Positions 1 to 64,000 of a DNA stretch of 64,000 bases are shown in pieces. Both the position numbers and the translations under genes were made by a program. Location of the stretch: assembly GCA_041653535.1 (NCBI GenBank), contig JBAZFH010000001.1:6052-70051 (forward strand). The letters are read 5' to 3'. Source of the stretch: Patescibacteria group bacterium. GTDB lineage: Bacteria > Patescibacteriota > Patescibacteriia > JACRDY01. A model generated the notes under the pieces. That model had not been told where the DNA came from and ran no database searches. It worked only from the letters and a program-made list of their open reading frames with translations. The first letter of the stretch is position 1, and every line of letters begins with the position of its first letter.

Positions 1-600
1 ATTCCCTTATCCACCGCGCAGCAATTTTTTATTGGCGGTGATTATGTCAATTCTATTAATGTTCAGGCGGAAAGCGAAGAGGTCATGATCACGGTTCAAG
101 AAGACATTACAAATTTATTGCTTTCGCGGCACGGCATAACCGATTCCACTTTGGCAGATTTTCGTATTATGAACCAGACTGATATTTTGGAAAGCGCTTC
201 TTCAATCACCGAAACATTAACCATGTTGCTGGCGGCTATTGCCGGTATTTCCTTGGTGGTTGGCGGCATCGGTATTATGAATATGATGCTTACCACGGTG
301 ACGGAAAGAACTCGCGAAATCGGTTTGCGTAAAGCCATTGGTGCTAAAAGGAAGGATATTAATATTCAATTTTTAACCGAAGCGATAATGCTGACTTTCA
401 TCGGCGGTGTTATCGGCGTGATTATAGGCTGGTTGGCGGCTTTGGTAGCAAACAAATTCGGCGGTATCGCTACGGAAATATCGTTGATATCCGTAGTTTT
501 GGCTTTCGGCGTTTCCGCTATTATTGGTATAGTTTTTGGTTATTATCCGGCACGGCGGGCGTCAAAACTAAATCCGATTGAAGCCTTACGTTACGAATAA
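1..600 (+). CDS. ABC transporter permease, FtsX/MacB-like C-terminal part (5' end lies outside the window)
   Basis: Frame is open from base 1. Hydrophobic FtsX-like C-terminal helices (IGLRKAIGAKRKDI ... YYPARRASKLNPIEALRYE). Confidence 0.7.
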   Translation: MPLSTAQQFFIGGDYVNSINVQAESEEVMITVQEDITNLLLSRHGITDSTLADFRIMNQTDILESASSITETLTMLLAAIAGISLVVGGIGIMNMMLTTVTERTREIGLRKAIGAKRKDINIQFLTEAIMLTFIGGVIGVIIGWLAALVANKFGGIATEISLISVVLAFGVSAIIGIVFGYYPARRASKLNPIEALRYE

Positions 601-619
601 AATATTTTTTTGAAAAAAT

Positions 620-826
620 ATGAATAGACAAAAAATAAATTACGTTTTAGACGCGACTATGTTTTTGGTCTTTGTCGTTAATTTGCTTTCGCTTCTTTTG
701 CACGACAAAGAGTTGCATGGTTTAACCGGCTATTTGTTTGCGATTTTGCTTTTGGCGCATCTTTTTTTACATCGGAAATGGTTGGCAACAATGACAAAAA
801 ATTTATTTTCCACGGAACAAAAATAA
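620..826 (+). CDS. hypothetical small membrane protein
   Basis: 68-aa ORF with two hydrophobic helices; no recognisable family. Confidence 0.3.
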   Translation: MNRQKINYVLDATMFLVFVVNLLSLLLHDKELHGLTGYLFAILLLAHLFLHRKWLATMTKNLFSTEQK

Positions 827-842
827 TAAATAACAAAAAACT

Positions 843-1307
843 ATGAAAAAAAATCTAGTGATTTTTATTGTGATCGTCGTTATCGTTGCTGCCGGATCTT
901 TTTATCTGGGTATGAGTTATGGCAAAAAGGGCAACGGAAAAAATTTTGCTGGTCCGGTCGGAGAGTTTAGTCGCAACGGTATTCAGGGGACTGGTCTAGA
1001 AAAACAGAACGGTCAGGGTAGTGGTTTTGTCGATGGTGAAATAATCGCCAAAGATGATAAAAGTATAACAGTAAAATTAAAAAATGGTGGTTCGAAAATA
1101 GTTCTTTTTTCCGAAACTACAACCGTGGGAAAAACTACTGACGGTACTGTCGCTGATTTAGAAGTGGGGAAAACAGTTATGGTTAGCGGCACAACCGGTA
1201 GTGACGGCAGCGTGGCGGCAAAATCGATACAGATTCGTCCAGATGCAGAATCACAACCAACGGCACAGCCAATAAACGATCTTCCGGCAGAGCAGCCAAA
1301 ACAGTAA
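843..1307 (+). CDS. hypothetical secreted/membrane-anchored protein
   Basis: N-terminal TM/signal segment (IFIVIVVIVAAG) followed by a G/T-rich soluble domain. Confidence 0.5.
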   Translation: MKKNLVIFIVIVVIVAAGSFYLGMSYGKKGNGKNFAGPVGEFSRNGIQGTGLEKQNGQGSGFVDGEIIAKDDKSITVKLKNGGSKIVLFSETTTVGKTTDGTVADLEVGKTVMVSGTTGSDGSVAAKSIQIRPDAESQPTAQPINDLPAEQPKQ

Positions 1308-1458
1308 TTATTAGTCAAAAAGGTATTACGTTTATGAGTACGTGGTACCTTTTTGTTTATCCTAATCATTGGCTTGATTATTATTTATTACTATGTTAAA
1401 TTTAACTATTCAAGATTATTGACAATAAACAACCTAATATTTGAAGGGGGGGATAAAA

Positions 1459-2493
1459 ATGAAAACAATTCAGGTAAAAAAACTTTTTCCTGACGCTATT
1501 ATCCCGGCTCGCGCCACCAACGGTGCGGTTGGTTTTGACGTTTATGCCTATGGTGTTTTGGATATTGAAACCAAGGAGTACGGTGGCGAATTGCCTTATG
1601 TATTAGATCCCGGGCAGAAGATTTTGATCGGTGTTGGCGTGGCCTTCGCTTCGCCTTGGCCGGTTGAATGTCAGGTGCGACCGCGTAGCGGACTTGCTAA
1701 TAAGTATGGTATTGAACTGGGTAACTCCCCGGGAACTGTTGATCCGGATTTTCGCGGCAACGTCGGAGTGCTGCTGCGCAACCGCAGCGATGCGCCATTT
1801 GTCGTGACCAAAGGCATGCGTATCGCTCAGCTGATTTTTTCCGAGGTACAAATTCCAGTCTTTGAAGAAGTCAGTGATCTACCGCCGACTAGACGAGGAG
1901 CCGGAGGGTTTGGCTCTACCGGTTTATCGGATATTTCGGAAGGGACCGAAGCGTATCGTCTGGCGGTCATCGAACGCGATGTTTTCTATATGAAAATGGC
2001 GATCGCTGCTTCTGATCGTTCTACCTGTGTTCGTGGTTGCATTAAAGATGCCGAAGGAAGATATTTGCTTGATAAACGAGGTCGACCAATCGGTCAAACT
2101 CGAAAATTTGGTTGCGTTATTGTCAAAGAAGACAACGTGGTTTCTTTCGGCTTTAATGCTCAAGCACCGGGTATGCCAGCTTGTCTTGAAGTCGGTTGTT
2201 TGCGTGAAGCTGAAGGCATTCCTTCAGGCATGCGGATTGAACGTTGTCGGGCGGTGCACGCAGAAGAAATGGCATTTCTCAAAATGCTGGTTAGCGGCGT
2301 GGCCTCATCGACGTTGGGAGCCACTGCGTATGTTACTGCCGAGCCTTGCGAAGTTTGCGCTAAGACTCTCGCTGGCTCGGGCATCGATACTCTGGTAGTG
2401 ATGGAGGGTGTTTATCCTAACAACGGAATTCAAATCGTAAAAAATGCCGGTATTAATCTTCGTTTTGTTCCCAAAGCAATGTTAGTCTGTTAG
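1459..2493 (+). CDS. dut: bifunctional dUTP diphosphatase (N-terminal) fused to dCMP/CMP-type zinc deaminase (C-terminal)
   Basis: RBS GAAGGGGGGG then ATG at 1459. All five dUTPase motifs are present (VGFDVYA, RPRSG, GTVDPDFRG, GMRIAQL, RRGAGGFGSTG). The C-terminal half carries HAEEMA and PCEVCA zinc-binding motifs of the cytidine/dCMP deaminase fold. Confidence 0.75.
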   Translation: MKTIQVKKLFPDAIIPARATNGAVGFDVYAYGVLDIETKEYGGELPYVLDPGQKILIGVGVAFASPWPVECQVRPRSGLANKYGIELGNSPGTVDPDFRGNVGVLLRNRSDAPFVVTKGMRIAQLIFSEVQIPVFEEVSDLPPTRRGAGGFGSTGLSDISEGTEAYRLAVIERDVFYMKMAIAASDRSTCVRGCIKDAEGRYLLDKRGRPIGQTRKFGCVIVKEDNVVSFGFNAQAPGMPACLEVGCLREAEGIPSGMRIERCRAVHAEEMAFLKMLVSGVASSTLGATAYVTAEPCEVCAKTLAGSGIDTLVVMEGVYPNNGIQIVKNAGINLRFVPKAMLVC

Positions 2494-2709
2494 TCTGAAA
2501 TAAACAACAAACGAAGCCGCTGATACTAGTGATCGGCGGTTTTTTTAATTATTCACTGCATGACCGGACATTTCAAAACGGGGCGTGAAGGTAATGTGGG
2601 GGAGGATGTCATTGTTTAATTTTATTATTAATTTAAATATAAAATTGTTTGACGGTTGAGTGTTTTCTTGCTAATCTTTATTTTATGGCAATGAGTATAA
2701 TTGCGTTTT

Positions 2710-4110
2710 ATGAAAAATAAGATTTTTATTACTACTGCTATCGATTACGCCAATGATGTTATCCACGTCGGTCATGCCTATCAAAAGGTTTTAGCTGACG
2801 CTTTGGCTAGATTTTTTCGTCTCACAGGCAGAGAAGTTTTTTTTCTTACCGGTACTGATGAACACGGAGCTAATATTGAAAAGAAAGCTAAAGAAAACAA
2901 CAAGAAAGTCCAGGAATATGTTGACTCGGTTTCCGGTCAAGACAAAGAGCAAATCGCGGCGCTTGGCGTTGTCCCCGACCGTTTTATCCGCACTACAGAT
3001 GCCGATCATAAAGAAGTGGTAAAAGATTTTTGGAATAAAATTTACGCCAAAGGGGAAATCTATTCCAAATCTTTTGAGGGTATGTATTGTATGAGCTGCG
3101 AGGCTTTCAAAAACGGCGATGAAATAGTTGACGGTTGTTGTGACGTCCACAAAAATCTTAAACTCGTCGAGCATAAGGAAAATAATTATTTTTTCCAATG
3201 GTCGAAATATCAAAGTTTTTTGACCGAATGGTTTAAAAAAAATCCGCAGTTTGTTTTGCCGGAAGGTAAATATAAAGAAATGAAAAGTTTTCTTGCTGCC
3301 GGAGTTGAAGATATTTCCATTTCCCGACAAAACGTTTCCTGGGGGATTCCGGTGCCAAACGATCCGGCACAGGTAATTTATGTTTGGTTTGACGCGCTAA
3401 TCAGTTATTATACCGCTGGGACTAAAACAGGTTTCTGGGACGATGATGTTACGATTATTCATGTTTTGGGCAAAGATAACCTTCGTTGGCACGCGTTGCT
3501 TTGGCCAGCGATGCTGCAAGCGGCCGACCTAAAACTGCCGGATATAGTTTATGCGCATAGCTTTATCAATATTAATGGTCAAAAAGTAAGTAAGACTTTG
3601 GGTAATATTATTAGACCGACTGAGTTAGTCGATGAATTTGGTACTGATGCGGTTCGTTATTTTTTTCTTAAGCGCGGACCGCTTGATGATGATGTCGATA
3701 TTTCATTGGATAAAATTAAAGAAGTCTATAATGCCGATTTGGCCAACGGTCTTGGTAATTTAGTGCAGCGAGTATCAAAAATTTGCCAGTCGATAGATTA
3801 TGCCAACAAAAATACAGCAGGGTTAACCCTTTCACCGGAGGTTGCTACTAAAATTGAAAATTTTAAAATTAATGAAGTGATCGAAGATATTCAGGCGCGG
3901 ATAGGAGCGGAAAATCGTTTTATTGAAAATGAAAAATTATGGCAAAAAACAGGCGAAGCTCTAGAAAAAGATCTTGATCGTTGTATCACGAATATTCGTC
4001 AAATTGTCTATGATTTGAGTCCGGTAATACCAACCATTGCTGTTGAAATAGAAAAAAGGCTGTCCGGGCAGGTAGTTTGCGGCGAGCCGCTGTTTGCCAG
4101 GATAAAATAA
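2710..4110 (+). CDS. metG: methionyl-tRNA synthetase (short form lacking the C-terminal tRNA-binding domain)
   Basis: HVGH (HIGH) motif, KVSKT (KMSKS variant) and a class I MetRS catalytic core. ATG at 2710; the upstream TTG at 2701 is an alternative start. Confidence 0.9.
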   Translation: MKNKIFITTAIDYANDVIHVGHAYQKVLADALARFFRLTGREVFFLTGTDEHGANIEKKAKENNKKVQEYVDSVSGQDKEQIAALGVVPDRFIRTTDADHKEVVKDFWNKIYAKGEIYSKSFEGMYCMSCEAFKNGDEIVDGCCDVHKNLKLVEHKENNYFFQWSKYQSFLTEWFKKNPQFVLPEGKYKEMKSFLAAGVEDISISRQNVSWGIPVPNDPAQVIYVWFDALISYYTAGTKTGFWDDDVTIIHVLGKDNLRWHALLWPAMLQAADLKLPDIVYAHSFININGQKVSKTLGNIIRPTELVDEFGTDAVRYFFLKRGPLDDDVDISLDKIKEVYNADLANGLGNLVQRVSKICQSIDYANKNTAGLTLSPEVATKIENFKINEVIEDIQARIGAENRFIENEKLWQKTGEALEKDLDRCITNIRQIVYDLSPVIPTIAVEIEKRLSGQVVCGEPLFARIK

Positions 4111-4304
4111 TCTTGTTTGTTAAAATTTATCATAAAATTCCCGATATTATCGAGGAATTTTTATTTTTTATATATGTTTTTAGTATATCAAAAAACCGTC
4201 GATTCGGCGATTTTAAAATTATATTAAAAAGAAAGTGTATTACGCCGGAGTTTAAACGTGATATAATCAAGGCGTGTTTAATTAACCAAATTAAGATCAT
4301 CAGC

Positions 4305-4964
4305 ATGTATTCAAAAATAAAAGAACTTATCAAAAAAATTGATGTTTTGAACGAGGCTTTAAAAGAGGAATACTCGCAGCTCGCCACAAAATACGGTTTT
4401 TCTTTCACTCAGAGAAAAATTGTGTTTTTGGAAAAGTTTAAAGCCAGAAATAAAAAATTTCGCATCCCTACTTGGAAGTATGCCGTTCCCAAAAGTATTT
4501 GTCACGTTCTCTCTATGCCGTTTATTTACATGATGATTGTTCCGCTAGTGATACTGGACATATTTATTACTATCTATCATTTAGTGGCTTTTCCTTTATA
4601 CGGCATACCAAAAGTTGAGAGAAAAAGTTATATAGTTTATGATAGAAGGTTTCTCGACTATCTCAACGTTATTCAAAAAATTAATTGTTTGTATTGTAGC
4701 TACGCCAATGGATTTTTAGCTTACGCAGCGGAAATAGCCGGTCGCACAGAAAGATATTGGTGTCCAATCAAAGCCGCCCATCAACCGACTGCTTATCACG
4801 GTTGGTATAAAGATTTTGCCGACTATGGCAATCCGGAGGAATGGAAACAAAAATTCAATGATCAAGAGGCTTTTAATAAAGAAAAAGATTGCCGTTTTTT
4901 AAAAAAGGGTGTTTTATTATCTTCAAATAAAAAATCTCCGTCAGAAGTCACGGAGATTTTTTAG
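4305..4964 (+). CDS. hypothetical membrane protein with conserved cysteines
   Basis: Long ORF overlapping the metG end. Likely start is ATG at 4305 (MYSKIKELIKK). Two TM helices and a Cys-containing C-terminal region (CLYCSY ... YWCP). Confidence 0.45.
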   Translation: MYSKIKELIKKIDVLNEALKEEYSQLATKYGFSFTQRKIVFLEKFKARNKKFRIPTWKYAVPKSICHVLSMPFIYMMIVPLVILDIFITIYHLVAFPLYGIPKVERKSYIVYDRRFLDYLNVIQKINCLYCSYANGFLAYAAEIAGRTERYWCPIKAAHQPTAYHGWYKDFADYGNPEEWKQKFNDQEAFNKEKDCRFLKKGVLLSSNKKSPSEVTEIF

Positions 4965-4970
4965 ATAAAA

Positions 4971-5183
4971 TTATTTTTTCTTTTTACCTAACGCCTTTTT
5001 GGCAATACTGGCACCTGCCAAAAAAACAGCTGCGCCGGCGATAGCCCCGGCTATTTTTTTCTTGGTTTGAGGATCAATACCATCGTATTTATCTTTTAGG
5101 TCTTCAAAATGGTCGACTAGATCGTCCAATAAAACGTGGAGCTTTTTGACAGTTGGGTTTTTGCTATTTGATATTTTTTTCAT
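4971..5183 (-). CDS. hypothetical small protein with C-terminal hydrophobic/K-rich tail
   Basis: 70-aa ORF immediately downstream of and co-oriented with the large surface-protein gene. Confidence 0.35.
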   Translation of the reverse strand: MKKISNSKNPTVKKLHVLLDDLVDHFEDLKDKYDGIDPQTKKKIAGAIAGAAVFLAGASIAKKALGKKKK

Positions 5184-5186
5184 ATT

Positions 5187-7433
5187 TTATTGTTTTATCG
5201 TATAAGCCGAGGAAATCCAGCCAATCGTACCGGTAGCTGTTTTTATCTTGTACCAACCATTGTTTTGTTCAAGCACTGTAAATACTTCGTCCTTATTAAC
5301 ACTGCCCAAAATATTACCCTTGGTGCTGTTTGTCTGCCGAACTCGCAGTGTAGGAGTGCCGGTAACCTTTACCCTTAAAATAACAGTTGTAGCATCGGGA
5401 TAAGCGGCAAGAGTAGTGGTAGGAGTCACCACGATATCTGACCAGCTATATCCGGCAGCGTTAAATTCAGCTTCGGTTTTTACCCACTGTTTAACGCCGT
5501 TTTTGACCACATAAACTTTATTATCGCCGTCAGCGCGCAAAAGAATAGCGCAAACTGATGCCGACGGTAATGGCGTGTTGGTTGCTGCGTCAGTATAAGC
5601 AGCTAAAGATACGTTAGTGGAAACAATAACATCAGACCAATGATATCCGGCAGCGTTAAATTCAGCTTCGGTTTGTATCCAGCGTTTGGTGCCATTTTGG
5701 ACAACATATACCTTACTATCACCATCTGCTCGTAAAAGTTTCACGCAGGTAGAAGAAACTGTCGCCGGGGTCGTAGTAGTGGTGGTTGTTGTAGTAGTGC
5801 CGGTAACAGTCACTGTCAGAGTAGAACATTTGCTGCTATATACATCTGACGGACAGATCATGATATTGGAAGCTCCGGATATACCACCAGTTACCACTAG
5901 CCCTGTACCGTTTTTTTCCAGATAAACAGAGGCAACGTCACGGTTGCTATTGGAATAAATCGTAGTATGATCGTCACCGCCAGTAATAGAAACTATGCCT
6001 TTGGCGCCAGGGGCTAGAGAAAGACTATTTGGACTGAGAACGATTGTCGTCAAAGCAGAGGTAACAGTCACGTACATGCTGGCGCAAGTAGTGCCGCTGG
6101 CAGACGAACAAATAGTAACAGTGGACGTTCCAATAGCGTTGCCATAAAGACTGACGATATTACTAGAACCGCTAATAGTGGCTGTGACTATACCGGGGTT
6201 GGAAACTCCGGAAACCGAGTAGCTACCGCCACCACCGGTAATAGTAACGTAAGAAGTTTCGTCTTTAGCCAGAGAAACAATATTTTGATTAAAGGTAACG
6301 GTATTAGCAGAATAAGTAGCCGAAGTGTTGAGGGTGACATTGAGGTTACCGCAGCTATCATTAACTGTTGTCGAACAAACCTTCACCACGGTCGATCCGG
6401 CGTTGGTACCGCCGACAACAGTAACAATATTGTCAGAAACAGTAGCTCGAGCAACGCTGGAATCAGAATTTGAGGAAACATAGTAACTGCTGCTAGTTCC
6501 GCCGGAAACAACCGAACTTTGTGACTGACCGGTAACCAGTACTAGATTGTTTGGCGAAAAAGACAGGGTTGTCGCTGAGTTGTCTAAAACGGTGACGGTA
6601 ATATTGGAACAATTAGTACTGGCTTCTTTGGAACAAACAGTAAGAGTAACCGAGCTGGCAGAGTTGCCAAAAAGCACCAATACCGGCAAACGCTCACCAA
6701 CCGCTCTGGCGTCTAGAGCTGTAGGATTGGAGTTGTAAGTAACAGTCATACCGCTATTACCACCGCCGAAAATAGAAACATTGTTTGTTTGTCTGACATT
6801 AATAACCGGATTGTCGGGACTAAAAGTAATCTGGGTTTGTCCGGCAGTCGCTCCAACCTCGACAGCAACAGAACTACAACCGACATTGGTGCCGCAAACA
6901 GTGACCGTGCCTGAGCAAGAAGCAAGGCCAATAATAGTCAGCTGGCTGCCGCTGATGGATGTAGAGATATTGCTGCTTTGACTGTTGGTCGCCAAGATCA
7001 AAGAAGTAGAACCGTTGATAGTAATGCTTTGACCAGCTGCCAGCTGTACGCTGTTTCTGTTTAAAGTCAGAGAACTGTCATAGTCTGGCCACAAGGTCAT
7101 GGACGACTGTACACCCAAAATCGTGGCAAAAACCGGTGAGCCCTGAGGAATGGCATAGCCGCCGCTAGAAATAGAAGTAGAAAAGTTACCAGCCGTATCA
7201 GTTTTACCAAGACTAATAGTGGTTAACGCCGGTGCTCCTGGCGGTAAAAACGACAGCTGTACGGTGCTTTCGGTAGCTCCTTTAACAGTTACCTGCACCG
7301 CATCGCCAGAGGCATGTGTTAGTGTCAAAACAGTAGGTACGGTAGCTGCCTCTGCCGCAGGATTTAATAAAAATAATGAAACTAAGAAAATAACCGGCAT
7401 TAAAAAATAAGCGAATTTTTGTTTTGTTGTCAT
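5187..7433 (-). CDS. large secreted Ser/Thr-rich repeat protein
   Basis: Signal peptide, then long S/T/G-rich beta-type repeats, a poly-Thr linker and two tandem ~52-aa repeats (LRADGDSKVYVVQNGTKRWIQTEAEFNAAGY.WSD). The C-terminal domain is SH3b-like (WYKIKTATGTIGWISSAY). The tandem repeat is also visible at nucleotide level (about 5440-5540 versus 5620-5720). Confidence 0.7.
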   Translation of the reverse strand: MTTKQKFAYFLMPVIFLVSLFLLNPAAEAATVPTVLTLTHASGDAVQVTVKGATESTVQLSFLPPGAPALTTISLGKTDTAGNFSTSISSGGYAIPQGSPVFATILGVQSSMTLWPDYDSSLTLNRNSVQLAAGQSITINGSTSLILATNSQSSNISTSISGSQLTIIGLASCSGTVTVCGTNVGCSSVAVEVGATAGQTQITFSPDNPVINVRQTNNVSIFGGGNSGMTVTYNSNPTALDARAVGERLPVLVLFGNSASSVTLTVCSKEASTNCSNITVTVLDNSATTLSFSPNNLVLVTGQSQSSVVSGGTSSSYYVSSNSDSSVARATVSDNIVTVVGGTNAGSTVVKVCSTTVNDSCGNLNVTLNTSATYSANTVTFNQNIVSLAKDETSYVTITGGGGSYSVSGVSNPGIVTATISGSSNIVSLYGNAIGTSTVTICSSASGTTCASMYVTVTSALTTIVLSPNSLSLAPGAKGIVSITGGDDHTTIYSNSNRDVASVYLEKNGTGLVVTGGISGASNIMICPSDVYSSKCSTLTVTVTGTTTTTTTTTTPATVSSTCVKLLRADGDSKVYVVQNGTKRWIQTEAEFNAAGYHWSDVIVSTNVSLAAYTDAATNTPLPSASVCAILLRADGDNKVYVVKNGVKQWVKTEAEFNAAGYSWSDIVVTPTTTLAAYPDATTVILRVKVTGTPTLRVRQTNSTKGNILGSVNKDEVFTVLEQNNGWYKIKTATGTIGWISSAYTIKQ

Positions 7434-7624
7434 AGGTTTTATATATTTATATTGTTAAACGTCGATTTTTACAGGTGGATTAAGATATGCTTTAGTCTTT
7501 AAACTAAAGATAGCCAGGGGAGGGGGGGGTAACGAAGATTTTTTATCCTTATAATTATACCACTTTTTGTTAAAAATGGCACCAAAATGCAGAATCAGTA
7601 CCTGAGAGAGATGCGTTGTTTATA

Positions 7625-8320
7625 TTATCTTTTTATTATCATCGCTTGGGTCAGCGATAGTTCGATTATTCCTTCCGGCTTGTTGTTTATAAATTCGTCA
7701 AAAGCTCGACGTACGCCTTCGGCTTGGGCGTAATCATGGGTTAAAATAACTCCTCCGCTTACCATTTTGCCATAAAAGAATTCCAAAGCCGCCCTGGTGC
7801 TAGTATAAATGTCTACATCCAGATGGACAAAAGCAAACTTTTTATCTTCTATCGGACTCGAAGTTTCCGGAAATATCCCTTGATATATTTTTACGTTAGG
7901 ATATCTCTGTAGCCGTTTCTCAACCTCTACTTTGCTGGCTATGAACATGTTTCGATGAAATCGACTGTCGTTGGTTCCGACTTTTGGCAAGCCGGAAAAA
8001 GTGTCAAAAAGATATAAGTTTTTGCCGCCTTTAACTTCGCAAATAATTTTGGCTGAGGTGCCATTATAGACGCCGACTTCGGCGAAATCACCTTCTAATT
8101 TAACACAAGCTTTAGCAATAGAATAAATATGGAATATTTCACTGGGTTTAAATAAAAAATGACCTTCCCTTCTTAAATCCTTAATCATTTTTAAAACCCG
8201 CTTGTCTTTATATGGTTTCATTAATAATAACTCGACAAAACTAAAAAACCGATTACCCAGACGACCGACCCAGGTTTCAAATAAACGACGATGGAGAAAG
8301 TCACTTACTGGTTTTTTCAT
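7625..8320 (-). CDS. TylF/MycF-family SAM-dependent O-methyltransferase
   Basis: Motifs EVGVYNGTS, LFDTFSGLP, HLDVDIYTST and GGVILTHDY match the macrocin-O-methyltransferase fold. Confidence 0.65.
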   Translation of the reverse strand: MKKPVSDFLHRRLFETWVGRLGNRFFSFVELLLMKPYKDKRVLKMIKDLRREGHFLFKPSEIFHIYSIAKACVKLEGDFAEVGVYNGTSAKIICEVKGGKNLYLFDTFSGLPKVGTNDSRFHRNMFIASKVEVEKRLQRYPNVKIYQGIFPETSSPIEDKKFAFVHLDVDIYTSTRAALEFFYGKMVSGGVILTHDYAQAEGVRRAFDEFINNKPEGIIELSLTQAMIIKR

Positions 8321-8451
8321 AATTATTCAAAGTATACCAAAAAATCGCCTAAAATTATAGGTGATTCTTTGGTCTATTTAATTCTCGAAACCTGAGAGCA
8401 CTCGGGTCTAGAACCACGAGATACCCATGGGGTCTCGATACTTTTTTTCTT

Positions 8452-8526
8452 TGGTGACCCCACGGGGAATCGAACCCCGATTGCCAGGATGAAAACCTGG
8501 TGTCCTAACCGTTAGACGATAGGGCC
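8452..8526 (-). tRNA. tRNA-Glu (anticodon UUC)
   Basis: Reverse complement folds as a cloverleaf with anticodon loop TTTTCAT, T-loop GGTTCGATTCC and encoded CCA. Confidence 0.85.
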
Positions 8527-8653
8527 AGAAATTAGTATATAGGTCTTAGTATGTAGGTCTTGGGGGGTACTTTAAAAATATTTAATGATTATTTTAGAAT
8601 TTTTTTAATATGGCTTGAGTATAATATGATTATTATTAATAATCCATATATTT

Positions 8654-9025
8654 ATGAAACAACATGTTAGGTCTTTTACTGGTTTAATATCTTGGCAGGA
8701 GGCCCGTAGGCTGACACTGAGCGTTTATCAAGCGACCAGTTTATTTCCAAAAAATGAGATATATGGTTTGACTAGTCAAATGCGTCGTGCGGCAGTGTCG
8801 GTCTGTTCTAATATAGCCGAGGGTTTTTCTCGAAAATCACGGGCGGAAAAAATACAATTTTACACCATAGCCAAGAGTTCTTTAACAGAATTGCAAAATC
8901 AGCTTATTATTTCTCTTGATGTTCATTATTTAGACAAAGAAGTTTTTCAAAGAATTTCCCTAGTATCCGTTGGCTGTTGTAAGCTGTTGTCAGGTTTGAT
9001 TCGCACTGCTGAAAATAAGCAGTAA
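8654..9025 (+). CDS. four-helix-bundle protein (TIGR02436 / 23S rRNA-IVS protein family, Avd-like)
   Basis: Hallmark LTSQMRRAAVSVCSNIAEG motif. The gene sits between a 17-bp perfect inverted repeat (8531-8547 and 9044-9060). Confidence 0.75.
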   Translation: MKQHVRSFTGLISWQEARRLTLSVYQATSLFPKNEIYGLTSQMRRAAVSVCSNIAEGFSRKSRAEKIQFYTIAKSSLTELQNQLIISLDVHYLDKEVFQRISLVSVGCCKLLSGLIRTAENKQ

Positions 9026-9498
9026 CGGCCACCTAAATACCAGATACTAAGACCTATATACTAAACTGTGCCTTATAATAATACCAAATTGTCGCCTTGT
9101 CAACAATGATAATTGCGTCTATACTATTACCATATGTCATATAAAAAGAAAGCTATAGCGGCGAGGAAACACCAGAAAAAAAGAGGTAAAACCATTGGTT
9201 CCTTGCGCAAGCGCTAAAATGATTGCCCCGGCTATTTCGCCGGGTCTTTTGTTGTCTTGACAAAAAGCTGTTTTATGATAACGTAAGAGTATAAGCTATA
9301 AAAGGATATGAACAACCTATTTCTTAAAAATTATCAGATTGAAAAATATGTCGACGCTTCTACCGGCGATCGCTACTTTTTTGGTCTGGGATTTTTGAGA
9401 AAAAATATGTAAACAAACTTTGATTATCAATATTTTTTCCTAAGCACCCCGGACCAAAACCGGGGTGTTTAATTTTTCCAACTAAAGGAGACAGGAAA

Positions 9499-10089
9499 AT
9501 GGAAAAAGACAGAGTAGTGTTTTTGAAAGGTTTGCGTGGGACTGTTTTGCGGCCGATGAACAAAGAAACAGATTTAGATTTCTTTTATCGGGGGATTAAC
9601 AATCCGGAAGCTAATCATTATTTGCAACGTTATTTACCACAGACCAAGGCAGATGAGGAAAAATGGTTTGACGCTATGGTTGGTCGTACCGATAGGCTAA
9701 TACTGGCGGTCGAAACTCCGGATGGTGAGCTGCTTGGTAGTGTTGGTCTGCATGAAATTGACTGGCGCAACCAAGTCGGGACCATGGGCATTGCTCTCTT
9801 TGCCAAAGACCAGTGGCACAAGGGCTACGGTAAAGATGCCGTCATGGCTTTGCTGGAATACGCCTTTATGCGGTTGAATCTGCGAAAGGTGCGTTCCAAG
9901 GTTTATTCGATAAACCAGCGAAGTTTGGCGCTGCACCGTTCCTGCGGCGGAGTGCAGGAAGGCACTGCTCGTCAGGAAATATTTATCGATGGTCAGTTTC
10001 ACGACGTGCTATACTTTGGTATTTTCCGGTCAGAATGGGAAGTGTTTTTTGCTTCTTACAAGGAAGGGTCGGTAGTCAAAAAATCTTAG
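9499..10089 (+). CDS. GNAT family N-acetyltransferase (RimJ/RimL-like)
   Basis: RBS AAAGGAGA. GNAT core motifs (VGLHEIDWRNQVGTMGIAL ... GYGKDAVMALLEYAF). Confidence 0.75.
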   Translation: MEKDRVVFLKGLRGTVLRPMNKETDLDFFYRGINNPEANHYLQRYLPQTKADEEKWFDAMVGRTDRLILAVETPDGELLGSVGLHEIDWRNQVGTMGIALFAKDQWHKGYGKDAVMALLEYAFMRLNLRKVRSKVYSINQRSLALHRSCGGVQEGTARQEIFIDGQFHDVLYFGIFRSEWEVFFASYKEGSVVKKS

Positions 10090-10227
10090 TCATTCAAAAC
10101 GTGGGGTTCGGACCATATCCGACCCCTTTTTATTGCGAAAAATCAGGATTTTGAGTACAATTAGAATAGCTCATAGTCAGTAGCCTGTAGCTCATAGCAA
10201 TTTATTTATTTCTTAATTTTTAACTTT

Positions 10228-10656
10228 ATGGATCTCAAAGAATTTTTTATTACTCCTCAGGATTTTACCGAAAACGATTTACAACAACTTGAAGAACACA
10301 CTAAGACAGATTGGTCGTCGCCGGATGTCGAAGGACAGCTAGCTGTTGATGTTTTTCAAGATCAAAACAATATTGTAGTTAAAACTGCTATTGCCGGAGT
10401 GAAACCGGAAGATATTCAGATATCTATCAATGGCGATGTTTTAACTATTAGAGGCAAAAGATCGGCGCACGAAGGAGTAAAGGACGAAGATTATTATTAT
10501 CGAGAGTGTTATTGGGGGGCTTTTTCTCGGTCGGTAGTTTTGCCTATAGAAGTACAACAAGACAAGATTGAAGCGGTTTTGAAAAACGGCGTGATGACCG
10601 TAACATTGCCTAAAGCAAAACCGGAAAAGACGGTAAAAATTAGATTTGAGGAATAA
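10228..10656 (+). CDS. Hsp20/alpha-crystallin family small heat-shock protein
   Basis: Alpha-crystallin domain (VDVFQDQNNIVVKTAIAGVKPEDIQISINGDVLTIRGKR). Confidence 0.8.
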   Translation: MDLKEFFITPQDFTENDLQQLEEHTKTDWSSPDVEGQLAVDVFQDQNNIVVKTAIAGVKPEDIQISINGDVLTIRGKRSAHEGVKDEDYYYRECYWGAFSRSVVLPIEVQQDKIEAVLKNGVMTVTLPKAKPEKTVKIRFEE

Positions 10657-10666
10657 AACAGGCGAT

Positions 10667-12613
10667 ATGAAAAAAGGGATTATACCAAAAGTTTTACCAA
10701 AGCCGGAAATTCATATTTCCACCCGGACCAAGATTGCCATTGGTTGTTTTTTGGCTGTAGTAATTCTGATTATTGGCGGAGGTTTTGCTTATAGCCAGGT
10801 TTATGCGGAGAAATTTTATCCCGGAGTGGTTTTGGCCGGAGTTGACGTTGGTGGTCAGACTTACGACGAAGCTAAGAGTGTTTTTGAATCCAAGGTTGAT
10901 GGTATAAATATTTCTGGTTTTAACTTTATTTCCGGCGAGCGAAAGGTGAATATTTTGCCACGAGTAGTTTCTTCTTCAGATCTGGACATTTCTTATGACC
11001 TGGTATCTTTTGATATAGAAAAATCTTTAGACAATGCTTGGGAAATCGGTCGACATGGCGGTTTTATTTATAGTTGGCGACAAAGATTAGGAGTTCTTTT
11101 GGGCGGTGAAAAGCTGAACTTTCAATACAAGATAAAAGAGGGTAATCTAGTTGAAGCTTTGAAACAAAATTTTTATGATCTGGAAAAACCCGGACAAAAC
11201 GCTCGACTAATTTTAACCAAAGGCGACAATGGTTATGACGCAACAGTGGAGCAAGAAAAACCGGGTATGTCTTTTGATTATCAGCAAGTATTGGCAAAAC
11301 TAGATAATAATTTAAAAAATTTGGATACCAGCGATATCAGTTTTGGTCTTGGTGAGGACGTGCCGGAAATATTGTCTTTTCAGGTCAAAGATTTGGCTGA
11401 CGTTGCTGTAAGTGTTTTGGACAAAGCGCCATTAACCTTGAAATTTGAAAAAGACCATTGGGATATTAATAAAGAAGCTGTTGCCGGGTTGCTTGATTTT
11501 GTAGTTTTGGACGGACAGCCGGCGCTAGGATTTGGTCAAGAATTATTTGTTCAATATTTAAACCAAAAAATCGGACCAAACATCAATCAAGAAGTTCAAA
11601 ATGCTAAGTTCAAAATTACCGACGGCAGAGTAGCGGAATTTGTCGGGGGACAGCAAGGAAGAGCTATTGACGTTGACATGCTTTTAGCGGAGATAAATAC
11701 TAAGTTCGTAAATGGCGAAACAAAAGGGTTGGAAGTACCCGTCAAGACCGTTGAGCCAGATGTGGCGACAGCAGATGTTAATGATCTTGGAATCAAGGAG
11801 ATTATCGGTGTTGGTAAATCAGATTTTTCCGGCAGTCCAAGCAATCGTCGGCATAATATTGCCACTGGGTCGAGCGCTCTAAACGGCGTGTTGATCAAAC
11901 CGGGTGAAAATTTTTCGCTTATTACTGCTCTTGGTCCGGTGGAAAAAGAGACTGGATATCTGCCGGAATTAGTAATCAAAGGAAATAAAACCGTTCCCGA
12001 ATACGGCGGCGGGCTGTGTCAGATCGGGACGACCGTTTTTCGCGCGGCGTTAGATTCGGGTTTGCCGATACTGGAACGCGCGGCGCATTCTTACCGCGTG
12101 TCTTACTATGAGCCAGCCGGCATGGATGCCACTATTTATATTCCTCATCCCGATGTTGTTTTTACCAATGACACCGGTAACCATATTTTGATTCAAGCAA
12201 AGGTGATTGGTAATAATTTACGTTTTGAGTTTTGGGGAACAAAAGACGGACGCAAAACTCATTTCATTGGTCAGCAGGAAAGTGATTATCTTTATGACGT
12301 GACGCCAAAGATTTGGGGTTTTGTCCGACCGGCGGCAACCAAACTGATTGAAAGTGTTGATATTGCCGTAGGTACAAAAAAATGCACTGAAAAAGCGCAT
12401 GTCGGGGCAACGGCGGAATTTACTTATCAGGTAACTTATTCCAGCGGCGAAAAAAAAGAAAAAGTATTTAACAGTGTTTATAGACCATGGCAGGAAGTTT
12501 GTTTGGTTGGCGTGGAAAAATTGACCGAGCCGGAAGTACCGGCAGAAGGAGCACCTGCTGCAGACGGGACAACCGAGGTCAACACGGTGGACAATAATAC
12601 CACTAGCAGCTAG
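10667..12613 (+). CDS. VanW-domain protein with N-terminal TM anchor
   Basis: TM segment followed by peptidoglycan-binding-like repeats. C-terminal VanW signature (YGGGLCQIGTTVFRAALDSG ... SYRVSYYEPAGMDATIY). Confidence 0.7.
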   Translation: MKKGIIPKVLPKPEIHISTRTKIAIGCFLAVVILIIGGGFAYSQVYAEKFYPGVVLAGVDVGGQTYDEAKSVFESKVDGINISGFNFISGERKVNILPRVVSSSDLDISYDLVSFDIEKSLDNAWEIGRHGGFIYSWRQRLGVLLGGEKLNFQYKIKEGNLVEALKQNFYDLEKPGQNARLILTKGDNGYDATVEQEKPGMSFDYQQVLAKLDNNLKNLDTSDISFGLGEDVPEILSFQVKDLADVAVSVLDKAPLTLKFEKDHWDINKEAVAGLLDFVVLDGQPALGFGQELFVQYLNQKIGPNINQEVQNAKFKITDGRVAEFVGGQQGRAIDVDMLLAEINTKFVNGETKGLEVPVKTVEPDVATADVNDLGIKEIIGVGKSDFSGSPSNRRHNIATGSSALNGVLIKPGENFSLITALGPVEKETGYLPELVIKGNKTVPEYGGGLCQIGTTVFRAALDSGLPILERAAHSYRVSYYEPAGMDATIYIPHPDVVFTNDTGNHILIQAKVIGNNLRFEFWGTKDGRKTHFIGQQESDYLYDVTPKIWGFVRPAATKLIESVDIAVGTKKCTEKAHVGATAEFTYQVTYSSGEKKEKVFNSVYRPWQEVCLVGVEKLTEPEVPAEGAPAADGTTEVNTVDNNTTSS

Positions 12614-12889
12614 CGGCTAGTTGCTAGCTGCTAGCAAATAAAAAAATCCCCGAATACCTGCAGTCAAGAAATTTTTTTAGCGTAATGATCCAGCCGGAGC
12701 CGGAACACCCGCTAGAAAAATTCCATGCTTGTCGTGACCGCAGGTATTAGGGGATACTACCCACAAAATAAAACATAAGTTCTGTTCCGTGAGTAATAGA
12801 GTAGCTTAACATATCCCAATATCTTTGTCAATAGTTGTGTTTAAAAGTGGTGATAAGATATTGTTTTTTTGTTTAAAATTAGGTTTTTA

Positions 12890-12918
12890 TTGACAAATAA
12901 GCTTTTAACGATTAGAAT
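12890..12918 (+). promoter_or_regulatory. sigma70-like promoter for tRNA-Leu (TTGACA-17-TAGAAT)
   Basis: Near-consensus -35 and -10 hexamers about 15 nt upstream of the tRNA 5' end. Confidence 0.55.
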
Positions 12919-12933
12919 ATGAAATAACTTGTG

Positions 12934-13018
12934 GGCGGGTGGTGAAATTGGTAGACACGCTAGCCTTAGGAGCTGGTGCCCAAAAGGCATGGAGGTTCGA
13001 GTCCTCTCCCGCCCACCA
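12934..13018 (+). tRNA. tRNA-Leu (anticodon UAG), type II with long variable arm
   Basis: Acceptor GGGCGGG/CCCGCCC, anticodon loop CTTAGGA, long variable arm, T-loop GGTTCGAGTCC, discriminator A and encoded CCA. Confidence 0.85.
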
Positions 13019-13189
13019 ATTTGATTTTAACTTAAAGTGAAAATACACCGTTTCGTAGGTGTATTTTTTGTTTATATTTAGCATAAAAACAGTTGATTGA
13101 GGAAAAAAATGTTGACATAAAATATAACCTGTGCTATTATAAACAATCATGTTGTGTTCATGGATTATTTAAAAATATGAACATGGATG

Positions 13190-13735
13190 TAACCAACAAA
13201 CCGCCATCACCAAATAGGAGGATTGTCTCGATGGGATTGTAGGTTTAAGCGCCTTGGGCACAGGCGCTATAACTAAGTATCTGTGCCTCCTTTGGTGGCG
13301 CTACTGTCGATTAATAGGGCGGTGGCGCATCATCGTAGATTCAGACTCTCATAGTCGGAGAGTCTGAAAAACCAATACGGGGAGAAAAAATGATTGGTCG
13401 CTATGTTATGTGAGCGCCAGGTTGATTCGGCGCTATAACAGCCTGAAAAGAAGTAAGGCGTCCTGAAGCATTGTTTGTCAGCTTTAGGATAAATAGACAG
13501 CCCGACGTGCAGTTGCGTCGTAAAAAAATAATTGCCGGAGTAAGTTCTTTTGCCCAATTTTTATCTCTTTACGAGCGGGAGATTGGCAGCTGCTAGGTAC
13601 CAGCAGAAAAAAGGAACACAATGTACTTCGTTAACGCGCTTTCGATTATTATGCGCGTATAAACATTATCACGTTACCGCGCGCCGCGACCTTTGGGTGT
13701 TAGCGCGGAACGTCGAAAAAAATGCGATCATATCA
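13190..13735 (+). ncRNA. candidate large structured non-coding RNA of unknown class, co-oriented downstream of tRNA-Leu
   Basis: Roughly 550 nt with no credible ORF on either strand. Multiple nested perfect stems: caccaaataggagg/cctcctttggtg, cagactctc/gagagtctg, accaat/attggt, gcgcc/ggcgc, cgacg/cgtcg. Motif GGCGCTATAAC occurs twice. Bounded by the tRNA promoter upstream and a strong intrinsic terminator at 13737-13775. Confidence 0.3.
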
Positions 13736-13736
13736 T

Positions 13737-13775
13737 GCCCCCGGCTTAGGTCGGGGGCTTTTCATTTTTTTTTAA
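13737..13775 (+). terminator. intrinsic terminator (GCCCCCGgcttaggtCGGGGGC + T-run), followed by a second A/T-flanked hairpin that can act bidirectionally
   Basis: Perfect 7-bp GC stem followed by ttttcattttttttt. Adjacent hairpin AAAACCCG...CGGGTTTT (13778-13805) serves the convergent minus-strand gene. Confidence 0.65.
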
Positions 13776-13819
13776 AAAAGAAAACCCGACTTTTTATGCC
13801 GGGTTTTTTAGTGGGATTT

Positions 13820-14278
13820 TTAGCCTGCTTTTTCCAGCGCTTTTGTCAGAGTCTCAATAAATTCTTCGGAACTCATGTCGTTGCCGATCAGACCGGATGT
13901 CCACTTGAAAGGTTTTTTGTCTTTGGATCCGGCTTTCAACTCCTCAAATCTTTGGCGGGTCAGAACTTTGATGTGGTTGTCTTTGACGGGCTCATCGCGA
14001 AAGATTTTTCGCTGGAGTATGCCAAGGTCAAAGGCAAGGCCAAGCGATTCATTGACCAGTACCATGAACTCTGTCATAACACTTTGTCGCGGTGGTAACA
14101 GTTTGGCTACCTGCAGCAACAAGTCTTTGTCCAGACAAAGAAACATGTCTTCCTTGCCGTCGACGTCGATCATTTCGGCGGGGAAAAAGCCCATCAGTCC
14201 GTGCTTGAGCTCAAGTAAATAAGCCGTTGCTAGTTTCCAGCCGGTCAAATCCTGACCAAGTAGTGTCTTGTGATTCAC
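13820..14278 (-). CDS. hypothetical protein
   Basis: 152-aa ORF with GTG start preceded by AAGGAGGtattc RBS; a bidirectional terminator lies downstream. Confidence 0.6.
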   Translation of the reverse strand: MNHKTLLGQDLTGWKLATAYLLELKHGLMGFFPAEMIDVDGKEDMFLCLDKDLLLQVAKLLPPRQSVMTEFMVLVNESLGLAFDLGILQRKIFRDEPVKDNHIKVLTRQRFEELKAGSKDKKPFKWTSGLIGNDMSSEEFIETLTKALEKAG

Positions 14279-14468
14279 GAATACCTCCTTTTGATAATTG
14301 CGGTTGTTCGCGTTAAGGACAATACCTATCTTTTACCGCATCTAGTTACAAGTTACAAGGGACGAGCTATAAGTAGAGAGCTTTTCCTAGTTCCTAGTCC
14401 CCGGTTCCCAGCCCTTATTTCCTAAAATTAAGCAAAAAATTACCCCCAGCCTGTGGGTTTTTCGACTC

Positions 14469-14496
14469 TTGACATATATTTTAGGAGGTATATAAT
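14469..14496 (+). promoter_or_regulatory. rRNA promoter (TTGACA-16-TATAAT)
   Basis: Consensus sigma70 hexamers about 370 nt upstream of the 23S 5' end. Confidence 0.6.
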
Positions 14497-14866
14497 GTAG
14501 GAGCTAAAAATAAAGCTTGTCCACGATTTTAAATATATGCGTAAAAATAACCTAATCAATAACGTTCTAGGCGGCTAGCAAGGAAATTTTTGTGCTATAT
14601 GGGACCGCTTAGAAGGCGGTTTTTTTAGTCAGCAGTAGAAAGCGAGTATTTTAACCTTTAGTGACTAAATGAAAATGACTCAGAGTCGTTTGGTCAGTGA
14701 AGGCTAAAGAGAAACGGAAAAACCGAACTTTAACAATTGAATCGAGGAATAATATTCCAACGTCAAAATGAAAATATAATTTTCGTCAAATTACGAAGAA
14801 GTAATATTAGAGAGTCTAATTAAAAAAATACATACTAAGCAAGGATTGTGTTTTCACAATTCTTGT

Positions 14867-18098
<3,232 letters not shown>

Positions 18099-18169
18099 AA
18101 TTATAAGAACATAAATTCAGATTATTATATTTAAATTTTGTACGTTACCATAGAAAAATGGTGATATTG

Positions 18170-18280
18170 TCCTGGTGCTTCCAGCAAGAGGGCCACACCT
18201 GTTTCCATTCCGAACACAGAAGTTAAGCCTCTTAGCGCCGATGATACTTAATAAGGGAAAGTAGGTCAGCGCCGGGACAA
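18170..18280 (+). rRNA. rrf: 5S ribosomal RNA
   Basis: CCTGGTGcttccagcaagagggccacacctgtttccattccgaacacagaagttaagc... matches bacterial 5S. Flanking processing stem ggtgatattgtcc/ggacaatgtcacc. Confidence 0.85.
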
Positions 18281-18315
18281 TGTCACCATTTTTTATTTCC
18301 TCAAATTTTTAAGAA

Positions 18316-18343
18316 AAAAACAGCTAAAAATAGCTGTTTTTTG
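18316..18343 (+). terminator. intrinsic terminator after 5S rRNA
   Basis: AACAGCTAaaaaTAGCTGTT hairpin followed by TTTTGTT. Confidence 0.7.
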
Positions 18344-18358
18344 TTATAGTATAAGACG

Positions 18359-18387
18359 TTGACAAATTAATGTTGAAATGCTATGAT
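18359..18387 (+). promoter_or_regulatory. sigma70-like promoter (TTGACA-17-TATGAT)
   Basis: Upstream of the 18438 gene; RBS GAGGAGGG precedes the ATG. Confidence 0.55.
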
Positions 18388-18437
18388 ATATAATTCGAAT
18401 TTTGACAATAAAATAACCTACCAACGAGGAGGGTCTC

Positions 18438-19466
18438 ATGAAATTGTGGTCGAAAAAGAAGGGTGAGAGTAAGCTTTCATCGAAGTCCAAAAACATTTTC
18501 GGCAGGGCGATCAGCACTGTCGGAAAATTTTTGGCGATGCGAAGCAAAATCTTTTGGATGGTAAGTGTCGCGGCGGTTGTTTTTACCTTCGGCATTGTCG
18601 CGCCTATCGTCGATGAATTCGTGGTCGTGCAAAAACTGACCGACTCGGTCAAAGCGGAAAAGTTTTTCGCTGCACCCAAAGGCTATGAAGGCGTGAAGGG
18701 CACGATTTTTGTCGCGGTAATGATGAATCTTTATGACGTCGAGTTTGATCGTCCCCTGGGTGGGTATCGACCCGACAATCTGATTTGGTTTGCTTGGCCT
18801 TATGATAAGGTCTGTAACTTTCAGTTGGGTGTAATGCAGGTATTGCAACGCACCGCGATTGAAATTAAAGATCGTACCAGCCGTTCCGGTGGCGGTGCCG
18901 ATCGGTTTGATCGGCGCGCCGCCAAGATGTCGGCTAAGTGGAATATGGATCTCGACGATTGGTTTTTGACTGCATGGAAGTTGGATAGCGGTCGTGATCT
19001 GCTCGACGATTATCTCGAGCAGTTGAAGGCGACTAAAGCTGTCAAGGAAAAAACCGGAAAATATCCGGCGGATGGCTCAGTATTCCTGACTAACAGTGTC
19101 ACGCTGGACGGATTGCTTGAGGTCTGGTATACGCTCCTTGGCGATGTCCACAAGGATTTGTCGGATCCCGATATGGTCAGCACTGAAGTGGATGATGTTT
19201 ACTTCCGTGCTCTGGGAGTGGTTTATGCCGTCGGCGCATTGGCCAGAGCCGCTCACGTCGAATTTGCCAACACCTTGGGAACCAAGGAAGGCGAAACGTA
19301 TTACGCGGAGCTGGAAATGAATTTCCGCAATGCAATGGCAAAGCCTATTCCTATCTGGACATTTGACGGTAAAGGGACGCTGTCCAACGATAGGAGCAAG
19401 CTCGAAACTGATGTCAACGCCATTCGGATGAACATCGGTTCGATCCGAAATCAGTTGGCAAAGTAA
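18438..19466 (+). CDS. hypothetical membrane-anchored protein (GC-elevated)
   Basis: 342-aa ORF with own promoter, RBS and terminator. N-terminal TM helix. About 52% GC versus about 40% background. Confidence 0.6.
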   Translation: MKLWSKKKGESKLSSKSKNIFGRAISTVGKFLAMRSKIFWMVSVAAVVFTFGIVAPIVDEFVVVQKLTDSVKAEKFFAAPKGYEGVKGTIFVAVMMNLYDVEFDRPLGGYRPDNLIWFAWPYDKVCNFQLGVMQVLQRTAIEIKDRTSRSGGGADRFDRRAAKMSAKWNMDLDDWFLTAWKLDSGRDLLDDYLEQLKATKAVKEKTGKYPADGSVFLTNSVTLDGLLEVWYTLLGDVHKDLSDPDMVSTEVDDVYFRALGVVYAVGALARAAHVEFANTLGTKEGETYYAELEMNFRNAMAKPIPIWTFDGKGTLSNDRSKLETDVNAIRMNIGSIRNQLAK

Positions 19467-19674
19467 GAGTTAATCAACAACCCCCCCGCTTGAGCGCAAT
19501 GCTTGGGCGGGGTTTTAAGTATGCAGGGGATTGGTTTATTCCCCGTATAACGTATGCTGTTCCCTGTATACCCGTCATTGACAAAAAAGGGTTACAGTGG
19601 TAAGTTGTGGTAATCGATTTGTTCTTTAGCAAGATGAAAAACAGATTTTTTAACATAAAAAGGAGGGTAGGAAG

Positions 19675-20136
19675 ATGGGTCTGGTTGTTCGCGCTGTGGA
19701 AGTCATGGCACTATTATCGGTCGTGGGAATTTTCGGTTTTGGTCTTATTTCTCTCGGGCGGCGGTTGTTTGGTAGCCGTCCCAAGGAAGAAAAAAAAGAA
19801 GAAAAAAAGTCGAAACAAAAAAAAGGTCACGATACGGTGACGGTGTTAGAAGGGGTTGAAGGACTCGGGGCTGTTTTGCCTGACGATTTCGATCTTCAAG
19901 TAAAGATCGCCGAGCTGAAAACCAAAGCTGCAGCGCTTGATCAAGAGCAACGGCTTTTGGAACTCGCTCGTCTCGAGGCAGCCATTGATGCTCAAACGAA
20001 CTTGACGCAAGAACAGCGTCGAGTCGTGGAAGAAACAAAGTTTCGTCAAGAGCTCACCCGGCGACCGCCGCACATGAATAATGACGAAGAAGGCGGGATC
20101 GACACCGCCGCCAAGAAGAAAAAAATTTTTGGCTGA
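19675..20136 (+). CDS. hypothetical small membrane protein with coiled-coil and K/E-rich segment
   Basis: RBS AAAGGAGGG; terminator hairpin catccggttttttccgggtg at 20147-20176. Confidence 0.5.
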   Translation: MGLVVRAVEVMALLSVVGIFGFGLISLGRRLFGSRPKEEKKEEKKSKQKKGHDTVTVLEGVEGLGAVLPDDFDLQVKIAELKTKAAALDQEQRLLELARLEAAIDAQTNLTQEQRRVVEETKFRQELTRRPPHMNNDEEGGIDTAAKKKKIFG

Positions 20137-20239
20137 TCAACAAAAACATCCGGTTTTTTCCGGGTGTTTTTCTTTTTGGCAAAAGAGGTGTTTTAGCCTA
20201 TAATATAGCTACGTTAAGTGTCTTTAATATTGATTTTTT

Positions 20240-22531
20240 ATGTATCATTTTAAAACTATTCAAGACATCGACATTTCTTACAAAAAAGTTTTACTCCGTG
20301 TAGCGCTCGATATCCCGCTGCGGCACGGCAAAGTAGCCGAAGATTATCGCATTAGACAGATACTGCCAACGCTTGCCTATTTGCTCAAAAAAAATTGTAG
20401 CGCGGTGATTGTTACTTGGCTCGGTCGACCTGATGGCAAAGTGATGGAAGAATATCGGCTCGACCCGGTAGCAAAACGTTTGTCGCAGCTGATCCGTCGA
20501 CCTGTAAAAAAAGTAAATGATTGTGTCGGTCCGGAATCGCAAAAAGCGGTTTTTGATTTGGAACCAGGAGAAATATTGATGTTAGAAAATACTCGTTTTC
20601 ATCCTGAGGAAATGAGCGCCGATCCTGATTTTACTCGTCGGCTAGCCGATGGTTTTGATATTGAAGTGTTTGACGGCTTTGCTCAAAGTCACCGCGTTCA
20701 TGCATCGACTACCGGATTACTCGATTATTTGCCGACGGTTTCCGGGTTTTTATTGCAAAAAGAAATGGACGCACTGGGTGGAGTCTTGCATCAGCCATCT
20801 CGTCCATTGACTTTGATCATTGGCGGTGCCAAAGTTTCCGACAAAATCGGCCTGACGGCTAATTTGATTTCCAAAGCCGACAAGGTTTTGATTGGCGGAG
20901 TTTGTGCTAGCGTTTTTATCAAAGCTCGCGGTCAAGATGTGGGGCAGTCTTATCTAGCCGATGTTTTCGTGAATCAAGCCAAAAAAGGTGGTAAAAAAGA
21001 TTATTTTGCTATCGCCAAATTTTTGCTCAAAAAATATCCAAACAAAATAATGTTGCCACTCGACATGATTGCTGCCAGTGATAAAAAGGGGACGAAAACC
21101 AAGGTGGTTGATTTGGTTACCGATGACATTCCCAAGGGTTGGTCGTTTTTTGATATCGGTCCGGAAACGGTAAAAATGTTTGCCAAACAAATCAATCGCA
21201 GCAAAACCGTACTCTGGAACGGCCCGATGGGAATGTATGAAAATAAGAAATTTGAAACCGGTACTGCTAGTTTGGTTAAAGCCGTAGCTGGTAGCGACGC
21301 TGTTTCTATCGGTGGCGGTGGCGACACTGAAGAGTTGATCGGCAAATACGGTCTCGCTGGCAAGTTTTCTCATGTTTCTACCGGTGGCGGAGCGATGTTG
21401 GAATTTTTATCCGGTAAAAAACTGCCGGTACTCGAAGCAATGGTAAAAAATCAGCACAATATCAGGCTTTGGCGACTCGGACCAAAACCGGTTGTTGCTT
21501 TTACCAAGGAAAACAATCCGTATTTTCGTTATCCTTTCCATAACCTCAAAGAAATTCTTGGCCCGGCGCAAAGAAATAAATTTGGCGTGCCGGCTTGTAA
21601 CATTCGTTCCAAATATATTTTGGACGCTGTACTGCAAGCGGCTTTTGAAGAGCGTTCTCCGGTAATACTCGAGATAGCCGAGTCGGAGATGGGATATTGC
21701 AATATTCCTCCCGAGCGGATGATCGATCTGGTTTTGGAGCGACTGCCAAAATTGGAAAAAAAGTTTGGCTACCGCGTTCCTGTTTGTCTGCATGCCGATC
21801 ATATGCAAAAAGATTTACTCCTAGCAGAAAGAGCGATGAAAGCCGGATTTTCCTCGGCGCTGATTGATCAGTCAGCTTATCCGCTGGACTACAATATTTC
21901 AGTGGTCAGATCTTTTGTCCAAAAAGCGCACCCGCTCGGTATTACGATTGAAGGTGAAATCGGTCAGATCGGTCAAGGAATGTCTGGCAAAGGTCAATTG
22001 GTTGGTAAAGATGTTCTAACGCATGCGCCGTCGGTGCATGAAGCGGTTGAATTTATTTCCCAGACGGGAGTCGATGCTTTTGCCGGATTTTTTGGCAACT
22101 ATCACGGTAAGTACGAAAAAGAGGCAACTATCGTTTGGCCGCGGATCAAGCAAATTGATAAACAGATCAAAAAAAGAGTTTGGACTGTGCCGATAGTTTT
22201 ACATGGTACCAGTTATCTGCGTACCAAAGACTTTGATCATATCAAGGTGTATCACCAGGCAATCAAATGCGGTATGCACAAGTTTAATTATGGAACGATG
22301 CTTTCTGATATTTTTAAAGACTATTTGCCGCAAAAGTTGGTAGACAAGATGGACAATTTTGCCGAGGGCGGCGAAGAAAATTGGAAAAAAGGACTGGGAC
22401 ATTATGAAAAAGAAATCGATGCGCTAGATCCAGCGGTACTAAAAAAAGCCGTAGATGGTATCAAAAAGCATGTCAAAGAGATGATGAAAAAGGCGTGGTA
22501 TTGTTCGGGAAAGGTGAAGTTATACAAATAG
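20240..22531 (+). CDS. pgk: fusion protein: phosphoglycerate kinase (N-terminal, about 400 aa) + class II fructose-bisphosphate aldolase (C-terminal, about 360 aa)
   Basis: N-terminal Pgk motifs (KKVLLRVALDIPL ... STGGGAML). C-terminal class II FBA motifs (LHADH, ALIDQS, EGEIG, GFFGNYHG, LHGTS). Single uninterrupted 763-aa ORF. Confidence 0.8.
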   Translation: MYHFKTIQDIDISYKKVLLRVALDIPLRHGKVAEDYRIRQILPTLAYLLKKNCSAVIVTWLGRPDGKVMEEYRLDPVAKRLSQLIRRPVKKVNDCVGPESQKAVFDLEPGEILMLENTRFHPEEMSADPDFTRRLADGFDIEVFDGFAQSHRVHASTTGLLDYLPTVSGFLLQKEMDALGGVLHQPSRPLTLIIGGAKVSDKIGLTANLISKADKVLIGGVCASVFIKARGQDVGQSYLADVFVNQAKKGGKKDYFAIAKFLLKKYPNKIMLPLDMIAASDKKGTKTKVVDLVTDDIPKGWSFFDIGPETVKMFAKQINRSKTVLWNGPMGMYENKKFETGTASLVKAVAGSDAVSIGGGGDTEELIGKYGLAGKFSHVSTGGGAMLEFLSGKKLPVLEAMVKNQHNIRLWRLGPKPVVAFTKENNPYFRYPFHNLKEILGPAQRNKFGVPACNIRSKYILDAVLQAAFEERSPVILEIAESEMGYCNIPPERMIDLVLERLPKLEKKFGYRVPVCLHADHMQKDLLLAERAMKAGFSSALIDQSAYPLDYNISVVRSFVQKAHPLGITIEGEIGQIGQGMSGKGQLVGKDVLTHAPSVHEAVEFISQTGVDAFAGFFGNYHGKYEKEATIVWPRIKQIDKQIKKRVWTVPIVLHGTSYLRTKDFDHIKVYHQAIKCGMHKFNYGTMLSDIFKDYLPQKLVDKMDNFAEGGEENWKKGLGHYEKEIDALDPAVLKKAVDGIKKHVKEMMKKAWYCSGKVKLYK

Positions 22532-22814
22532 AGTTAGTATATAGTATGTAGTATATAGGGGGGGCGAGAGCCCTCCTTTTTGTGTCCATAGCTTGGCTTA
22601 TAATAGCACAAAAATTGTTTAATTTTAGGCAAATTATAGGTTAAATGATTTACAAGAATAGCGTTTTATGCTATGATTACATATTAATTTACAGGAGGTC
22701 ATTTACAATACAATTAACCAAAAATTTTTTGAGATGGGCGTTTTGGATACTATTTTTAGTATTTAGAACGCTCGTCTCAATTCCGGGACGGCATCTATGG
22801 AAAGGAGGGCGATC

Positions 22815-23591
22815 ATGGCTCAGCCAATGACGTCCGAACAGGAAAGGCAGATCAAGAGGTTCTTCGAAGATGCTCTCATCGGTCTCGGATTGACGAAGGA
22901 CCAAGCGCAAACCCTGATTACTTCCGGCGGAGAGTTCCAGCAAGAAGTGAAGGATCTGATGCTGGCTTTCGTCACCGGAAAGCAGGTGTACAAGTTGGCC
23001 CGCGCCATTCTCGGGAACGATTTCATCACCCCCGAAGAGGTGGCCAAGACCCGCGGCATCACCTACACCGAAGAACAGCTCCGTCAATTCAGCAACACCC
23101 TTCCCAAGGTCGAAGTGCTCCAGTGGCTCCGCGAACACGGCTACATGCTGGTTCCCGGACCGGCCAACCCCATCGCGTTACTCGACATTCGCGTCATGAA
23201 CGCCACTTACTTCTACAGCAAGGAAGGCGGTTGGTACGCGAATGACAGCGAGAAGTTCTCGCGCGATGACAAGGCGGCGGTCAAATGGCTCGCTGTCCGC
23301 AAGGACATCGTACCCGACTCCACCAGCAAAACCTGGGAAGAGCAAACGGTGCTTCTGTCGTCCGACGAGTACGTCCCGAACGCCGGTGAATTCGCCTGGG
23401 CCATCACCACGTACTACGCCGTTCGTGGCATCTACCTGTTCCCGGGTCTCTACGCCCGCACCTCTTCCGTGGGCTCTGACGGCGGTCGCGTCGATCTGGG
23501 CGATTTCGGCTCGAGCGGCCTGCGCGTCGACTACTATTTCGACGACAATCGCTCTGGCGATCTCGGCGTCGCTTCGGCCCGGAAGTTGTAG
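22815..23591 (+). CDS. hypothetical protein encoded in a high-GC (about 60%) island
   Basis: RBS AAGGAGG + 7 nt + ATG at 22815. Strongly GC3-biased codons unlike neighbours. Many spurious overlapping ORFs on both strands, typical of high GC. Terminator hairpin ggctcaacttcggttgagcc at about 23673-23702. Confidence 0.5.
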   Translation: MAQPMTSEQERQIKRFFEDALIGLGLTKDQAQTLITSGGEFQQEVKDLMLAFVTGKQVYKLARAILGNDFITPEEVAKTRGITYTEEQLRQFSNTLPKVEVLQWLREHGYMLVPGPANPIALLDIRVMNATYFYSKEGGWYANDSEKFSRDDKAAVKWLAVRKDIVPDSTSKTWEEQTVLLSSDEYVPNAGEFAWAITTYYAVRGIYLFPGLYARTSSVGSDGGRVDLGDFGSSGLRVDYYFDDNRSGDLGVASARKL

Positions 23592-23774
23592 GACTTCGGT
23601 TCTCGGCTTCTTGTCCCTTTTGGATTTTTGGTCTTCCGCCACGCAGTGGCGGTCGCGATAAAATCGCAATCACGGCTCAACTTCGGTTGAGCCTTTTCTT
23701 TTTTGATAAATTTTTAAAGGTAAGATGTGGCGGAATTTTTTTATTTCCGAGGATATGTTAAACTACTAAACACT

Positions 23775-25049
23775 ATGCAATATATCGCCGATCTACATAT
23801 TCACTCCAAATATTCTCGAGCCTGCAGCCCGCAGCTGACGCTGGAAAATATCAGCAAGTACTGCGCCATCAAAGGCGTTGACGTGGTAGCAACAGGGGAC
23901 TTTACCCACCCGATTTGGTTTAAAGAAATAGAAACTAAACTGGTCGAAGACGGGAGTGGAATCTATAAACTGAGAAATGCCGATGACAAAACGCGTTTTG
24001 TTTTGAGTACGGAGATTAGCTGTATTTATTCCAAGAGTGTTCCAGGCCAAAAAGAAGGATCAAAAAAAGTTCGTCGGCTGCATATTGTTGTTTTGGCGCC
24101 GGATATTGATACGGTAAGAAAGATAAATGAGACTCTTGGTAAAATCGGCAACCTGCGTTCCGATGGTCGGCCGATACTTGGCCTAGACGCCAAGCGACTA
24201 GCGCAAATAGTTTTTGATATCTCACCTCGCTGTATGGTAATCCCGGCGCACGCCTGGACACCGTGGTTTGCGGTATTTGGTAGCAAGTCCGGATTTGATT
24301 CGCTGCAAGAATGTTTTGAAGAGTACACGGATAAAATTTATGCGATTGAAACAGGACTATCTTCCGACCCGCCAATGAACTGGCGACTGTCAGCTCTTGA
24401 TAATGTCGCTCTGATTTCGAACTCCGACGCACATTCACTACCTAATATCGGCCGCGAAGCTAACGTGTTTGATTTGCCGGAACTAACTTACGACCAGATT
24501 TGCGATGCGATAAAAGATAAAGATAAAAAAAGATTTCTTTATACCATAGAGTTTTACCCCGAAGAGGGGATGTATCACTTTGACGGTCATCGGGATTGTG
24601 CCGTTTGTTTACCGCCAAGCGAGACTAGAAAACAAAAAGGTGTTTGTCCAAAGTGCAAAAAATATTTAACTGTGGGGGTGTTAAGTCGCATCGAAGAGTT
24701 GGCTGATCGACCGGAAGGGTTTATGCCGCCAGAGGCGATACCTTACAAAAGCTTGGTAGAACTAGACAAAATTATTGCCGAAAGTTTAAACATCAAATCT
24801 CGTCAGTCAAAAGGCGTACAGAGTGAATACGATAATTTGGTGAAAAAGGGGAAAAACGAAATGAATGTTTTATTAAACCTTGATTATAAGGAACTAGAAA
24901 AAATTACATCTTCAAAAATAGTTGAAGGCATCCGCCGTGTTCGTGAGGGAAAACTGATTATCCGCCCCGGATTTGACGGACAGTACGGAAAAATAGAAAT
25001 TTTTTCTCCGGCAGAGCGCGAAGAAAGTTTTCAGAAAAAACTACTTTAG
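23775..25049 (+). CDS. Endonuclease Q (EndoQ)-like PHP-domain nuclease with C-terminal Cys4 zinc finger
   Basis: N-terminal ADLHIHSKYSRA ... VVATGDFTHPIW (PHP metal site). C-terminal CAVCLPP ... CPKCKK zinc ribbon. The roughly 420-aa length matches archaeal/Bacillus EndoQ. Confidence 0.6.
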   Translation: MQYIADLHIHSKYSRACSPQLTLENISKYCAIKGVDVVATGDFTHPIWFKEIETKLVEDGSGIYKLRNADDKTRFVLSTEISCIYSKSVPGQKEGSKKVRRLHIVVLAPDIDTVRKINETLGKIGNLRSDGRPILGLDAKRLAQIVFDISPRCMVIPAHAWTPWFAVFGSKSGFDSLQECFEEYTDKIYAIETGLSSDPPMNWRLSALDNVALISNSDAHSLPNIGREANVFDLPELTYDQICDAIKDKDKKRFLYTIEFYPEEGMYHFDGHRDCAVCLPPSETRKQKGVCPKCKKYLTVGVLSRIEELADRPEGFMPPEAIPYKSLVELDKIIAESLNIKSRQSKGVQSEYDNLVKKGKNEMNVLLNLDYKELEKITSSKIVEGIRRVREGKLIIRPGFDGQYGKIEIFSPAEREESFQKKLL

Positions 25050-25119
25050 ATAAATAATTCTTGATCAAAAAAACCCACTGTAACTACAATGGATTTTTTT
25101 GTTTGAGATAAAGAGATAC

Positions 25120-25224
25120 TTATCTCTTTTTAGCCTTTTTAGCCTTCTTTGCCTTTTTAGCCTTCTTTGCTGGCTTTTTGGCTTTTTTTACGGCTTTTTT
25201 GGCTGCTTTTTTCTTTTTAGCCAT
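25120..25224 (-). CDS. candidate 34-aa Lys/Ala-rich histone H1/Hc1-like basic peptide
   Basis: Minus-strand translation is MAKKKKAAKKAVKKAKKPAKKAKKAKKAKKAKKR. No obvious SD; below the 60-aa ORF cutoff so absent from the track. Confidence 0.35.
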   Translation of the reverse strand: MAKKKKAAKKAVKKAKKPAKKAKKAKKAKKAKKR

Positions 25225-25506
25225 AGTTTTTGTTTTTGAGAGAATAGTTTTAAAATTTTTTCTCTCTTACAAATTATTTTTAAAAATAACTTGTGAGAAG
25301 TTTTTTTGCTAAAAAAGCAAAAATATTTCTCTACGACTATAATTATAGCATTTTTTTGCCACCTTAACAATAATTCAGTTAAATAAAACTGTGGATAACT
25401 TTATTTTTTTAAAGAAAAATTTTTTTTAAAAGTTTTTATTTTGAAAAATAATAAATTTTTTTATTATTTTTTTTATACAAATAAAAAATGATTCCCGAGG
25501 GGGGAA

Positions 25507-25905
25507 TCATTTGATGATGATTTCAAGTGTTGGATCGATTTTGGAGCAGGCTTCGGCCACGAGTCGGCGGTGACAATGTTCCGGCGTGTCCTCGATGCAC
25601 ATAATAGTGACATCGCCGGCACGCGCCATGCGAATTAGGTGCTCGAGCCACATTTGGGTTATCGGGCGCGCCAGGTGTTCGTCGAACCTTGCGGAAAATT
25701 CCGACCAGGTCATCCCATTTTTGTAATAGGCGCCGATCAGTTTTGGTGGGGGAGCTAATTCCTTCATTGTTCGATTAAAGAGGTCTTCGGTAATACGCGG
25801 GTCAGGGGTGGTGCCGTCGGATAAGGTGTGCCGACTCATGATGGAGATGCGCAGACCGTCGTTTTGCTCTTTTGGTGCTAGAATTGATTTGGTTTTGAGG
25901 GGCAA
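25507..25905 (-). CDS. DUF488 family protein
   Basis: N-terminal KxKxI..P...DGxRI.I.R and C-terminal MCIEDTPEHCHRR motifs typical of DUF488. TTG start with GGAGA RBS. Confidence 0.55.
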   Translation of the reverse strand: MPLKTKSILAPKEQNDGLRISIMSRHTLSDGTTPDPRITEDLFNRTMKELAPPPKLIGAYYKNGMTWSEFSARFDEHLARPITQMWLEHLIRMARAGDVTIMCIEDTPEHCHRRLVAEACSKIDPTLEIIIK

Positions 25906-26104
25906 TGGGTTATCTCCTTTTTGAAAATTGGTTTTGATGGTCGTCCTAGATTACTGCAATTCGGCAGAAAAAGCAATATCCACAGCCTGATTGACAGCTG
26001 GCTGGTTATGCTTTATAATAATTAGTCCTTTAACAATCTATAAACGATCACGTTGTGTTCCTACTGTATTATAAATAGCCATAGGCTATGGAAAGGAGAG
26101 CGCA

Positions 26105-26425
26105 ATGTCTCTGATTTGTATTGAGAATGGAAGGGATGTCATTTTTGGCGAGACGTTGATGGCTGCGACCCGGCCGGGCGGAAAAATATTTTCGGCTCTG
26201 AGTCCGGAAGTGATCGATTCGATTCCCGAGACGGAACGTAAATATCAGCCGTCGCAACCGGGAGAAGGTGGTGTTCACATCCACCTGGCGACATCGGATA
26301 TAAACTGGAACGGCGCTTATACAGTCGTTGATTTCGCCTTGGGCGAGTTTTTTTTCTCGATTTCCGAGGAAACCGCCGTCAGGTATTTGCCCAACTTCGT
26401 TGGGCGGTTTCCGGCTACTGCCTAA
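26105..26425 (+). CDS. hypothetical protein
   Basis: RBS GGAAAGGAGAG; intrinsic terminator at 26436-26464. The overlapping antisense ORF 26069..26437 is judged spurious. Confidence 0.45.
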   Translation: MSLICIENGRDVIFGETLMAATRPGGKIFSALSPEVIDSIPETERKYQPSQPGEGGVHIHLATSDINWNGAYTVVDFALGEFFFSISEETAVRYLPNFVGRFPATA

Positions 26426-26476
26426 ACTCAACAACAAAACCCCGTCGAAAGATGGGGTTTTTGCTATCCGAAATTT

Positions 26477-26821
26477 TTATTTTAAAACATCCAACATTTC
26501 TAGTAATTCTTGTTTTATGTTATTAGGTGGAACAGTGTCTTGGCTCGGATACTGTTCTTTCAGTTCGTACAGTCTTTGTTTTAAATCTTCCAACCTTTTT
26601 ATGATAGCGGTATACTTTGCTATTCCAACTTCATTTTTTACCTCTTTGCTGCTTAAGTACGTTTCAATAATAAAAACACGGGTGCCAAAACACGCCATCC
26701 AGGAATTACTAGTCCTAGCAAATTCTTCCTCGATTTTAGTTGATGAGTTCATGATCGCATCTTGCGCTTCCTGGAGGCTGGTTTTGGTCTGTTCACTAGA
26801 TGGACTTGGTTCTTTTATCAT
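26477..26821 (-). CDS. hypothetical coiled-coil protein
   Basis: 114-aa ORF. The opposite-strand ORF 26328..26861 is low-complexity and likely spurious. Confidence 0.35.
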   Translation of the reverse strand: MIKEPSPSSEQTKTSLQEAQDAIMNSSTKIEEEFARTSNSWMACFGTRVFIIETYLSSKEVKNEVGIAKYTAIIKRLEDLKQRLYELKEQYPSQDTVPPNNIKQELLEMLDVLK

Positions 26822-26917
26822 ACGAATTTTTATAAGTGGCTGCGTTCTTAGCTTAAATTAAATAATAAATTAAGTCAATTTGAAATAAAAGAAGGGACTA
26901 CGTTGTCCCTTCAAGGT

Positions 26918-27337
26918 TTAAGAATTGATAATCCTTTCCGCCAGTATACAGGCGTGGAGAAAGCCTTTTTCGTTGTAGCCGGTGTAAGCTAGAGGAACGC
27001 CGTTGGGCATGGACGACAGATTAAATGTCGCATCCTCAATCAAGGACTGACCGGGATTTTTGGTGAAACGAACTCCAAAAATTGGGATACTCCTTTCTTT
27101 TAGATAACCGGCGATAACACCCGGTAGTCCAGTCGCTGTTGCTGCGCCTCCAATAATCACTTTGAGATTTTTGTTTTTAAGCGACTCGATGATTTTTGCG
27201 TTGGTTTTTTGAGGTTCTCTGTGGGTTGAGCTTACGATGACTTCATGTTTTACGCTATGTTGGTTGAGATACTCCAGTCCATCATGTAAAAAATGTTCGT
27301 CACTTGAACTTCCGATCATGATAATCAAATGAACCAT
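26918..27337 (-). CDS. PurE-like (AIR carboxylase fold) protein
   Basis: IMIGSSSDEHF ... SSTHREP ... IIGGAATATGLPGVIAG ... PIFGV match PurE/LarB-type fold motifs. Confidence 0.55.
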   Translation of the reverse strand: MVHLIIMIGSSSDEHFLHDGLEYLNQHSVKHEVIVSSTHREPQKTNAKIIESLKNKNLKVIIGGAATATGLPGVIAGYLKERSIPIFGVRFTKNPGQSLIEDATFNLSSMPNGVPLAYTGYNEKGFLHACILAERIINS

Positions 27338-27407
27338 CTTGTCCTCCTGTGTATTTTTTGTTACTTCTAGAGTGGTATTTCAGCTAATTTTTTGGACGAA
27401 AAAATTT

Positions 27408-28733
27408 TTAATAACGCAGGGAATCTTCGGCCATTTTCGTTATAGTTTCACCTTCAAAGTTGTAAAGCTTTACTTGAGTCTTTGAAAACGGATTAATACT
27501 TTGTGGGGTTATAACAACGAAATTCATGGTTGTTAGATCGGGATTGTGATCGATCCAGGTGCCGGAGTTTGCATAGATTGATTTTTTTCCATTGTGATTA
27601 TTAGACGAAATGATTTTCGCAACATGGGTATGTCCAAAAATAACAATTCTCTTATCAGAATCAGGGTTCATGAAATATTGTACTATTGCCTGATTATCCG
27701 TTTCTTCCGCGGAAGAAGCCTTGGCAATAGCTTGATCTACGGGAATATTGACGGCCACTTTGTTGATAGTTTGTCTTTGGTCCCAAGTATCCTGGATTCC
27801 CTTGAAGAGATTAACGTCCAGTTTTCCGCCGGCTGTTAGTTGATAGGGTAGCAGGTCGTTAACCGCATATGTTTTGGTGAACCCATCAACGTTTGTTACG
27901 ATAATTTTTTCGCTAAGTCTCTCTTTTATCGGCAGATAATTTATCGCCCATTCCCAAAGTTTCCAATAGGCAAACAACGAGTTTTGGCTTGCGTCACCAG
28001 AAATATTTGGTGTAACAACTGGCATGGTATCGCCCGGTTGTGGATTTTTTTGTATCACGTGAAGAGCAGCTATTCTGGTAAAAAAGTATCCCGGAGGCAT
28101 TATGGTCCCCGGTGCGACAGCTTGGTTGGAAATCGGATCTGGCGCGCAGAAAAAATTGTACCGATGACCGTGCTCAATAGCAATTTTCGGATAATCAGTC
28201 GGTGAATAAGTGCCCAAGCCTTGCTCTTTGTCTCGTACCTGATTTATTCCCGGGAGAATAAGGTCAATATTTTCCGCAGTTATTGTCAGATCATGGTTTC
28301 CGGGAACATAGGTGACCAAAATTTTTCCGGATTTGATTATGTCGTTAAAAGCATCAATCACGTCTTTGTTTGTTGCCGCAATACGCTGTACAAAATCACG
28401 TTGATCTTTTCCGGCATAAGTATCTATTGTTGCTGGCACAAACCATTCATCGAGCAGGTCTCCGGCTATAACTAACTCCTTGATGTTTGGTGATGCGCTG
28501 ATTTGTTTGAGTAGTTTTTGGAGAGAGGAGAGGTTTTTGTTGCACTCGGCATAAGCGATGTCGGCACCAAGATGAAGGTCGCTGAGAACGACTATCATAT
28601 TCCTTTTGTTTCCTCCGTTTGAAAATTGGTCTATTGGGTCAGTCGATTTTAATCTGCCGTACAATACAAAGGCAACTAAAAAGACTATGATAATGATGAT
28701 AACTCCACTTAAAATTTTTGCTGTTTTTTTCAT
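27408..28733 (-). CDS. calcineurin-like metallophosphoesterase with N-terminal TM anchor
   Basis: Motifs DLHLG, GDLLDEW, GNHD, GHRY and GHTH. Confidence 0.75.
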   Translation of the reverse strand: MKKTAKILSGVIIIIIVFLVAFVLYGRLKSTDPIDQFSNGGNKRNMIVVLSDLHLGADIAYAECNKNLSSLQKLLKQISASPNIKELVIAGDLLDEWFVPATIDTYAGKDQRDFVQRIAATNKDVIDAFNDIIKSGKILVTYVPGNHDLTITAENIDLILPGINQVRDKEQGLGTYSPTDYPKIAIEHGHRYNFFCAPDPISNQAVAPGTIMPPGYFFTRIAALHVIQKNPQPGDTMPVVTPNISGDASQNSLFAYWKLWEWAINYLPIKERLSEKIIVTNVDGFTKTYAVNDLLPYQLTAGGKLDVNLFKGIQDTWDQRQTINKVAVNIPVDQAIAKASSAEETDNQAIVQYFMNPDSDKRIVIFGHTHVAKIISSNNHNGKKSIYANSGTWIDHNPDLTTMNFVVITPQSINPFSKTQVKLYNFEGETITKMAEDSLRY

Positions 28734-28961
28734 AGTATAAAATTATTTATTTTGTCTGTTATGTTTAAAAATTTATTGTTGATAACGTTTTGGCGTAGGC
28801 GAAGTTCGTTTGAAGCAATTTGCCATAATCTTGTGACTGCCCACCGCAGCTTTAGTATAGGCGGGAGCATTGACAAACTATAACGTCAGGGATAAAAGAA
28901 GTTTTCGGAGCATAGCTAAAGAAAAATTTGGGTGTAGCGTAGCGCAACCAGATATGCCGTG

Positions 28962-29507
28962 TTAGACGATATTGCCGTGTGAATTTCGAAAAGGAAAAAT
29001 TGCGTCCTTGATATTGCGCTCAAAGAAATTAAGGTGCGCCGTTCCTGTAATAATTACAATATTACCACCTTCAATAATATTTGCCTCAACGTTTTTAAGC
29101 ATCTCATTCTCGCGCGCCCTCTCTTTATCTTGGTCAATTAGTTTATCTAGGCCATCAACATCTAGCAATTTTTCATTTTCGATTTTATTAAAGTTCTTCC
29201 ATGATAACTTTTTTATCAATTTTTTTTGTTTCTCAATCATCGCTTGATTATCCTCGGGCATAACGCCCTCCCGAAAAACATCTATTTTTGAATCGAAACC
29301 CGCTACGTTCACATTATTATTTTTAGCCCATTCAAACGCAAATATCATTTCGGGAGGGTATGAACTTAAATCTTTTTTAACAATATCATCGTTAGCTATC
29401 TCAACCAATAGTTGGTCAGGCTCAAAACTTTCAATAACCTCTTTAAGTTCATTGTTTGGCGTTATGCCAGCGTGTAAAGTGCCAATAACTATGATTTTTC
29501 TCGGCAT
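28962..29507 (-). CDS. hypothetical protein, possibly TraB/GumN-like
   Basis: Start at the internal ATG (MPRKIIVIGTLHAG...). Two GT(L/A)H-containing segments reminiscent of the TraB family. Weak call. Confidence 0.35.
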   Translation of the reverse strand: MPRKIIVIGTLHAGITPNNELKEVIESFEPDQLLVEIANDDIVKKDLSSYPPEMIFAFEWAKNNNVNVAGFDSKIDVFREGVMPEDNQAMIEKQKKLIKKLSWKNFNKIENEKLLDVDGLDKLIDQDKERARENEMLKNVEANIIEGGNIVIITGTAHLNFFERNIKDAIFPFRNSHGNIV

Positions 29508-29703
29508 AAAAAATTGATAAAAAAATAATTCACACGGCAATTTCACATAACTAGCTACTATCTGCAGTGTTTGGGTGATAAGTGCCGTTTTTGGTGTGTT
29601 GTGCGCGGAGTTTAGAAGGATTTAATCTTTACTAAAGTACTGTGGATAGTAGAATAAGATAAATTGATTTATCTTATCTAAATTTAGCAAATAACCAAAT
29701 TTT

Positions 29704-30525
29704 ATGCAAGATGTCAAGAATTATCTAGAGAGAACTAAAACAGAGCTAAGATTAAAAAATTATAGCTCAAAGACCGAGAAAAGTTATCTTCGTTGTTTGG
29801 CGGAATACTTGGCTTATCTTGGTACGGAAACGCCAAGCGTTAACACCGATGCGATCAAAAGATTTTTGCTGGAAAAACAGTCATCTGGCAAAGCGCCGCA
29901 AACGGTCAATTTTTATCTCAATGCGATTAACTTTTTTTATCGCGAAGTCTTGGCTCTGCCAGCCAGGGTAGAGATTAAATTTGCCAAGCGATCCAAAAAA
30001 TTGCCGGTGGTTTTGTCTCGCGAGGAAGTACAAAAAATTATTACCGCGCCGAAAAACTCGAAGCATCGTTGTCTTTTGGCATTGACTTATGGTTCGGGAC
30101 TGCGCGTCAGCGAAGTGGTTAGTCTAAAAATCGGTGATCTGGATTTTGATCGAATGCTTATTCATCTCAAAGACGCCAAGGGTAATAAAGATCGCTTGAC
30201 GCTTTTGCCGGAAAGTTTATTGCTAGATTTAAAAAACCTTATCGCGAGTCGAGAGGCGAGTGACTATCTTTTTTCCAGTGAACGCGGTGGAGCGCTGTCT
30301 AGTCGAACCGCTCAGGCGATTTTTTACCTGGCGTTAGAAAAATCAGGGGTTACCAAAGCGGTTACTTTTCATTCTTTACGGCACAGTTTTGCTACACATT
30401 TGCTGGAAAACGGAGTGGATATTCGTTATGTGCAGGAGTTGCTCGGTCATAACAGTATCAAGACTACTCAGATTTATACGCATATGACCAGCTTGGGACT
30501 AAAAAACATCAAAAGCCCTCTTTGA
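29704..30525 (+). CDS. tyrosine site-specific recombinase (XerC/XerD-like)
   Basis: Catalytic R...HxxR...Y region (GLRVSEVVSLKIGDL ... HSLRHSFATHLLENG ... LLGHNSIKTTQIYTH). Confidence 0.8.
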   Translation: MQDVKNYLERTKTELRLKNYSSKTEKSYLRCLAEYLAYLGTETPSVNTDAIKRFLLEKQSSGKAPQTVNFYLNAINFFYREVLALPARVEIKFAKRSKKLPVVLSREEVQKIITAPKNSKHRCLLALTYGSGLRVSEVVSLKIGDLDFDRMLIHLKDAKGNKDRLTLLPESLLLDLKNLIASREASDYLFSSERGGALSSRTAQAIFYLALEKSGVTKAVTFHSLRHSFATHLLENGVDIRYVQELLGHNSIKTTQIYTHMTSLGLKNIKSPL

Positions 30526-30579
30526 TATTCAGATCTTTTGCCGTCATTAAAATATTTTTTCCTCGTCTGACGATCGAGA

Positions 30580-31107
30580 TTATTGTTTATTTTTTGTATC
30601 CGGATATCTGATGGTTATAGTGAATGTTGATTCGTTGGCATCAATATTTTCCAGTCTGGATAAAAGGTCAAATACCGTATTTTCCGTAATATCTTCTTTT
30701 AACCTGATAATTAAAGCATAGTTAATACCGAGTTTTTTATACAAATCTTCCATTTGTTTGAATTTTTTTTGTTTGTTTATCACCACGACACTTTTACCAC
30801 TAGTCACGTCAACAGCGTATGTTTTTCCGTTAAATCTAAAAAGCAGATCGATGCCTAACAGTCGGTCTGTTAATGTTTCGTTTGACAGGTCGGACAAACT
30901 CAATCCTTCTTTTTGTAGTTTTTGTACGACTAATTCATATCTTTGTGGTAACTCTCGTCTGACATGTTCCAATATTTTTTCTCTACTTTCTTGTAAAGAC
31001 AAAACCTCCACTCCTAAGTCTTTCGCTATTTCAAATAAAACCCGCATTCTTTCCTCTGCCAGTTTGGATATTTCGTTAGTGAAATTTGGAACTATTTCTT
31101 TTTCCAT
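30580..31107 (-). CDS. hypothetical protein
   Basis: 175-aa ORF with no recognisable family. Confidence 0.5.
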   Translation of the reverse strand: MEKEIVPNFTNEISKLAEERMRVLFEIAKDLGVEVLSLQESREKILEHVRRELPQRYELVVQKLQKEGLSLSDLSNETLTDRLLGIDLLFRFNGKTYAVDVTSGKSVVVINKQKKFKQMEDLYKKLGINYALIIRLKEDITENTVFDLLSRLENIDANESTFTITIRYPDTKNKQ

Positions 31108-31263
31108 AAAATTATTTTGGTAATTCTATGTTAATTTGATAATATATCATATAACAAATCCTCTCTGAATTTAACAGATAAATTGAATTTAGGCAATTTC
31201 ATTGCAGTTGACTAAGATAAGTTCCATATAAAAAAACACTGTTTTTAAAAGTGTTTTTTTATA

Positions 31264-31336
31264 TGGACCCGACCGGGCTCGAACCGGTCACCCCCTGCTT
31301 GCAAAGCAGGTGCTCTACCAAATGAGCTACGGGCCC
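31264..31336 (-). tRNA. tRNA-Ala (anticodon UGC), CCA not encoded
   Basis: Reverse complement GGGCCCGTAGCTCATTTGGTAGAGC ... anticodon loop TTTGCAA ... GGTTCGAGCCC. Confidence 0.85.
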
Positions 31337-31580
31337 CCACACCAACCTTAAACCACTGGTAATTTGTCGAAAATAAAGTTTTTAACAAAATGACTTTTTT
31401 AGTCCTTTGAATATTGTTATCAAAGTTGGTCTGGGGGTACGCCTAAAACGGTAAAAAGTGCCTATATAATATAGGAGAAAGGTGAAATAGTCAACAGTTT
31501 AACAATATTTAATAGTTTTTTTAGAATTATTTTACCCTCGCCGCGTTAATATTTGGCTAGATAATAAATAGTCTAATTTT

Positions 31581-33815
31581 ATGAAAAAAATAGCACTTTT
31601 TGGGATTATTTGCAGTTTGTTGTTTTGGCAATTATTGCCAATTTTTACGTTAGCCGATGGTTGCTCGATAGTGATCATAGAGATCGGAGCCAGCGAAAAA
31701 ACCGATCACGAGTGGGTCAAGATTTTTAATCGTAGTAATGAAGACGTTGATTTAAATAATTGGAAATTTTATGAAGACAAGACTAATCACAAACTAACAT
31801 TGTTTCGCGGCGACAATTTTATAATCAATGCCGGACAATACGCCGTAATAGCACAAGCGGCGGAAAATTTTGTTAGTGACTATCCGGATTTTACCGGTGC
31901 GATACTAGACAGTTCGTGGGGTAGTCTGTCAGAACAAGGAGAAGAAATCGGATTAAAAGATTCTAGCGGAACAACGCAAGAATTATTTACTTATGTCGCT
32001 GTTAACGGTTTTATTTTAGAAAGAGTTGATCCGATGATTGATGATTATACGGCAAACAATTGGCGGACAAAAACAGCGACAACTAATCCGGGATCGTTCG
32101 ATCAAGAAGGTAATACCGATCCGGTTGTTCCTACTGACCCAAACGATGGGCAAAACGCTGTTTGTCAAAATTTAGATTTAAAAATTAATGAGTTTGTTTC
32201 CAGTCCGGCAGACGAGCAAGAGGAGTTTATCGAGTTGTATAATAATGGTGTTCAGGCAATTGATTTAACCAATTGGTCGGTAGAGGATGGATCAAAACGA
32301 GTGACGATGCTGACCGGAGAAGTAGAGTCGGGAGGTTTTTTCATTATAGATAAGCCAAAAGGCGTTCTCAATAACGATGGAGATTTGATCGTTTTGCGTT
32401 GCGCGCAAAAAATAATTGATCAAGTTGCCTACGGTGAGTGGAATGACAGCGATATTAGTAATAACATATTGGCTCCAGAGGATCCATATTCGGCAGCGCG
32501 TACGGTTGATGGTCAAGATAGTGACGTTGATAGTATTGATTGGCAAGTAACAACAAATATTACTCGCGGAGCGGCAAATATTATTATTACCCCACCATCA
32601 CCGCCGTCATCTGGAAGAACCGTCGTGGTAACAGGAGATGATGCTGATATGGAAAACGATGAGGCGGCTACAATCATGGAAAATAGTTTGGACGCACCGA
32701 TAGAAAAAATTATTATTAATGAAATTTTTCCAAACCCCGCCGGTATTGATCGCGAAAAAGAGTTTATCGAATTGAAAAATATTGACATCATTGACGTTGA
32801 TTTGGACGGCTGGATAGTGAGTAAAGGCGGGTTTGATTATCATATTAAAAAAGATGATTTTTTTAGCACCGTAATACCGGTTGGCGGACTGTTTGTTTTG
32901 CCGCGAAAAGTGACCAATATTGCCCTAAAAAATACCGGAAAAGAGGTTGTTTCTTTAGAAAATACCAGAAAAATGACGGTTGATAAGGCGGAATATTCTG
33001 CCAGAGGAATAGAGGAAGAATGGAGTTATTCTTTGTTTGCTAATGGTTGGCAGTGGACACTACAAATAACTCCGGAACAAGAAAATGTTTTGGAAAAAAT
33101 AAGTTTAGCACCGTTGGCGTCATTAGTTCTAATAAAAAATTCTCGACCCAAAACAGGAGAGAAAATAATTTTTGACGCAACCGATTCAACCGATCCGGAC
33201 GGAGACGCGCTAGACTATCGTTGGAATTTTGGCGATGAAAATTTTGGCAGTGGGGAAATGACCGAACATGTTTATGCGTCATCAGGAAAATACGAGATAG
33301 TTTTAACTGTTGATGACGGTCGCGGTAAGAGTGATATCCTGAAAAAGAAAATTACTATTTATCCGGCGCCGGTTGAAGAAAAAGAAGAAGTTGATGTCGA
33401 GATAGCTGGTAGCAGGTCCAGCGTTGTAGAAAAAGCGAGCGCTACAAATATTGGTAAGACGATGAAAACAAGCGGTGAGGTGATAGAAAAAAACGGACAA
33501 AAAATTTGGCTGGATGATAATGGTGATGAAAGTCTGGTCTATATCAGCAAAACTCTAGGAATCAAAATGTCCAGTTTTAGTATCGGTCAAAAGTTGGAAG
33601 TAACCGGCGTGGTCAAAAAATATCAAGATGAATATCGGATTTGTCCTCGTGATAAAAATGATATTATTTTTATTAACAATGAGCCGCAGATTCTGGGTGC
33701 GGAAACAACGAAACAGCGAGACGATTGGGTAAAATTGGCGCTGATCGGAGGAATGATTATCGTGGCGGTTGTTACCGCGATTATTATTAAGATAAAAAAT
33801 AAAATATCAAAATAA
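31581..33815 (+). CDS. cell-surface protein with three lamin-tail (LTD) domains, a PKD domain and C-terminal TM anchor
   Basis: Signal peptide. LTD-like segments (INEFVSSPADEQEEFIELYNNG..DLTNW; IINEIFPNPAGIDREKEFIELKN). PKD motif (DATDSTDPDGDALDYRWNFGD ... YEIVLTVDDGRG). Terminal hydrophobic helix. Confidence 0.7.
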   Translation: MKKIALFGIICSLLFWQLLPIFTLADGCSIVIIEIGASEKTDHEWVKIFNRSNEDVDLNNWKFYEDKTNHKLTLFRGDNFIINAGQYAVIAQAAENFVSDYPDFTGAILDSSWGSLSEQGEEIGLKDSSGTTQELFTYVAVNGFILERVDPMIDDYTANNWRTKTATTNPGSFDQEGNTDPVVPTDPNDGQNAVCQNLDLKINEFVSSPADEQEEFIELYNNGVQAIDLTNWSVEDGSKRVTMLTGEVESGGFFIIDKPKGVLNNDGDLIVLRCAQKIIDQVAYGEWNDSDISNNILAPEDPYSAARTVDGQDSDVDSIDWQVTTNITRGAANIIITPPSPPSSGRTVVVTGDDADMENDEAATIMENSLDAPIEKIIINEIFPNPAGIDREKEFIELKNIDIIDVDLDGWIVSKGGFDYHIKKDDFFSTVIPVGGLFVLPRKVTNIALKNTGKEVVSLENTRKMTVDKAEYSARGIEEEWSYSLFANGWQWTLQITPEQENVLEKISLAPLASLVLIKNSRPKTGEKIIFDATDSTDPDGDALDYRWNFGDENFGSGEMTEHVYASSGKYEIVLTVDDGRGKSDILKKKITIYPAPVEEKEEVDVEIAGSRSSVVEKASATNIGKTMKTSGEVIEKNGQKIWLDDNGDESLVYISKTLGIKMSSFSIGQKLEVTGVVKKYQDEYRICPRDKNDIIFINNEPQILGAETTKQRDDWVKLALIGGMIIVAVVTAIIIKIKNKISK

Positions 33816-33882
33816 AAAATATGATCATTTAAACTTTGAAACTTAAAATCAAAATATTATCGGTGTCAGTATTTAAATAATA

Positions 33883-34599
33883 ATGAAAAGCAAAGAATAT
33901 TTTTTAATTTTGAGTTGTATTCTTGTCTTTGACTTTCTTGCTGCCATACTGGATAATAGATCTATGGTCAAAAAGTTAGTTTTATTGGCAGTTTTAATAG
34001 TAGCGGTGTTTGCCGCCGGTTTTATTTTTATTTATTTTATTAATGATCAGCGTGAAGAAACAAGCCTTAATAAGCAATCGACTGATTATTATGATAGTTT
34101 AGCCGAGGGTTGTCCGGTTGATGAAAATCAGCAAGTTTGCTGCTTGCTTTCCGTGGGAGAGATGCGCCAGTCCGGATTTTTATTGGTGCCGCAAGAAGGC
34201 TGTCCGCAAGGACAGTGGGAAAAACAGTTGGATTGTGCCGGTAGCTACAAATGGTGTCGGGTTATGACAGAAAGTGATTTAGTTTGGCAGAAGGAAGAAA
34301 AAGAGCGTGAAGACGAACTGGGGATTTGTCGGTATGAAGACAGCGAGTATTTTATCGAAGCGATTTGTAATCAGCTGGTGGTGCGTTTATCTGGCGGAAT
34401 TTTGGATAGCCAAAAGGGAGAGATTGAAAAAACAATCAAAAAATATAACGGTCAGTATTTGCAGCGTTTGCTACAGGATACTTATTGGGTTGTTTTTATT
34501 TCTCAGCGCGATGATCTGCTCGCGTTAAAATCAGAATTGACCAGCAGAGATAACGTTAACGTTTTTTTTAACGTTATTTCCACTGTTTTAAAGAATTAA
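33883..34599 (+). CDS. hypothetical membrane-anchored Cys-rich protein
   Basis: N-terminal TM helices followed by a Cys-containing extracytoplasmic domain. Confidence 0.5.
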   Translation: MKSKEYFLILSCILVFDFLAAILDNRSMVKKLVLLAVLIVAVFAAGFIFIYFINDQREETSLNKQSTDYYDSLAEGCPVDENQQVCCLLSVGEMRQSGFLLVPQEGCPQGQWEKQLDCAGSYKWCRVMTESDLVWQKEEKEREDELGICRYEDSEYFIEAICNQLVVRLSGGILDSQKGEIEKTIKKYNGQYLQRLLQDTYWVVFISQRDDLLALKSELTSRDNVNVFFNVISTVLKN

Positions 34600-34685
34600 A
34601 AAGAAAAAAATAGACCTCTTTAACTTTTGTTTAAGAGGTCTTTTAAATTTGTTTTATTTCAAGTTCAGATTTTAGTTCTCGATAA

Positions 34686-34889
34686 TTAGTTGGCATTATT
34701 TTTTTCCTGTGTTTTTTCTTCGTAGAAAACGGTTAAATAGGTGCGCACGGCTTGCTTTCCAAAAGAGACGGGAATCGCAGCTGAGCTTTGGCTGGCTGTG
34801 ATAAGCTGAATGGAATTGATAAATTTGTTGAATTCTTTCAACTGTTCATCGGTTGGAGCGCCGTTAAAAACAAAAAACTTCGCTTTCAT
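34686..34889 (-). CDS. hypothetical small protein
   Basis: 67-aa ORF. Bidirectional hairpin terminator (agacctctttaacttttgtttaagaggtct) at about 34610-34645. Confidence 0.35.
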   Translation of the reverse strand: MKAKFFVFNGAPTDEQLKEFNKFINSIQLITASQSSAAIPVSFGKQAVRTYLTVFYEEKTQEKNNAN

Positions 34890-35029
34890 TTTTTTACCTC
34901 CTTTCTTGCGTTGTTTTGGTTTTTGTCACGGTCTGTTTTGATTGTATTATAATATAATCAGCCGGTCAAAAGCCGTTAAATTGATATTTATCTTTTATCG
35001 ATTTTTTGCTACAATATTTACATAGTTTT

Positions 35030-36166
35030 ATGAAAAACATTATAGAAGGGTCGCGAGCAGTGGCTCTAACAATCAAAATGTGTAAACCGGGAGTAGTGTC
35101 GGCTTATCCCATTACTCCGCAAACCCATATTGTAGAAGATTTGGCGCGTTTCAAAGCTGACGGTGAAGCCGACTATCAATATTTAATAGCGGAAAGCGAA
35201 TTTGCCGCTGCTTCGATAGTGTTGGGTTCGTCACTTGGCGGTGTGCGGTCTTACACGGCTTCTTCTTCACAAGGACTGCTTTTAATGACTGAAGTATTAT
35301 TTAGTATTGCCGGACTGCGCGCGCCGATTGTGCTGACTTGTGCCAATCGGGCGATATCGTCGCCGATTAATATTTGGAACGACCAGCAAGACGCATTAAC
35401 CATGCGCGACAGCGGTTGGATCATGCTTTACTGCGAAGACAATCAAGAAGCGATTGATTTGCATATTCAAGCGTATAAAATAGCTGAAGCGGTAAAATTT
35501 CCGGTAATGGTAAATATGGATGGTTTTATTTTGACGCATACTTATGAACCAGTAGATTTGCCCGGTCAAAAAGAAGTTGATGCTTTTTTACCCGCCTATA
35601 AACCTAAGAGAGGTTTTTATTTGGATTCGAAGAATCCCGCAAGTTTTGGACCGTTTGTTACGCCGACGACATATATGGAGCAGCGTCAAGAAATGTTTGG
35701 AGATTTCATCGGGAGTAAGACGGTGATAAAAAAAGTTGCTGCCGAGTTTGCAAAAAAATTTGGGCGTAAACAAGGCGATGGCTTGGTTGAGTATATTGGC
35801 AGTGGTAACGAAGACGTGGTGCTTGTCGCGATGGGTTCGATAGTAGGGACATTACGGGAAAGTAAGAAGGGGGTTAATTTTGGAATATTAAAGATAAAAA
35901 CTTTTCGGCCGTTTCCGGACGAAGAAGTTTTGAAAAAACTAAGCAAGGCAAAATACATCGCTGTGGTTGATAAGTCGATTTCTATGGGAGCCGAAGGAAT
36001 ATTAGCTATGGAATTAAAGCGCGTTAGCTGTGGAAGGCTAAAAGGTAGGATAAAAAGTTTTGTTGTTGGTTTGGGCGGTAAAGATATTACTATTGGTGTA
36101 ATAGAAAAAATAGTAAAAGAAGTTAAAAAGTCAGATGACAAAATCGCCTGGGTTTATCCAGAATAA
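35030..36166 (+). CDS. 2-oxoacid:ferredoxin oxidoreductase alpha subunit (PorA/KorA-like)
   Basis: Conserved EGSRAVA ... AYPITPQT ... GGVRSYTASSSQGL motifs. ATG at 35030 (or TTG at 35006). Confidence 0.8.
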   Translation: MKNIIEGSRAVALTIKMCKPGVVSAYPITPQTHIVEDLARFKADGEADYQYLIAESEFAAASIVLGSSLGGVRSYTASSSQGLLLMTEVLFSIAGLRAPIVLTCANRAISSPINIWNDQQDALTMRDSGWIMLYCEDNQEAIDLHIQAYKIAEAVKFPVMVNMDGFILTHTYEPVDLPGQKEVDAFLPAYKPKRGFYLDSKNPASFGPFVTPTTYMEQRQEMFGDFIGSKTVIKKVAAEFAKKFGRKQGDGLVEYIGSGNEDVVLVAMGSIVGTLRESKKGVNFGILKIKTFRPFPDEEVLKKLSKAKYIAVVDKSISMGAEGILAMELKRVSCGRLKGRIKSFVVGLGGKDITIGVIEKIVKEVKKSDDKIAWVYPE

Positions 36167-36177
36167 AATATAATTTT

Positions 36178-37065
36178 GTGCCAGAAAAAATATTAAAACA
36201 CAATCCTTTGTTTAACCCCGGTCACACGGCTTGTGCTGGTTGCGGTCAGGCAATGACAATACAGCATATTACCAAAGCTCTTGGTAGCGATGTTGTGATT
36301 GTTAATGCTACTGGTTGTTCGGAAGTATATTCGTCAAAATACGGCGAATCAGCGTGGGGACAACCTTGGGTACATAGTCTTTTTGAAAATTCTGCGCCGC
36401 TTGGTAGTGGTATTGCAGCGGCGTTACATCAAAGGGGAAATAAAACTACTCGTGTGGTGGTCCAAGGTGGAGACGGCGCGACTTTTGACATTGGTTTTGG
36501 TTTGATCTCCGGTATGTGGGAACGCGGTGATGACGTTCTTTATATTTGTTATGATAACGAAGCTTACATGAATACGGGCGTACAGTCTTCTGGTTCCACG
36601 CCGCATTTTGCGAATACCACAACTACTCCGGCCGGCAAAAAAAATCATGGCAGCCAGCAGTATAAAAAAAATATGATTGACGTGGCGCTTGCTCACGGAC
36701 TGCGTTATATGGCGACAACAACCTGCGGTTACCTTGATGACATTGAAAATAAGGTCAGAAAAGCCATGACTTTTTCCGGACCGCGATATATCCAGATCCT
36801 GACCACTTGCGTTCCCGGTTGGGGAACCAAAGAAGATATGGCTGTTGATCTTGGTAAGCTGGCAAGCGAAACCGGCCTATATCCTGTTTTGGAATATATT
36901 GACGGTGCTTTGGTAAACAAAATGAAAGTAACAAAGCCAAAACCAGTGGAAGAATATCTAAAACACCAAAAACGTTTTATCCATATTATAAAAGATCCTG
37001 AACGTTTGGCCTGGGTACAAGGTTTGGCGAAACGGAATATCAATAAATACGGACTTGATAAGTAA
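36178..37065 (+). CDS. 2-oxoacid:ferredoxin oxidoreductase beta subunit (TPP-binding)
   Basis: CAGCGQ ... GGDGATFDIG ... YDNEAYMNTGVQ thiamine-PP binding motifs. GTG start. Confidence 0.8.
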   Translation: MPEKILKHNPLFNPGHTACAGCGQAMTIQHITKALGSDVVIVNATGCSEVYSSKYGESAWGQPWVHSLFENSAPLGSGIAAALHQRGNKTTRVVVQGGDGATFDIGFGLISGMWERGDDVLYICYDNEAYMNTGVQSSGSTPHFANTTTTPAGKKNHGSQQYKKNMIDVALAHGLRYMATTTCGYLDDIENKVRKAMTFSGPRYIQILTTCVPGWGTKEDMAVDLGKLASETGLYPVLEYIDGALVNKMKVTKPKPVEEYLKHQKRFIHIIKDPERLAWVQGLAKRNINKYGLDK

Positions 37066-37331
37066 AAAATGATACGGCGGTTTTTCGCTAGAGCTTTGTA
37101 AAGTTGAAAGAATAATTAAGAAATTTTAAAAACCATAGAGAAGTCTTTGGTTTTTTTGTTTTTGTCATCATGTCGGGCAAGTCCGCCAGTTGGCAGACCC
37201 CCAAACCACCGAGACGGATCGTTTTGTTACTGTAAGTGGGGGTGCTTTTTTGCTACCGTGCCTCTCTATTGATAAAAGTTAAAAAGTACTGTACAATTCT
37301 TTTTAACGTTTTTATCCACATTTATTATTTT

Positions 37332-40148
37332 ATGGCGAACCAAATAAAGATTCGTGGCGCTCGGGTGAATAACCTCAAAAATATTAATGTTGATATTCCC
37401 AAAGATAAATTGGTGATTATTACCGGTTTGTCAGGATCTGGTAAATCGTCGCTTGCTTTTGACACGATTTACGCCGAAGGTCAGCGTCGTTACGTTGATT
37501 CTCTTTCTTCGTATGCGCGGCAGTTTATGGGAGTGATAGAAAAGCCGGATGTCGACTCTATTGAAGGTTTGTCGCCTGCTATTGCTATCGATCAGCGTAG
37601 TGTTAGCCATAATCCTCGCTCGACCGTTGGTACTGTGACTGAAATATATGATTATTTACGTTTGTTGTTTTCCAAACTCGGTCATCGATTTTGTCATCAG
37701 TGCGGCAGTGAGGTAACTAAGCAGACTTTAGAGGAAATAACTAGCATGGTTTTGAAGCTGGAAGCCGGTGAATATTATTTGGTCGCCCCGGTGGTAAAAA
37801 GTCAAAAAGGGGAACAAAAGAAAGTGGTTTCTGGTATTACCAAATCTGGGTATCTTGGACTAGTCGTCGATGGGCAGTTTTTTCATGTTGATCAGCTGTC
37901 AACCATTAAAATAGATAAAGCGGAAAAACACGATGTTGATATAGTTTTATCCAAAATAAAAATCAACGGTGACAATCAAAAGATTTCCGAGCTAGTAAAA
38001 GTGGCGCTCGATCTTGGTAACGGTGAGCTGAAAGTAAAGAAGGTAAATGGCGGAGATTTTACCGGCAAAGAATATAATTTTTCTCAATATTATACTTGTC
38101 CCAGTTGTGGCATCACTCTTTCGGAAATCGAGCCGCGATCTTTTTCTTTTAACTCACCGCAAGGAGCGTGCGCTGCCTGTGCCGGTCTAGGTGTTAAAAT
38201 GGAAGTTGATCCTGATTTGATAATTCCTAATCGTAAATTAACTATTGCTGAAGGCGCGATTAAGCCTTGGGTGCGCATGGTTGGTGGTCAGACCGGTCAA
38301 TATAAGCTACTCGAAGCCATGTCTAAGGAAAATGGTTTTTCGATTCATCAACCTTTGGAGAAAATAAAAGCTGACCAAATCGATATTATTTTGTATGGTA
38401 CGGGCGCCAAAAAATATCTTATTGGGTCGCAAGAGCAAGTATATGAAGGAGTGATCCCGCAGCTTGAACGCCGCTATCGCGAAAGCGATTCTGATTTTAT
38501 GCGTTCGGAAATCGAAGGTTATATGCGTTCAATGATTTGTCCTTCTTGTCATGGTCAGCGTCTAAAAAAAGAAAGTTTGTCCGTCAAAGTCGGTGGACTG
38601 AATATCGCCCAAGTGGTGGCACTTAATATTAATGACGCAGGAGTTTATTTTAAGGGATTGGAAAAATTATTTGATAAAAAAGAAAAACAGATCGGTAGTC
38701 AGATTATCCGCGAGGTATTAGCCCGTATTGATTATATTAAGGGTGTCGGGTTAGATTATTTGGCACTTGATCGTAGCGCTGGTACGCTATCCGGTGGTGA
38801 AGCGCAAAGGATTCGTCTGGCTACTCAAATGGGGTCGGGATTATCCGGCGTTATCTATATCCTCGATGAACCGTCGATTGGTCTGCACCAAAAAGACAAT
38901 GCTAAACTAATTAAAACCCTTAAAGAGCTGCGCAATATTGGCAATTCAGTAGTGGTTGTTGAACACGACGAAATGATTATTCGCGAAGCTGACGAAATTA
39001 TAGACATCGGTCCCGGCGCCGGCACTTATGGCGGACACGTGATCGCCCAAGGCACGCTCAAAGAAATTTTAAGCAACAAAAAATCTTTAACCGGACAATA
39101 TCTATCCGGTAAGAAGAAAATTGATACCCCTAGCGAATACCGTAAGGGTAATGGCAAGTCTATCGAGATTGTCGGTGCTAAGGCGTTTAATCTCAAAAAT
39201 ATCAGTGTTAAACTGCCGCTTGGCAAATTTGTTTGCTTCACCGGCGTTTCCGGTTCAGGTAAATCAACTCTAATGACTGAGATCCTTGCCAAGGCTTTAT
39301 CCCGACATTTTTATCGCGCCAAAGATTTGCCGGGAGAGCATAAAGAAATAAAAGGTTTAGAAAATATTGACAAGGTGATTTCCATCGATCAATCGCCAAT
39401 TGGTCGGACACCGCGCAGTAATCCGGCTACCTATACCGGTGTTTTTACTTACATCCGTGATTTGTTTACCCAATTACCGGAAGCCAAGATTCGTGGTTAT
39501 GATGCCGGTAAATTTAGTTTTAATGTTAAGGGCGGACGTTGCGAATCCTGTGGTGGCGACGGACTCGTTCGTATCGAAATGCAGTTTTTGTCGGACGTTT
39601 ATGTTCTCTGTGACGAATGTCACGGTCAGCGTTACCAAAAAGAAATACTAGAAGTACATTTCCGCAATAAAAATATCGCTGATATCCTAGACATGACTGT
39701 CGAAGAAGCTAAATACTTTTTTTCCGATAAACCGATTATTGCCGAAAAACTCAGCACGCTATCAGAAGTCGGACTGGGCTATGTTAAGCTTGGTCAGTCA
39801 GCCACTACACTGTCTGGCGGTGAAGCTCAGCGTGTCAAACTGGCAACCGAGCTAGCTCGCCGTTCGACTGGTAACACTCTGTATATTCTCGACGAGCCGA
39901 CCACCGGTCTTCATTTTGATGATATTAAAAGACTGCTCGCTGTTTTGCAGCGTTTGGTAGATAAGGGAAACACCGTACTGGTTATAGAGCATAATTTGGA
40001 AGTGATAAAATCTGCCGACTGGGTGATTGATCTTGGACCAGAGGGTGGCGACAAAGGCGGAGAAATAGTAGCGCAGGGAACGCCGGAAGATATTGCCAAA
40101 GAAAAAAGAAGTTTTACCGGACAATACCTGAAGAGCGTTTTGGATTAG
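37332..40148 (+). CDS. uvrA: excinuclease ABC subunit A
   Basis: Two ABC ATPase modules ([17 protein letters not shown] x2) and zinc-finger CxxC pairs. ATG at 37332 ([15 protein letters not shown]). Confidence 0.9.
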
Positions 40149-40149
40149 T

Positions 40150-40330
40150 AGTTAGTGGTTAGAATTTTTATAAGCTGGTGGGTGACTGCCGGCTTTTTAG
40201 TTGGGGAAACACGTCCGGCACCCCCTCTGCCTCCCCCTTGGCAGGGGGAGAATTATAAGACAGACTCCGTCTAGTCTCCTCCCCTGCTAAGGGGAGGAAC
40301 AAGGAGGGGTGCTGGACGTGTTCGTTCTAA
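40150..40330. repeat. roughly 180-bp GC-rich imperfect palindrome with two internal G/C hairpins
   Basis: aacacgtccggcacccc ... ggggtgctggacgtgtt outer stem. Inner hairpins ctccccc-ttggca-gggggag and cctcccc-tgctaa-ggggagg. Resembles the GC-rich element family below. Confidence 0.6.
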
Positions 40331-40416
40331 TAATTGACATTATTGTTTTAATATGGTAAAAATAGGAATTAGATTTTTGACAATAAAAACCATGATATAA
40401 AAGAAGGGAGTACAAA

Positions 40417-40890
40417 ATGGTTGAGATGATTAAGAGGCTATGGGATTGGCTTGATTTTGGTGTCCTTCCTGACGATGGTTATATCAGAGGAGGATGGTGT
40501 GGATCGTTGGTACTTTTGTTAGTTGGTCTAGGAGGAACTTTACTGCTTATAGATCTTCTGGCTGGTACCAAGGCAGAAGATTACCTTGTTGCGGCGATAA
40601 TTATCGGCATGCTTCTTTCGATGTGGGGCATGTGCGGTTTCATGTTCAAGACGCCGGGATTTGCTCGGAGCTTTCGTTATTCATATCAAGTCATCGGACT
40701 TGGTCCTGCTAGCGCAGGTTCCAGTATTCCACTAAAAGGTGGAATTATGGACGGTAGCATGATTTGTTGGCGGAAAATTTTTTCAAGCAGAGAAAGCGCT
40801 TTGGCGTTTGTGTGTTCAAACTCAAATCGTTTGAACGTGAGAAAGGACACGGGTCGAAAAATCTTTGTCTGGGACTTTTATGCCGAGTAA
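40417..40890 (+). CDS. hypothetical membrane protein
   Basis: RBS AGAAGGGAG. Three predicted TM helices. Confidence 0.5.
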   Translation: MVEMIKRLWDWLDFGVLPDDGYIRGGWCGSLVLLLVGLGGTLLLIDLLAGTKAEDYLVAAIIIGMLLSMWGMCGFMFKTPGFARSFRYSYQVIGLGPASAGSSIPLKGGIMDGSMICWRKIFSSRESALAFVCSNSNRLNVRKDTGRKIFVWDFYAE

Positions 40891-40906
40891 AAAGGAGGAA
40901 AAAAAA

Positions 40907-41230
40907 GTGTCCTACCCGATAAAGCCGAGTGATATCAACGCTGAGAGTCTACCGCTCGCTTTTTCCGGCAACGAGGAGTCAAAGAAATTTATCACCGCCC
41001 TTATTTTGTTGGCACAAAAGAACGGTGACTGGCGGGATTTCTATTTAAAGCAATTAACCGTTCAGTGCCGCTCCGGGAAATTTGAAAGGTTTTTTGTCTC
41101 CAACGGACTGATCAAGAAAAATGCCGACAAAACATATTCTTTTACTCACGGGTTTGTCGCCAGATGTTTTGTTGGGGCGCCGGCGACAGAAGATCTTTCT
41201 CTATGGAGAAAGATTGAGTTCAAAAAATAA
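40907..41230 (+). CDS. hypothetical protein
   Basis: RBS AAGGAGG + 8 nt + GTG at 40907. Terminator at 41247-41279. Confidence 0.5.
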   Translation: MSYPIKPSDINAESLPLAFSGNEESKKFITALILLAQKNGDWRDFYLKQLTVQCRSGKFERFFVSNGLIKKNADKTYSFTHGFVARCFVGAPATEDLSLWRKIEFKK

Positions 41231-41435
41231 CAACAATCAACCAAAAACCCTGCGCATGTAGTGCGGGGTTTTTATTTTTGGCATCTCTTGTCCCGGCCAA
41301 AACGGGTCGAAGCTCGGCGCATCCGCTCAGGGCGGACCCCGGACCCCCGCGGTTTTAACAACTTAATATTTTTTGATTTAAAACAATATTGTAAAAGTAG
41401 AAGCGGCGGAAGGTGTTTTTCCGCCGCATCGGTTT

Positions 41436-42332
41436 TTAGACCGATTGTTGGTTGTAGCGTCGCACGTAGAGTGTTGGCGCCCAGGGGCGCAGGAGAAAGA
41501 TCGAGCCAAAGGTCACGGCCTTAGCGCCCTGTTTTTCCGCCTTAGCGATGTCTTGGTAAGACCAGATGCTCGGCCAAACGGTTGGCATGATTTGGCTGAG
41601 TTCACTCGCCATTTGCCAGGTAAGATGCTGGACAATTTTTCCCGACACACCGCCACCACCGAAGTGATCCAGCGGGCTAGTTCTGCTAGGAAAAGCGTAG
41701 CGCCAGGGGACCGAATTGATTTGCACTGCCTCGGCGATGCCAGATAGAGATGTGGCCGTAAGTAGGTAGTTTTTTTGCGGGTCATAGCCAAGTTTGATCA
41801 GCAGTGGCAGGCAAGTTAGTTCTTTTACTTTTCGGCAGGTGGCGACAAGGTCGGTAGGCAAGCCGCATTCTTGGACGTTGGGACAAGAAATATTGATCTC
41901 GATGCCAACAATTTTCTTGCTGCTTAGCTTGCCGTCAGCCATTTCTTGTTTGATTACCGTCGCCATATTTTCTAGCTCTTGGTTGCTACCAAAAATCGAG
42001 ATGACGACTGGTAGGTCGCTCGGAATTTTTGGCGCGTGTTTTGCTAGCCAACCATTGATGCCGGGATTACGCATGCCGACAGCGTTAACTGTACCATGTC
42101 GCAAAACCCTTACGGTTTTGACTAGCCCGACGCCTTGGCCATTTCCGGCTCGCGGATTTTGTGTAATGGTTTTGAGAACGACGGTAAAGAGATTTGGTTG
42201 TAGCAGGTTAACCCAATGCAGTGGTGCCTCCCATGACCAACCGCGGCCGTCAAAACCGAGTGCGCCAGAAGCAACGATAAATTTGAGCTCGTGGTCGTTT
42301 GATAGAGTGATGCCGTTAATTTTTGTTTGCAT
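41436..42332 (-). CDS. dihydroorotate dehydrogenase family flavoprotein (PyrD-like)
   Basis: IEINISCPN and GGGGVSG motifs of the DHOD/DHPD TIM-barrel family. RBS AAAGGAG. Confidence 0.6.
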   Translation of the reverse strand: MQTKINGITLSNDHELKFIVASGALGFDGRGWSWEAPLHWVNLLQPNLFTVVLKTITQNPRAGNGQGVGLVKTVRVLRHGTVNAVGMRNPGINGWLAKHAPKIPSDLPVVISIFGSNQELENMATVIKQEMADGKLSSKKIVGIEINISCPNVQECGLPTDLVATCRKVKELTCLPLLIKLGYDPQKNYLLTATSLSGIAEAVQINSVPWRYAFPSRTSPLDHFGGGGVSGKIVQHLTWQMASELSQIMPTVWPSIWSYQDIAKAEKQGAKAVTFGSIFLLRPWAPTLYVRRYNQQSV

Positions 42333-42450
42333 TCTATACTCCTTTGCTCCCGCAAAAAAAGCCCACCGCTATTTTCGATGGGATTTGGTGGTTGTAAAAG
42401 AACCACGGTTGCTATCAAAAACCCCCCGCATTAATGCGGGGGGTTAGAAC

Positions 42451-42960
42451 TTACTTCTTTATAATTGTTTCTTTCAGTCTTTTGCTCCAGTTGCGGAGGA
42501 AATAGAGTTTACTGCGACGTACTTTGGCTTGTTTAACCACTTCTAGCTTGGCAACATTTGGCGAACGGAGAGGAAATATCTTTTCTACTCCGATACCGTC
42601 GGAAACCTTGCGAACAGTGATAGTAGCGCCGGCTTCGTTGCCATGTTTATGAGCGATGATCATACCTTCATAAATCTGGATTCTTTCTTTTTCTTCGCCC
42701 TTGGTATTTGTTTCTTTAATTTTTTGGTGAACGCGAACGGTCATACCCGGACGGATGTCGGAGAAGTCTTTAACTTCTTCTACGGCAGCAGGGGAGATCT
42801 CTTCTGGAGTTGGTTCTTCATTAGCAGTTGGAGCGGCTTCTGCTACTGGAGTTTCTGTCGCCGGTGTTTCTACTACTGGAGTAGTTTCCGGTGTTGGTTC
42901 GGCAGTCTGTGGAGCAACGTTATCGGTTGCAGCCTGATTTTGAGTATTTTCTTCTGTCAT
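42451..42960 (-). CDS. rplS: 50S ribosomal protein L19 with roughly 65-aa T/P/E/A-rich N-terminal extension
   Basis: C-terminal region ([14 protein letters not shown] ... [41 protein letters not shown]) matches L19. Confidence 0.85.
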
Positions 42961-43080
42961 ATGGTTTTTTATTTATTGCCCCTATTTTAGCGGAATATTA
43001 ATATAATGTCAAGATATGGGAAAAGAGGCAAAATAGCCTCTTTTTAAAAGAAGTTAAAGTTGGTTCATTGACAATACGTT

Positions 43081-43282
43081 TCGCTCTCATGCCGCCTGCC
43101 TGCCGGTAGGCAGGGGCGGGCACTTACTTTTTGTAACCAAAAAGTAAGCAAAAAGTTCCGGGGGCGCAAGTAAGCGCGTGTCCTTATCACCTTAAGGTTT
43201 CCTTACCCCGCCCCGCCCCTGCAGACCATAATTACCGAAACGGTTCGGGGCTTGGCGCGGCTTTCGCCCCCGGACCCCCGAG
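43081..43282 (+). repeat. GC-rich structured element, family copy C
   Basis: Shares the 5' module ctcatgccgcctgcctgccggtaggcaggg, a central perfect hairpin (cttactttttg-taacc-caaaaagtaag), caccttaaggtt and the 3' ggttcgggg...cccccggacccccg modules with the copies at 57453 and 59189. Confidence 0.7.
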
Positions 43283-43307
43283 AAGAAAAACACGATACAC
43301 TGATTTA

Positions 43308-43904
43308 TTATTGGGAAGTATTATTGATTTTGGCGAGGTGGCGCTGGATTATACCAATTATTCTTTCGACAGTGTCGTTCATCTTGCCTTCGTAGTTGAT
43401 TACAGTATAGTCGTAAAATTTGGCCTCTCCCAGTTCATCCTTTGCATTTTGTAGTCTTTTTTTAAACTCTTCCGGATCAATACCAGGGTCGCGGGTAATC
43501 AGACGATTTTTGATGCGAGAGATTCTGTCAGGCTTGATAAAAATTGATAGAGAATTTGGATAGAGTTTTTTTATAACTTTTTTGCCTTTTAACTCAAGGT
43601 TGATAACAATATTAATGCCATTTTTTAGCTTGTCCTCAATATCCTTTTTATTAGTGCCATAATAATGACCGCGATTTAAAACTTTGATATATTCCAAAAA
43701 TCCACCGGCTTTGATTTTTTTCTCAAAATCTTTAACGGAAAGAAATTTGTAGTCAACGCCGTTTTTTTCTCCAGGGCGGGGATCTCGAGAGGTATAAGTG
43801 GTGGTCATCTTGAGGTTTGGTATTTTTTGACACACAGCTTTGCTGACCGATGTTTCTCCGGCGCCAGTGGGACCGGCAATAACAAAAATTATTCCCCGCT
43901 TCAT
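43308..43904 (-). CDS. gmk: guanylate kinase
   Basis: P-loop GPTGAGETS, TTRDPRPGEKNGVDYKF and YYGTNKKDIE motifs. Start at MKRGIIFVIAG. Confidence 0.75.
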   Translation of the reverse strand: MKRGIIFVIAGPTGAGETSVSKAVCQKIPNLKMTTTYTSRDPRPGEKNGVDYKFLSVKDFEKKIKAGGFLEYIKVLNRGHYYGTNKKDIEDKLKNGINIVINLELKGKKVIKKLYPNSLSIFIKPDRISRIKNRLITRDPGIDPEEFKKRLQNAKDELGEAKFYDYTVINYEGKMNDTVERIIGIIQRHLAKINNTSQ

Positions 43905-43909
43905 ATTTT

Positions 43910-44901
43910 TTATTTTGTTGTATTTAAGTAATTTTTCAGATCCGTAGGTAAATCGGAGGAAAACTCCTGCCATTGATTATCTGAGTCGTAAAATCCAAGT
44001 AGGTGAGAATGCAAAAATAGTCTGGGTGGAGGAGCGGTTTCTTTTTTTTGTTTTCTGATCGTGTAGAGTTTGTCGCCGGCCAGCGGGTGTCCCAGGGCTT
44101 TAAAATGAACGCGGATCTGATGAGTGCGACCGGTTTTAATCGTAACTCGAACCAAAGTATAGTTGATAAAGTATTTTACTACATGGTATTCGGTCAGCGC
44201 ATTTTTCCCTTCTTGGCTTAGTGGTCTTGCCGCCATTGTTCCAGCAGATGATCGAGCGATAGAAAAATTTATTGTTCCAGAGTCTTTTTCCATTTTGCCT
44301 CGGACTAGAGCGAGATATTCTTTTTTTACCTTGCGGTCGGCAAATTGACTTTTGAGAAAAATAAACATTTTTTTGTTACGGGCGACAACTAGCAGGCCAG
44401 AAGCATCTTTGTCGATACGATGAACAATGCCCGGGCGATTTTTGTCCTCACCTATTTTTTTTACCTCGGGATATTTTGTCGCTATCTTTTGGATTAGTGT
44501 TCCGGTTAGGTATTTGCTGTCAGGATGAACAGGAATACCAGATGGTTTATTGATTACTAAATAATCGTCGGTTTTGGCGATGATGTCTAGGTTGAAGGGA
44601 GGGAGTTTGGAGCTGGTAGGTGGTAGTTGGTAGTTGGGGACTTGGAAATTGGAACAATTTTTTTATCGATGGTTATCTTGTCGTTGGTTTTCAGAAATTC
44701 GTGGACTGATGGAATCTCGCCGTTAACTAAAACCGCGCCTGATTTGATCAGTTTCTGAACTTGGGCGCGAGGTAGGTCAAGTTTGGTGGTTAGCAAAACA
44801 TCAAGACGGTTATTGTTATCTTTAGATTTTACGGTTATTGATTTCATTATAGTAGTGGGTAGTGGGTAGTGGGTAGTGATATTTTTAATAATTTTACTCA
44901 C
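43910..44901 (-). pseudogene. RluA-family pseudouridine synthase (S4 domain + catalytic domain) interrupted by a frameshift inside a heptanucleotide tandem repeat
   Basis: S4 domain (RLDVLLTTKLDLPRAQVQKLIKSGAVLVNG) lies in one frame and ends at the stop at 44587. The catalytic domain (DIIAKTDDYLVINKPSGIPVHP ... TGRTHQIRVH) is open in another frame from 44662 to 43910. The overlap contains the (TAGTTGG)n tract at about 44610-44637. Confidence 0.6.
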
Positions 44902-44922
44902 TAATCAATACTCGCTACACTG

Positions 44923-46410
44923 TTAAGAAGTCAGTTTTTTAATAAATTTCATCGCTTGTTGTTTTGTCTTAACCCTTCCTCTTAATTGTTCCTCACGTAA
45001 CTTAGCAATTGCTCTACCAACGTGTGGCCCGGGTTTGATTTTGAGTATTTTAATAATCTCATTACCGTCGAGAATCGGAGCGGGCAATGTTTTTTTGTTT
45101 TTAGCTAGCTTGGCAAGAACAGCTATTCTTCTACGCAGAGCGGCGGAGTAGCTGATAAATTTTTCACCTTTGGCAGGAACAGTAGCCATTTCATCGGCGT
45201 GAATCAGTTTAATTAAATCCTGCCCCGCTGGAGCAATAAAAAAATATTTTTCTATGGTAGTGCTTTTCATTTCGGCAATGCGGCCATGAACGGCGATCAT
45301 GTGTTTGGCGATCAGCCAAAAAACTTTATCCGGGTCGCAATCAATATCAGCATCTTTGTAGGCAGATAGCTTTAGCCGATCGCATATTTCTTTGGCTTTT
45401 TTGGCGCCGACTAAGTCGTGTTCGTTAAAACGAATACGATCACTGCCGTTTTTTTCCGGAGTCTGAATAGTGTAAGGTTTACCAATATCGTGAAAAAGTA
45501 GGCCAATAATAAGATTGACCGAAGGATATCCAGGGTAAAGTTTTTGAAATCTTTTGCTAGTCAAAGTTTTTAGGGCTAAGACAGTGTGCTGCCAGACGTC
45601 GCCTTCGCTATGCCAATTGTTTGGCTGCGGACATTTTTTTATTTTTAGTAATTCTGGCATCAGTTGTTTGATAAAACCAGCTTGGTCGAAAAGTCCTAGT
45701 GCTAGTACTGGCGCGGCATAGAAAGCTTTGAGCAAATCTTTGGCAATAGTTTCGCGAGGAACCACAAAATCATTGCCATTTTTTTTGTTGATTTTTGGCG
45801 CCAGTTTTTTTATGGTTGCCCAGGTATTTTTTTCAATAGCAAAATCTAGCTGGCAGGCAAAGCGGATAGCGCGTAGCATCCGACTATAATCTTCGGCAAA
45901 ACGGACGGAGGGTTTACCAACGGCGCGAATGATTTTTTTTACCAAATCCTTTTGGCCGGCAAAAGGATCGACGATTTTACCGCTGATCAGGTCTAGAGCC
46001 ATGGCGTTGACAGTGAAGTCACGCCGAGAAAGGTCTTCTTCGATTTTCAGTCGGTAGTTGGTCTGGACTTTGAAATCGCGATAAGCTCCGCTGCGGTCGA
46101 TGGAATATTCGGTGCGGGGAAGAGCAATGTCAATAGGAGATGGGAACTGGGAACTAGGATCTGGTAGTTTTGGGTTGAACTTAAAAACACCGAAAGATTT
46201 GCCGACTAGGTCAACTTTGCCATTTTTTCTGAGAAAAGCTTCAAGGGGTTTAGCGGGTACGCCGCGGACGAGCAAATCGTAGTCTTTGATTTTTTTGTTC
46301 AGTAGCAGGTCGCGGACCGCTCCGCCAACCAAAAATACTTCCGCAGCAGGAAAAGTGCGGGTTACCTTTTGAGCTAATTGGATTATTGATTTGTCTATTT
46401 TATTTAGCAT
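44923..46410 (-). CDS. cca: CCA-adding tRNA nucleotidyltransferase with HD domain
   Basis: GGAVRD head motif and LLFHDIGKP HD motif. Start is probably MLNKIDK. Confidence 0.8.
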   Translation of the reverse strand: MLNKIDKSIIQLAQKVTRTFPAAEVFLVGGAVRDLLLNKKIKDYDLLVRGVPAKPLEAFLRKNGKVDLVGKSFGVFKFNPKLPDPSSQFPSPIDIALPRTEYSIDRSGAYRDFKVQTNYRLKIEEDLSRRDFTVNAMALDLISGKIVDPFAGQKDLVKKIIRAVGKPSVRFAEDYSRMLRAIRFACQLDFAIEKNTWATIKKLAPKINKKNGNDFVVPRETIAKDLLKAFYAAPVLALGLFDQAGFIKQLMPELLKIKKCPQPNNWHSEGDVWQHTVLALKTLTSKRFQKLYPGYPSVNLIIGLLFHDIGKPYTIQTPEKNGSDRIRFNEHDLVGAKKAKEICDRLKLSAYKDADIDCDPDKVFWLIAKHMIAVHGRIAEMKSTTIEKYFFIAPAGQDLIKLIHADEMATVPAKGEKFISYSAALRRRIAVLAKLAKNKKTLPAPILDGNEIIKILKIKPGPHVGRAIAKLREEQLRGRVKTKQQAMKFIKKLTS

Positions 46411-47355
46411 AACTGCCTTTATTGTATCATAGTTTGATAAATGAAAAGAGCAGGGGGGGACCTGCTCCGCGGGCAAAAACACCGACATGGCGTTTTTGTT
46501 TTTTTGGTTGCTGTTGAGAAGGCGTCGCTAGGTTTTCTCTGCCCCCCAAAACCATGTAAACACCCTCTGGCGTCCTGTCGTTCCAAATTTGATGGAATGG
46601 TTAATAGTGTTGTGACTACAGAACACAACAGGACTAGGCATGTGCACTGATGGTATTTATTATTTTATTCTTTTTTAGGAACATGTCAATATTGATTTTT
46701 AAAGTAATAAAAAGACCCGAGTCAGTTGCGGCTCGGGCTATTTTTGCGGTTAGTTTAAGGCCGAGCCAGAGGAATATGGTGAGGATACCCATAAACCTCT
46801 GGCGTACTCTATGGTGGTGCCATTTTTTGGCGATTTTTGACGGTTTTCCTCTGAACCGTCAGGCACCTGGTCGCTTTGGTAGGCGTAAAGCCGCTAGCAA
46901 ATAAATTGCCTCGGCTTGCTACGGGCATCGCCACGCCATACTCACAGCGGTCGAGAACCCCACGGGTCTGCTTGATGATCAAGAGGAGGGCAAGATCTCC
47001 GCAGGGTTCGTCGCGCGCAACGCCGCCTCGGTCACGAGATTTATACTGGGCGGTAGTTGCGAAAAAAATCAAATCAAGTTGACAGCCCAGAGACAACTCC
47101 AGCCTCTCCTCAATATTCTGACCATCTTATTAACCAATGGCAGAGAAAAGGAGGTTTTGGCATTAGTGTCCCTGGGTCCAGTGACGCAAATTAATAGCGT
47201 CAATCTGGAAAATTTAAATTGTTAATATTTAATACTTCAGCTTGATTAGGTATTATTGCACAGTAGTATTTTTTTGTCAATACTTTGGATGCAGATTCGG
47301 TAAAAGTTGGTTTAATTTGTTTAAATTTAGATAAAAATATGGGAAATATTTTATC

Positions 47356-47386
47356 CACAAAAAGAGACCTGATGGTGCAGGTCTCC
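47356..47386 (-). terminator. intrinsic terminator on minus strand
   Basis: AGAGACCTG-atggtg-CAGGTCTC hairpin followed (minus sense) by TTTTTGTGG. Confidence 0.55.
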
Positions 47387-47580
47387 TGTGGTTGAATTGT
47401 ATTAATCTTTGTGGTAATGAATTATGTGTGGTGCAATCTTGGGGGCGAAGGGCTGCACTTACGCTTCGGCGGTAAACGATATAACTAATTCCACGTCGGT
47501 TTCCTTTTTGCTGCTTGTTTCGCATGTTTGCTTAATTTATGTTTAACCGTTTTAATAACTATTGTTAACAATGGAAAGCA

Positions 47581-47608
47581 TTGATTTAAGACAAAAAGGT
47601 GATATAAT
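47581..47608 (+). promoter_or_regulatory. promoter TTGATT-16-TATAAT (extended TGn) driving the leader element + tRNA-Ile
   Basis: Near-consensus hexamers about 135 nt upstream of tRNA-Ile; the leader contains a partial copy of the GC-rich element. Confidence 0.55.
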
Positions 47609-47621
47609 GCGAGGGAATTGA

Positions 47622-47710
47622 TATTTGCGTATGCCTGCCTGCCGGCAGGCAGGTAGCTTCCACCCAAGGCGGACAGGCAGCGGTTATGCTCCTGCTTCGC
47701 GGGAGGGGTG
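47622..47710 (+). repeat. partial copy (5' module) of the GC-rich element family in the tRNA-Ile leader
   Basis: atgcctgcctgccggcaggcagg matches the family 5' module; hairpin ctcctgcttcgcgggagg. Confidence 0.5.
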
Positions 47711-47744
47711 CATTTTACAATTTGGTTTTTTACTTTTTATTTAT

Positions 47745-47820
47745 GCGCGTGTAGCTCAGCGGTTAGAGCATCGCCCTTATAAGGCGGGGGTCGATGGTTC
47801 AAATCCATCCACGCGCACCA
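47745..47820 (+). tRNA. tRNA-Ile (anticodon UAU)
   Basis: Acceptor GCGCGTG/CACGCGC, anticodon stem TCGCC/GGCGG with loop CTTATAA (U33, anticodon TAT, A37), T-loop GGTTCAAATCC, encoded CCA. Confidence 0.75.
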
Positions 47821-47977
47821 GTGTGTTTTGTTTAGCAGCTCGGTTTTTACCTAATAATGTCGATCGATGGTTTGTCCCTTCGGGACATCTCCCGTAGGGA
47901 GACAAATCCATCCACGCGCACCATTCTTCGCTCGCTAGAGTGAAGAATGTCCTCCGTAGCTCGAAGAGCGAAGGAGG

Positions 47978-48002
47978 ACGAAACGTTGTTCGTCTCTTTT
48001 AG
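47978..48002 (+). terminator. intrinsic terminator after tRNA-Ile unit
   Basis: GACGAAacgttgTTCGTC followed by TCTTTTA. Confidence 0.55.
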
Positions 48003-48067
48003 TTCCGTCGCGAGCTTCGAATGGCGCGGCCATATTCTATTTATTAGGATTTCAGTATATTAAATTA

Positions 48068-48096
48068 TTGACAATGGTCGTTTTTGGCTTTATAAT
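48068..48096 (+). promoter_or_regulatory. consensus sigma70 promoter TTGACA-17-TATAAT upstream of tRNA-Val locus
   Basis: Perfect hexamers. Confidence 0.65.
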
Positions 48097-48263
48097 CAGC
48101 AGCACTAATATTTAGTAGTTATTAATTTGTAATTTGAAATTATCTTTTGGGCGTATAGCTTCCACCTACGCCCTCATTACATTCGGGCTTCGGCGGACAA
48201 GCATCTGGTATTTCACCATTTGCCTGCCAGTCGAAGCTCGCCAGTAATGGCGAGTGTAGATTG

Positions 48264-48317
48264 GGGCGGTTAGCTCAGTTTCTGCCAGAGGCAGACCCGC
48301 CTTCGGCGGGGGTTAGA
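48264..48317 (+). pseudogene. tRNA-Val 5' fragment (GGGCGGTTAGCTCAG) fused to a 34-nt GC double-hairpin insert
   Basis: 15-nt exact duplicate of the 5' end of tRNA-Val at 48564, followed by tttctgccagaggcagacccgccttcggcggggg + ttaga. The same 48-nt junction recurs at 48683-48730. Confidence 0.6.
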
Positions 48318-48563
48318 TTGTTTTTTTATGTCGGGAATATATGTTTTAAAAAGTTTAAAAAACGGTAAAAGATATGTGGGTAGTACTCGTAAAGATGTAG
48401 ATTTAAGGTTGAAAGAGCATAATTATGGGTCAAATGTTTGGACTAGGCAAAACGGACCTTTTAAATTAATTTATAAAGAAGGTTTTACTGACTATAAAGA
48501 TGCTTTGAAAAGAGAAAGATTTTTGAAGTCAGGCCAAGGCAGAAAATTTTTAGATAGTATTTT
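48279..48563 (+). mobile_element. roughly 285-bp insertion carrying a GIY-YIG nuclease gene, flanked by a 15-bp direct duplication of the tRNA-Val 5' end
   Basis: Direct repeats gggcggttagctcag at 48264-48278 and 48564-48578. The insert begins with two GC hairpins (ctgcc-aga-ggcag; cccgcc-ttc-ggcggg). Confidence 0.5.
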
Positions 48564-48573
48564 GGGCGGTTAG
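48328..48573 (+). CDS. small GIY-YIG nuclease domain protein (YhbQ/UPF0213-like)
   Basis: GIYVLKSLKNGKRYVGST ... RLKEHN ... motif. The last codons and stop overlap the first 10 nt of tRNA-Val. Confidence 0.65.
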   Translation: MSGIYVLKSLKNGKRYVGSTRKDVDLRLKEHNYGSNVWTRQNGPFKLIYKEGFTDYKDALKRERFLKSGQGRKFLDSILGG

Positions 48574-48640
48574 CTCAGCTGGTTAGAGCGTTACATTGAC
48601 ATTGTAAAGGTCACAAGTTCGAATCTTGTACCGCCCACCA
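48564..48640 (+). tRNA. tRNA-Val (anticodon GAC)
   Basis: GGGCGGTTAGCTCAGCTGGTTAGAGCG, anticodon loop TTGACAT, T-loop AGTTCGAATCT, encoded CCA. Terminator hairpin cagagactatagaagtctctg + T-run follows at 48645-48671. Confidence 0.85.
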
Positions 48641-48682
48641 AAGGCAGAGACTATAGAAGTCTCTGTTTTTTGTTGTATAAAA

Positions 48683-48783
48683 TTAGCTCAGTTTCTGCCA
48701 GAGGCAGACCCGCCTTCGGCGGGGGTTAGAGCGTTACATTGACATTGTAAAGGTCCGTGGTTCGAGTCCACGTATGCCCACCA
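48683..48783 (+). pseudogene. 5'-truncated second tRNA-Val(GAC)-like gene, D-arm onward, with the same 34-nt insert in its D-loop
   Basis: ttagctcag + 34-nt insert + ttagagcgttacattgacattgtaa ... ggttcgagtcc ... tatgcccACCA. No matching 5' acceptor strand (GGGCATA) upstream. Confidence 0.55.
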
Positions 48784-49325
48784 AAAGAACACCAGTGATG
48801 GTGTTTTTTTGTTTATTTAAAAAAGCCGACATTGCTATGTGCATCGTCGGCTATTGTTTTGATGCTAATCTTCGTCATCGTCTTCTAGCCCGTCAGAGGG
48901 CGGAAAGATTTCTATTGGATGATCTTCATTGTCTAGTTTTATGGCTAGCGCTAGGAGCATCAAGGCGTTTCTGGTTCTGGGGCTGCGACCGCCTCCGAAA
49001 TAAGTTCGGAAACGTAATACTGGTCCATGATGACCGTCTGTGCATACCCAGGCGTCACCGTCTTCCGAAAACTGGACTATTATTTGTCCTTTTGCCGTTC
49101 CGTCATTATCATCATGAAGTCGGGCGAATGTTTCTTTCGACGATAGGTCTGGAATCTAAAAGGGGTTGTTTAGAACACGATAGGCGTCTTTGATTAATCT
49201 TGCCGTTCCCGGTTCCGGTGGCATTTGCATTTCTCCTTTTGAGGTTGGTTTTTAAAATAAGCAGTGTTTTTTTGGTGCGTTAATAAATGCTAGCAAAAGG
49301 TCGTGTGAATAGCAAATGGGTATTT

Positions 49326-49354
49326 TTGACAAAAAGGCTTAACATTGTTAATAT
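49326..49354 (+). promoter_or_regulatory. promoter TTGACA-17-TAATAT
   Basis: Upstream of the glycoside-hydrolase gene. Confidence 0.5.
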
Positions 49355-49409
49355 TTATAGTCCATTGAAAATAAATAACTGTCGGAAATACATAGAAAGG
49401 GAGGGCACT

Positions 49410-50486
49410 ATGTCGCAAATTGAAAAAAAATTATTTGCTGCAACTGCGATTTTGCGTCGTTGTATTGGCAAGGAAGGTATCTGGGCCGACTCGACTCGTT
49501 ACCAGTATCAGTGCTGGACGCGTGATTTTGTATTGGCAGTGTTGGAAGTTTTGTTGCAATCGCAGCGAGACGACCTAATCCGAAAACATCTTCACGGCAT
49601 TGCCTTTCGGCAACAACCAAACGGTCAAATTCCGATCCTTTTTTTGGAAAATGAGTTTTGCTGGCTCTGGGAAAAAATCAAGCGCAGTATCAAAAATCGT
49701 AAAGTTTCTTTTATGCTGCGTCGGTACTTCACCGGACATCTGTGGGATCTTACTCCCGGGACAAGGGACTCGGAAATCATGTTTCTTGTCGGCATGTATG
49801 AATATGCCAAGCAGTCCGGCGACAACAGTTTGGTTGCCGAGCACAATGTCGGTTTGTACCGAGCGCAGACCTACATTGAAAAATTTTTAATGGAAAACGG
49901 TCTGGTCGTCGGTTGCGATTGGCGCGACACCATGGAGCGTGAGCTTGGCGACAAACCGCTACTGACCAACAATTCTTTGATGTATCGCGCTTATAATCTG
50001 ATGGGCGAAAAAGAAAAAGCCGATCGGTTGCGTGCGAACATCAATTCAGTGTTGTGGGACGGGCAGCGCTATCTGGATTATCCGGATAGCGAGCGCTTTG
50101 ATCCGCTCGGTGGCGCGTTGGCCGTACTGTATGATGTGGCTTTGCCGGAACGTTATGCCAGTATCATCGAAGGGTTCCGGTCGGTTGATACCGATCGCGG
50201 TGTAACCATTCAATGTCGGCATAATCCGATGGTTGCCGAAGAAGCCAAAGTGATCAACCGCACCAACGGCGTGGTGATCTGGCCATTTGTTCTCGGGTTC
50301 ACCGTCTTGGCTTTGATCAAGATGGGTGAGAAAAAGTTGGCCAAGGCGCAGTTCGACAAACTGGTCGCGCTTGACGGTTTCCGCGAGTGGTACGACCCAG
50401 CGACTGGCAAGGGTTATGGCGCCAAAGAGCAGCTTTGGTCCGCGGCGCTTTATTTGCGGGCACTGAGAGCGATTCGCAATATGTGA
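49410..50486 (+). CDS. (alpha/alpha)6-barrel glycoside hydrolase, glycogen-debranching/GH63/GH15-like
   Basis: RBS AAAGGGAGGG; start MSQIEKK. Motifs CWTRDFVLAVL and QLWSAALYLRA typical of six-hairpin glycosidases. GC about 52%. Confidence 0.55.
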   Translation: MSQIEKKLFAATAILRRCIGKEGIWADSTRYQYQCWTRDFVLAVLEVLLQSQRDDLIRKHLHGIAFRQQPNGQIPILFLENEFCWLWEKIKRSIKNRKVSFMLRRYFTGHLWDLTPGTRDSEIMFLVGMYEYAKQSGDNSLVAEHNVGLYRAQTYIEKFLMENGLVVGCDWRDTMERELGDKPLLTNNSLMYRAYNLMGEKEKADRLRANINSVLWDGQRYLDYPDSERFDPLGGALAVLYDVALPERYASIIEGFRSVDTDRGVTIQCRHNPMVAEEAKVINRTNGVVIWPFVLGFTVLALIKMGEKKLAKAQFDKLVALDGFREWYDPATGKGYGAKEQLWSAALYLRALRAIRNM

Positions 50487-50500
50487 AAAAGGAAGAGAAT

Positions 50501-50746
50501 ATGTTCGAAATAACCAAGCCGATCGACACGGCAGCTGATACGCAAGGAGAGCTTCAGGTTTTTTCCGCAAGCCCTGAAGGAAGCGAAGTTGACCCCGGTA
50601 GCATTAGTCACGTTATTGGTAGTGACGAAGTGAGTATTCGGTCGAACGTCGCTTTCGGTGGATCGATTTCCGTGAAGGGACGGGAAAGTTTGAAACTTTT
50701 GAGGGATGCCTTGGTCAGTATATGCAAGACTGAGGATATTAAGTAA
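50501..50746 (+). CDS. hypothetical small protein
   Basis: RBS AAAAAGGAAGAG + ATG at 50501; 81 aa. Confidence 0.45.
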   Translation: MFEITKPIDTAADTQGELQVFSASPEGSEVDPGSISHVIGSDEVSIRSNVAFGGSISVKGRESLKLLRDALVSICKTEDIK

Positions 50747-50858
50747 GGATATTAAGTAATAAACAATCAACCAAAACCGGTGAGATGTAATATTTCGTCG
50801 GTTTTTTGTTTTAGGTGGCGCGCGGCTGCGTGGCTCGCAGCAAGGGGAAATACTGTTC

Positions 50859-50879
50859 CCAGCTACCAACTACCAGCTA
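50859..50879 (+). repeat. heptamer tandem repeat (CCAGCTA CCAACTA CCAGCTA) upstream of promoter
   Basis: Three tandem 7-nt units ending 22 nt before the -35 hexamer TTGACA at 50902. Confidence 0.7.
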
Positions 50880-50901
50880 CTAACGTGGGGACAACCCTTT
50901 C

Positions 50902-50930
50902 TTGACATAATCGGTAAAGTTAAGTAAGAT
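50902..50930 (+). promoter_or_regulatory. promoter TTGACA-17-TAAGAT
   Basis: Drives the small ORF at 50957. Confidence 0.5.
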
Positions 50931-50956
50931 ACAAAATTAACAGTTTATATAATTTT

Positions 50957-51112
50957 ATGAAAATTAATTGGCCAAAATACAACCTAATCGCCTACACCAA
51001 CCGCTTTGTTAGCGGAGCTTTTGGCATGCTTGTGGTTTTTCTAACCGCAATTGCTGCTGGCAGCTCTCTGAGGGCAGAATATTTTTGGCGCTTTTATTTT
51101 CTAATGACTTAA
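50957..51112 (+). CDS. candidate 51-aa hydrophobic peptide with its own promoter and terminator
   Basis: MKINWPKYNLIAYTNRFVSGAFGMLVVFLTAIAAGSSLRAEYFWRFYFLMT. No SD. Terminator hairpin atatcctgctctaacgcaggatat + T-run at 51137-51168. Confidence 0.25.
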   Translation: MKINWPKYNLIAYTNRFVSGAFGMLVVFLTAIAAGSSLRAEYFWRFYFLMT

Positions 51113-51230
51113 TTTGTCTTATATATAAAAACCTCGAAATATCCTGCTCTAACGCAGGATATTTTTTAACCACCTCTCAAAAGCCACGAACTTTAACAAT
51201 TATATAGACCTTACCTAAAGGAGGTAGACC

Positions 51231-53060
51231 ATGTCGGACTGGGAAGACCAAACCGCAGGCAAAGACAGGAATCTGCATTTTTTTGTCACCGGAATGAGAA
51301 CTCTTTGGGATTTGCTCGGGCAAGAAAAAGGAAGGCTGACGGCGCTACTCGGCTGGCAAGTATTCCTTTCGTCGCTTACCCTGCTTTTTCCTTATTTACT
51401 GAAACTGGTTTTTGACCAGTTACCGCTGGTACTGGCCGGCACTGCTTCGATTGGATATATTGTTCAACTGATAGTAGCGATGTTTGTCATCAAAACCTGC
51501 GCCCAATTTTTGCATCATTTTTCCAAGGAGAAAAGATTTGCCAACAGTGTAATCTATCTGGAAAACTGGTGGCCGGTAATGGCGCAACAAAAACTGCTTG
51601 ATCTATCGCTTGGTTACCATGAAAAAGAAAACACCGGCAAAAAAATCGCTCGCATCAATAAAGGCTGTGACAAGCTGGTAGAAATTCTCATGCATCTGTT
51701 TTGGGGATTTTTGCCGCAGCTGTTTTTTCTGGTAGTGAACCTGGCTATCGTGTTAATTATTGATTGGCGACTGGGACTAGCTTTTGCTCTACCGTTTATC
51801 CCGGCAGCGATCATTAATATCAAAGCCTTTGATCGTTTTTCCGCAGACTGGGAAGAATGGGAAAGGAAAAAAGAAGTCTCGACCGGGTTTTTCTGCCAGT
51901 CGATAATCAACGTCAACACTGTTCAGAGTTTTGTTCAGGAAAAAGAAGAAGAAAGCCGTCTATGCGAAGTGCGTCAAAGCATGGAAAAATTGGACATCAA
52001 AGTTAATCGTCGGTTGCAAAAATGGCTTTTTGCCGTTGGTTCGATATTGCACCTGTGTTTTGTACTGACCATCGCTCTCGGCGTTTATCTGGTGATAAAC
52101 AAACAGACAAGTGTCGGTACATTGGTTTATCTGGTGGCCACCGGCACCGTTACTATCGATTCGCTTTGGGAGACGATCAACGTCTACATGCGAATCATGC
52201 GCAATCTAGTGGCTGTTCGCCGGATGAAAGAATTGATCGATGAACCGGTGGATATTGTTAACGGCGCTGAAGCCAAAACACTCGACGAGTTTGTTGGCGA
52301 TGTCGCCTTCGAGCAAGTAAACTTTGTTTATCCGGGCAAAACCGAGCCGGTGCTTGATGACTTTAACTTGAGTATTGCTGCCGGACAAATGGTGGCTCTG
52401 GTAGGAAAAAGCGGTGAAGGCAAAACCACAATCGCGCGACTAGTGTCTCGGATGTATGATCCGATCAATGGGCAGATAACCCTAGATCACAACGACATTC
52501 GCGATCTAGATTTGTACTGGTATCGCCGACTGTTTGCAGTAGTGCAGCAAGATGTCGACATTTTTGACGGTACGCTTTTCTACAACATCAGTTATCCGTG
52601 CGCTGGCGCTACTGAGGAGCAAGTGCTGGAAGCTTTGTCTGCCGCTCACCTAGGAGTGGTACTAAAAGACGCCAAGCGTTTTCCCGATGGCCTACAAACT
52701 CAAGTAGGCGAGCGAGGAGTACGGCTTTCTGGCGGTGAACGTCAGCGTGTCGGTATTGCTCGCGCCTATCTAGCGCTACTTTGCGGCGCAAGGATACTGA
52801 TCCTCGACGAAGCAACGTCGAGTCTGGATAGTGAAGCAGAGAGGGCGATCCAGACAATGCTTGACAAACTTCGTTCCAGGCAAGGTATTACTGTAATTGC
52901 TATTGCCCACCGGCTGTCAACTATCCAGCGCGCTGACAAAATCTGCGTGATCAGCGGCGGGACGATTACCGAGCAAGGCGATCATCAACAACTGATGAAA
53001 CAAAACGGACTCTATTCACATCTGGTTGAGCTGCAACAGCTCGGTGATTTGCGAGAATAG
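51231..53060 (+). CDS. ABC transporter, fused permease/ATPase exporter (MsbA/MdlB-like)
   Basis: Six-TM domain + Walker A GKSGEGKTT, signature LSGGERQRVGIARA, Walker B ILILDEATS. RBS AAAGGAGG. Confidence 0.85.
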   Translation: MSDWEDQTAGKDRNLHFFVTGMRTLWDLLGQEKGRLTALLGWQVFLSSLTLLFPYLLKLVFDQLPLVLAGTASIGYIVQLIVAMFVIKTCAQFLHHFSKEKRFANSVIYLENWWPVMAQQKLLDLSLGYHEKENTGKKIARINKGCDKLVEILMHLFWGFLPQLFFLVVNLAIVLIIDWRLGLAFALPFIPAAIINIKAFDRFSADWEEWERKKEVSTGFFCQSIINVNTVQSFVQEKEEESRLCEVRQSMEKLDIKVNRRLQKWLFAVGSILHLCFVLTIALGVYLVINKQTSVGTLVYLVATGTVTIDSLWETINVYMRIMRNLVAVRRMKELIDEPVDIVNGAEAKTLDEFVGDVAFEQVNFVYPGKTEPVLDDFNLSIAAGQMVALVGKSGEGKTTIARLVSRMYDPINGQITLDHNDIRDLDLYWYRRLFAVVQQDVDIFDGTLFYNISYPCAGATEEQVLEALSAAHLGVVLKDAKRFPDGLQTQVGERGVRLSGGERQRVGIARAYLALLCGARILILDEATSSLDSEAERAIQTMLDKLRSRQGITVIAIAHRLSTIQRADKICVISGGTITEQGDHQQLMKQNGLYSHLVELQQLGDLRE

Positions 53061-53217
53061 ATAGTTCAATCAACCAAAGCCCCTGGCAGCAATGTCGGGG
53101 GTTTTTAATAGCGCATAGCCGATAGTCCTCCTTCGCCAAGGCTGCGGCGTACAGGCTCATAGCTGATAGGGGATAAAAAAATAACGCCGGTAATTTTTGG
53201 TTACCGGCGTTGATGTG

Positions 53218-53799
53218 TTAAGGCGTGGTTCTATAGAGAGGGTCGATGATCTGTAGTTCTTTGTTGGCGTGCCAGAAGTGTTCGAGAGATCCTTTGTGTC
53301 TATTCCACCACTCAACTTCTTTTGTTGGCTCAATGAACTCTGGCCAAAGGAATGGAATGTGTATGGAGCTGAGAGCTACGCCTGTGACATCGTTGCTATC
53401 GGCGCGTATCCGTATTAATTTGTTGCCATCAAAGGTATGGCCATAGAGTTTCATGATAATACGGATCGACACGTCTTCGTAATGCGGCGCTTTAGCTTTT
53501 TGGATGGAGTAATCCAGTCCGGACTCTACGTCTGATTCTAGCTCTGTCCAAACTTCGCTGGCCTGTTTGAATAGATCTGTCCACAGATAGCGAGTATTTG
53601 GGCTAAGAAAATGCAGCTCGTAGCAAAGTTCATAAAGCCGCAGTGCTTCTGGCAGGTCGAGCAGTCGTGGACCGAGACGATGTCGTATGCGCCAGTTGCC
53701 AGCGCCGTAGGCTTTGTCGTAACCGGCCAGCCTGTCATTTTTGGCTTCGCCAAACCATCCGGGGTTAGAGACTGTTATCCAACGTTTTGACAGCTTCAT
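53218..53799 (-). CDS. hypothetical protein
   Basis: RBS AAAAGGAGCA + ATG; 193 aa with no recognisable family. Confidence 0.55.
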   Translation of the reverse strand: MKLSKRWITVSNPGWFGEAKNDRLAGYDKAYGAGNWRIRHRLGPRLLDLPEALRLYELCYELHFLSPNTRYLWTDLFKQASEVWTELESDVESGLDYSIQKAKAPHYEDVSIRIIMKLYGHTFDGNKLIRIRADSNDVTGVALSSIHIPFLWPEFIEPTKEVEWWNRHKGSLEHFWHANKELQIIDPLYRTTP

Positions 53800-53926
53800 C
53801 TGTTTGCTCCTTTTTTAGTTTTGGTATTTCAAGACAGTATTCTATTTTAGCGGGGGAGTAATATTATGTCAATAATTGTTGGACAAATGTTGACGAAATC
53901 CTGACAACAGTTTACACTGAGTCTAT

Positions 53927-54700
53927 ATGGAAATACAATCAATGCTCAAAAAAATAGGATTAAATGACAAAGAGGTTAAAGTTTATTTAACCTTATTTGA
54001 AAATGGGGCAACCAAACCGACGGTTTTGGCAAAGATGACAAAGTTAAATCGAGCCACTTTATATAATGTAGCTCAAGGGTTAATTTCCAAAGGAATTGTT
54101 TCCGGAGATTTGAGTGGCAAGTCGCTTGTTTTTACGCCACTGCCACCTAGTGATTTAGAAAAGATTCTTGCTCCAGCTAAAAGAGATTTGGAGGAGAAGG
54201 CGAGTTTAATCGAAGAGGCGGTTAGCGAGCTTAACTTAATAGTTAGCGGCAAGCAATATCCTATACCCAAAATTAGGTTTATCGAAGAAAATAATTTAGA
54301 AAAATTTCTTTTTGATAATTTAGAAAAATGGCAGGATGAAGTGATTGGTTCCGATGGTGTCTGGTGGGGCTACCAAGATCATACCTTTGCCGCTAGCTTT
54401 GAAAAGTGGCTGGACCAAACTTGGCGAACAACTCAAAGTAAAAATAGTCATTATCAGGCGCAAGTTTTTAGTAATGTGTCGGAAACCGAAAGCAAGCTGA
54501 AACGTAAATATGCCAATCCTAAACGACAAGTTAGGTTTTTAGAAAATACCAGTTTTACTGCTACCACTTGGGTTTGTGGCGATTATTTGATTATGATTAT
54601 GACGCAGCAACACCCATATTATCTGATAGAGATTCATGACCAGTTTTTGGCTCAAAATACCAAGGAAGTTTTTAAGAAACTTTGGGAGCTATCGAAATAG
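53927..54700 (+). CDS. TrmB-family transcriptional regulator
   Basis: N-terminal winged HTH (LNDKEVKVYLTLFENGATKPTVLAKMTKLNRATLYNVAQGLISKGIV). Confidence 0.7.
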   Translation: MEIQSMLKKIGLNDKEVKVYLTLFENGATKPTVLAKMTKLNRATLYNVAQGLISKGIVSGDLSGKSLVFTPLPPSDLEKILAPAKRDLEEKASLIEEAVSELNLIVSGKQYPIPKIRFIEENNLEKFLFDNLEKWQDEVIGSDGVWWGYQDHTFAASFEKWLDQTWRTTQSKNSHYQAQVFSNVSETESKLKRKYANPKRQVRFLENTSFTATTWVCGDYLIMIMTQQHPYYLIEIHDQFLAQNTKEVFKKLWELSK

Positions 54701-54900
54701 CTTTTAGCACCTTTGTTGTCATCCTGAACCCTTCGTCCCGCGTCGCGGGACTCAGGATAAACTCCGTTAAGGATCCCTCTTGATTGCCCACGACGGAAAA
54801 ATACTAATATTCACGTAATCATCGACGATTAAGTTTTATTTAATATTCGCTTTCATTTCTTTTCTGGAGGGATTCTTCGCTCCGCTCAGAATGACAATCC

Positions 54901-54921
54901 CCAACTACCAACTACCAACTA
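54901..54921 (+). repeat. heptamer tandem repeat (CCAACTA)x3 occupying the -35 region of a TATAAT promoter
   Basis: ccaactaccaactaccaacta + cc + gtatgc + TATAAT (54930-54935) + 8 nt + ATG at 54944. Possible leaderless transcript. Confidence 0.7.
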
Positions 54922-54943
54922 CCGTATGCTATAATTATTCCAT

Positions 54944-56038
54944 ATGAACAAACAACAAGAAATCCTGGCCTTATCTAAACGGCTTATCTCTATACCCAGC
55001 GTGGTGGGTGATTTTGCGGCACAGCAAAAATGTCTAGATTTTATAGAAAGATATTTCAAAGGATTGCCGGCATTAAAAGTGAAGCGGTTTCGGTTTGGCG
55101 ATCACGGCTCACTACTGTTTTATAATCAATCAGTCAAAAATCCCGACGTTTGTTTTTACGGTCACGTAGATGTGGTTAAAGCAGAAAAAAGACAGTTTTC
55201 TCCTAAGGTCAAAGGTGACAAACTTTTCGGCCGAGGAGCAAGCGACATGAAAGCGGTACTTGCTGCGCAGATGGTGCTACTCAAAGATTTGATAAAGTCG
55301 GGATATGCCGGTTCGGTTGCTTTGCTTGTCGTCACCGACGAAGAAATCGGCGGCGCGCTTGGTGCACAGAAAATTGCTGACGAGTTTAATTTTAGACCGG
55401 GATGCATTTTGGTTCCCGACGGCGGTGACAATTGGAAAATGTCGATCGGCGAAAAAGGTGTACACTGGACAGAAATTGCTTTTGAAGGAAAACCGGATCA
55501 CGGTTCACGGCCGTGGCTGGGGGTTAATGCTGGTGAAGAACTAATGGCGGCTTATGAAAAAATCAAGAAATCTTTTCGGCAAGCTAAATCAGAAAAAGAC
55601 AGTTTGTTGACCATTAATCTTGGCGCAATCGAGGGTGGAGTGAACTATAACCAAGTGATGCCTAGCGCGACCATGGGTCTGGATATCCGTTACCCCAAAA
55701 ATATTAAACTATCAGAAATCAAGAAAAAAATTAAAGCAGCACTACCGCTATATGCCAAGGTGAAAAGTTTGGAAGAGTCGCCAGCTTGGTCAGTGGATCT
55801 GGATAATAAACTGATCAAAAGATTTACCCGTTCCGCTTGCAAAGTTTTACGTCGCAAAAAAATCGAACAGCAGATTTCCTGTGGCGCATCTGACGCCCGG
55901 ATGTTTGGTTGGATTGGTGTGCCGACGATTGTTTTCAAACCCGTCTGTGGTGGGATGCATTCTCGTGATGAGTGGGTGAGTATAAAAGCATTGGGTAAAT
56001 TTTACGATATTTACAAGGACTTTTTGCTTAGCAAATAA
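54944..56038 (+). CDS. M20-family metallopeptidase/deacylase (ArgE/DapE-like)
   Basis: Motifs FYGHVDVV, GRGASDMKA, VVTDEEIGG. Confidence 0.75.
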   Translation: MNKQQEILALSKRLISIPSVVGDFAAQQKCLDFIERYFKGLPALKVKRFRFGDHGSLLFYNQSVKNPDVCFYGHVDVVKAEKRQFSPKVKGDKLFGRGASDMKAVLAAQMVLLKDLIKSGYAGSVALLVVTDEEIGGALGAQKIADEFNFRPGCILVPDGGDNWKMSIGEKGVHWTEIAFEGKPDHGSRPWLGVNAGEELMAAYEKIKKSFRQAKSEKDSLLTINLGAIEGGVNYNQVMPSATMGLDIRYPKNIKLSEIKKKIKAALPLYAKVKSLEESPAWSVDLDNKLIKRFTRSACKVLRRKKIEQQISCGASDARMFGWIGVPTIVFKPVCGGMHSRDEWVSIKALGKFYDIYKDFLLSK

Positions 56039-56159
56039 AGCTGTTTGACAACGGTTCTACCCAGAGTTACGATAAAGATGTATGAATAGTATTTATCAAT
56101 CTTTTGTTTTCTTTTTCGGATTTTTCTTTAGAAAGCGGGGATTTGATATTGCTTAAAGA

Positions 56160-56188
56160 TTGACAAAACTGATCAAAAGTGATATAAA
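56160..56188 (+). promoter_or_regulatory. promoter TTGACA-17-TATAAA
   Basis: Followed by a 5'UTR hairpin ccctatc-aatccc-gataggg and RBS AAGGAG. Confidence 0.5.
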
Positions 56189-56250
56189 TCCCTATCAATC
56201 CCGATAGGGGTTTTTAGTTCGTTAAAAACGAAAAGAAAGGAGTGCTAAAA

Positions 56251-57393
56251 ATGCAGCACAGGGGTATCTTTTTTCATCACACTCGAGATGTCGTTGATGG
56301 TATGCCCGAGTTGCTGTTTAGTTTTCCTTTGCGGATGCTAATAGCGGCTCGGCAGGGTGACAAGGTAGTACTACCGATCGGCGTCGAGCCGCTGGAGTTG
56401 GAATTACTTAACCGTCTCGGCTTTGGTCCGCGACCGGAAGACGTAGTTTACGTTGATGGCAATTTGACTTCGGCGGATTTGCACGGCAAGGTGTTTCCGT
56501 TTTCCGGTTGCTCAGTGCAGCAGCGACAAATGGTTGAGTTGGCAGGACTAGACTTTGCCGCACCGTCTTTGGAGATTTGTCGTCAGGCTGACAGCAAAGC
56601 TTTTTTTCAGTCGGTGCTTCATGATTTGCGTCTGCGGCCGTTTGGTAGGATCGTGGTAACCGGCGATCGAGAGAGGATGAAGGAAGTGGTCAAGGAAATG
56701 CTTTCTCGTCACGGGTCGCTACTACTAAAAGCAGCGCACTCAACTAGCGGTTTGCAGCAACACTTGATCATGTCGCTTGCAGACTTGCCGGAAGATTTGG
56801 CGCTGAAAGGAAAAGCGGTGGTGCAGGAATTTATTCCGCACGTTGTTTCTCCCTCGGCGCAATACTACCTGAAACCGGGCGGTAACTGGAAATTGAATTC
56901 CATGACCACGCAGATTTTGGACGGTCGTCATCATGTGGGAAATATTTTCCCGCCGACTGATCTGTCGCCGGAAGTGATTGCCGAGATTGAAAAAATCGGC
57001 AGTCGTATCGTGCCGCGTTACGCTGAGCTTGGATACTACGGTCCGCTTAGCGTAGACTTTATGCTAACGGAAAACAATCGGTTGTTTCCCTGTGAGGTCA
57101 ACGCTCGAGTTACCGCTCCGTGGTACCCTTGGGAAGCGGCTCGGCGCAACTTGGGCGCGCCGGTTCCATTTTGGATGAAAAGTCTGCGGATTAATCCAAA
57201 GACAACGATTGCAAAAATGGAAAAAGTCTTGGGAAAACTTTTGTTTAACCCCAAGACCAAAAAAGGCGCGCTGCCTTTCTCTTTTTTGCCCAAGCAGAAT
57301 TTTACCTATCTGGTGATTTACGGTTCGAATCAAAACGAATTCGTGAACCGTCTAGTGCCCCAAGTACAGTGGGCACTGGCTAAACTAGGCTAA
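56251..57393 (+). CDS. ATP-grasp domain protein (paralog A)
   Basis: ATP-grasp signatures LLLKAAHSTSG, VVQEFIP and CEVNARVTAPWYP. RBS AAGGAG + 8 nt + ATG. Confidence 0.6.
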   Translation: MQHRGIFFHHTRDVVDGMPELLFSFPLRMLIAARQGDKVVLPIGVEPLELELLNRLGFGPRPEDVVYVDGNLTSADLHGKVFPFSGCSVQQRQMVELAGLDFAAPSLEICRQADSKAFFQSVLHDLRLRPFGRIVVTGDRERMKEVVKEMLSRHGSLLLKAAHSTSGLQQHLIMSLADLPEDLALKGKAVVQEFIPHVVSPSAQYYLKPGGNWKLNSMTTQILDGRHHVGNIFPPTDLSPEVIAEIEKIGSRIVPRYAELGYYGPLSVDFMLTENNRLFPCEVNARVTAPWYPWEAARRNLGAPVPFWMKSLRINPKTTIAKMEKVLGKLLFNPKTKKGALPFSFLPKQNFTYLVIYGSNQNEFVNRLVPQVQWALAKLG

Positions 57394-57452
57394 CAATCAA
57401 TGAACCGTCTCGCTACGCAGTGGGACGGTTTTTCTTTTTTCCACGACTGCTC

Positions 57453-57660
57453 TCATGCCGCCTGCCTGCCGGTAGGCAGGGGTAGGCAGATACCCAGCCG
57501 CAGAGCCCTGCAGCTGGGTAACCAAAGATTTTCGGGGGTGGCATAAGCCCGAGTTTTATAGCACCTTAAGGTTCTTTAAACCCGCCTCGCCCCTTCCGCT
57601 CACTTACGTTCGACTCTCGGGGTTCGGCTCGGGGCAACGCCACCCCCGAACCCCCGATGC
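57453..57660 (+). repeat. GC-rich structured element, family copy A
   Basis: 5' module ctcatgccgcctgcctgccggtaggcaggg; central hairpin ccagccgcag-agccc-tgcagctgg; gattttcgggggtggcataagcccgag; caccttaaggtt; 3' cggggttcgg...ccgaacccccg hairpin. Confidence 0.7.
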
Positions 57661-57801
57661 TAAGCATTTTTATTTTATACATAATAAAAAATAAAAAGGA
57701 GTATTGACGGTAAGAAAAAAAGCTGTTAAATTACAAATTCGAGGCTTTTTGAAAAACAACAAAGCGAAAAAAAATACAGGAGGCTATACAGGAGGCTATA
57801 A

Positions 57802-59052
57802 ATGAGAGGTGCTAACGCTGCGGTACATATCCATGACGTTGTTGCGTCTTACCCTCTGCAAACAGTGCCGGGGCTAGGACGCTACGCTTGGCGATCACTA
57901 CTTCTCAAAGGAGCAAAGGTTGTCGGGCGTCATCCCAGTTTGAACGACTATCTTGCTTTTCTTAAGGAGGTGAAGGTTGGTAATGGCGGGGAAGTACTAA
58001 CTGCTTATGACGATCATCTTTACGACGTTGTTTTGGGCGATCGTAACTTACAGCGCGAGATTGATCGTTTGCTGTGCGTTGAAGATCGAACACTGCGACT
58101 ATTTGCCATCACCGAAAATGATGAAAAATTTTTGCGGTTGACCGGTTGGCAGAAAAAATCCGAGGTTTTTGCTCCGCCGCTACAGCTTTCGCTACGGGCA
58201 AATGACAAGGCATTTTTACGCCGGCTGGCGGTAGAAAAAGGAATCGGAAATATTTTTCCGCCCTTTGTTATCGTTGCAACAGTTGACGGTCTGGCCCGAG
58301 CGGTGGAGAGGATGTCTCGTGTCAATGACAGTGACTTTATCGTGGTCAAAGCAACCAATCTGGCCAGCGGTGAAGGCATGACTTTCACCAGTGAAAGAGA
58401 AAAGGCGATTGCCTTTGGTCGCAAGCTTTTTGCCAATGGTCAAAAAGAGGTGATTGTCGAAGCCGGCTACGACTCTGACAGTTATAGTATGCAATGGGAG
58501 CTGCGCCCACGCGATTTTCGCTTTCTCGGTGCGTCAGCTCAAATCATGAGTCATCACGGTAAAGTGCATGAAGGTAATATCGTGTCTTCGTCTTTACGGC
58601 AACTACCCGGTATTACCGAAAGAGAAATTGCTCGGATGCAGGGTCGCGCTTATCCACTGATCGATTGGTTTTGGCGGCAAGGACACCGCGGTATCTTTGG
58701 AATTGATTTTATCAAAACCAAGAAAGAACGTCGGCATCGTTTGCTACTGCTGGAATCCAATGCTCGTGTCACTGCCAGTACTTATCCTTTTTCGGTCGGT
58801 CGACAGCTTGCCGATCGCGGCATCGTTGAATACGGTATTGCCGCGCGAAATTGCTATCCATCAAGTCAGATGAATTGGGATGGACTGGTGAAGTTTTTGG
58901 GTAGCGATATTTTCGACGGAGAGAAAGGGATCTTACCTTATATTCCTAACTGTTTGCCGGAAAAAGTCGGGCTGATGGCGATCGCACCAGACGCTCCGGC
59001 TGCCGAAGATATGCTGGCGCACTACCACTGGGCGCTAGCACGTAATACGTAA
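57802..59052 (+). CDS. ATP-grasp domain protein (paralog B)
   Basis: LLESNARVTASTYPFS parallels CEVNARVTAPWYPWE of paralog A. Tandemly duplicated SD acaggaggctat x2 before ATG. Confidence 0.55.
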   Translation: MRGANAAVHIHDVVASYPLQTVPGLGRYAWRSLLLKGAKVVGRHPSLNDYLAFLKEVKVGNGGEVLTAYDDHLYDVVLGDRNLQREIDRLLCVEDRTLRLFAITENDEKFLRLTGWQKKSEVFAPPLQLSLRANDKAFLRRLAVEKGIGNIFPPFVIVATVDGLARAVERMSRVNDSDFIVVKATNLASGEGMTFTSEREKAIAFGRKLFANGQKEVIVEAGYDSDSYSMQWELRPRDFRFLGASAQIMSHHGKVHEGNIVSSSLRQLPGITEREIARMQGRAYPLIDWFWRQGHRGIFGIDFIKTKKERRHRLLLLESNARVTASTYPFSVGRQLADRGIVEYGIAARNCYPSSQMNWDGLVKFLGSDIFDGEKGILPYIPNCLPEKVGLMAIAPDAPAAEDMLAHYHWALARNT

Positions 59053-59188
59053 ACAATAAGTCAGAACCCCCGTTCGTCTAGGCGAATGGGGGTTTTAAAA
59101 TTGCTCCCTTCTGTGTGCGGTGAAGGCGTTTGTTAATAAGTTCTTGGATAATGAAACGAACACCTTTATTTTACTATTAGTTTTTTGC

Positions 59189-59377
59189 CCTCATGCCGGG
59201 CCGGCAGATACTTTCTGCAAACAGAAAGTATCCAAAGATTTTCGGGGGTGGCATAAACCCGAGTTTATAGCACCTTAAGGTTTTCTTACCCCGCCTCAAC
59301 CCATTCCGCTCGCCCCGCCAAGGCGGGGCTCGACTCTCAGGGTTTCGGCTCGGGGCAATGCCACCCCCGAACCCCCG
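59189..59377 (+). repeat. GC-rich structured element, family copy B
   Basis: ctcatgccgggccggcag; central perfect hairpin gatactttctg-caaa-cagaaagtatc; gattttcgggggtggcataaacccgag; caccttaaggtt; 3' tcggctcggggcaatgccacccccgaacccccg. Confidence 0.7.
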
Positions 59378-59488
59378 TAATTTTAGTATTTTAATATTTT
59401 TTTAAAACACCTGCCCTCGCGCAGATTTGTCGTCCTTAATTTTTCGATTTAAAAAACCGTCCTACTGTATAGCGGGACGGTTGGTTTT

Positions 59489-59722
59489 CTAGGTGATGCT
59501 GGCGACGTCTTTGTTTGTGAGAAAAACTACGTCGGCAAAGCCCTTTTTGATAAGAATGCCGCCGGGCACAATGGCGGGCGTTCTGCTGCCGTCCGGCGCG
59601 GTCGCTATTTGCGCTTGCGATGCGATATGTCTTAAGATTTCTCCGGTGATCTTTTCGCCGTCAACTAGAGTAACGGTAACCAGGTTACTTCTGAGGAATA
59701 TCGGACCGATGACATTTTTCAC
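59489..59722 (-). CDS. hypothetical small protein, possibly Sm-like beta-rich
   Basis: RBS AAGGAGG + 7 nt + GTG; 77 aa. Terminator hairpin ccgtcccgctatacagtaggacgg + T-run downstream on minus. Co-oriented immediately after the DHH gene. Confidence 0.45.
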   Translation of the reverse strand: MKNVIGPIFLRSNLVTVTLVDGEKITGEILRHIASQAQIATAPDGSRTPAIVPGGILIKKGFADVVFLTNKDVASIT

Positions 59723-59738
59723 TTTTTGTCCTCCTTTA

Positions 59739-60881
59739 TTAAAACTTTGGTTCGTAGCTTTGTTTGAATACAGAAACCACTTTTTCTTCGGCTAGAACCA
59801 GATCGTTACCGGCGATTTTGAACCGGACAAAGTTTTTGTCGCCAATCGGGATAAATTCGGTCAAAGCTTTTTGCAAGTCAGTAGAACCCAAGGATCTGGC
59901 AAAAACGCCAATATTCAAATTATCAAGGTGATAAAGCAAAATCGCTACATCGACATTTGGTACGGCGCTGAGCAGTTCATCGATGATATCGGGTAACGCG
60001 CTGCCGTCGGTTTTGGTATCGGCAAAATCTTGTTCGCTGATAGTAGCGGTAATCAGTTTGCCGCCGTAGTGCTCTTTGAGTTTGGTTAGTGTTTGTCCCC
60101 ATAGTTTGAGCGTGGCAACATCACGACTATAATAAAGGTTTTTCACTATTTCTTCGCGGCGCGCTTCGTTTTTGATCAAGTCGCTGGAAATTTGCAAAGT
60201 ATAAGGATTAATCATTCCCGCTTTGAAACTTTTGGTTTTATCAATAATGCCGGTCAGCAGGCAGGTGTTTACATCCGGGCTGAAAAGTTTTTCATTCCAG
60301 GATTTAATCAGGTTATAAAGCACGCCGCAGGTCGATGATGATGTCATATCTATAAAATTGATTTGACCGTATTGTTCGTTCGCCGGAGAATAATCGATAT
60401 TCAAAATTGGTCGGCGAAAGAAAAATTCCCTGTTTTTGGAAAACACGTCGCCAAGCGATTCCAGATCGGGAGTGTCAATGATGATAATTTGGTCGTAACG
60501 CCAGTCGGAAATACTCGCTCGTACATCCTGTGGCCCGAAAAACTCATTTTGCGGAGAAAGAAATATTTTTAGCTGTTCGCCGTCTGTATCATAGTGAAAC
60601 TCGTCTTGTTTTATTTTGTTTTTATCAATACTGATAATCATCCGGCGAAGAGTTTCCAGGGTCGGTTTGACATTTTCATTTCCAGGCAAAAATTTGTATC
60701 CTTTGGGTAAAATAAAACCATCACAAACCACATCGGGGAGTTTGCCCATTTTTTGCAGGATCAGATTTAGAGCTAGCGCGCCAGCCAAAGCGTCGCCAGA
60801 AAAATGTTTACGGAAAACAATTAACGGTTTGTTCGTTTTGACTAGTGCGGCAATAGCCTGCTGTTCGATAGTTAGACCCAT
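59739..60881 (-). CDS. DHH-family phosphoesterase (NrnA-like oligoribonuclease/pAp phosphatase)
   Basis: N-terminal DHH motif region (IVFRKHFSGDALAGALAL) and C-terminal DHHA1-like domain. Confidence 0.7.
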   Translation of the reverse strand: MGLTIEQQAIAALVKTNKPLIVFRKHFSGDALAGALALNLILQKMGKLPDVVCDGFILPKGYKFLPGNENVKPTLETLRRMIISIDKNKIKQDEFHYDTDGEQLKIFLSPQNEFFGPQDVRASISDWRYDQIIIIDTPDLESLGDVFSKNREFFFRRPILNIDYSPANEQYGQINFIDMTSSSTCGVLYNLIKSWNEKLFSPDVNTCLLTGIIDKTKSFKAGMINPYTLQISSDLIKNEARREEIVKNLYYSRDVATLKLWGQTLTKLKEHYGGKLITATISEQDFADTKTDGSALPDIIDELLSAVPNVDVAILLYHLDNLNIGVFARSLGSTDLQKALTEFIPIGDKNFVRFKIAGNDLVLAEEKVVSVFKQSYEPKF

Positions 60882-61103
60882 GGGAGATAATTACGAATTA
60901 ATAATTACGAATTAATAATAAGGTTAATGTGGTTAGCTTTTCATTATATAGAAGTGGCAAGATAAGGTCAAGGGTGGTGATTGTTAAGATTAAAAAAGGC
61001 AGAACTGTAAAGTCCGAGTATCCAGCCATTGAAAAGCGTCGTTAATATTGGTAAGATAGGATAAGCAGTTATTTATCTAAAATTCCGCTTATTTTTTTAT
61101 ATT

Positions 61104-63677
61104 ATGGATAAAGCCTATGAAGCCAAACAGGTTGAAGATAAGATTTACCAGATTTGGGAAGAGTCGGGTTTTTTTAATCCCGACAATTTAAAGGGTAAAG
61201 ATAAATATTGTAATGTTTTGCCACCACCTAATGCCAATGGCGAACTGCATATTGGTCACGCTTCAGGCTATGTAGTGATGGATTTTTTTGGTCGCTACCA
61301 GAGAATGCTCGGTAAAAAGGTTTTGCTTTTACCGGGAAAAGATCACGCCGGCATTCAGACGCAGGTGGTTTATGAGAAAAAGCTGAAAAAAGAGCAGGGA
61401 AAAACTCGTTATGATTTGGGTCGGGAAGAGTTTTATAAAGGGTGTTATGAGTTTTGTCTGGATCGGGCAAACTATATGCGCAACCAAGAAAGAAGGATTG
61501 GTTTGTCTGCTGACTGGTCGCGTGAGAAATTTACGCTTGATCCCGATCTGATCAAAACTGTTTCGGAAACTTTTGTTGAAATGTCGGAAGAAGGCTTGAT
61601 TTATCGCGGGCCGAGGATTATTAGTTGGTGTCCACGATGTTTTACTGCTTTGTCCGACATAGAGGTGGAGTACGAAGAGCAAGATGGCAAGCTCTATACT
61701 TTCAAGTATGATGCCGATTTTCCGTTTACTATTTCTACGACACGACCGGAGACTAAACTGGGCGATACGGCGGTGGCAGTTAATCCCAAAGATGAACGTT
61801 ATCAAAAATATATCGGACAGACGATCTCGGTCAATTTTTTGGGCGTGCCATTAAAACTAAAGATAATCGCTGACGATGGCGTTGACATGAACTTTGGTAC
61901 CGGTGCGCTTGGCGTAACGCCGGCGCATTCAATGGTTGATTATGAAATGGCGCAGAAGCATGATCTGGAAATTATTAGAGTGATTGATCAACAAGGAAAA
62001 ATTATCGTGGGTAATGATAATTTTAAGGCTTTTAAAGATTTAACAGCGCTGGAAGCTCGTGAAAAGGTTGTTGCCGACTTACGGCAGGCTGGTTTATTGA
62101 TCAAGGAAGAAGAATATAAAAACAATCTATCAGTCTGCGAGCGCTGTAAAACATCGGTTGAGCAATTGATTTCTGAACAGTGGTTTGTTAATGTGGATGA
62201 TTCTAAAAAGTCTTTGAAAAAAATGGCCAAGCGTGTGATCGAAAAAGGTGATATCAAAATTTATCCAGAGAAATTTAAAAAGACCATGCTTGATTGGATT
62301 GATAATGTTCATGATTGGTGTATTAGTCGACAGATTTGGTGGGGACCGCGCATTCCAGCTTGGTATCATCAGAGTAAGGGTCTAAAAGTTAGCCTGGATT
62401 CTCCCGGTGAAGGCTGGAAACAAGACGAAGATACTTTGGATACTTGGTTTTCTTCCGGTCAATGGGTTTACACCACGCTTGGTTATCCCAAAGGTAAAGA
62501 TTTTAAAGATTTTTATCCTACCGACAGCATGATTATGGGACGAGATCTGATTTTTTTCTGGGCTTTTCGAATGATTATAATGAGTCTGTACAAAACCGGC
62601 AAAGCGCCTTTTAAAAATTTGTATTTCACCGGATTGATTCGCGACGAGCAGGGAAGGAAAATGAGCAAATCTAAAGGTAACGGTATTGAGCCTCTAGAAA
62701 TGATTTCCAAATATGGTACGGACGCTGTACGGCTGTCTTTGGTTATTGGTTCTGCGCCGGGTAGTGATATGAACTTGGGTGAGGAAAAAATTGCCGGTTT
62801 TAGAAACTTTACCAACAAATTCTGGAATATCTCGAGATTTATCTTGATGATGATTGGTGAAGAAAAGATTGCCGACAAAACGCCCAAACCGAAAACTTTG
62901 GCGGATGCTTGGATTTTAAGCCGTTTGCAGCAAGTGATCGAGGTTGTTACTTTTAATATTGAAAAATTTAACTTATCTTTAGCCGGTGAGATTTTGCGAG
63001 ACTTCACTTGGAATGAGTTAGCCGATTGGTATTTGGAGATTGCCAAAATCGAAGGCGAGAAAAAAGAAATTTTAGCTTATATCTTACGGACTGTTTTGAA
63101 GCTCTGGCATCCGCTAATGCCGTTTGTCACGGAAGAAGTTTGGTCCAAATTTAACGACGGGATGATTTTGGTAGCACCTTGGCCGAAAGCAGAGAAAAAG
63201 TTGGCTGACGAATCAGTTGGTAAAGATTTTTTGTTAGTACAAGAAGTCGTCAGCGTTATCCGCAACCTACGCTCAGAAAACAAAGTTGAACCGGGTAAAA
63301 AAATAAAAGCGGTTGTCAAAGCGGGGGACAACGCGGATTTGGTTTCCAGCCAGAAAGAAATTATCACTACCTTGGCGCGACTAAGCGAATTGGAATTTAT
63401 TGAAAACGGTAAACCCGATAAATCTGCCGTAGCAGTGGTTGGCGGTGTGGAAGTATATTTGCCACTGGCCGATCTGCTCGATATCGATAAAGAAAAAGAA
63501 AGAATCGCCGGAGAAATAGAAATGACGAAAAAATATTGTGATAACGTCGGTGCTAAGCTATCTAACGATGATTTTGTCGCTCGCGCGCCGCAAGCAGTGG
63601 TGGATGGTGAAAAGAAAAAGTTAGAGCAAGCTAAAGAAAAACTGGAAAAACTAACCAAACAATGGGAAAGTTTGTAA
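61104..63677 (+). CDS. valS: valyl-tRNA synthetase
   Basis: HIGH (PPPNANGELHIGHA), KMSKS (RKMSKSKGN), editing domain and C-terminal coiled coil. Confidence 0.9.
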   Translation: MDKAYEAKQVEDKIYQIWEESGFFNPDNLKGKDKYCNVLPPPNANGELHIGHASGYVVMDFFGRYQRMLGKKVLLLPGKDHAGIQTQVVYEKKLKKEQGKTRYDLGREEFYKGCYEFCLDRANYMRNQERRIGLSADWSREKFTLDPDLIKTVSETFVEMSEEGLIYRGPRIISWCPRCFTALSDIEVEYEEQDGKLYTFKYDADFPFTISTTRPETKLGDTAVAVNPKDERYQKYIGQTISVNFLGVPLKLKIIADDGVDMNFGTGALGVTPAHSMVDYEMAQKHDLEIIRVIDQQGKIIVGNDNFKAFKDLTALEAREKVVADLRQAGLLIKEEEYKNNLSVCERCKTSVEQLISEQWFVNVDDSKKSLKKMAKRVIEKGDIKIYPEKFKKTMLDWIDNVHDWCISRQIWWGPRIPAWYHQSKGLKVSLDSPGEGWKQDEDTLDTWFSSGQWVYTTLGYPKGKDFKDFYPTDSMIMGRDLIFFWAFRMIIMSLYKTGKAPFKNLYFTGLIRDEQGRKMSKSKGNGIEPLEMISKYGTDAVRLSLVIGSAPGSDMNLGEEKIAGFRNFTNKFWNISRFILMMIGEEKIADKTPKPKTLADAWILSRLQQVIEVVTFNIEKFNLSLAGEILRDFTWNELADWYLEIAKIEGEKKEILAYILRTVLKLWHPLMPFVTEEVWSKFNDGMILVAPWPKAEKKLADESVGKDFLLVQEVVSVIRNLRSENKVEPGKKIKAVVKAGDNADLVSSQKEIITTLARLSELEFIENGKPDKSAVAVVGGVEVYLPLADLLDIDKEKERIAGEIEMTKKYCDNVGAKLSNDDFVARAPQAVVDGEKKKLEQAKEKLEKLTKQWESL

Positions 63678-63849
63678 TAAAAGAAAATCCCCACCATGCG
63701 GCGGGGGTTGATGACGAGGGTTATTTGAAAGGTTTGCTGGAAACAGCTAAATAAAGGGCACTCAAAAAAACCAGCATGATTAAATTTTCCATTATTTACC
63801 TTCCCTTCATTTGTTTTGAAAGCGTAATATACAAAATAATATACACTAT

Positions 63850-64000
63850 ATGACAAAGAAAGTAAATACCGACCCAAAGTTAATCCATCATCTTTTGACG
63901 CGCGGCGTGGAAAACGTCTATCCTAGCGTCGATAACTTGGAAAAAGTTCTCAAATCCGGCAAGCGACTTCGTATCTATAATGGTATTGATCCTACCGGAC
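63850..64000 (+). CDS. tyrS: tyrosyl-tRNA synthetase, N-terminal fragment (continues beyond window)
   Basis: MTKKVNTDPKLIHHLLTRGVENVYP ... LRIYNGIDPTG matches the TyrRS N-terminus up to the start of the HIGH region. Confidence 0.6.
   Translation, partial: MTKKVNTDPKLIHHLLTRGVENVYPSVDNLEKVLKSGKRLRIYNGIDPTG

Follow-up and report, generated by a model that had tools for sequence, protein, structure and literature searches.

A lineage-typical family of heptanucleotide repeats in a Patescibacteria genome includes a probable ON/OFF frameshift tract in rluD

The CCARCTA tracts in the analysed window, a 64-kb stretch of DNA from an uncultured Patescibacteria group bacterium, probably belong to a lineage-typical, genome-wide period-7 SSR family that changes by slippage, with the rluD tract behaving as an ON/OFF frameshift switch. 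The window arrays fall in the known class of heptanucleotide repeat families, and they include one real frameshift polymorphism, in rluD.

A sequence-only reading of the window had described four CCARCTA tracts, all of which were recovered by pattern count and by TRF (4/4), far above chance. A search for CCARCTACCARCTA at ≤1 mismatch gave seven matches in the window against 0.03 expected, and none of 100 shuffles reached seven. Scanning all trinucleotides against repeat period revealed CTA at a 7-nt period as the top signal (21 observed, 0.18 expected), whereas every other trinucleotide stayed at ≤6. Among periods 6 to 12, period 7 alone showed near-perfect arrays with ≥3 units. The window contains 11 short period-7 CTA-core arrays, which have only the CTA core in common; in imperfect arrays CTA is kept and the remaining four positions vary. 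Ten of the 11 lie wholly or mostly outside the listed genes, with a gene list that comprises 77% of the window. The arrays occur in both orientations, mixed with respect to the flanking genes, and nearly all are intergenic, at 5' ends, at 3' ends and around the 23S-IVP gene. The four CCARCTA tracts are not special to their adjoining genes but are part of this window-wide set.

The left arm of an inverted repeat around the IVP ORF (8654-9025) is formed by CTACATA CTAAGAC CTATATA CTA (8532..8567, minus strand), which stops 6 nt upstream of tRNA-Glu, and the right arm by CCACCTA AATACCA GATACTA AGACCTA TATACTA (9029..9064, plus strand). The array CTATGAG CTACAGG CTACTGA CTATGAG CTA (10167..10197, minus strand; TAG-sense on the plus strand) stops 30 nt short of the hsp20 ATG and is preceded by a TTGCGA-17-TACAAT site, judged by eye. 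CTAGCAG CTAGCGG CTAGTTG CTAGCTG CTAGC (12603..12634, no strand assigned; detected by TRF) is self-complementary, with arms of 12 bp, and overlaps a VanW-like gene at its stop codon. CTATATA CTACATA CTATATA CTA (22535..22558, minus strand, TAG-sense on the plus strand; detected by TRF) is flanked by the PGK-FBA stop codon on one side and, on the other, by a hairpin with a T-run that was identified by eye. In CTAACCA CTAACTA CTA (40146..40162, minus strand) the first plus-strand TAG is the uvrA stop codon, and CTATCGG CTATGCG CTA (53109..53125, minus strand) lies between convergent ABC-transporter and 193-aa genes, adjoining terminator-like hairpins. This wider set behind the four CCARCTA tracts had been missed by the sequence-only reading.

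The length-polymorphic site is the tract CCAACTA CCAACTA CCACCTA CCAGCTC in the inter-domain linker of rluD (44610..44637, minus strand). It lies, as had been proposed, at the overlap of the S4 and catalytic frames. The S4-domain ORF (44587..44847, minus strand; 86 aa, MKSITVKS...LPST, annotated separately by NCBI as MFA5358242.1) ends with a stop codon at 44587-89, and the catalytic (PseudoU_synth_2) frame on the same strand is open from 44662 to 43910; an A7 run (44658..44664, minus strand) marks the 5' edge of the overlap. The start of rluD is ATG 44847, according to both the NCBI record of the 86-aa protein and the Logan contig described below. The first canonical start of the catalytic frame, ATG 44368, is downstream of the HRIDKDASG catalytic motif, with none upstream of the motif in this frame, so ordinary initiation cannot make that domain alone. 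The window tract has two perfect CCAACTA units and is frameshifted; insertion of one CCAACTA in silico fused the S4 and catalytic frames to an intact ORF, as did a one-base gain from A7 to A8. Both halves of the split gene are undegraded and show ~59% identity to intact orthologs.

To this we added a comparison of two assemblies, the window and the independent Logan assembly SRR18595300, in which 26.4 kb was covered. The Logan contig SRR18595300_576294 (L238) matches the window across 4567 nt with a single difference, an additional CCAACTA in the rluD tract. Its three perfect units are in frame, and rluD is called there as a single S4+PseudoU_synth_2 gene of 314 aa; the fusion of the two halves by one more unit, anticipated in the sequence-only reading, is thus found in a natural contig as well as in silico, and the heterogeneity in unit number that it had suggested looking for is present at this tract. 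The 26.4 kb showed no substitutions, and the rluD unit was the sole indel. The 10 other covered arrays (54901, 50859, 44853 and seven more), both promoter-proximal tracts included, have identical sequences in window and Logan. The A7 run has the same length in the intact Logan allele and is therefore not where the two assemblies differ. Since Logan differs from the window by that CCAACTA alone and carries an intact ORF, gain or loss of one unit at the rluD tract evidently occurs in nature and, as read from these assemblies, would set the gene intact or split. Both the NCBI record and the JGI record contain the split rluD, and the two probably represent a single assembly.

Analysis of close relatives revealed a similar preference for the 7-nt period, with 28 period-7 arrays in 52 kb of L098, L100 and L102 against one of period 8 and none of period 9. 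In orthologs, the rluD linker bears arrays built from different heptamers (CCAGATA, CTACCAG-like, ACACAGC, AGCTGCG), among them perfect, slippage-prone arrays of 4-5 units. The window's own cca gene carries, as had been noted before, a heptamer tract in a surface loop (CTACCAG ATCCTAG TTCCCAG TTCCCAT, 46141..46169, minus strand; degenerate, detected by TRF) that encodes KLPDPSSQFPSP, and the orthologous cca loop also bears a heptamer array, in L102 (CTACCGG)4. Finding other units at the corresponding rluD and cca positions is what one would expect if slippage drives the turnover of arrays. L102 has further heptamer arrays within ValRS and POR. The CTA core tops the scan in L098 and is found in L021, L032 and L075 too, whereas L100 and L102 have arrays just as dense without it. 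The homolog P0043 shows, by eye, a REP-like non-heptamer insert in the same rluD linker.

The remaining CCARCTA-type tracts had been read as length switches of promoters or as coding sequence. The perfect (CCAACTA)3.3 tract upstream of the M20 peptidase gene (54901..54923, plus strand; 100% matches in TRF) does fill the -35 region of a promoter-like site with a TATAAT box at 54930-54935 and a TG at 54927-28 (extended -10, TGcTATAAT, 54927-54935); no usable -35 hexamer was found at this site, and the ATG at 54944 follows 8 nt past the -10 box, in agreement with the sequence-only reading. Likewise, the imperfect array CCAGCTA CCAACTA CCAGCTA CTAACGT (50859..50884, plus strand; detected by TRF) lies between a terminator-like hairpin (50773-50805) and, 22 nt downstream, a TTGACA-17-TAAGAT promoter-like site (50902-50930), as described earlier for the TTGACA. 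A role of these tracts as length switches was, however, not supported, as they have just 3-4 units each, are invariant between the assemblies and are placed like the rest of the family. Because the family is also found at gene 3' ends and around the IVP gene, promoter adjacency is no evidence for promoter control; within the family, the promoter-proximal tracts are static, and we found no evidence that they regulate the adjoining genes. Of the slipped-strand switching proposed for all these loci, the part concerning the rluD tract thus holds, with two natural alleles, and the part concerning the promoter-proximal tracts does not. The perfect (CCCACTA)3.9 tract (44852..44878, minus strand; detected by TRF) lies in the 75-nt spacer between cca and rluD, a spacer absent from relatives, in which the two genes abut or overlap. 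The tract stops 5 nt short of the rluD ATG, and there is no Shine-Dalgarno sequence. Its supposed coding of ITTHYPLPTT was mistaken: with the real start at ATG 44847 the tract is upstream and non-coding, and the peptide exists only in a mechanically GTG-extended ORF.

Heptanucleotide repeats have been described in several bacteria. In Calothrix and Nostoc (STRR and GGGGAYT), Xanthomonas (GGGAATC) and Beggiatoaceae (TAACTGA) they form many dispersed short arrays per genome, typically of 2-6 units, with lineage-specific units and no known function, mostly intergenic and often directly upstream of start codons or in inverted pairs (PMC4692102; PMC4679880). The window arrays share this pattern, and like the Beggiatoaceae TAACTGA arrays they have stop codons in all three frames in one orientation. 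They differ in phylum (Patescibacteria) and in their units, share a 3-nt CTA core rather than most of the unit, occur also inside conserved genes and include one that is length-polymorphic. Upstream of hmw1A and hmw2A in Haemophilus influenzae, the number of 7-nt repeats alters expression, with strain-variable tracts of 13-38 units (PMC2651432), in contrast to the 3-4 units of the window promoter-proximal tracts, which are the same in two assemblies. These genes were the model behind the earlier idea of promoter control. In E. coli K1, neuO of phage CUS-3 contains a coding 7-nt repeat, AAGACTC, of 3-53 units, mostly about 20, in which slippage leaves full-length protein in one of three phases (PMC13001214). 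Like neuO, rluD has a 7-nt tandem repeat inside its coding region whose unit number sets the frame. The neuO repeat lies close to the 5' end of its gene, which is phage-borne and serves capsule modification, and its switching rates have been measured, whereas the rluD tract, with 2-3 perfect units, links two domains of a housekeeping rRNA pseudouridine synthase encoded on the chromosome.

The rluD tract, and possibly also the cca tract and the tracts preceding the M20 and ABC genes, could be kept by selection for useful, fast and reversible switching, that is, adaptive phase variation, which we regard as possible though rather unlikely. The ON and OFF alleles on DNA without a substitution in 26.4 kb, the undegraded halves of the OFF gene and the perfect arrays in the same linker of relatives are consistent with it. 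However, the P0043 insert suggests a merely permissive site, the L102 arrays in ValRS, POR and cca point to a mutational tendency of the whole genome and not to selection on particular genes, the tracts, at 2-4 units, are short, and the promoter tracts do not vary between the two assemblies.

It is less likely that the (CTANNNN)n arrays are bound by a putative multimeric protein that recognizes one CTA/TAG in every 7 nt of DNA or RNA, in which case they would be operators or RNA control sites and changes in their length incidental. One model is given by ribbon-helix-helix repressors such as omega of inc18 plasmids, which binds contiguous 7-bp heptads, direct or inverted, upstream of promoters, with one dimer per heptad; its conserved heptad WATCACW is repeated 7-10 times and is plasmid-borne. 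The window arrays resemble these heptads in their contiguous 7-bp units, although here a binder is only putative. The other model is HutP, which acts on RNA (UAG-N4 x3); its motif in the Bacillus subtilis hut leader is exactly UAGNNNNUAGNNNNUAG, with the 3+4 architecture of TAG-sense arrays (PMC2425495). The retention of CTA alone in imperfect arrays, its occurrence in L098, L021, L032 and L075 and the location of several arrays beside terminator-like hairpins or within a probable 5' UTR would fit such sites. The hut system comprises, however, just one regulated operon, with a HutP gene and two sites that flank a terminator, whereas the window has about a dozen arrays in mixed orientation to neighbouring genes, and the 30 window ORFs scanned included no HutP-family protein; the equally dense arrays of L100 and L102 lack the CTA core.

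We consider it improbable that the split in rluD reflects a fixed pseudogene or an artefact of sequencing or assembly, with a technical difference between the assemblies. The intact form is known from just one independent contig, and the split form from records that are probably one assembly. The difference is nevertheless one clean 7-nt unit and nothing else in 26.4 kb; none of the many homopolymer runs differ, so neither assembly looks error-prone; the periodic stretch (17 or 24 nt) is, by our reasoning, below usual assembly k-mers, which makes repeat collapse unlikely; and intact, conserved halves argue against a pseudogene. That split rluD is expressed through programmed -1 ribosomal frameshifting, or through transcriptional slippage, at the A7 run is very improbable: although a one-base gain joins the frames in silico, the 0-frame GAT AAA AAA ATT has no in-register slippery heptamer (X XXY YYZ), neither an A-run nor a slippery site is conserved here in relatives, and what sets the intact natural allele apart is a repeat unit in the DNA, with the A run unchanged.

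In the slippage explanation that we favour, arrays would arise and change length through slipped-strand mispairing of adjacent identical units and survive where the compact genome tolerates them, namely between genes, at gene ends and in protein linkers that are not conserved. Against a slippage switch speak the very short tracts of 2-4 units, compared with the 13-38 and 3-53 units of the proven hmw and neuO switches, the invariance of ten other arrays and the housekeeping role of rluD, which is untypical of a contingency gene; the comparison also covers just two assemblies. The conservation of CTA inside imperfect arrays is not explained by plain slippage and hints at an extra constraint, for example a binding factor. 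As 7 = 1 mod 3, a coding sequence changes frame whenever it gains or loses a unit. In rluD the tract connects the S4 RNA-binding and catalytic domains: an allele with three perfect CCAACTA units would give normal 314-aa RluD, and one with two units an 86-aa S4 peptide and an untranslatable catalytic domain. The presence of both alleles on otherwise identical natural DNA is the reason why we regard the tract as an ON/OFF frameshift switch. This polymorphism may be selected phase variation, fast and reversible, or just a product of slippage that a housekeeping gene tolerates. The OFF state would presumably mean loss of the helix-69 pseudouridines, and if the switching were adaptive, it could, for example, give rise to subpopulations with altered ribosome helix-69 modification and translation termination.

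Contigs of an independent assembly, Logan run SRR18595300, found by exact-sequence look-up of the window proteins, cover, together with one JGI contig, 26.4 kb of the window with 11 heptamer tracts. Comparison of these consensus assemblies with the window revealed no substitutions over the 26.4 kb; the sole difference is one 7-nt indel at 44617-44637, where the Logan contig SRR18595300_576294 (L238) carries three CCAACTA units and the window carries two. The 10 other arrays covered, including both promoter-proximal ones, did not differ between assemblies. The repeat-number heterogeneity looked for after the sequence-only reading was thus found at the tract in rluD, an rluA-family pseudouridine synthase gene, and the length change suggested for the promoter tracts was not seen.

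The rluD of L238 is one uninterrupted gene of 314 aa that has both the S4 and the PseudoU_synth_2 domain, and its product is identical, residue for residue, to an in-silico fusion made by adding one unit to the window sequence. The proposal that one extra 7-nt unit would join the two halves is therefore borne out both in silico and by an intact gene. The NCBI and JGI records contain the split form. Its catalytic frame has no ATG, GTG or TTG before 44368, so that the first start lies past the HRIDKDASG motif, which we take to contain the RluA-family catalytic aspartate; judged from its reading frames, the window gene would give no active enzyme by ordinary initiation. Programmed ribosomal frameshifting had been named as an alternative way to join the halves. 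An A7 run adjoining the tract also restores the frame in silico, yet it is the same in both alleles. The 0-frame at the putative -1 site reads GAT AAA AAA ATT and holds no X XXY YYZ slippery heptamer, and the rluD orthologs are single-frame without a conserved slippery site. With the A run out of slippery register and such relatives, programmed frameshifting is unlikely and we rejected it. By eye, the rluD linker of a homologous protein (P0043) holds an unrelated, seemingly translated REP-like insert, which points to the linker as a permissive site.

The rluD tract belongs to a larger family. An unbiased scan of all 64 trinucleotides at periods 4-12 over the window showed 21 triple occurrences of CTA (or, on the opposite strand, TAG) at period 7 against 0.18 expected, and 6 for the runner-up combination. 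This signal corresponds to 11 arrays of 3-5 units each, four of which are the CCARCTA/CCCACTA tracts noticed by the sequence-only reading. All four were found where that reading had placed them, and Tandem Repeats Finder reports every one; the two-unit CCARCTA pattern with at most one mismatch occurs 7 times against 0.03 expected, a count reached in none of 100 shuffles. The related heptamer tract in cca is likewise present (46141-46169). In imperfect arrays CTA is the sole constant part (e.g. CTATGAG CTACAGG CTACTGA CTATGAG), and near-perfect arrays of at least three units occur in the window at period 7 alone among periods 6-12.

All but one of the 11 arrays are located entirely or for the most part outside the listed genes, which themselves take up 77% of the window. 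Heptamer units, whose length is no multiple of 3, are found both inside the rluD linker and on the upstream side of the M20, ABC and rluD genes. The promoter details described for two of these sites hold: (CCAACTA)3.3 at 54901-54923 precedes TGcTATAAT at 54927-54935, with the ATG of the M20 gene 8 nt on, and the array at 50859-50884 on the ABC side, which has a terminator-like hairpin upstream, is followed after 22 nt by TTGACA-17-TAAGAT. For elements confined to short spacers between genes, a promoter-adjacent position is to be expected. The (CCCACTA)3.9 tract at 44852-44878 had been taken for the coding 5' end of the rluA-family ORF. This was wrong: the S4-domain protein starts at ATG 44847 (MKSITVKS...) according to its NCBI record (86 aa) and to an independent Logan gene call, which places the tract within the cca-rluD spacer, 5 nt short of the ATG.

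The remaining arrays include a pair at 8533-8556 and 9047-9063, flanking a 23S-rRNA-IVP family gene, and one at 10167-10197 upstream of hsp20. An array of CTAGNNG units at 12603-12634 overlaps the stop codon of a VanW-like gene, another at 22535-22558 lies directly past the PGK-FBA gene, the first TAG of the array at 40146-40162 is the uvrA stop codon, and the array at 53109-53125 lies between convergent genes. Orientation relative to neighbouring genes is mixed: the four CCARCTA-type tracts are all CTA-sense relative to their own genes, and the others are mostly TAG-sense, at gene 3' ends.

Several features adjoin these arrays. By eye, the hsp20 region (10120-10228) shows an apparent TTGCGA-17-TACAAT promoter, and the predicted transcript opens with the array, (UAGNNNN)5, and continues as an A/U-rich leader without a Shine-Dalgarno sequence. 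Six nucleotides separate the array within 8526-8556 from the mature tRNA-Glu 5' end downstream of it, and the array contains a -10-like TATACT hexamer that ends 7 nt before this end; transcription could therefore begin at or beside the mature 5' end, perhaps giving a leaderless tRNA. The spacer separating the TrmB-family gene from the M20 gene contains two REP-like elements, at 54718-54760 (GTCATCCTGA...TCAGGATAA) and at 54868-54896 (reverse complement of GTCATTCTGAGCGGAGCGAAGAATC). The latter directly precedes the CCAACTA array, and within it one Logan contig ends and another begins, with a 29-nt overlap.

The window has a G+C content of 42.7% and contains one 23S-5S pair and five tRNA genes. 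Its proteins correspond to records named 'MAG: Patescibacteria group bacterium' from a contig of 347,312 bp (among them MFA5358241.1 and MFA5358242.1), and the nearest proteins of other organisms are just 50-64% identical; apart from re-assemblies of the same population, the public data searched contained no close relative. A genome-contig search with the RluD catalytic domain gave a top match of only 50% identity and no close species representative; its contigs were reused as background for repeat statistics. A metagenome-contig search with the neighbouring GH gene revealed relatives of at most 63% identity without synteny with the ABC, TrmB and M20 genes, so the promoter tracts have no comparable orthologous spacers there. 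For the M20 peptidase the next relative was 49% identical and gave no strain-level comparison. Look-ups with the 521-aa cca ORF and the 86-aa S4 ORF found no record, and scans of viral contigs for (CCAACTA)3 and (CTAN4)5CTA returned numerous unrelated, uninformative matches.

The order cca, rluD, gmk, rplS is conserved in the relatives, which permits a site-by-site comparison around rluD. Together, the contigs with the three closest rluD loci (L098, L100 and L102; 52 kb) have 28 period-7 arrays; period 8 is represented once and period 9 not at all. Their units are genome-specific (ACTCTGG, ATTCCYC, CTACCGG, ACACAGC, AGCTGCG, TTCGCTG, CCAGATA), and several arrays are intragenic (ValRS, POR, cca, rluD). 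In L098, too, CTA at period 7 ranks first, and it occurs in other Patescibacteria loci. L102 carries perfect in-frame arrays of 4-5 units within conserved genes (24-57, 1406-1443, 18048-18080 and 8766-8802): two (ACTCTGG)n arrays in ValRS, a third one in a pyruvate:ferredoxin oxidoreductase subunit, and an array of CTACCGG units in cca.

All close relatives have a heptamer array in the S4-to-catalytic linker of rluD, in each case in frame and built from a unit of its own: (CYAGATA)4 in L098, CTACCAG CCACCAG... in L100 and (ACACAGC)4 followed by (AGCTGCG)4.7 in L102. Likewise, a shared loop of cca carries a degenerate tract derived from CTACCAG in the window and (CTACCGG)4 in L102. Site-matched arrays of this kind, each uniform internally but different from species to species, are what repeated expansion and contraction would leave. 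The relatives have cca and rluD adjoining or overlapping, so the CCCACTA array lies in a 75-nt spacer that is specific to the lineage of the window. In L098, the closest relative, the full spacer between rluD and the kinase gene (1143-1214) is made up of a pair of CTAG-heptamer arrays in inverted orientation (CTAGTAG CTAGGGA CTAGTAT CTAGGGA ... CTAGCTC CTAGCTA CTAGCCC CTAGCTA), which begin at the rluD stop codon and finish 5 nt ahead of the next ATG. Independent contig pairs of the relatives (L098/L099, L100/L101, L102/L103/L104) showed zero repeat-length differences.

Inverted heptamer arrays (8532-9064) also bracket the gene for the 23S-rRNA-intervening-sequence protein (PF05635; ORF 8654-9025). 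They form the longest inverted repeat of the window, with 36-nt arms that are 81% complementary, and RNA folding pairs the arms as a long-range stem enclosing the ORF (z = -4.2). The L102 ortholog, which is 54% identical, is similarly bracketed (2819-3335), by (GAGGAAT)n and (ATTCCYC)n. The locus looks like an IVS-type cassette whose stem is made from the genome's own heptamer family.

Further observations concern RNA genes and unusual ORFs. The 23S rRNA gene at 14866-18096 is 3231 nt long against a 2925-position model, which implies insertions of about 300 nt; a 5S gene follows and no 16S gene adjoins it. In the relative L086, a CTA-heptamer array is located directly upstream of a sequence that resembles, by eye, the 5' part of 23S rRNA. 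The window carries a tRNA-Ile with the anticodon TAT, unusual in bacteria (47745-47820), and a weak partial tRNA match (48722-48780; 34 bits with Rfam, no ARAGORN call) overlaps the start of the ORF at 48774-49193. A single 763-aa ORF at 20240-22531 fuses phosphoglycerate kinase and class-II fructose-bisphosphate aldolase domains and is called identically in the independent Logan assembly. Several inverted-repeat pairs of 22-31 nt (83-87% complementary) at 57403-57650 and 59241-59482 bracket a 416-aa ORF (57802-59052), which may be a mobile or cassette-like element.

The best-supported reading of the arrays is that of slippage-prone heptanucleotide simple sequence repeats, which form a lineage-typical, genome-wide family. 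On this reading, they persist at the few sites where a compact genome can put up with them, and in the rluD linker one unit gained or lost has yielded intact and broken alleles on otherwise identical DNA. Heptameric repeats are over-represented in bacteria, with dispersed families such as STRR and GGGGAYT of Calothrix and Nostoc and GGGAATC of Xanthomonas, the latter mostly of four units and also in inverted pairs (PMC4692102). In marine Beggiatoaceae, TAACTGA occurs in 2-6 copies, mostly directly upstream of start codons without a ribosome-binding site, and supplies stop codons in one orientation (PMC4679880). The window arrays resemble these families in unit length, copy number, dispersal and location; their sequence differs, none of the units (CCARCTA, CCCACTA, CTAGNNG, CTAYATA and similar) being GGGAATC, GGGGAYT or TAACTGA. 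They are elements of this kind but belong to a separate family. Our literature searches found no report of heptanucleotide repeat families in Patescibacteria.

The sequence-only reading had gone further and seen slipped-strand phase variation of the classic type. The core of its prediction is confirmed for rluD. Proven heptanucleotide switches have tracts of about 8 to more than 20 units. The hmw switch has roughly 13-38 (PMC2651432) and neuO mostly about 20 (PMC13001214), long tracts compared with those of the window, and the array at 50859 is imperfect. As the tracts have only 2-4 units, rluD is a housekeeping gene with an apparently permissive linker and the ten other arrays do not differ between the assemblies, classic phase variation of rluD is not established.

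The CTA core is not accounted for by plain slippage. A competing view is that the arrays might be read by a multimeric factor that recognises a CTA/TAG every 7 nt. The motif of HutP is precisely UAGNNNNUAGNNNNUAG (PMC2425495), and a HutP-type pattern of three UAGs spaced by 4 nt is present in the TAG-sense arrays. The orientation of the arrays, however, is mixed, and a scan of 30 ORFs in the 64-kb window, a fraction of the genome, revealed no HutP-family protein. A second precedent would be ribbon-helix-helix repressors such as omega, which bind contiguous 7-bp heptads. We consider it improbable that (CTANNNN)n is a factor-bound cis-element system combined with selected contingency switching through slippage-prone linker tracts of the RNA-maturation genes rluD and cca. 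If it were, a multimeric DNA- or RNA-binding factor would read the arrays genome-wide, and the episymbiont population would hedge between states of ribosome and tRNA modification, e.g. helix-69 pseudouridylation and hence translation termination.

Further ideas were rejected: three-frame stop 'insulators' leave TAG-only use and the antisense-strand stops of half of the arrays unexplained; G-quadruplexes would need the four GG runs that occur only in the CCAACTA complement, most CTA arrays having none; primase initiation, for which CTA is a priming trinucleotide, does not fit arrays on both strands without consistent polarity; and for transposon footprints no element was seen, nor do we know of one with a 7-bp CTA target.

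Read as slippage-prone simple sequence repeats, the arrays extend heptamer families to an ultra-small, gene-dense genome, and at corresponding protein linkers related species have arrays with other units. What they add is a documented length polymorphism, whose two states make or break a conserved rRNA-modification gene. With the rluD alleles it becomes testable whether such repeats are just debris of mutation or give uncultured episymbionts functional heterogeneity. In practice, a gene that looks 'split' or 'truncated' in a metagenome-assembled genome of this type may be one length allele of a repeat, not a pseudogene or an error.

Follow-up and report, generated by a model that had tools for sequence, protein, structure and literature searches.

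Hairpin-split tRNA relics and a small GIY-YIG nuclease gene at a tRNA-Ile/tRNA-Val locus of a Patescibacteria group bacterium

In the window analysed here (the whole stretch of DNA, 64,000 nucleotides), the tRNA-Ile and tRNA-Val genes of a Patescibacteria group bacterium are separated by an interval of 743 nt that holds at least four tRNA relics, a dead tRNA-Ile copy among them. It is considered probable (roughly 0.6) that an exact 21-nt repeat of the tRNA-Ile 3′ end found in this interval is the end of the dead, hairpin-split copy, and that the Ile and Val relics are the scars of a family of small selfish elements, which is preserved intact at tRNA-Val.

The tRNA-Ile gene and AUA decoding

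The gene at 47745-47820 was identified by ARAGORN as a tRNA-Ile with the anticodon tat at position 34, and the Rfam tRNA model gave 74.6 bits, with a standard cloverleaf and the loop CUUAUAA. Both results agreed with the initial annotation, which had reported a UAU anticodon with U33 and A37 in place. The same annotation had called this anticodon uncommon, which holds for bacteria in general (PMC3575796) but not for the organism's own lineage. tRNA-Ile(UAU) appears to be common in the Patescibacteria lineage: a metagenome scan with its anticodon arm matched at least 120 contigs, and the gene is present in four named Patescibacteria genomes of the sample. AUA is in real use, with ATA representing 26 of the 171 Ile codons in seven Pfam-supported ORFs of the window. 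Neither an SGGxDS PP-loop motif nor a CAU tRNA was detected in the 64-kb window, a small part of the genome, and the literature search found nothing tying tilS or UAU decoding to Patescibacteria. A weak terminator-like site lies directly 3′ of the live tRNA-Ile.

The features of the tRNA-Ile unit and of the interval following it are:

47581-47608, forward strand: sigma-70-like promoter P1, TTGATT, 16 nt, TATAAT, with TG; 10 of 12 consensus matches; upstream of the tRNA-Ile unit
47634-47705, forward strand: structured, hairpin-riddled leader, tentatively a tRNA-Ile 5′ relic
47634-47653, in the tRNA-Ile leader: 20-nt palindrome CCTGCCTGCCGGCAGGCAGG, then TAGCT
47659-47673, in the tRNA-Ile leader: hairpin TCCACC-CAA-GGCGGA, then CAGGCAGCGGTTA
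47689-47705, in the tRNA-Ile leader: hairpin CTCCTGC-TTC-GCGGGAG
47745-47820, forward strand: live tRNA-Ile, UAU, CCA encoded (ARAGORN, Rfam); its last 21 nt, 47800-47820, are repeat copy 1
47826-47872, forward strand: decayed front of a second tRNA-Ile copy, without the 5′ acceptor strand
within 47826-47872, forward strand: D-arm-like TTTAGCAGCTCGGTT, anticodon-loop-like CCTAATAA, then GTCGAT(CGAT)GGTT, to T54-T55
47873-47902, forward strand: 30-nt double hairpin TGTCCC-TTC-GGGACA / TCTCCC-GTA-GGGAGA, a clean insert between T55 and C56
47903-47923, forward strand: repeat copy 2, the dead-copy end, with the T loop from C56, T-stem 3′ strand, acceptor 3′ strand, A73 and CCA
47922-48033, forward strand: further G+C-rich hairpins, including GTCCTCC-GTAGCTCGAAGAGCGAA-GGAGGAC, with an acceptor-stem and D-arm look by inspection
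48068-48096, forward strand: promoter P2, TTGACA, 17 nt, TATAAT; 12 of 12 consensus; serves the tRNA-Val unit
48149-48173, forward strand: older tRNA-Val relic, GGGCGTATAGCT (positions 1-12) joined to TCCACC TACGCCC

The decayed second tRNA-Ile copy

The sequence CAAATCCATCCACGCGCACCA occurs exactly at 47800-47820 and 47903-47923, these being its only two occurrences; no third copy was found even with 3 mismatches, and none of 100 shuffles produced a match (0 expected by chance). The repeat noticed by the initial annotation is thus real and non-random, and the description of the 82 nt between the two copies as containing two small hairpins was also borne out. The likeness to tRNA-Ile runs on 5′ of these hairpins, and the second copy exceeds 21 nt, covering approximately 47826-47923. 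The stretch GTCGAT(CGAT)GGTT at 47859-47872 matches tRNA-Ile over its variable loop and the 5′ strand of its T arm, weaker D-arm-like and anticodon-loop-like matches extend back to about 47826, and the alignment of 47821-47872 with the tRNA scored 33.7, against 15.2 ± 3.5 (maximum 26.9) in 300 shuffles. Since the likeness continues 5′ of the hairpins, these are a clean 30-nt insertion in the T loop and not cargo between att sites, and the 21-nt repeat is the tail of a decayed second tRNA-Ile copy that is longer than the repeat itself.

The two hairpins abut; both have stems of 6 bp and loops of 3 nt, and the pair is flanked by GGTT and CAAATCC. This abutting geometry (6 bp/3 nt/6 bp/3 nt) was found three times in the 64 kb, against 0.04 expected, in all three cases inside tRNA fragments; the other two such elements lie 400-800 nt downstream, where each occupies the D loop of a tRNA-Val fragment. 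The insert in the Ile copy gave no match at E ≤ 10 to R1, the model of the canonical hairpin, to which the Val copies score 46.5 bits, so only geometry is claimed as common: the Ile T-loop insert and the canonical hairpin share this geometry and a T..A / CC..GG skeleton only. No near copy of the Ile hairpin was found in any fetched locus or in IMG/VR. The complete identity of the 21 nt, while the rest of the dead Ile copy has decayed, counts against the preferred reading.

Other relics in the interval and comparison with relatives

The leader of the tRNA-Ile gene is also present at the syntenic locus L001, and its 20-nt palindrome recurs within tRNA-derived DNA at six other loci. Local matches of the leader to tRNA-Ile are suggestive, though the global alignment was not above shuffles, and the reading of the leader as a 5′ relic is therefore tentative. 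Downstream of the live gene, the region 47821-48060 folds better than shuffles (z = -4.6). The acceptor strand of the older Val relic at 48149-48173 pairs with the TATGCCC 3′ strand of a dead tRNA-Val copy at 48683-48783 and not with the live gene, and the GGGCGTA/TACGCCC acceptor was also found in the tRNA-Val of relatives. Rfam searches of 47000-49300, at gathering and permissive thresholds, returned only tRNA and chance matches.

In syntenic relatives (with L19, GMK and the CCA enzyme shared), the Ile-Val spacing is 1-13 nt, against the 743 nt observed here, and other syntenic relatives present spacers of 46-402 nt full of tRNA pieces and hairpins. Occupancy of sites by the GIY-YIG element described below is polymorphic among relatives, and its target tRNA genes vary. 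About one tenth of the tRNA-Ile(UAU) loci carry a downstream partial copy, most of them with other inserts, for example an anticodon-loop hairpin of about 65 nt, which again speaks against the preferred reading. Among 117 tRNA-Ile(UAU) loci, second copies were found only 58-117 nt away, and none of the loci had a kb-scale element delimited by the 3′ end of the tRNA; the larger element between the repeats that the initial annotation had contemplated in relatives was thus absent from this set.

The tRNA-Val unit and its GIY-YIG gene

The tRNA-Val unit comprises the following features:

48264-48317, forward strand: tRNA-Val 5′ fragment (positions 1-15) with the canonical double hairpin at 48281-48310 in the D loop (R1, 46.5 bits), then GGTTAGA
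48328-48573, forward strand: stand-alone GIY-YIG nuclease ORF, 81 aa (PF01541, 58.5 bits)
48564-48640, forward strand: live tRNA-Val(GAC) (ARAGORN, Rfam)
48640-48670, forward strand: terminator-like hairpin and T run after tRNA-Val
48683-48783, forward strand: dead tRNA-Val copy, positions 8-76 and CCA, without the 5′ acceptor strand (partial tRNA match, 34.1 bits)
48782-48811, forward strand: terminator-like hairpin and T run, closing the Val unit

The GIY-YIG ORF overlaps the live tRNA-Val, its last codons and stop falling within the initial 10 nt of that gene, and a 53-nt direct repeat (tRNA positions 8-15, the hairpins, positions 18-24) lies on either side of the ORF and the live gene. In the dead Val copy, the canonical double hairpin occupies 48694-48723 in the D loop (R1, 46.5 bits), and the T arm and acceptor differ from those of the live tRNA-Val. 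The live gene is closest to the tRNA-Val of the element-free relative L192, so there is no evidence that the tRNA moves with the ORF, and the idea of a tRNA travelling together with it was dropped on account of this best match.

The GIY-YIG domain takes up residues 1-68 of the 81, that is, the catalytic domain alone, without a DNA-binding domain. Across 39 GIY-YIG homologues, Y16, R27 and E63 were invariant and Y5, G18 and H31 nearly so. The best solved-structure match was 1ZG2 (E 4.8e-6, residues 4-73), with I-TevI reaching just E 0.28, and the group I intron endonuclease family TIGR01453 scored 30 bits against a cut-off of 56, covering only 48 N-terminal positions of the 215 in the profile. 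From sequence comparison, the protein is assigned to the Slx1/UPF0213 branch and not to the homing endonucleases. An exact look-up of the protein gave no record, and the 2.9 million viral contigs of IMG/VR contained only one weak GIY-YIG relative; phage carriage was dropped, given this single relative and the absence there of any viral copy of the Ile hairpin. A role as a defence system was also dropped, as the PADLOC matches were only marginal.

The GIY-YIG ORF and the canonical hairpin in other genomes

The surroundings of the ORF family were compared in 80 further genomes, chosen by the ORF, from Patescibacteria, Omnitrophota and other groups. A tRNA on the same strand begins no more than about 120 nt from the GIY-YIG stop in 55 of the 80, a further 10 have an intron-bearing tRNA-Asn directly downstream of the ORF, four have the live tRNA upstream and a dead copy downstream, and six contigs end too early to judge adjacency. 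A copy of the first 15 nt of the tRNA was found upstream of the ORF in 35 of 59 loci, with the conserved double hairpin between this 5′ piece and the ATG, and dead tRNA copies often lie 3′ of family members. The position of the hairpin upstream of the GIY-YIG start, and its distance from that start, are constant across dozens of genomes belonging to several phyla. In 74 unique hairpin sequences, picked solely by their GCC/GGC cores, the six unselected pairs were 97-100% paired, and double-sided changes numbered 119, against 40 ± 11 after shuffling (0 of 500 shuffles).

When 100 copies of the canonical hairpin were classified approximately by their flanks, practically all proved to be in tRNA-derived DNA, at sites including the D loop, 7|8, 13|14, the Asn anticodon stem, the Lys anticodon loop and the T loop; these copies are clean insertions after ..TT, with no target duplication. 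The hairpin is approximately its own reverse complement, and R1 scores both strands alike. Insertions in the T loop at GGTT|C also occur in L016, L022, L072, L096, L001/L197, L062 and L172. The full element was found at tRNA-Ile(UAU) in L037, L051, L061 and L063, the last of which carries a dead Ile copy with the hairpin immediately 3′ of the live gene. A 76% relative of the ORF adjoins a truncated tRNA whose anticodon loop, read by eye, is Ile-GAU; a 72% relative is at Val-UAC, and other close relatives are at Val-CAC, Lys-UUU and Asn. The closest GIY-YIG relatives, P0002 and P0006, are both at other tRNAs and provided no closer syntenic Ile locus. Hairpin-riddled tRNA fragments devoid of the ORF were observed (L161, L167), as were two hairpin pairs within one tRNA fragment (L083, L072). 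No earlier account of GIY-YIG genes, of tRNA fragments or of hairpins from these phyla emerged from the literature search, and such a small, widespread GIY-YIG gene abutting tRNA genes in ultra-small bacteria is apparently undescribed.

Proposed mechanism and alternative explanations

According to the preferred reading, the scars would result from repeated invasion or duplication of both tRNA genes by small selfish elements, whose intact form would consist of a tRNA 5′ piece, the 30-nt double hairpin, the 81-aa GIY-YIG ORF, the complete tRNA and a dead tRNA copy with the same hairpin. Slx1, the eukaryotic member of the Slx1/UPF0213 branch, is a structure-specific nuclease. The GIY-YIG nuclease may break tRNA genes at loop positions, and recombinational repair would copy the element together with, or beside, a complete tRNA, so that a working gene stays and truncated pieces are left as direct repeats on both sides. 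The double hairpin would enter tRNA loops after ..TT without target duplication and mark the disabled copies. At tRNA-Ile the ORF would have been lost and the scars left. No ORF is present at Ile, so the link of this scar to the GIY-YIG element is drawn by analogy, from its resemblance and its adjacency to the Val unit.

A bolder proposal, which is held to be rather unlikely, is that the Slx1-like GIY-YIG protein and the double hairpin form an unrecognised kind of mobile element that recognises nucleic-acid structure, the Ile scar belonging to a second sequence family. Its targets might be the cloverleaf or cruciform DNA of tRNA genes, or its own leader of hairpin and tRNA fragment might act as guide, with clean insertion after TT in tRNA loops and no reliance on a DNA-binding domain of the protein. 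Such an element, carrying or regenerating a complete tRNA, would need no splicing.

Of comparably low probability is the explanation that both the double hairpins and the remaining G+C-rich palindromes are REP or IS200/IS605-derived miniature elements mobilised in trans by an unlinked transposase, the partial tRNA copies arising from unequal recombination or slippage and the GIY-YIG ORF being merely co-resident. IS200/IS605-type elements insert cleanly beside a short motif without target duplication, and the insertions 3′ of ..TT behave in this way; the occurrence of several hairpin families within tRNA fragments, namely the 30-nt pair, the 20-nt palindrome and the hairpins of about 65 nt, the fragments with two pairs and the hairpin-riddled ones lacking the ORF also suit such an origin. 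On the other hand, neither a Y1 nor a RAYT transposase was seen in the Pfam annotation of the few contexts fetched or of the window ORFs that were scanned, the constant place of the hairpin upstream of the GIY-YIG start in several phyla argues for a physical unit, and all sampled canonical copies were in tRNA-derived DNA by the ORF family, in a sample that was itself chosen by the ORF. Somewhat less probable still is that the hairpins and tRNA pieces are selected cis-acting RNA, either processing, stabilising or terminating modules or tRNA-like decoys. This would fit the stem pairing maintained by compensatory change, the folding well beyond shuffles, the perfect preservation of 21 nt including CCA, the rarity of 700 nt of junk in streamlined genomes, and the same layout of leader and T-loop hairpin/3′ piece in the syntenic, diverged L001/L197 with quite different hairpin sequences. 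It is opposed by the patchy distribution of the copies at about one tenth of tRNA-Ile(UAU) loci, by the many syntenic relatives in which Ile and Val abut, by variable fragment boundaries and insertion sites, by the lack of an Rfam family match and by the weak terminator-like site directly after the live tRNA-Ile; given the near self-complementarity of the hairpin, whose strands score alike, nothing favours RNA over DNA.

The interpretation of the initial annotation, in which the 21-mers were att-like repeats typical of integrative elements (attL/attR of a deleted integrase-borne element at the tRNA 3′ end), is largely refuted and is given very little weight. It draws on the direct repeat of the tRNA 3′ end including CCA and on the syntenic L001, where a gene for a large serine recombinase is located some 1.8 kb past tRNA-Val. 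However, a Pfam scan of 17 ORFs (41.4-54.7 kb) revealed no integrase or recombinase within about 6 kb of the repeat, and the 21-mer forms the end of a decayed tRNA copy of greater length, similarity running across the hairpin pair into the T arm and beyond. Like constructions have breakpoints in the D loop and anticodon loop as well as 5′ fragments, none of which an att duplication yields, and none of the 117 relatives had a distant second copy bounding an island. The broader suggestion of a remnant of an excised or deleted element, or of a very small insertion, holds as regards a 30-nt insertion and a past rearrangement; the integrase-borne att footprint does not. Hardly any credence is given to hairpin-bearing copies being genes with a new short intervening sequence removed from the precursor tRNA: the insertions are clean, located in loops and of conserved structure, and tRNA introns are abundant in Patescibacteria (PMC13011429), but every inspected hairpin copy lacks the acceptor strand or is otherwise truncated, with an intact copy adjacent, and the 30-nt insert has neither group I features nor an Rfam match. 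An assembly artefact of mis-joined repeats is equally improbable; the source is a metagenome-assembled genome and many GIY-YIG contigs break just past the ORF, but dozens of assemblies made independently, in different projects and from different phyla, show the same architecture.

Significance

If the preferred reading is true, a tiny nuclease-plus-hairpin element, apparently undescribed, remodels tRNA loci in Patescibacteria, Omnitrophota and several other uncultured phyla. This would explain contig breaks at tRNA genes, odd partial genes reported by tRNA finders and the growth of spacers between conserved tRNA pairs from 1 nt to 700 nt. Consisting of a protein of 81 aa, a hairpin of 30 nt and a tRNA gene, the system would be a simple and testable one for studying how target sites are located by a nuclease that lacks a DNA-binding domain, and it would illustrate one way in which a selfish element can occupy an essential gene without splicing, a whole copy being kept beside the broken one. 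For annotation purposes, the 21-nt repeat should neither count as an att site nor serve as a basis for genomic-island calls. The tRNA-Ile(UAU) gene deserves separate follow-up.

Comparison with known systems

Mycoplasma mobile decodes AUA independently of TilS by means of a tRNA-Ile(UAU) (PMC3575796). Both cases concern a bacterial tRNA-Ile with a genomically encoded UAU, known here from the gene; the host lineage differs, being Patescibacteria here.

The element resembles UPF0213 proteins (YhbQ-type; PDB 1ZG2, 1YWL) in its stand-alone GIY-YIG catalytic domain of about 80-100 aa, and differs from them in its linkage to tRNA genes, its hairpin and its proposed mobility, none of which was described for UPF0213 in the literature searched. 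A 2006 survey reported a minimal GIY-YIG domain fused to a TrmH-type tRNA G18 methyltransferase and suggested a link with RNA metabolism (PMC1564403).

With integrase islands and prophages at tRNA 3′ ends, the locus shares a duplicated tRNA piece as direct repeat and the retention of a complete gene. Unlike these islands, it has no integrase, its breakpoints lie in one of the loops (D, anticodon, variable or T), fragments of either tRNA end occur and carry hairpin inserts, and the enclosed DNA measures tens to hundreds of nt and not kb. IS200/IS605 elements, their miniature derivatives and REP/REPIN-RAYT systems have small G+C-rich hairpins that are paired and flank a single linked protein gene, and IS200/IS605 and REP-RAYT use Y1 (HUH) transposases. 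Small G+C-rich, paired hairpin units and clean insertion by a short motif are common to these and to the present element, in which, unlike them, the linked gene encodes a GIY-YIG nuclease and the targets are solely tRNA-derived sequences. tRNA gene fragments have also been described as deriving from integrated elements (bioRxiv 10.1101/2022.07.05.498093).

Group I introns occur in tRNA genes of Patescibacteria (PMC13011429). The phylum and the targeting of tRNA genes coincide, and family ORFs lie directly upstream of the intron-bearing tRNA-Asn; unlike these introns, the double hairpin is 30 nt long, is not a ribozyme and resides in disabled copies with an intact copy adjacent.

A precedent for the preferred reading is SegB, a free-standing GIY-YIG endonuclease of the T4/T6 phage tRNA cluster, where it cuts and drives recombination-dependent tandem amplification of tRNA and segB, with co-conversion; microhomology is shared by the 5′ end of the tRNA and the 3′ end of the nuclease gene (PMC2330249; PMC13096335). 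As with SegB, a GIY-YIG nuclease gene is placed here among tRNA genes. SegB is a phage protein with DNA-binding regions, whereas the protein described here is cellular, has 81 aa and the catalytic domain alone, and is placed by sequence in the Slx1/UPF0213 branch; unlike SegB, its element includes a double hairpin of 30 nt that is conserved, and truncated copies of the tRNA are left behind.

The tRNA-Ile(UAU) gene and its 21-nt repeat

Five tRNA genes were predicted in the window by ARAGORN, including tRNA-Ile (anticodon tat, 47745-47820), which scored 74.6 bits against the Rfam tRNA model, folding as a standard cloverleaf whose anticodon loop reads CUUAUAA. The UAU anticodon call made in the initial annotation is solid. 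The exact repeat reported there was also recovered: the last 21 nt of the gene (CAAATCCATCCACGCGCACCA) recur at 47903-47923, with two small hairpins within the 82 nt separating the copies. No third copy was found in the window, even at 3 mismatches, and none was seen in 100 shuffles.

Because the similarity to tRNA-Ile extends beyond these 21 nt, upstream of the hairpins, the segment 47826-47923 is a decayed second tRNA-Ile gene copy. The stretch GTCGAT(CGAT)GGTT (47859-47872), directly upstream of the hairpins, corresponds to the variable loop, the T-stem 5′ strand and T54-T55, with a 4-nt duplication, and is preceded by D-arm-like and anticodon-loop-like remnants. Aligned alone with tRNA-Ile, 47821-47872 scored 33.7, against 15.2 ± 3.5 (maximum 26.9; n = 300) for shuffles. 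This dead copy, as truncated copies beside a complete (live) gene are called here, has lost the 5′ acceptor strand and part of the anticodon arm, and the hairpins form a clean 30-nt insertion between its T55 and C56. They abut each other (TGTCCC-TTC-GGGACA, then TCTCCC-GTA-GGGAGA), and both combine a stem of 6 bp with a loop of 3 nt. A scan for this exact geometry located three sites in the 64 kb (47873, 48281 and 48694), where dinucleotide shuffles predict 0.04. That the 21 nt are perfectly identical in an otherwise decayed copy might, as a guess, reflect gene conversion by the live gene, which lies 82 nt away.

Upstream of the gene, a 20-nt perfect palindrome, CCTGCCTGCCGGCAGGCAGG (47634-47653), recurs in the unrelated contigs L021, L031, L065, L109, L167 and L172. 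In L021, L031, L065 and L172 it likewise interrupts DNA of tRNA origin (D arm, T loop), and it constitutes a second family of hairpin insertions. The structured leader 5′ of tRNA-Ile was also considered as a tRNA relic, without statistical support.

AUA makes up 26 of 171 Ile codons and is thus in use. Bacteria in which a UAU tRNA-Ile is known to read AUA lack tilS (PMC3575796), and neither a TilS-type PP-loop motif nor a CAU tRNA was present within the 64-kb window, which is part of the genome. A metagenome scan with the tRNA-Ile(UAU) anticodon arm matched at least 120 contigs, indicating that this tRNA, described initially as uncommon in bacteria, is common in this lineage.

The tRNA-Val unit and its GIY-YIG nuclease gene

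The other two double hairpins, at 48281 and 48694, both lie inside tRNA-Val pieces of the neighboring unit.

Features of the tRNA-Val unit (window positions)
48068-48096: perfect-consensus promoter, upstream of the unit
48149-48173: old relic GGGCGTATAGCT|TCCACCTACGCCC, first in the unit
48264-48317: tRNA-Val 5′ fragment (positions 1-15), D loop with the 30-nt pair TCTGCC-AGA-GGCAGA / CCCGCC-TTC-GGCGGG
48328-48573: 81-aa ORF, GIY-YIG nuclease domain (PF01541, 58.5 bits), stop codon inside tRNA-Val
48564-48640: live tRNA-Val(GAC), followed by a terminator
48683-48783: dead tRNA-Val copy starting at position 8, D loop with the hairpin pair of the 5′ fragment, followed by a second terminator

A 53-nt direct repeat (tRNA positions 8-15, hairpins, positions 18-24), 96% identical, thus stands on both sides of the ORF and live tRNA-Val. 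The T arm and acceptor strand of the dead copy are unlike those of the live gene, and there was no evidence that live tRNA-Val travels with the ORF. Partial duplicates were restricted, among the tRNA genes of the window, to Ile and Val. Beyond the unit, a short minus-strand reading frame (48843-49250) lies opposite a 139-aa plus-strand ORF; it had no Pfam match and shows, by eye, an apparent in-frame TAG near a plausible start.

The 81-aa protein is a bare catalytic domain, 100% identical to an NCBI protein of a Patescibacteria MAG, and its GIY-YIG motif residues were invariant or nearly so across 39 homologues. Its best solved relative was the Slx1-like UPF0213 protein 1ZG2 (E 4.8e-6), I-TevI gave a marginal match only, and the score against the NCBI group I intron endonuclease family was below cut-off; a defence-system search retrieved no convincing match. 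Both 1ZG2 and 1YWL were assigned to the lineage of Slx1, the eukaryotic member being a structure-specific nuclease and the prokaryotic ones the minimal form of the domain, with a fusion to tRNA G18 methyltransferase noted (PMC1564403).

Homologues and the canonical hairpin in other genomes

Hundreds of homologues were found in Patescibacteria and Omnitrophota, the family being practically absent from viral contigs. With one genome scanned per species, 360 relatives were obtained, and 80 loci were examined. A same-strand tRNA gene started within about 120 nt of the ORF stop, mostly 0-30 nt, in 55 of them; Asn was the most frequent type, Val, Ala, Ile(UAU), Lys, Met, Thr, Pro, Arg and Phe also being represented, and the nearest homologues of the protein stood at different tRNA types. 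In ten further loci (L012, L040, L042, L044, L046, L068, L073, L075, L076, L082; about 2240-2500), the ORF was directly followed by a tRNA-Asn that a group I intron interrupts at position 35/36, a kind of gene that ARAGORN misses, as already described (PMC13011429). In four, the live tRNA was upstream and a hairpin-bearing dead copy downstream; five had a tRNA gene or tRNA-derived sequence downstream, further off or behind extra dead copies, and in six the contig end was too near to tell. Such introns were judged to be mostly without homing endonuclease genes in the same survey (PMC13011429); here a free-standing GIY-YIG gene directly adjoins the intron-bearing tRNA-Asn genes.

In 35 of 59 loci, the first 15 nt of the tRNA were duplicated 55-110 nt upstream of the ORF start codon, and between this piece and the ATG lay a conserved 30-nt double hairpin (consensus TCCGCC-AGA-GGCGGA / CCAGCC-TCT-GGCTGG), hereafter the canonical hairpin. 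In 74 unique copies, chosen by the GCC/GGC cores only, the six unselected pairs were paired in 97-100%, with A-T/C-G alternation at three positions; double-sided changes numbered 119, shuffles gave 40 ± 11 (0 of 500), and the signal collapsed in register-shifted controls. The window's Ile insert shares the geometry only and does not match the sequence-plus-structure model (R1) of the canonical hairpin.

Essentially all 100 canonical copies in the examined loci were within tRNA-derived DNA, by an approximate flank classification. They were clean insertions with no target duplication, the left flank nearly always ending in TT, and occupied the D loop, the 7|8 junction, 13|14, the 5′ side of the Asn anticodon stem, the Lys anticodon loop and the T loop. 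The T-loop site GGTT|C that is used in the window was occupied by canonical hairpins in L016, L022 and L072, and by variant hairpins in L096, L001/L197, L062 and L172. Every hairpin-bearing copy inspected was truncated and had an intact copy of the same tRNA adjacent.

Dead tRNA-Lys copies, each of whose anticodon loops carries the double hairpin, formed tandem arrays of exact 100-nt units in L004-L008 (3375-3605); their number was 1, 2 or 3 among samples with an identical GIY-YIG protein, which indicates ongoing amplification or contraction. L060 (2301-2600) holds another GIY-YIG ORF, divergent and of the YFVYIL... type, which comes after live tRNA-Asn and before a hairpin-bearing 3′ fragment of that tRNA; therefore, ORF-bearing versions of the 3′-side layout exist.

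The orthologous Ile locus

L19, guanylate kinase (GMK) and the CCA-adding enzyme are common to the window and many of the 120 loci, which are thus orthologous neighborhoods. Across them the Ile-Val spacer varied widely, the ORF and hairpins being present in some and absent in others.

Ile-Val spacer in orthologous loci
1-13 nt: L160, L176, L191, L192, L158, L155
46-264 nt: L135, L112, L161, L200, L167 (tRNA pieces and hairpins in L161, L200, L167)
402 nt: L197 (= L001), ORF included
743 nt: window

In L001/L197 the design was as in the window, with tRNA-Ile(UAU), two hairpins and then CGAGTCCATCTGCGCCC (3 mismatches to its own 3′ end). About one in ten tRNA-Ile(UAU) loci carried a downstream partial copy bounded by a hairpin in the T loop or anticodon loop, and in four named Patescibacteria genomes this tRNA was accompanied by the full GIY-YIG element; in one of them (L063), a hairpin-bearing dead Ile copy came straight after the live gene. 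Another class of dead copy, 60-160 nt after tRNA-Ile (L110, L147, L156, L174, L164, L200, L123, L095), comprised the 3′ part from the anticodon loop on. In front of it stands a long, imperfect hairpin (~65 nt) whose end reads ...GATATA; L164 has the two anticodon-arm halves bordering this insert, with TATAA on each side.

Other features of the window

In L160, L176, L191, L167, L193 and L200, the order Ile(UAU), Val(GAC), [CCA enzyme], GMK, L19, Leu(GAG), Val(UAC), Ala(UGC) runs on one strand. In the window (42451-48640), CCA-GMK-L19 precedes tRNA-Ile and is read from the other strand, an inversion with its breakpoint beside the remodelled tRNA pair. The 23S rRNA match (14866-18096) spans 3231 nt versus 2925 nt for the Rfam model, implying about 300 nt of insertions somewhere in the gene, which has no 16S gene adjacent upstream and is flanked by tRNA-Leu (12933) and 5S (18171). 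An Rlu-type pseudouridine synthase (43910-44901, minus strand) is in at least two frames; since the L213 orthologue is a single 339-aa ORF, the gene is frameshifted or contains a sequencing error.

Parts of the Rlu-type gene
44587-44901, minus: S4 domain ORF
44300-44650, minus: catalytic motifs DYLVINKPSG and HRIDKDASG, in another open frame
43910-44368, minus: C-terminal part ORF

Proposed mechanism and alternative explanations

In the scenario considered most likely, the predicted nuclease would break tRNA-gene DNA at loop positions, possibly via an extruded stem-loop; recognition of structure is proposed because the protein has no DNA-binding domain. Recombinational repair would then spread or duplicate the unit, always leaving one complete tRNA, and repeated rounds may push older, truncated, hairpin-marked pieces outward. 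The nested Val pattern (old 5′ relic, newer 5′ fragment, ORF, live gene, dead copy) would result, and the Ile pattern (structured leader, live gene, dead copy) would be an ORF-less remnant.

The repeat had been interpreted initially as att-like, left by an excised or deleted integrative element. This reading did not survive: no recombinase lies within about 6 kb of the repeat in the window, the similarity goes beyond 21 nt, and the suggested comparison with relatives revealed neither a larger element between repeats nor a distant second copy able to bound an island in any of 117 tRNA-Ile(UAU) loci. An integrase att remnant is thus unlikely, and the repeat is a scar rather than an att site. A spliced intervening sequence is unlikely as well, given the truncation of the inspected hairpin-bearing copies and the intact gene beside each, and so is an assembly artefact, as the arrangement recurs in dozens of independent assemblies.

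There is a small but appreciable chance that the double hairpins are an independent miniature element mobilised by an unlinked transposase, since clean insertion next to TT without duplication is reminiscent of IS200/IS605 or REP behavior and several hairpin families take part. For hairpins and tRNA pieces acting together as a functional RNA module the chance is slim: covariation speaks for it, as does persistence in a syntenic relative that has diverged, but presence is patchy and the strands are symmetrical.

In the literature searched, no description of the GIY-YIG/tRNA/hairpin arrangement was found, and the survey of Patescibacteria tRNA introns (PMC13011429) does not mention GIY-YIG. The finding belongs with known free-standing nuclease elements and with the scars left by mobile elements at tRNA genes. 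For the action proposed here on the basis of sequence, the phage endonuclease SegB offers a precedent, as its tRNA-linked GIY-YIG cutting yields recombination-dependent tandem amplification (PMC2330249; PMC13096335).

Follow-up and report, generated by a model that had tools for sequence, protein, structure and literature searches.

A gene for an 81-aa GIY-YIG protein lies directly 5' of a tRNA-Val(GAC) gene, and reads into it, in the 64-kb stretch of DNA analyzed here (the window), with a broken tRNA-Val copy bearing the same 30-nt double hairpin on either side. The arrangement is genuine at the coordinates first given (Table 1). We favor, at somewhat better than even probability, the reading that the locus carries a copy of a selfish cassette, widespread and made of two parts (a nuclease gene and a mobile double hairpin), that colonizes tRNA genes in the manner of a homing element.

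Table 1. Features of the tRNA-Val/GIY-YIG locus and its surroundings (window positions).
Feature	Position	Strand	Remarks
5'-truncated 3' copy of neighboring tRNA-Ile(TAT) with variant double hairpin	47860..47923	+	
Promoter-like site TTGACA-17-TATAAT	48068..48096	+	12/12 match; putative function
Older fossil resembling the ORF 3' end/tRNA 5' junction	48133..48176	+	repeat comparison
Left tRNA-Val fragment, tRNA positions 1-17	48264..48280	+	acceptor 5' strand, D-stem, start of D-loop
Double-hairpin module, copy 1 (30 nt), TCTGCCagaGGCAGA CCCGCCttcGGCGGG	48281..48310	+	in D-loop of left fragment
Resumed tRNA sequence, ggttaga	48311..48317	+	D-loop and D-stem 3' strand
Stand-alone GIY-YIG nuclease ORF (81 aa)	48328..48573	+	Pfam match, E 8e-16
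Intact tRNA-Val(GAC)	48564..48640	+	ARAGORN; Rfam tRNA, 72.8 bits
Terminator-like hairpin and T-run behind intact tRNA	48640..48677	+	
Start of right fragment, tRNA positions 8-17 only, ttagctcagtt	48683..48693	+	without acceptor 5' strand
Double-hairpin module, copy 2 (30 nt)	48694..48723	+	identical to copy 1, same D-loop position
Remainder of a different tRNA-Val allele, acceptor 3' strand TATGCCCACCA	48724..48783	+	repeat identity 89%
Second terminator-like hairpin and T-run	48782..48811	+	

The promoter-like site would drive leader, tRNA fragment, ORF and intact tRNA together. As the preliminary description had it, the ORF stop overlaps the tRNA: the final codons and the TAG are tRNA-Val positions 1-10, with the TAG (48571-48573) at positions 8-10. 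The reported 15-bp duplication of the tRNA 5' end (gggcggttagctcag) was found at 48264 and 48564. The sequence between had been described as a single insert of ~285 bp opening with a 34-nt double hairpin. The double hairpin is there at a length of 30 nt (the 'tt' preceding it belongs to the tRNA D-loop), and because tRNA sequence resumes behind it, before a T-rich spacer that leads to the GIY-YIG ATG, the upstream piece is the 5' third of a tRNA with a module in it and not part of a continuous insert. A 53-nt repeat (48270-48322 and 48683-48735; 96% identity) contains the 48-nt exact repeat seen earlier as its first 48 nt; its 32-nt core is present in exactly two copies in the 64 kb versus 0 in 100 shuffles, which excludes an origin by chance.

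The intact tRNA-Val(GAC) was recovered as first annotated and is proposed to be the functional copy, either retained or brought by the cassette. The second, 5'-truncated tRNA-Val-like copy with its identical hairpin was likewise recovered: 48722-48780 scored as a partial tRNA (Rfam, 34 bits) from which the acceptor 5' strand is absent, and this downstream copy acts like the decayed, ORF-less remnant suggested at the outset. Its allele shares the anticodon arm of the intact tRNA-Val and differs in the T-arm, and we read it as the displaced 3' part of a tRNA-Val allele. All three pieces (left fragment, intact tRNA cassette, right fragment) persist in the window. The older fossil (48133-48160 against 48548-48575, 75% identity in repeat comparison) continues as a tRNA-like piece (GGGCGTATAGCT/TCCACCTACGCCC) that has lost internal sequence. 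A split or permuted tRNA was considered and rejected: the left (positions 1-24) and right (8-76) pieces overlap, and their acceptor strands are unpaired.

By sequence, catalytic residues and modeled fold, the 81-aa protein belongs to the GIY-YIG nuclease superfamily (Pfam PF01541, residues 1-68). Y16, R27 and E63 were invariant in 34/34 sequences, and Y5 and H31 were kept in at least 90%. The AlphaFold2 model (pLDDT 95) gave 1zg2, Slx1 (6seh), I-TevI (1ln0) and UvrC (1yd6) as best Foldseek matches; PDB sequence matches were UPF0213 proteins. UPF0213 (YhbQ/BH0048/EF2693) and Slx1 being the best matches in sequence and fold, the protein is best read as a minimal GIY-YIG protein of the UPF0213/Slx1-like branch and a predicted nuclease. 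Slx1 cuts branched DNA, which is consistent with a hairpin or cruciform substrate for the 81-aa protein; Slx1 also depends on Slx4 and contains a RING domain in addition. We know of no established substrate of UPF0213 proteins and of no reported linkage of these proteins to tRNA genes or hairpin modules. The whole protein is catalytic domain, with no DNA-binding domain in the Pfam match or the AlphaFold2 model, which rules out classical homing of the I-TevI type. Very similar proteins are found next to tRNAs of ten isotypes, and the site-specific DNA recognition of a homing enzyme was not found. The unit holds no ORF beyond the GIY-YIG gene, and neither a HUH (Y1) transposase nor a recombinase.

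Homologues were found in CPR/Patescibacteria, Omnitrophota, Dehalococcoidia and others, and 94 GIY-YIG matches in 83 loci of several phyla were used to count linkage to tRNA genes. A same-strand tRNA of one of ten isotypes starts -6 to +200 nt from 65 of the 94 matches, mostly within +30 nt. The ORF ends within the tRNA in 34/63 cases, always on TAG (27 of these at tRNA positions 8-10), and the first 12 nt of the adjoining tRNA recur upstream in 43/65 loci. The canonical 15+15 module lies 8-69 nt before 67 of 84 ORF starts (median about 17 nt), and degenerate or nested modules precede about 10 further ORFs. These upstream modules lie within a copy of the 5' part of the same tRNA, at a site that varies by locus (D-loop, D-stem, position 8/9, anticodon stem or loop, T-loop). 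Such recurrence, in dozens of unrelated genomes and on ten isotypes, is expected of a mobile, homing-type element, as the preliminary description had proposed; the tRNA-Val D-loop, which it took as the target, is not what defines the site. Divergent GIY-YIG paralogues (30-45% identity) keep the architecture with different hairpin modules.

The downstream form (a few nt, the module, the tRNA 3' part) also recurs, a module-bearing downstream copy being present in 9/54 loci. A duplicated target segment with a displaced, non-functional piece, as in mobile ORFs, was thus found both in the window and at other loci. One locus can hold fragments of different tRNA alleles (window; L055), and different tRNAs within a few kb can each carry a cassette copy (L002, L021, L042, L099), with tandem ORF copies at L042. 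Among assemblies sharing an identical ORF, a unit of module plus tRNA-Lys half differs in copy number.

The module consists of two 15-nt hairpins, each of 6 bp and a 3-nt loop. In 73 modules, chosen solely by their invariant GCC/GGC cores, pairing was 99.4%, double-sided changes were seen at 6/12 pairs, and the stems covaried (score 0.33 versus 0.11 in shuffles; 0/500), so that two adjacent hairpins are kept by compensatory change, as in double-hairpin elements. The classes of loop 1 (RRA) and loop 2 (TYY) complement each other, the module is quasi-dyad-symmetric, and its pattern matches both strands at 30/86 sites. An initial view that the module is always co-oriented with the tRNA was withdrawn, the module being nearly its own reverse complement. 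G:T versus A:C mismatches were few and without clear bias, indicating no strand of structure, and a longer stem closing around the module was in weak excess only, from T...A flanks.

A search for further copies found the module dispersed. Of 86 metagenomic copies, 36 lie in-frame within long ORFs, housekeeping genes among them. One PGI holds a 10-aa in-frame module insert where more than 100 orthologues, 10 aa shorter, show a clean alignment gap. The flanks are symmetric and biased T-T/A-A, without target duplication, and modules occur in either orientation within ORFs and also where nothing is transcribed. By this distribution, the module is an independent, dispersed, precise and duplication-free mobile mini-element. 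Rickettsia palindromic elements also stand in-frame in protein genes, at 100-150 bp, and to our knowledge have no enzyme; the module is like them a palindromic in-frame insertion and differs in being 30 nt.

No ORF-level empty tRNA site was found, and the databases contain no close relative of the window genome: the best flanking orthologue (a downstream glycoside hydrolase) had 64% identity, and loci L084-L090 shared no synteny. At L099 and L103 an identical ORF stands in two contexts, with homology stopping at the left edge of the module, a breakpoint that could reflect plain module-module recombination. A neighbor-joining tree of 76 residues intermixed phyla; its resolution was weak, and many of the MAGs bear doubtful taxonomic labels.

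The favored cassette would work as follows. The nuclease gene, 5' of a tRNA gene and reading into it, may be co-transcribed from the tRNA promoter, and the 30-bp double hairpin, itself mobile, would mark the 5' edge of that gene. Extruded hairpins or cruciforms would be seen by the nuclease as branched DNA and cut there or at T/A-type sites. Repair of the break by recombination, with conserved tRNA sequence as portable homology, would copy module, ORF and tRNA, or only the 5' part of the tRNA, into a tRNA gene already present, splitting that gene into a 5' part upstream and a 3' part downstream. Each part carries a module and would thereby be dead; the host would survive because the cassette retains or brings one intact tRNA. 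Later recombination between repeats would delete the downstream fragment, giving the common form, or would delete the ORF and leave pseudo-tRNAs with a solo module, and tandem arrays. Two difficulties bear on this scheme. All candidate targets are still present in the intact tRNA, and a nuclease directed against naive tRNA DNA would therefore cut its own locus as well; a hydrolytic GIY-YIG enzyme is incapable of strand transfer, which leaves the arrival of modules at non-homologous ORF sites unaccounted for.

A bolder version, which we hold only tentatively and think on balance improbable, makes the Slx1/UPF0213-like protein the enzyme dedicated to a kind of mobile DNA new in bacteria. A structure-specific nuclease with neither transposase chemistry nor a DNA-binding domain would recognize 30-bp double cruciforms and, with host repair, drive the in-frame spread of the mini-element into essential genes as well as the capture of tRNA genes. 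The cassette would supply the sole intact tRNA and so make the host dependent on it, in the manner of poison and antidote. A literature search found neither tRNA-linked small GIY-YIG genes nor the 30-nt module described in bacteria.

It is unlikely that the cassette homes alone, or with a host partner, and that the double hairpin is an unrelated parasite of dispensable DNA, here dead tRNA fragments and 5' leaders. The module does insert into many unrelated sequences and is far commoner away from GIY-YIG genes than beside them (just 2-5 of 86 dispersed copies are near one), so that enzyme and module are linked by association and co-variation only. Against an unrelated parasite stand its nearly fixed distance upstream of the ORFs across ten isotypes and several phyla and the different modules that divergent nuclease subfamilies bear at the same place; GIY-YIG genes were also found at ~1 per 67 kb among module-selected contigs, a density judged high for such a family without a control set. 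A high ratio of modules to enzyme also recalls REPIN/RAYT systems, in which short palindromic repeats, dispersed in many copies, also flank the gene of a dedicated enzyme. By analogy, a vertically kept, semi-domesticated GIY-YIG protein would disperse or police hairpins genome-wide and borrow the tRNA site for expression, the tRNA fragments being collateral of module insertion and module-module recombination rather than of homing. The ORFs are intact with conserved catalytic residues, and the order tRNA-Ile(TAT)/GIY-YIG/tRNA-Val(GAC) is common to the window and L001 at only 68% protein identity, which suggests long residence. This, too, we regard as improbable given the occurrence of several copies within a few kb at different tRNAs, the use of ten isotypes, the mixing of phyla in the tree, fragments of foreign tRNA alleles and arrays resembling tandem reinsertion. 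The cassette shares with REPIN/RAYT a dispersed short palindromic repeat and an enzyme gene beside it; RAYT is a HUH tyrosine transposase capable of strand transfer, unlike the hydrolytic GIY-YIG domain.

Less probable still is a role in the transcript, where the module and its flanking tRNA pieces would act as a 5' stabilizer or translational operator, or, as a bolder variant, as a scaffold-plus-guide that targets the nuclease to tRNA genes. The module stands 8-35 nt before the start codon, a Shine-Dalgarno-like motif was found at just 14/87 loci, structure in the leader is strong (z = -5.1), target-derived sequence lies on either side of the module, and the protein has no DNA-binding domain. 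Against this, the quasi-dyad symmetry of loops, both-strand matches and flanks fits a role in DNA, modules stand either way round inside ORFs and also where there is no transcription, and the mismatches are uninformative. The preliminary description had also offered group I intron or IStron ends, and had considered misassembly; a degenerate element of that kind or an artefact now seems scarcely credible. Rfam at E<=1 over 46000-50000 gave only tRNAs and noise, with no ribozyme family, the supposed insert is nearly all ORF, and the interrupted copies lack an acceptor strand. Over 80 independent assemblies, made in different projects, show the same architecture. An integrase-type island or prophage targeting tRNA genes, marked by a tyrosine or serine recombinase and a direct repeat of the tRNA 3' end, was also compared and rejected, since a recombinase is absent from the unit and the duplication comprises the 5' part and internal sites.

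The closest analogues of the cassette are fungal mitochondrial mobile-ORF elements together with double-hairpin elements. Mobile ORFs (mORFs) were described in Allomyces macrogynus atp6 and in Glomus atp6, atp9, cox2 and nad3; a free-standing endonuclease ORF (LAGLIDADG, or GIY-YIG in atp9) in an essential gene brings a replacement terminal gene segment and displaces the native one as a non-functional duplicate, and a horizontal origin follows from the differing sequences of the inserted and native segments (PMC3630166). The cassette likewise has a free-standing ORF, a replacement segment, a displaced native duplicate and differing segments. It differs in its bacterial host, in a target that is a tRNA gene and not a protein gene, in a duplicated segment that is usually the tRNA 5' part or the whole tRNA, and in its bare 81-aa catalytic domain and conserved 30-nt hairpin module at the junction. 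Mitochondrial double-hairpin elements (DHEs) and repetitive hairpin-forming elements are summarized as short GC-rich units of two adjacent hairpins, dispersed in intergenic regions and in rRNA and protein genes; they are described as lacking a flanking duplication, as conserved between species and as probably mobile by a mechanism not yet known (Paquin et al., 2000, via PMC10085805, PMC2800124, PMC3787672). The module is likened to them by form, not sequence, in its paired hairpins, its dispersal even inside genes and its lack of flanking duplication. It differs in its hosts (free-living or episymbiotic bacteria of several phyla), its frame-preserving length of exactly 30 nt, its flank bias and its systematic link to one nuclease gene family and tRNA fragments. 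Seg proteins of T-even phages are free-standing GIY-YIG homing endonucleases (SegB in the T4 tRNA cluster) that spread by a double-strand break and then recombination, with co-conversion of flanking markers (PMC2330249). The cassette resembles SegB as a GIY-YIG gene among tRNA genes that would also spread by break and recombination. Seg proteins, by contrast, exceed 200 aa and have DNA-binding domains and defined sites, and their genes have no hairpin module, partial tRNA duplication or ORF-tRNA overlap.

If the favored reading is true, the large, function-unknown UPF0213/COG2827 branch of stand-alone GIY-YIG proteins gains a role and, in double-hairpin or cruciform DNA, a defined substrate open to testing, and the segment-replacing mobile-ORF strategy and double-hairpin elements are at work in bacteria as well as in fungal mitochondria, with tRNA genes as the target. 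This reading would account for the tRNA-fragment debris in CPR, Omnitrophota and other uncultured lineages and for a 10-aa Ser/Ala/Gly insert that recurs in housekeeping proteins of the same lineages; both mislead the annotation of tRNAs and proteins. An 81-aa nuclease with a putative 30-nt recognition structure would also be a very small, programmable-looking system that deserves biochemistry.

A phage vector was rejected as the main carrier: only 2 full-length homologues were found among IMG/VR contigs, both of which carry hairpins and tRNA-like pieces. A serine recombinase lies 1.9 kb from the cassette in L001 and is not recurrent. The neighboring tRNA-Ile copy in the window bears its variant 30-nt double hairpin (TGTCCCttcGGGACA TCTCCCgtaGGGAGA; 47873-47902) in the T-loop, without an ORF, and a similar T-loop hairpin fragment lies behind tRNA-Ile in L001.

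The window derives from a Patescibacteria (CPR) MAG, and its 81-aa ORF product was 100% identical to a database protein annotated as 'GIY-YIG nuclease family protein'. The intact tRNA-Val(GAC) and overlapping ORF of the preliminary description were both recovered (table below): the acceptor 5' strand of the tRNA forms the final codons of the ORF, and the TAG stop lies at tRNA positions 8-10. After the upstream module come ggttaga, which is tRNA D-loop and D-stem sequence, a spacer rich in T and then the ATG. A terminator-like hairpin, ttagctcagtt and the second module follow the intact tRNA; the downstream tRNA-Val-like copy lacks the acceptor 5' strand and scored only 34 bits (Rfam). With ttagctcagtt, the identical module and the tRNA-Val sequence behind it, this copy shares the reported 48-nt exact repeat with the upstream fragment. 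The reported hairpin insert was present as a double hairpin in two copies, with a length of 30 nt instead of 34. The leader between the promoter and the left fragment was strongly structured (z = -5.1); within it are an older fossil that looks like a tRNA and a remnant similar to the ORF-end/tRNA junction (repeat D4).

Positions of features in the window and, where an L handle is given, at homologous or module-bearing loci on other contigs
Feature	Position	Basis or remark
23S rRNA match	14866-18277	region; the match itself covers 3231 nt, the model 2925 nt
Region of GC-rich, hairpin-rich stretches	46500-47600	~1.1 kb; e.g. 46900-47060
Leader of tRNA-Ile(TAT)	47615-47744	
tRNA-Ile(TAT)	47745-47923 (with the 5'-truncated copy of its 3' end)	
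Variant 30-nt double hairpin in T-loop	47873-47902	
Promoter	48068-48096	sigma-70-type, perfect
Leader of tRNA-Val locus	48103-48263	
Left fragment gggcggttagctcagtt	48264-48280	duplicate of tRNA positions 1-17
Module, two 15-nt hairpins	48281-48310	directly 3' of left fragment
GIY-YIG ORF, 81 aa	48328-48573	Pfam GIY-YIG E 8e-16
Intact tRNA-Val(GAC)	48564-48640	ARAGORN and Rfam
Second module	48694-48723	sequence identical to upstream module
Remaining tRNA-Val part	48724-48783	anticodon arm same; T-arm and acceptor 3' strand different
In-frame modules in housekeeping genes	L170 9973-10002; L135 1637; L134 11075; L178 12026; L158 4131; L183 1147; L140 2736	
Nested modules	L132 5725; L144 3866; L045 ~1900-1965; L057 ~1900-1990	one inside hairpin 2 of another
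tRNA-Asn 3' of GIY-YIG gene	L034 ~2300-2560	
Second GIY-YIG gene, 79 aa	L099 1950-2420	directly after tRNA-Thr
tRNA-Lys array	L093 ~2840-3160	

The feature is real and recurrent. In total, 382 homologues of the ORF were found (mostly 80-81 aa), with catalytic Tyr, Arg and Glu invariant in 34 aligned sequences. Scanning one genome per species gave 80 loci labelled CPR, Omnitrophota, Dehalococcoidia/Chloroflexota, Elusimicrobiota and WOR-3, some of these MAG labels looking unreliable. A same-strand tRNA started -6 to +200 nt after the ORF in 65/94 hits (mostly ≤30 nt), an underestimate: 7 hits are located at the end of a contig, and introns seem to interrupt some tRNA-Asn genes (L034). Isotypes 3' of the ORFs were Asn, Val, Ala, Ile(TAT), Met, Lys, Pro, Thr, Arg and Phe. 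The stop codon fell within the tRNA for 34 of 63 ORFs and was TAG every time, at tRNA positions 8-10 in 27 of these 34; the first 12 nt of the tRNA were copied ≤250 nt upstream in 43/65. Locus L001 reads tRNA-Ile(TAT), hairpins, tRNA-Val 5' fragment with double hairpin and ggttagagcgca, ATG, ORF and overlapping tRNA-Val(GAC), its hairpin stems differing from those of the window by compensatory changes. Locus L002 has the window's plan at tRNA-Val(CAC) and a second, divergent GIY-YIG at tRNA-Ala. The arrangement is a family, not an accident, and a GIY-YIG mini-element at a tRNA, as proposed, was right in outline, the same plan recurring in L001, L002 and further loci.

At L034, the tRNA-Asn was missed by ARAGORN and seems to be split behind GGCTGT (anticodon position 35/36), as would fit the group I introns that PMC13011429 describes in Patescibacteria tRNA-Asn. 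The 79-aa gene of locus L099 comes with a 35-nt double hairpin of its own, which splits a tRNA-Tyr copy between anticodon positions 34 and 35; the tRNA-Tyr duplication takes in 10 nt 5' of the tRNA, and the same 10 nt encode the last codons of the ORF.

A canonical 15+15 module ended 8-69 nt (median ~17) before the start codon in 67/84 main-family ORFs. About 10 more had degenerate, nested or tandem modules, and 4 had an intact tRNA directly upstream and a module-bearing copy downstream. The consensus was TYNGCC-rra-GGCNRA followed by YYNGCC-tyy-GGCNRG. Among 73 distinct modules selected solely on invariant GCC/GGC cores, the three outer pairs per stem were 99.4% paired, 6 pairs had double-sided changes, and the covariation score was 0.33 vs 0.11 in shuffles (0/500), collapsing in slid registers. 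Divergent GIY-YIG paralogues (30-45% identity) shared this architecture, their hairpins being different, longer or single, a sign that enzyme and hairpin co-vary.

Within tRNAs the 30 nt of the module are inserted precisely and leave the target unduplicated. The D-loop had been put forward as the target; modules occurred there (between AGCTCAGTT and GGTTAGAGC) and also in the D-stem (GGTAGCT/CAATGG), at position 8/9, in the anticodon stem (GCAGTT/GGCTGTT), in the anticodon loop (CCCTTTT/AAGGAG) and in the T-loop, so this claim did not hold. Reading the insert as an intron was judged wrong. The module is quasi-dyad-symmetric, loop 1 (RRA) and loop 2 (TYY) being complementary classes, and among the matches listed both strands fitted the module pattern at 30/86 metagenomic sites. 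The symmetry of both module and flanks favours a role in DNA, as a cruciform, over one in RNA.

Metagenome contigs were searched with a degenerate module pattern (>120 stretches), and 86 sites in 80 loci were analysed. A GIY-YIG lay ≤150 nt from only 2 of the 86 listed sites (3-5 on a looser view), a tRNA was nearby at 9, and 36 were within frames open for ≥50 codons either side. In frame, the module adds 10 residues (SAKGGSASGG or SPPKADPPLAE types). Judged from flanking residues, the hosts were presumably RseP-, UvrC-, GyrB-, MiaB-, RNase R- and CCA-enzyme-like; PGI was the sole host checked by search. With the module it has 500 aa, vs 490 aa in >100 Omnitrophota orthologues, and the clean 10-aa alignment gap exactly at the module-encoded residues marks a true empty site. 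Flanks of the 86 listed sites were biased to T-T before and A-A after the module, and host GC content was 0.30-0.69. The module is mobile by itself, an autonomous, dispersed element, which the preliminary description missed. Nested modules were also seen, and one composite was shared by two unrelated contigs, suggesting that composite sub-families exist.

Behind the intact tRNA, the window's downstream form (spacer, few nt, module, tRNA 3' part) was found in 9/54 evaluable loci. The three tRNA-derived pieces of a single locus can differ in allele (window; L055), implying successive invasions that import their own tRNA. Locus L042 has a tandem pair of fragment-module-ORF units before a single tRNA, the product expected if an intact tRNA were hit again. 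Giovannonibacteria assemblies with an identical ORF had 1, at least 2 or at least 3 copies of spacer, module and tRNA-Lys 3' half. The repeat unit of this tandem tRNA-Lys array (L091-L098) is 117 nt, and several contigs end inside it. Another identical ORF (P0032) lay behind two different upstream genes, with homology stopping exactly at the module's left edge; module-module recombination could also account for this breakpoint.

The 81-aa protein is a catalytic domain alone (AlphaFold2 pLDDT 95). Its closest solved relatives by sequence were the UPF0213 proteins BH0048 and EF2693, and its closest folds UPF0213, Slx1 (TM 0.67), the I-TevI catalytic domain and the UvrC N-domain. Homing by sequence recognition, as in I-TevI, is unlikely, since near-alike proteins occur at ten tRNA isotypes and a DNA-binding domain is lacking. 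The most economical inference is a structure-specific, Slx1-like attack on hairpins once they are extruded. Architecture and recurrence of the loci, hairpin covariation, module mobility and locus polymorphisms were observed directly. In the mechanism proposed as most likely, the nuclease would act on the branched structure of the module, and breaks would be repaired by recombination with tRNA sequence as portable homology. A copy of the module-ORF-tRNA unit would thereby enter a resident tRNA gene and split it into dead module-bearing pieces, with one intact tRNA either retained or brought in; repeat recombination may later trim the locus. Promoter position, the scarcity of Shine-Dalgarno-like motifs (14/87 loci) and ORF-tRNA overlap suggest that the ORF is co-transcribed with the tRNA from the tRNA promoter. 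In such a transcript, RNase P processing would strip the stop codon and may thereby hold nuclease levels down.

The closest analogues are two kinds of element from fungal mitochondria. Mobile ORF elements combine an endonuclease (LAGLIDADG or GIY-YIG) with a terminal segment of atp6, atp9, cox2 or nad3 that replaces the native one and pushes it aside (PMC3630166). Double-hairpin elements are GC-rich, dispersed, also inside genes, free of flanking duplications, and mobile by an unknown mechanism (PMC10085805, PMC2800124, PMC3787672). T4 SegB is a GIY-YIG homing enzyme within a tRNA cluster but is a large protein with site specificity (PMC2330249); REPIN/RAYT and Rickettsia palindromic elements are analogous in function alone. 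No description of a bacterial tRNA-linked GIY-YIG/module system was found in the literature covered, which included few subscription journals, and an earlier one is possible. We rate the cassette as joining a free-standing homing-type nuclease with double-hairpin mobile elements; in several uncultured phyla it ties the turnover of tRNA genes to a mobile structure of 30 nt and to an orphan protein family.

Upstream in the window, behind tRNA-Ile, whose anticodon TAT is rare, lies a copy of the 3' end of this tRNA, truncated on its 5' side and bearing the variant double hairpin; the tRNA-Ile(TAT) of L001 is also trailed by a comparable T-loop hairpin fragment, with different hairpin sequences. 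Structured leaders of 130-160 nt part this tRNA-Ile and the intact tRNA-Val from their promoters, share the motif TAGCTTCCACC...GGCGGACA(A/G)GCA and resemble layers of debris from tRNAs. A related leader hairpin, GTAGCTCCCG..GTTCC..GGAAC..GGCGGGCA, was present in L001 and L099. The ~1.1-kb region before them gave no convincing ORF and no Rfam family at E ≤ 1, and could be unannotated RNA or further element debris. The span of the 23S rRNA match relative to its model implies ~300 nt of insertion(s). A 5S gene follows and 16S rRNA is absent from the window; unlinked rRNA genes have been reported for CPR.
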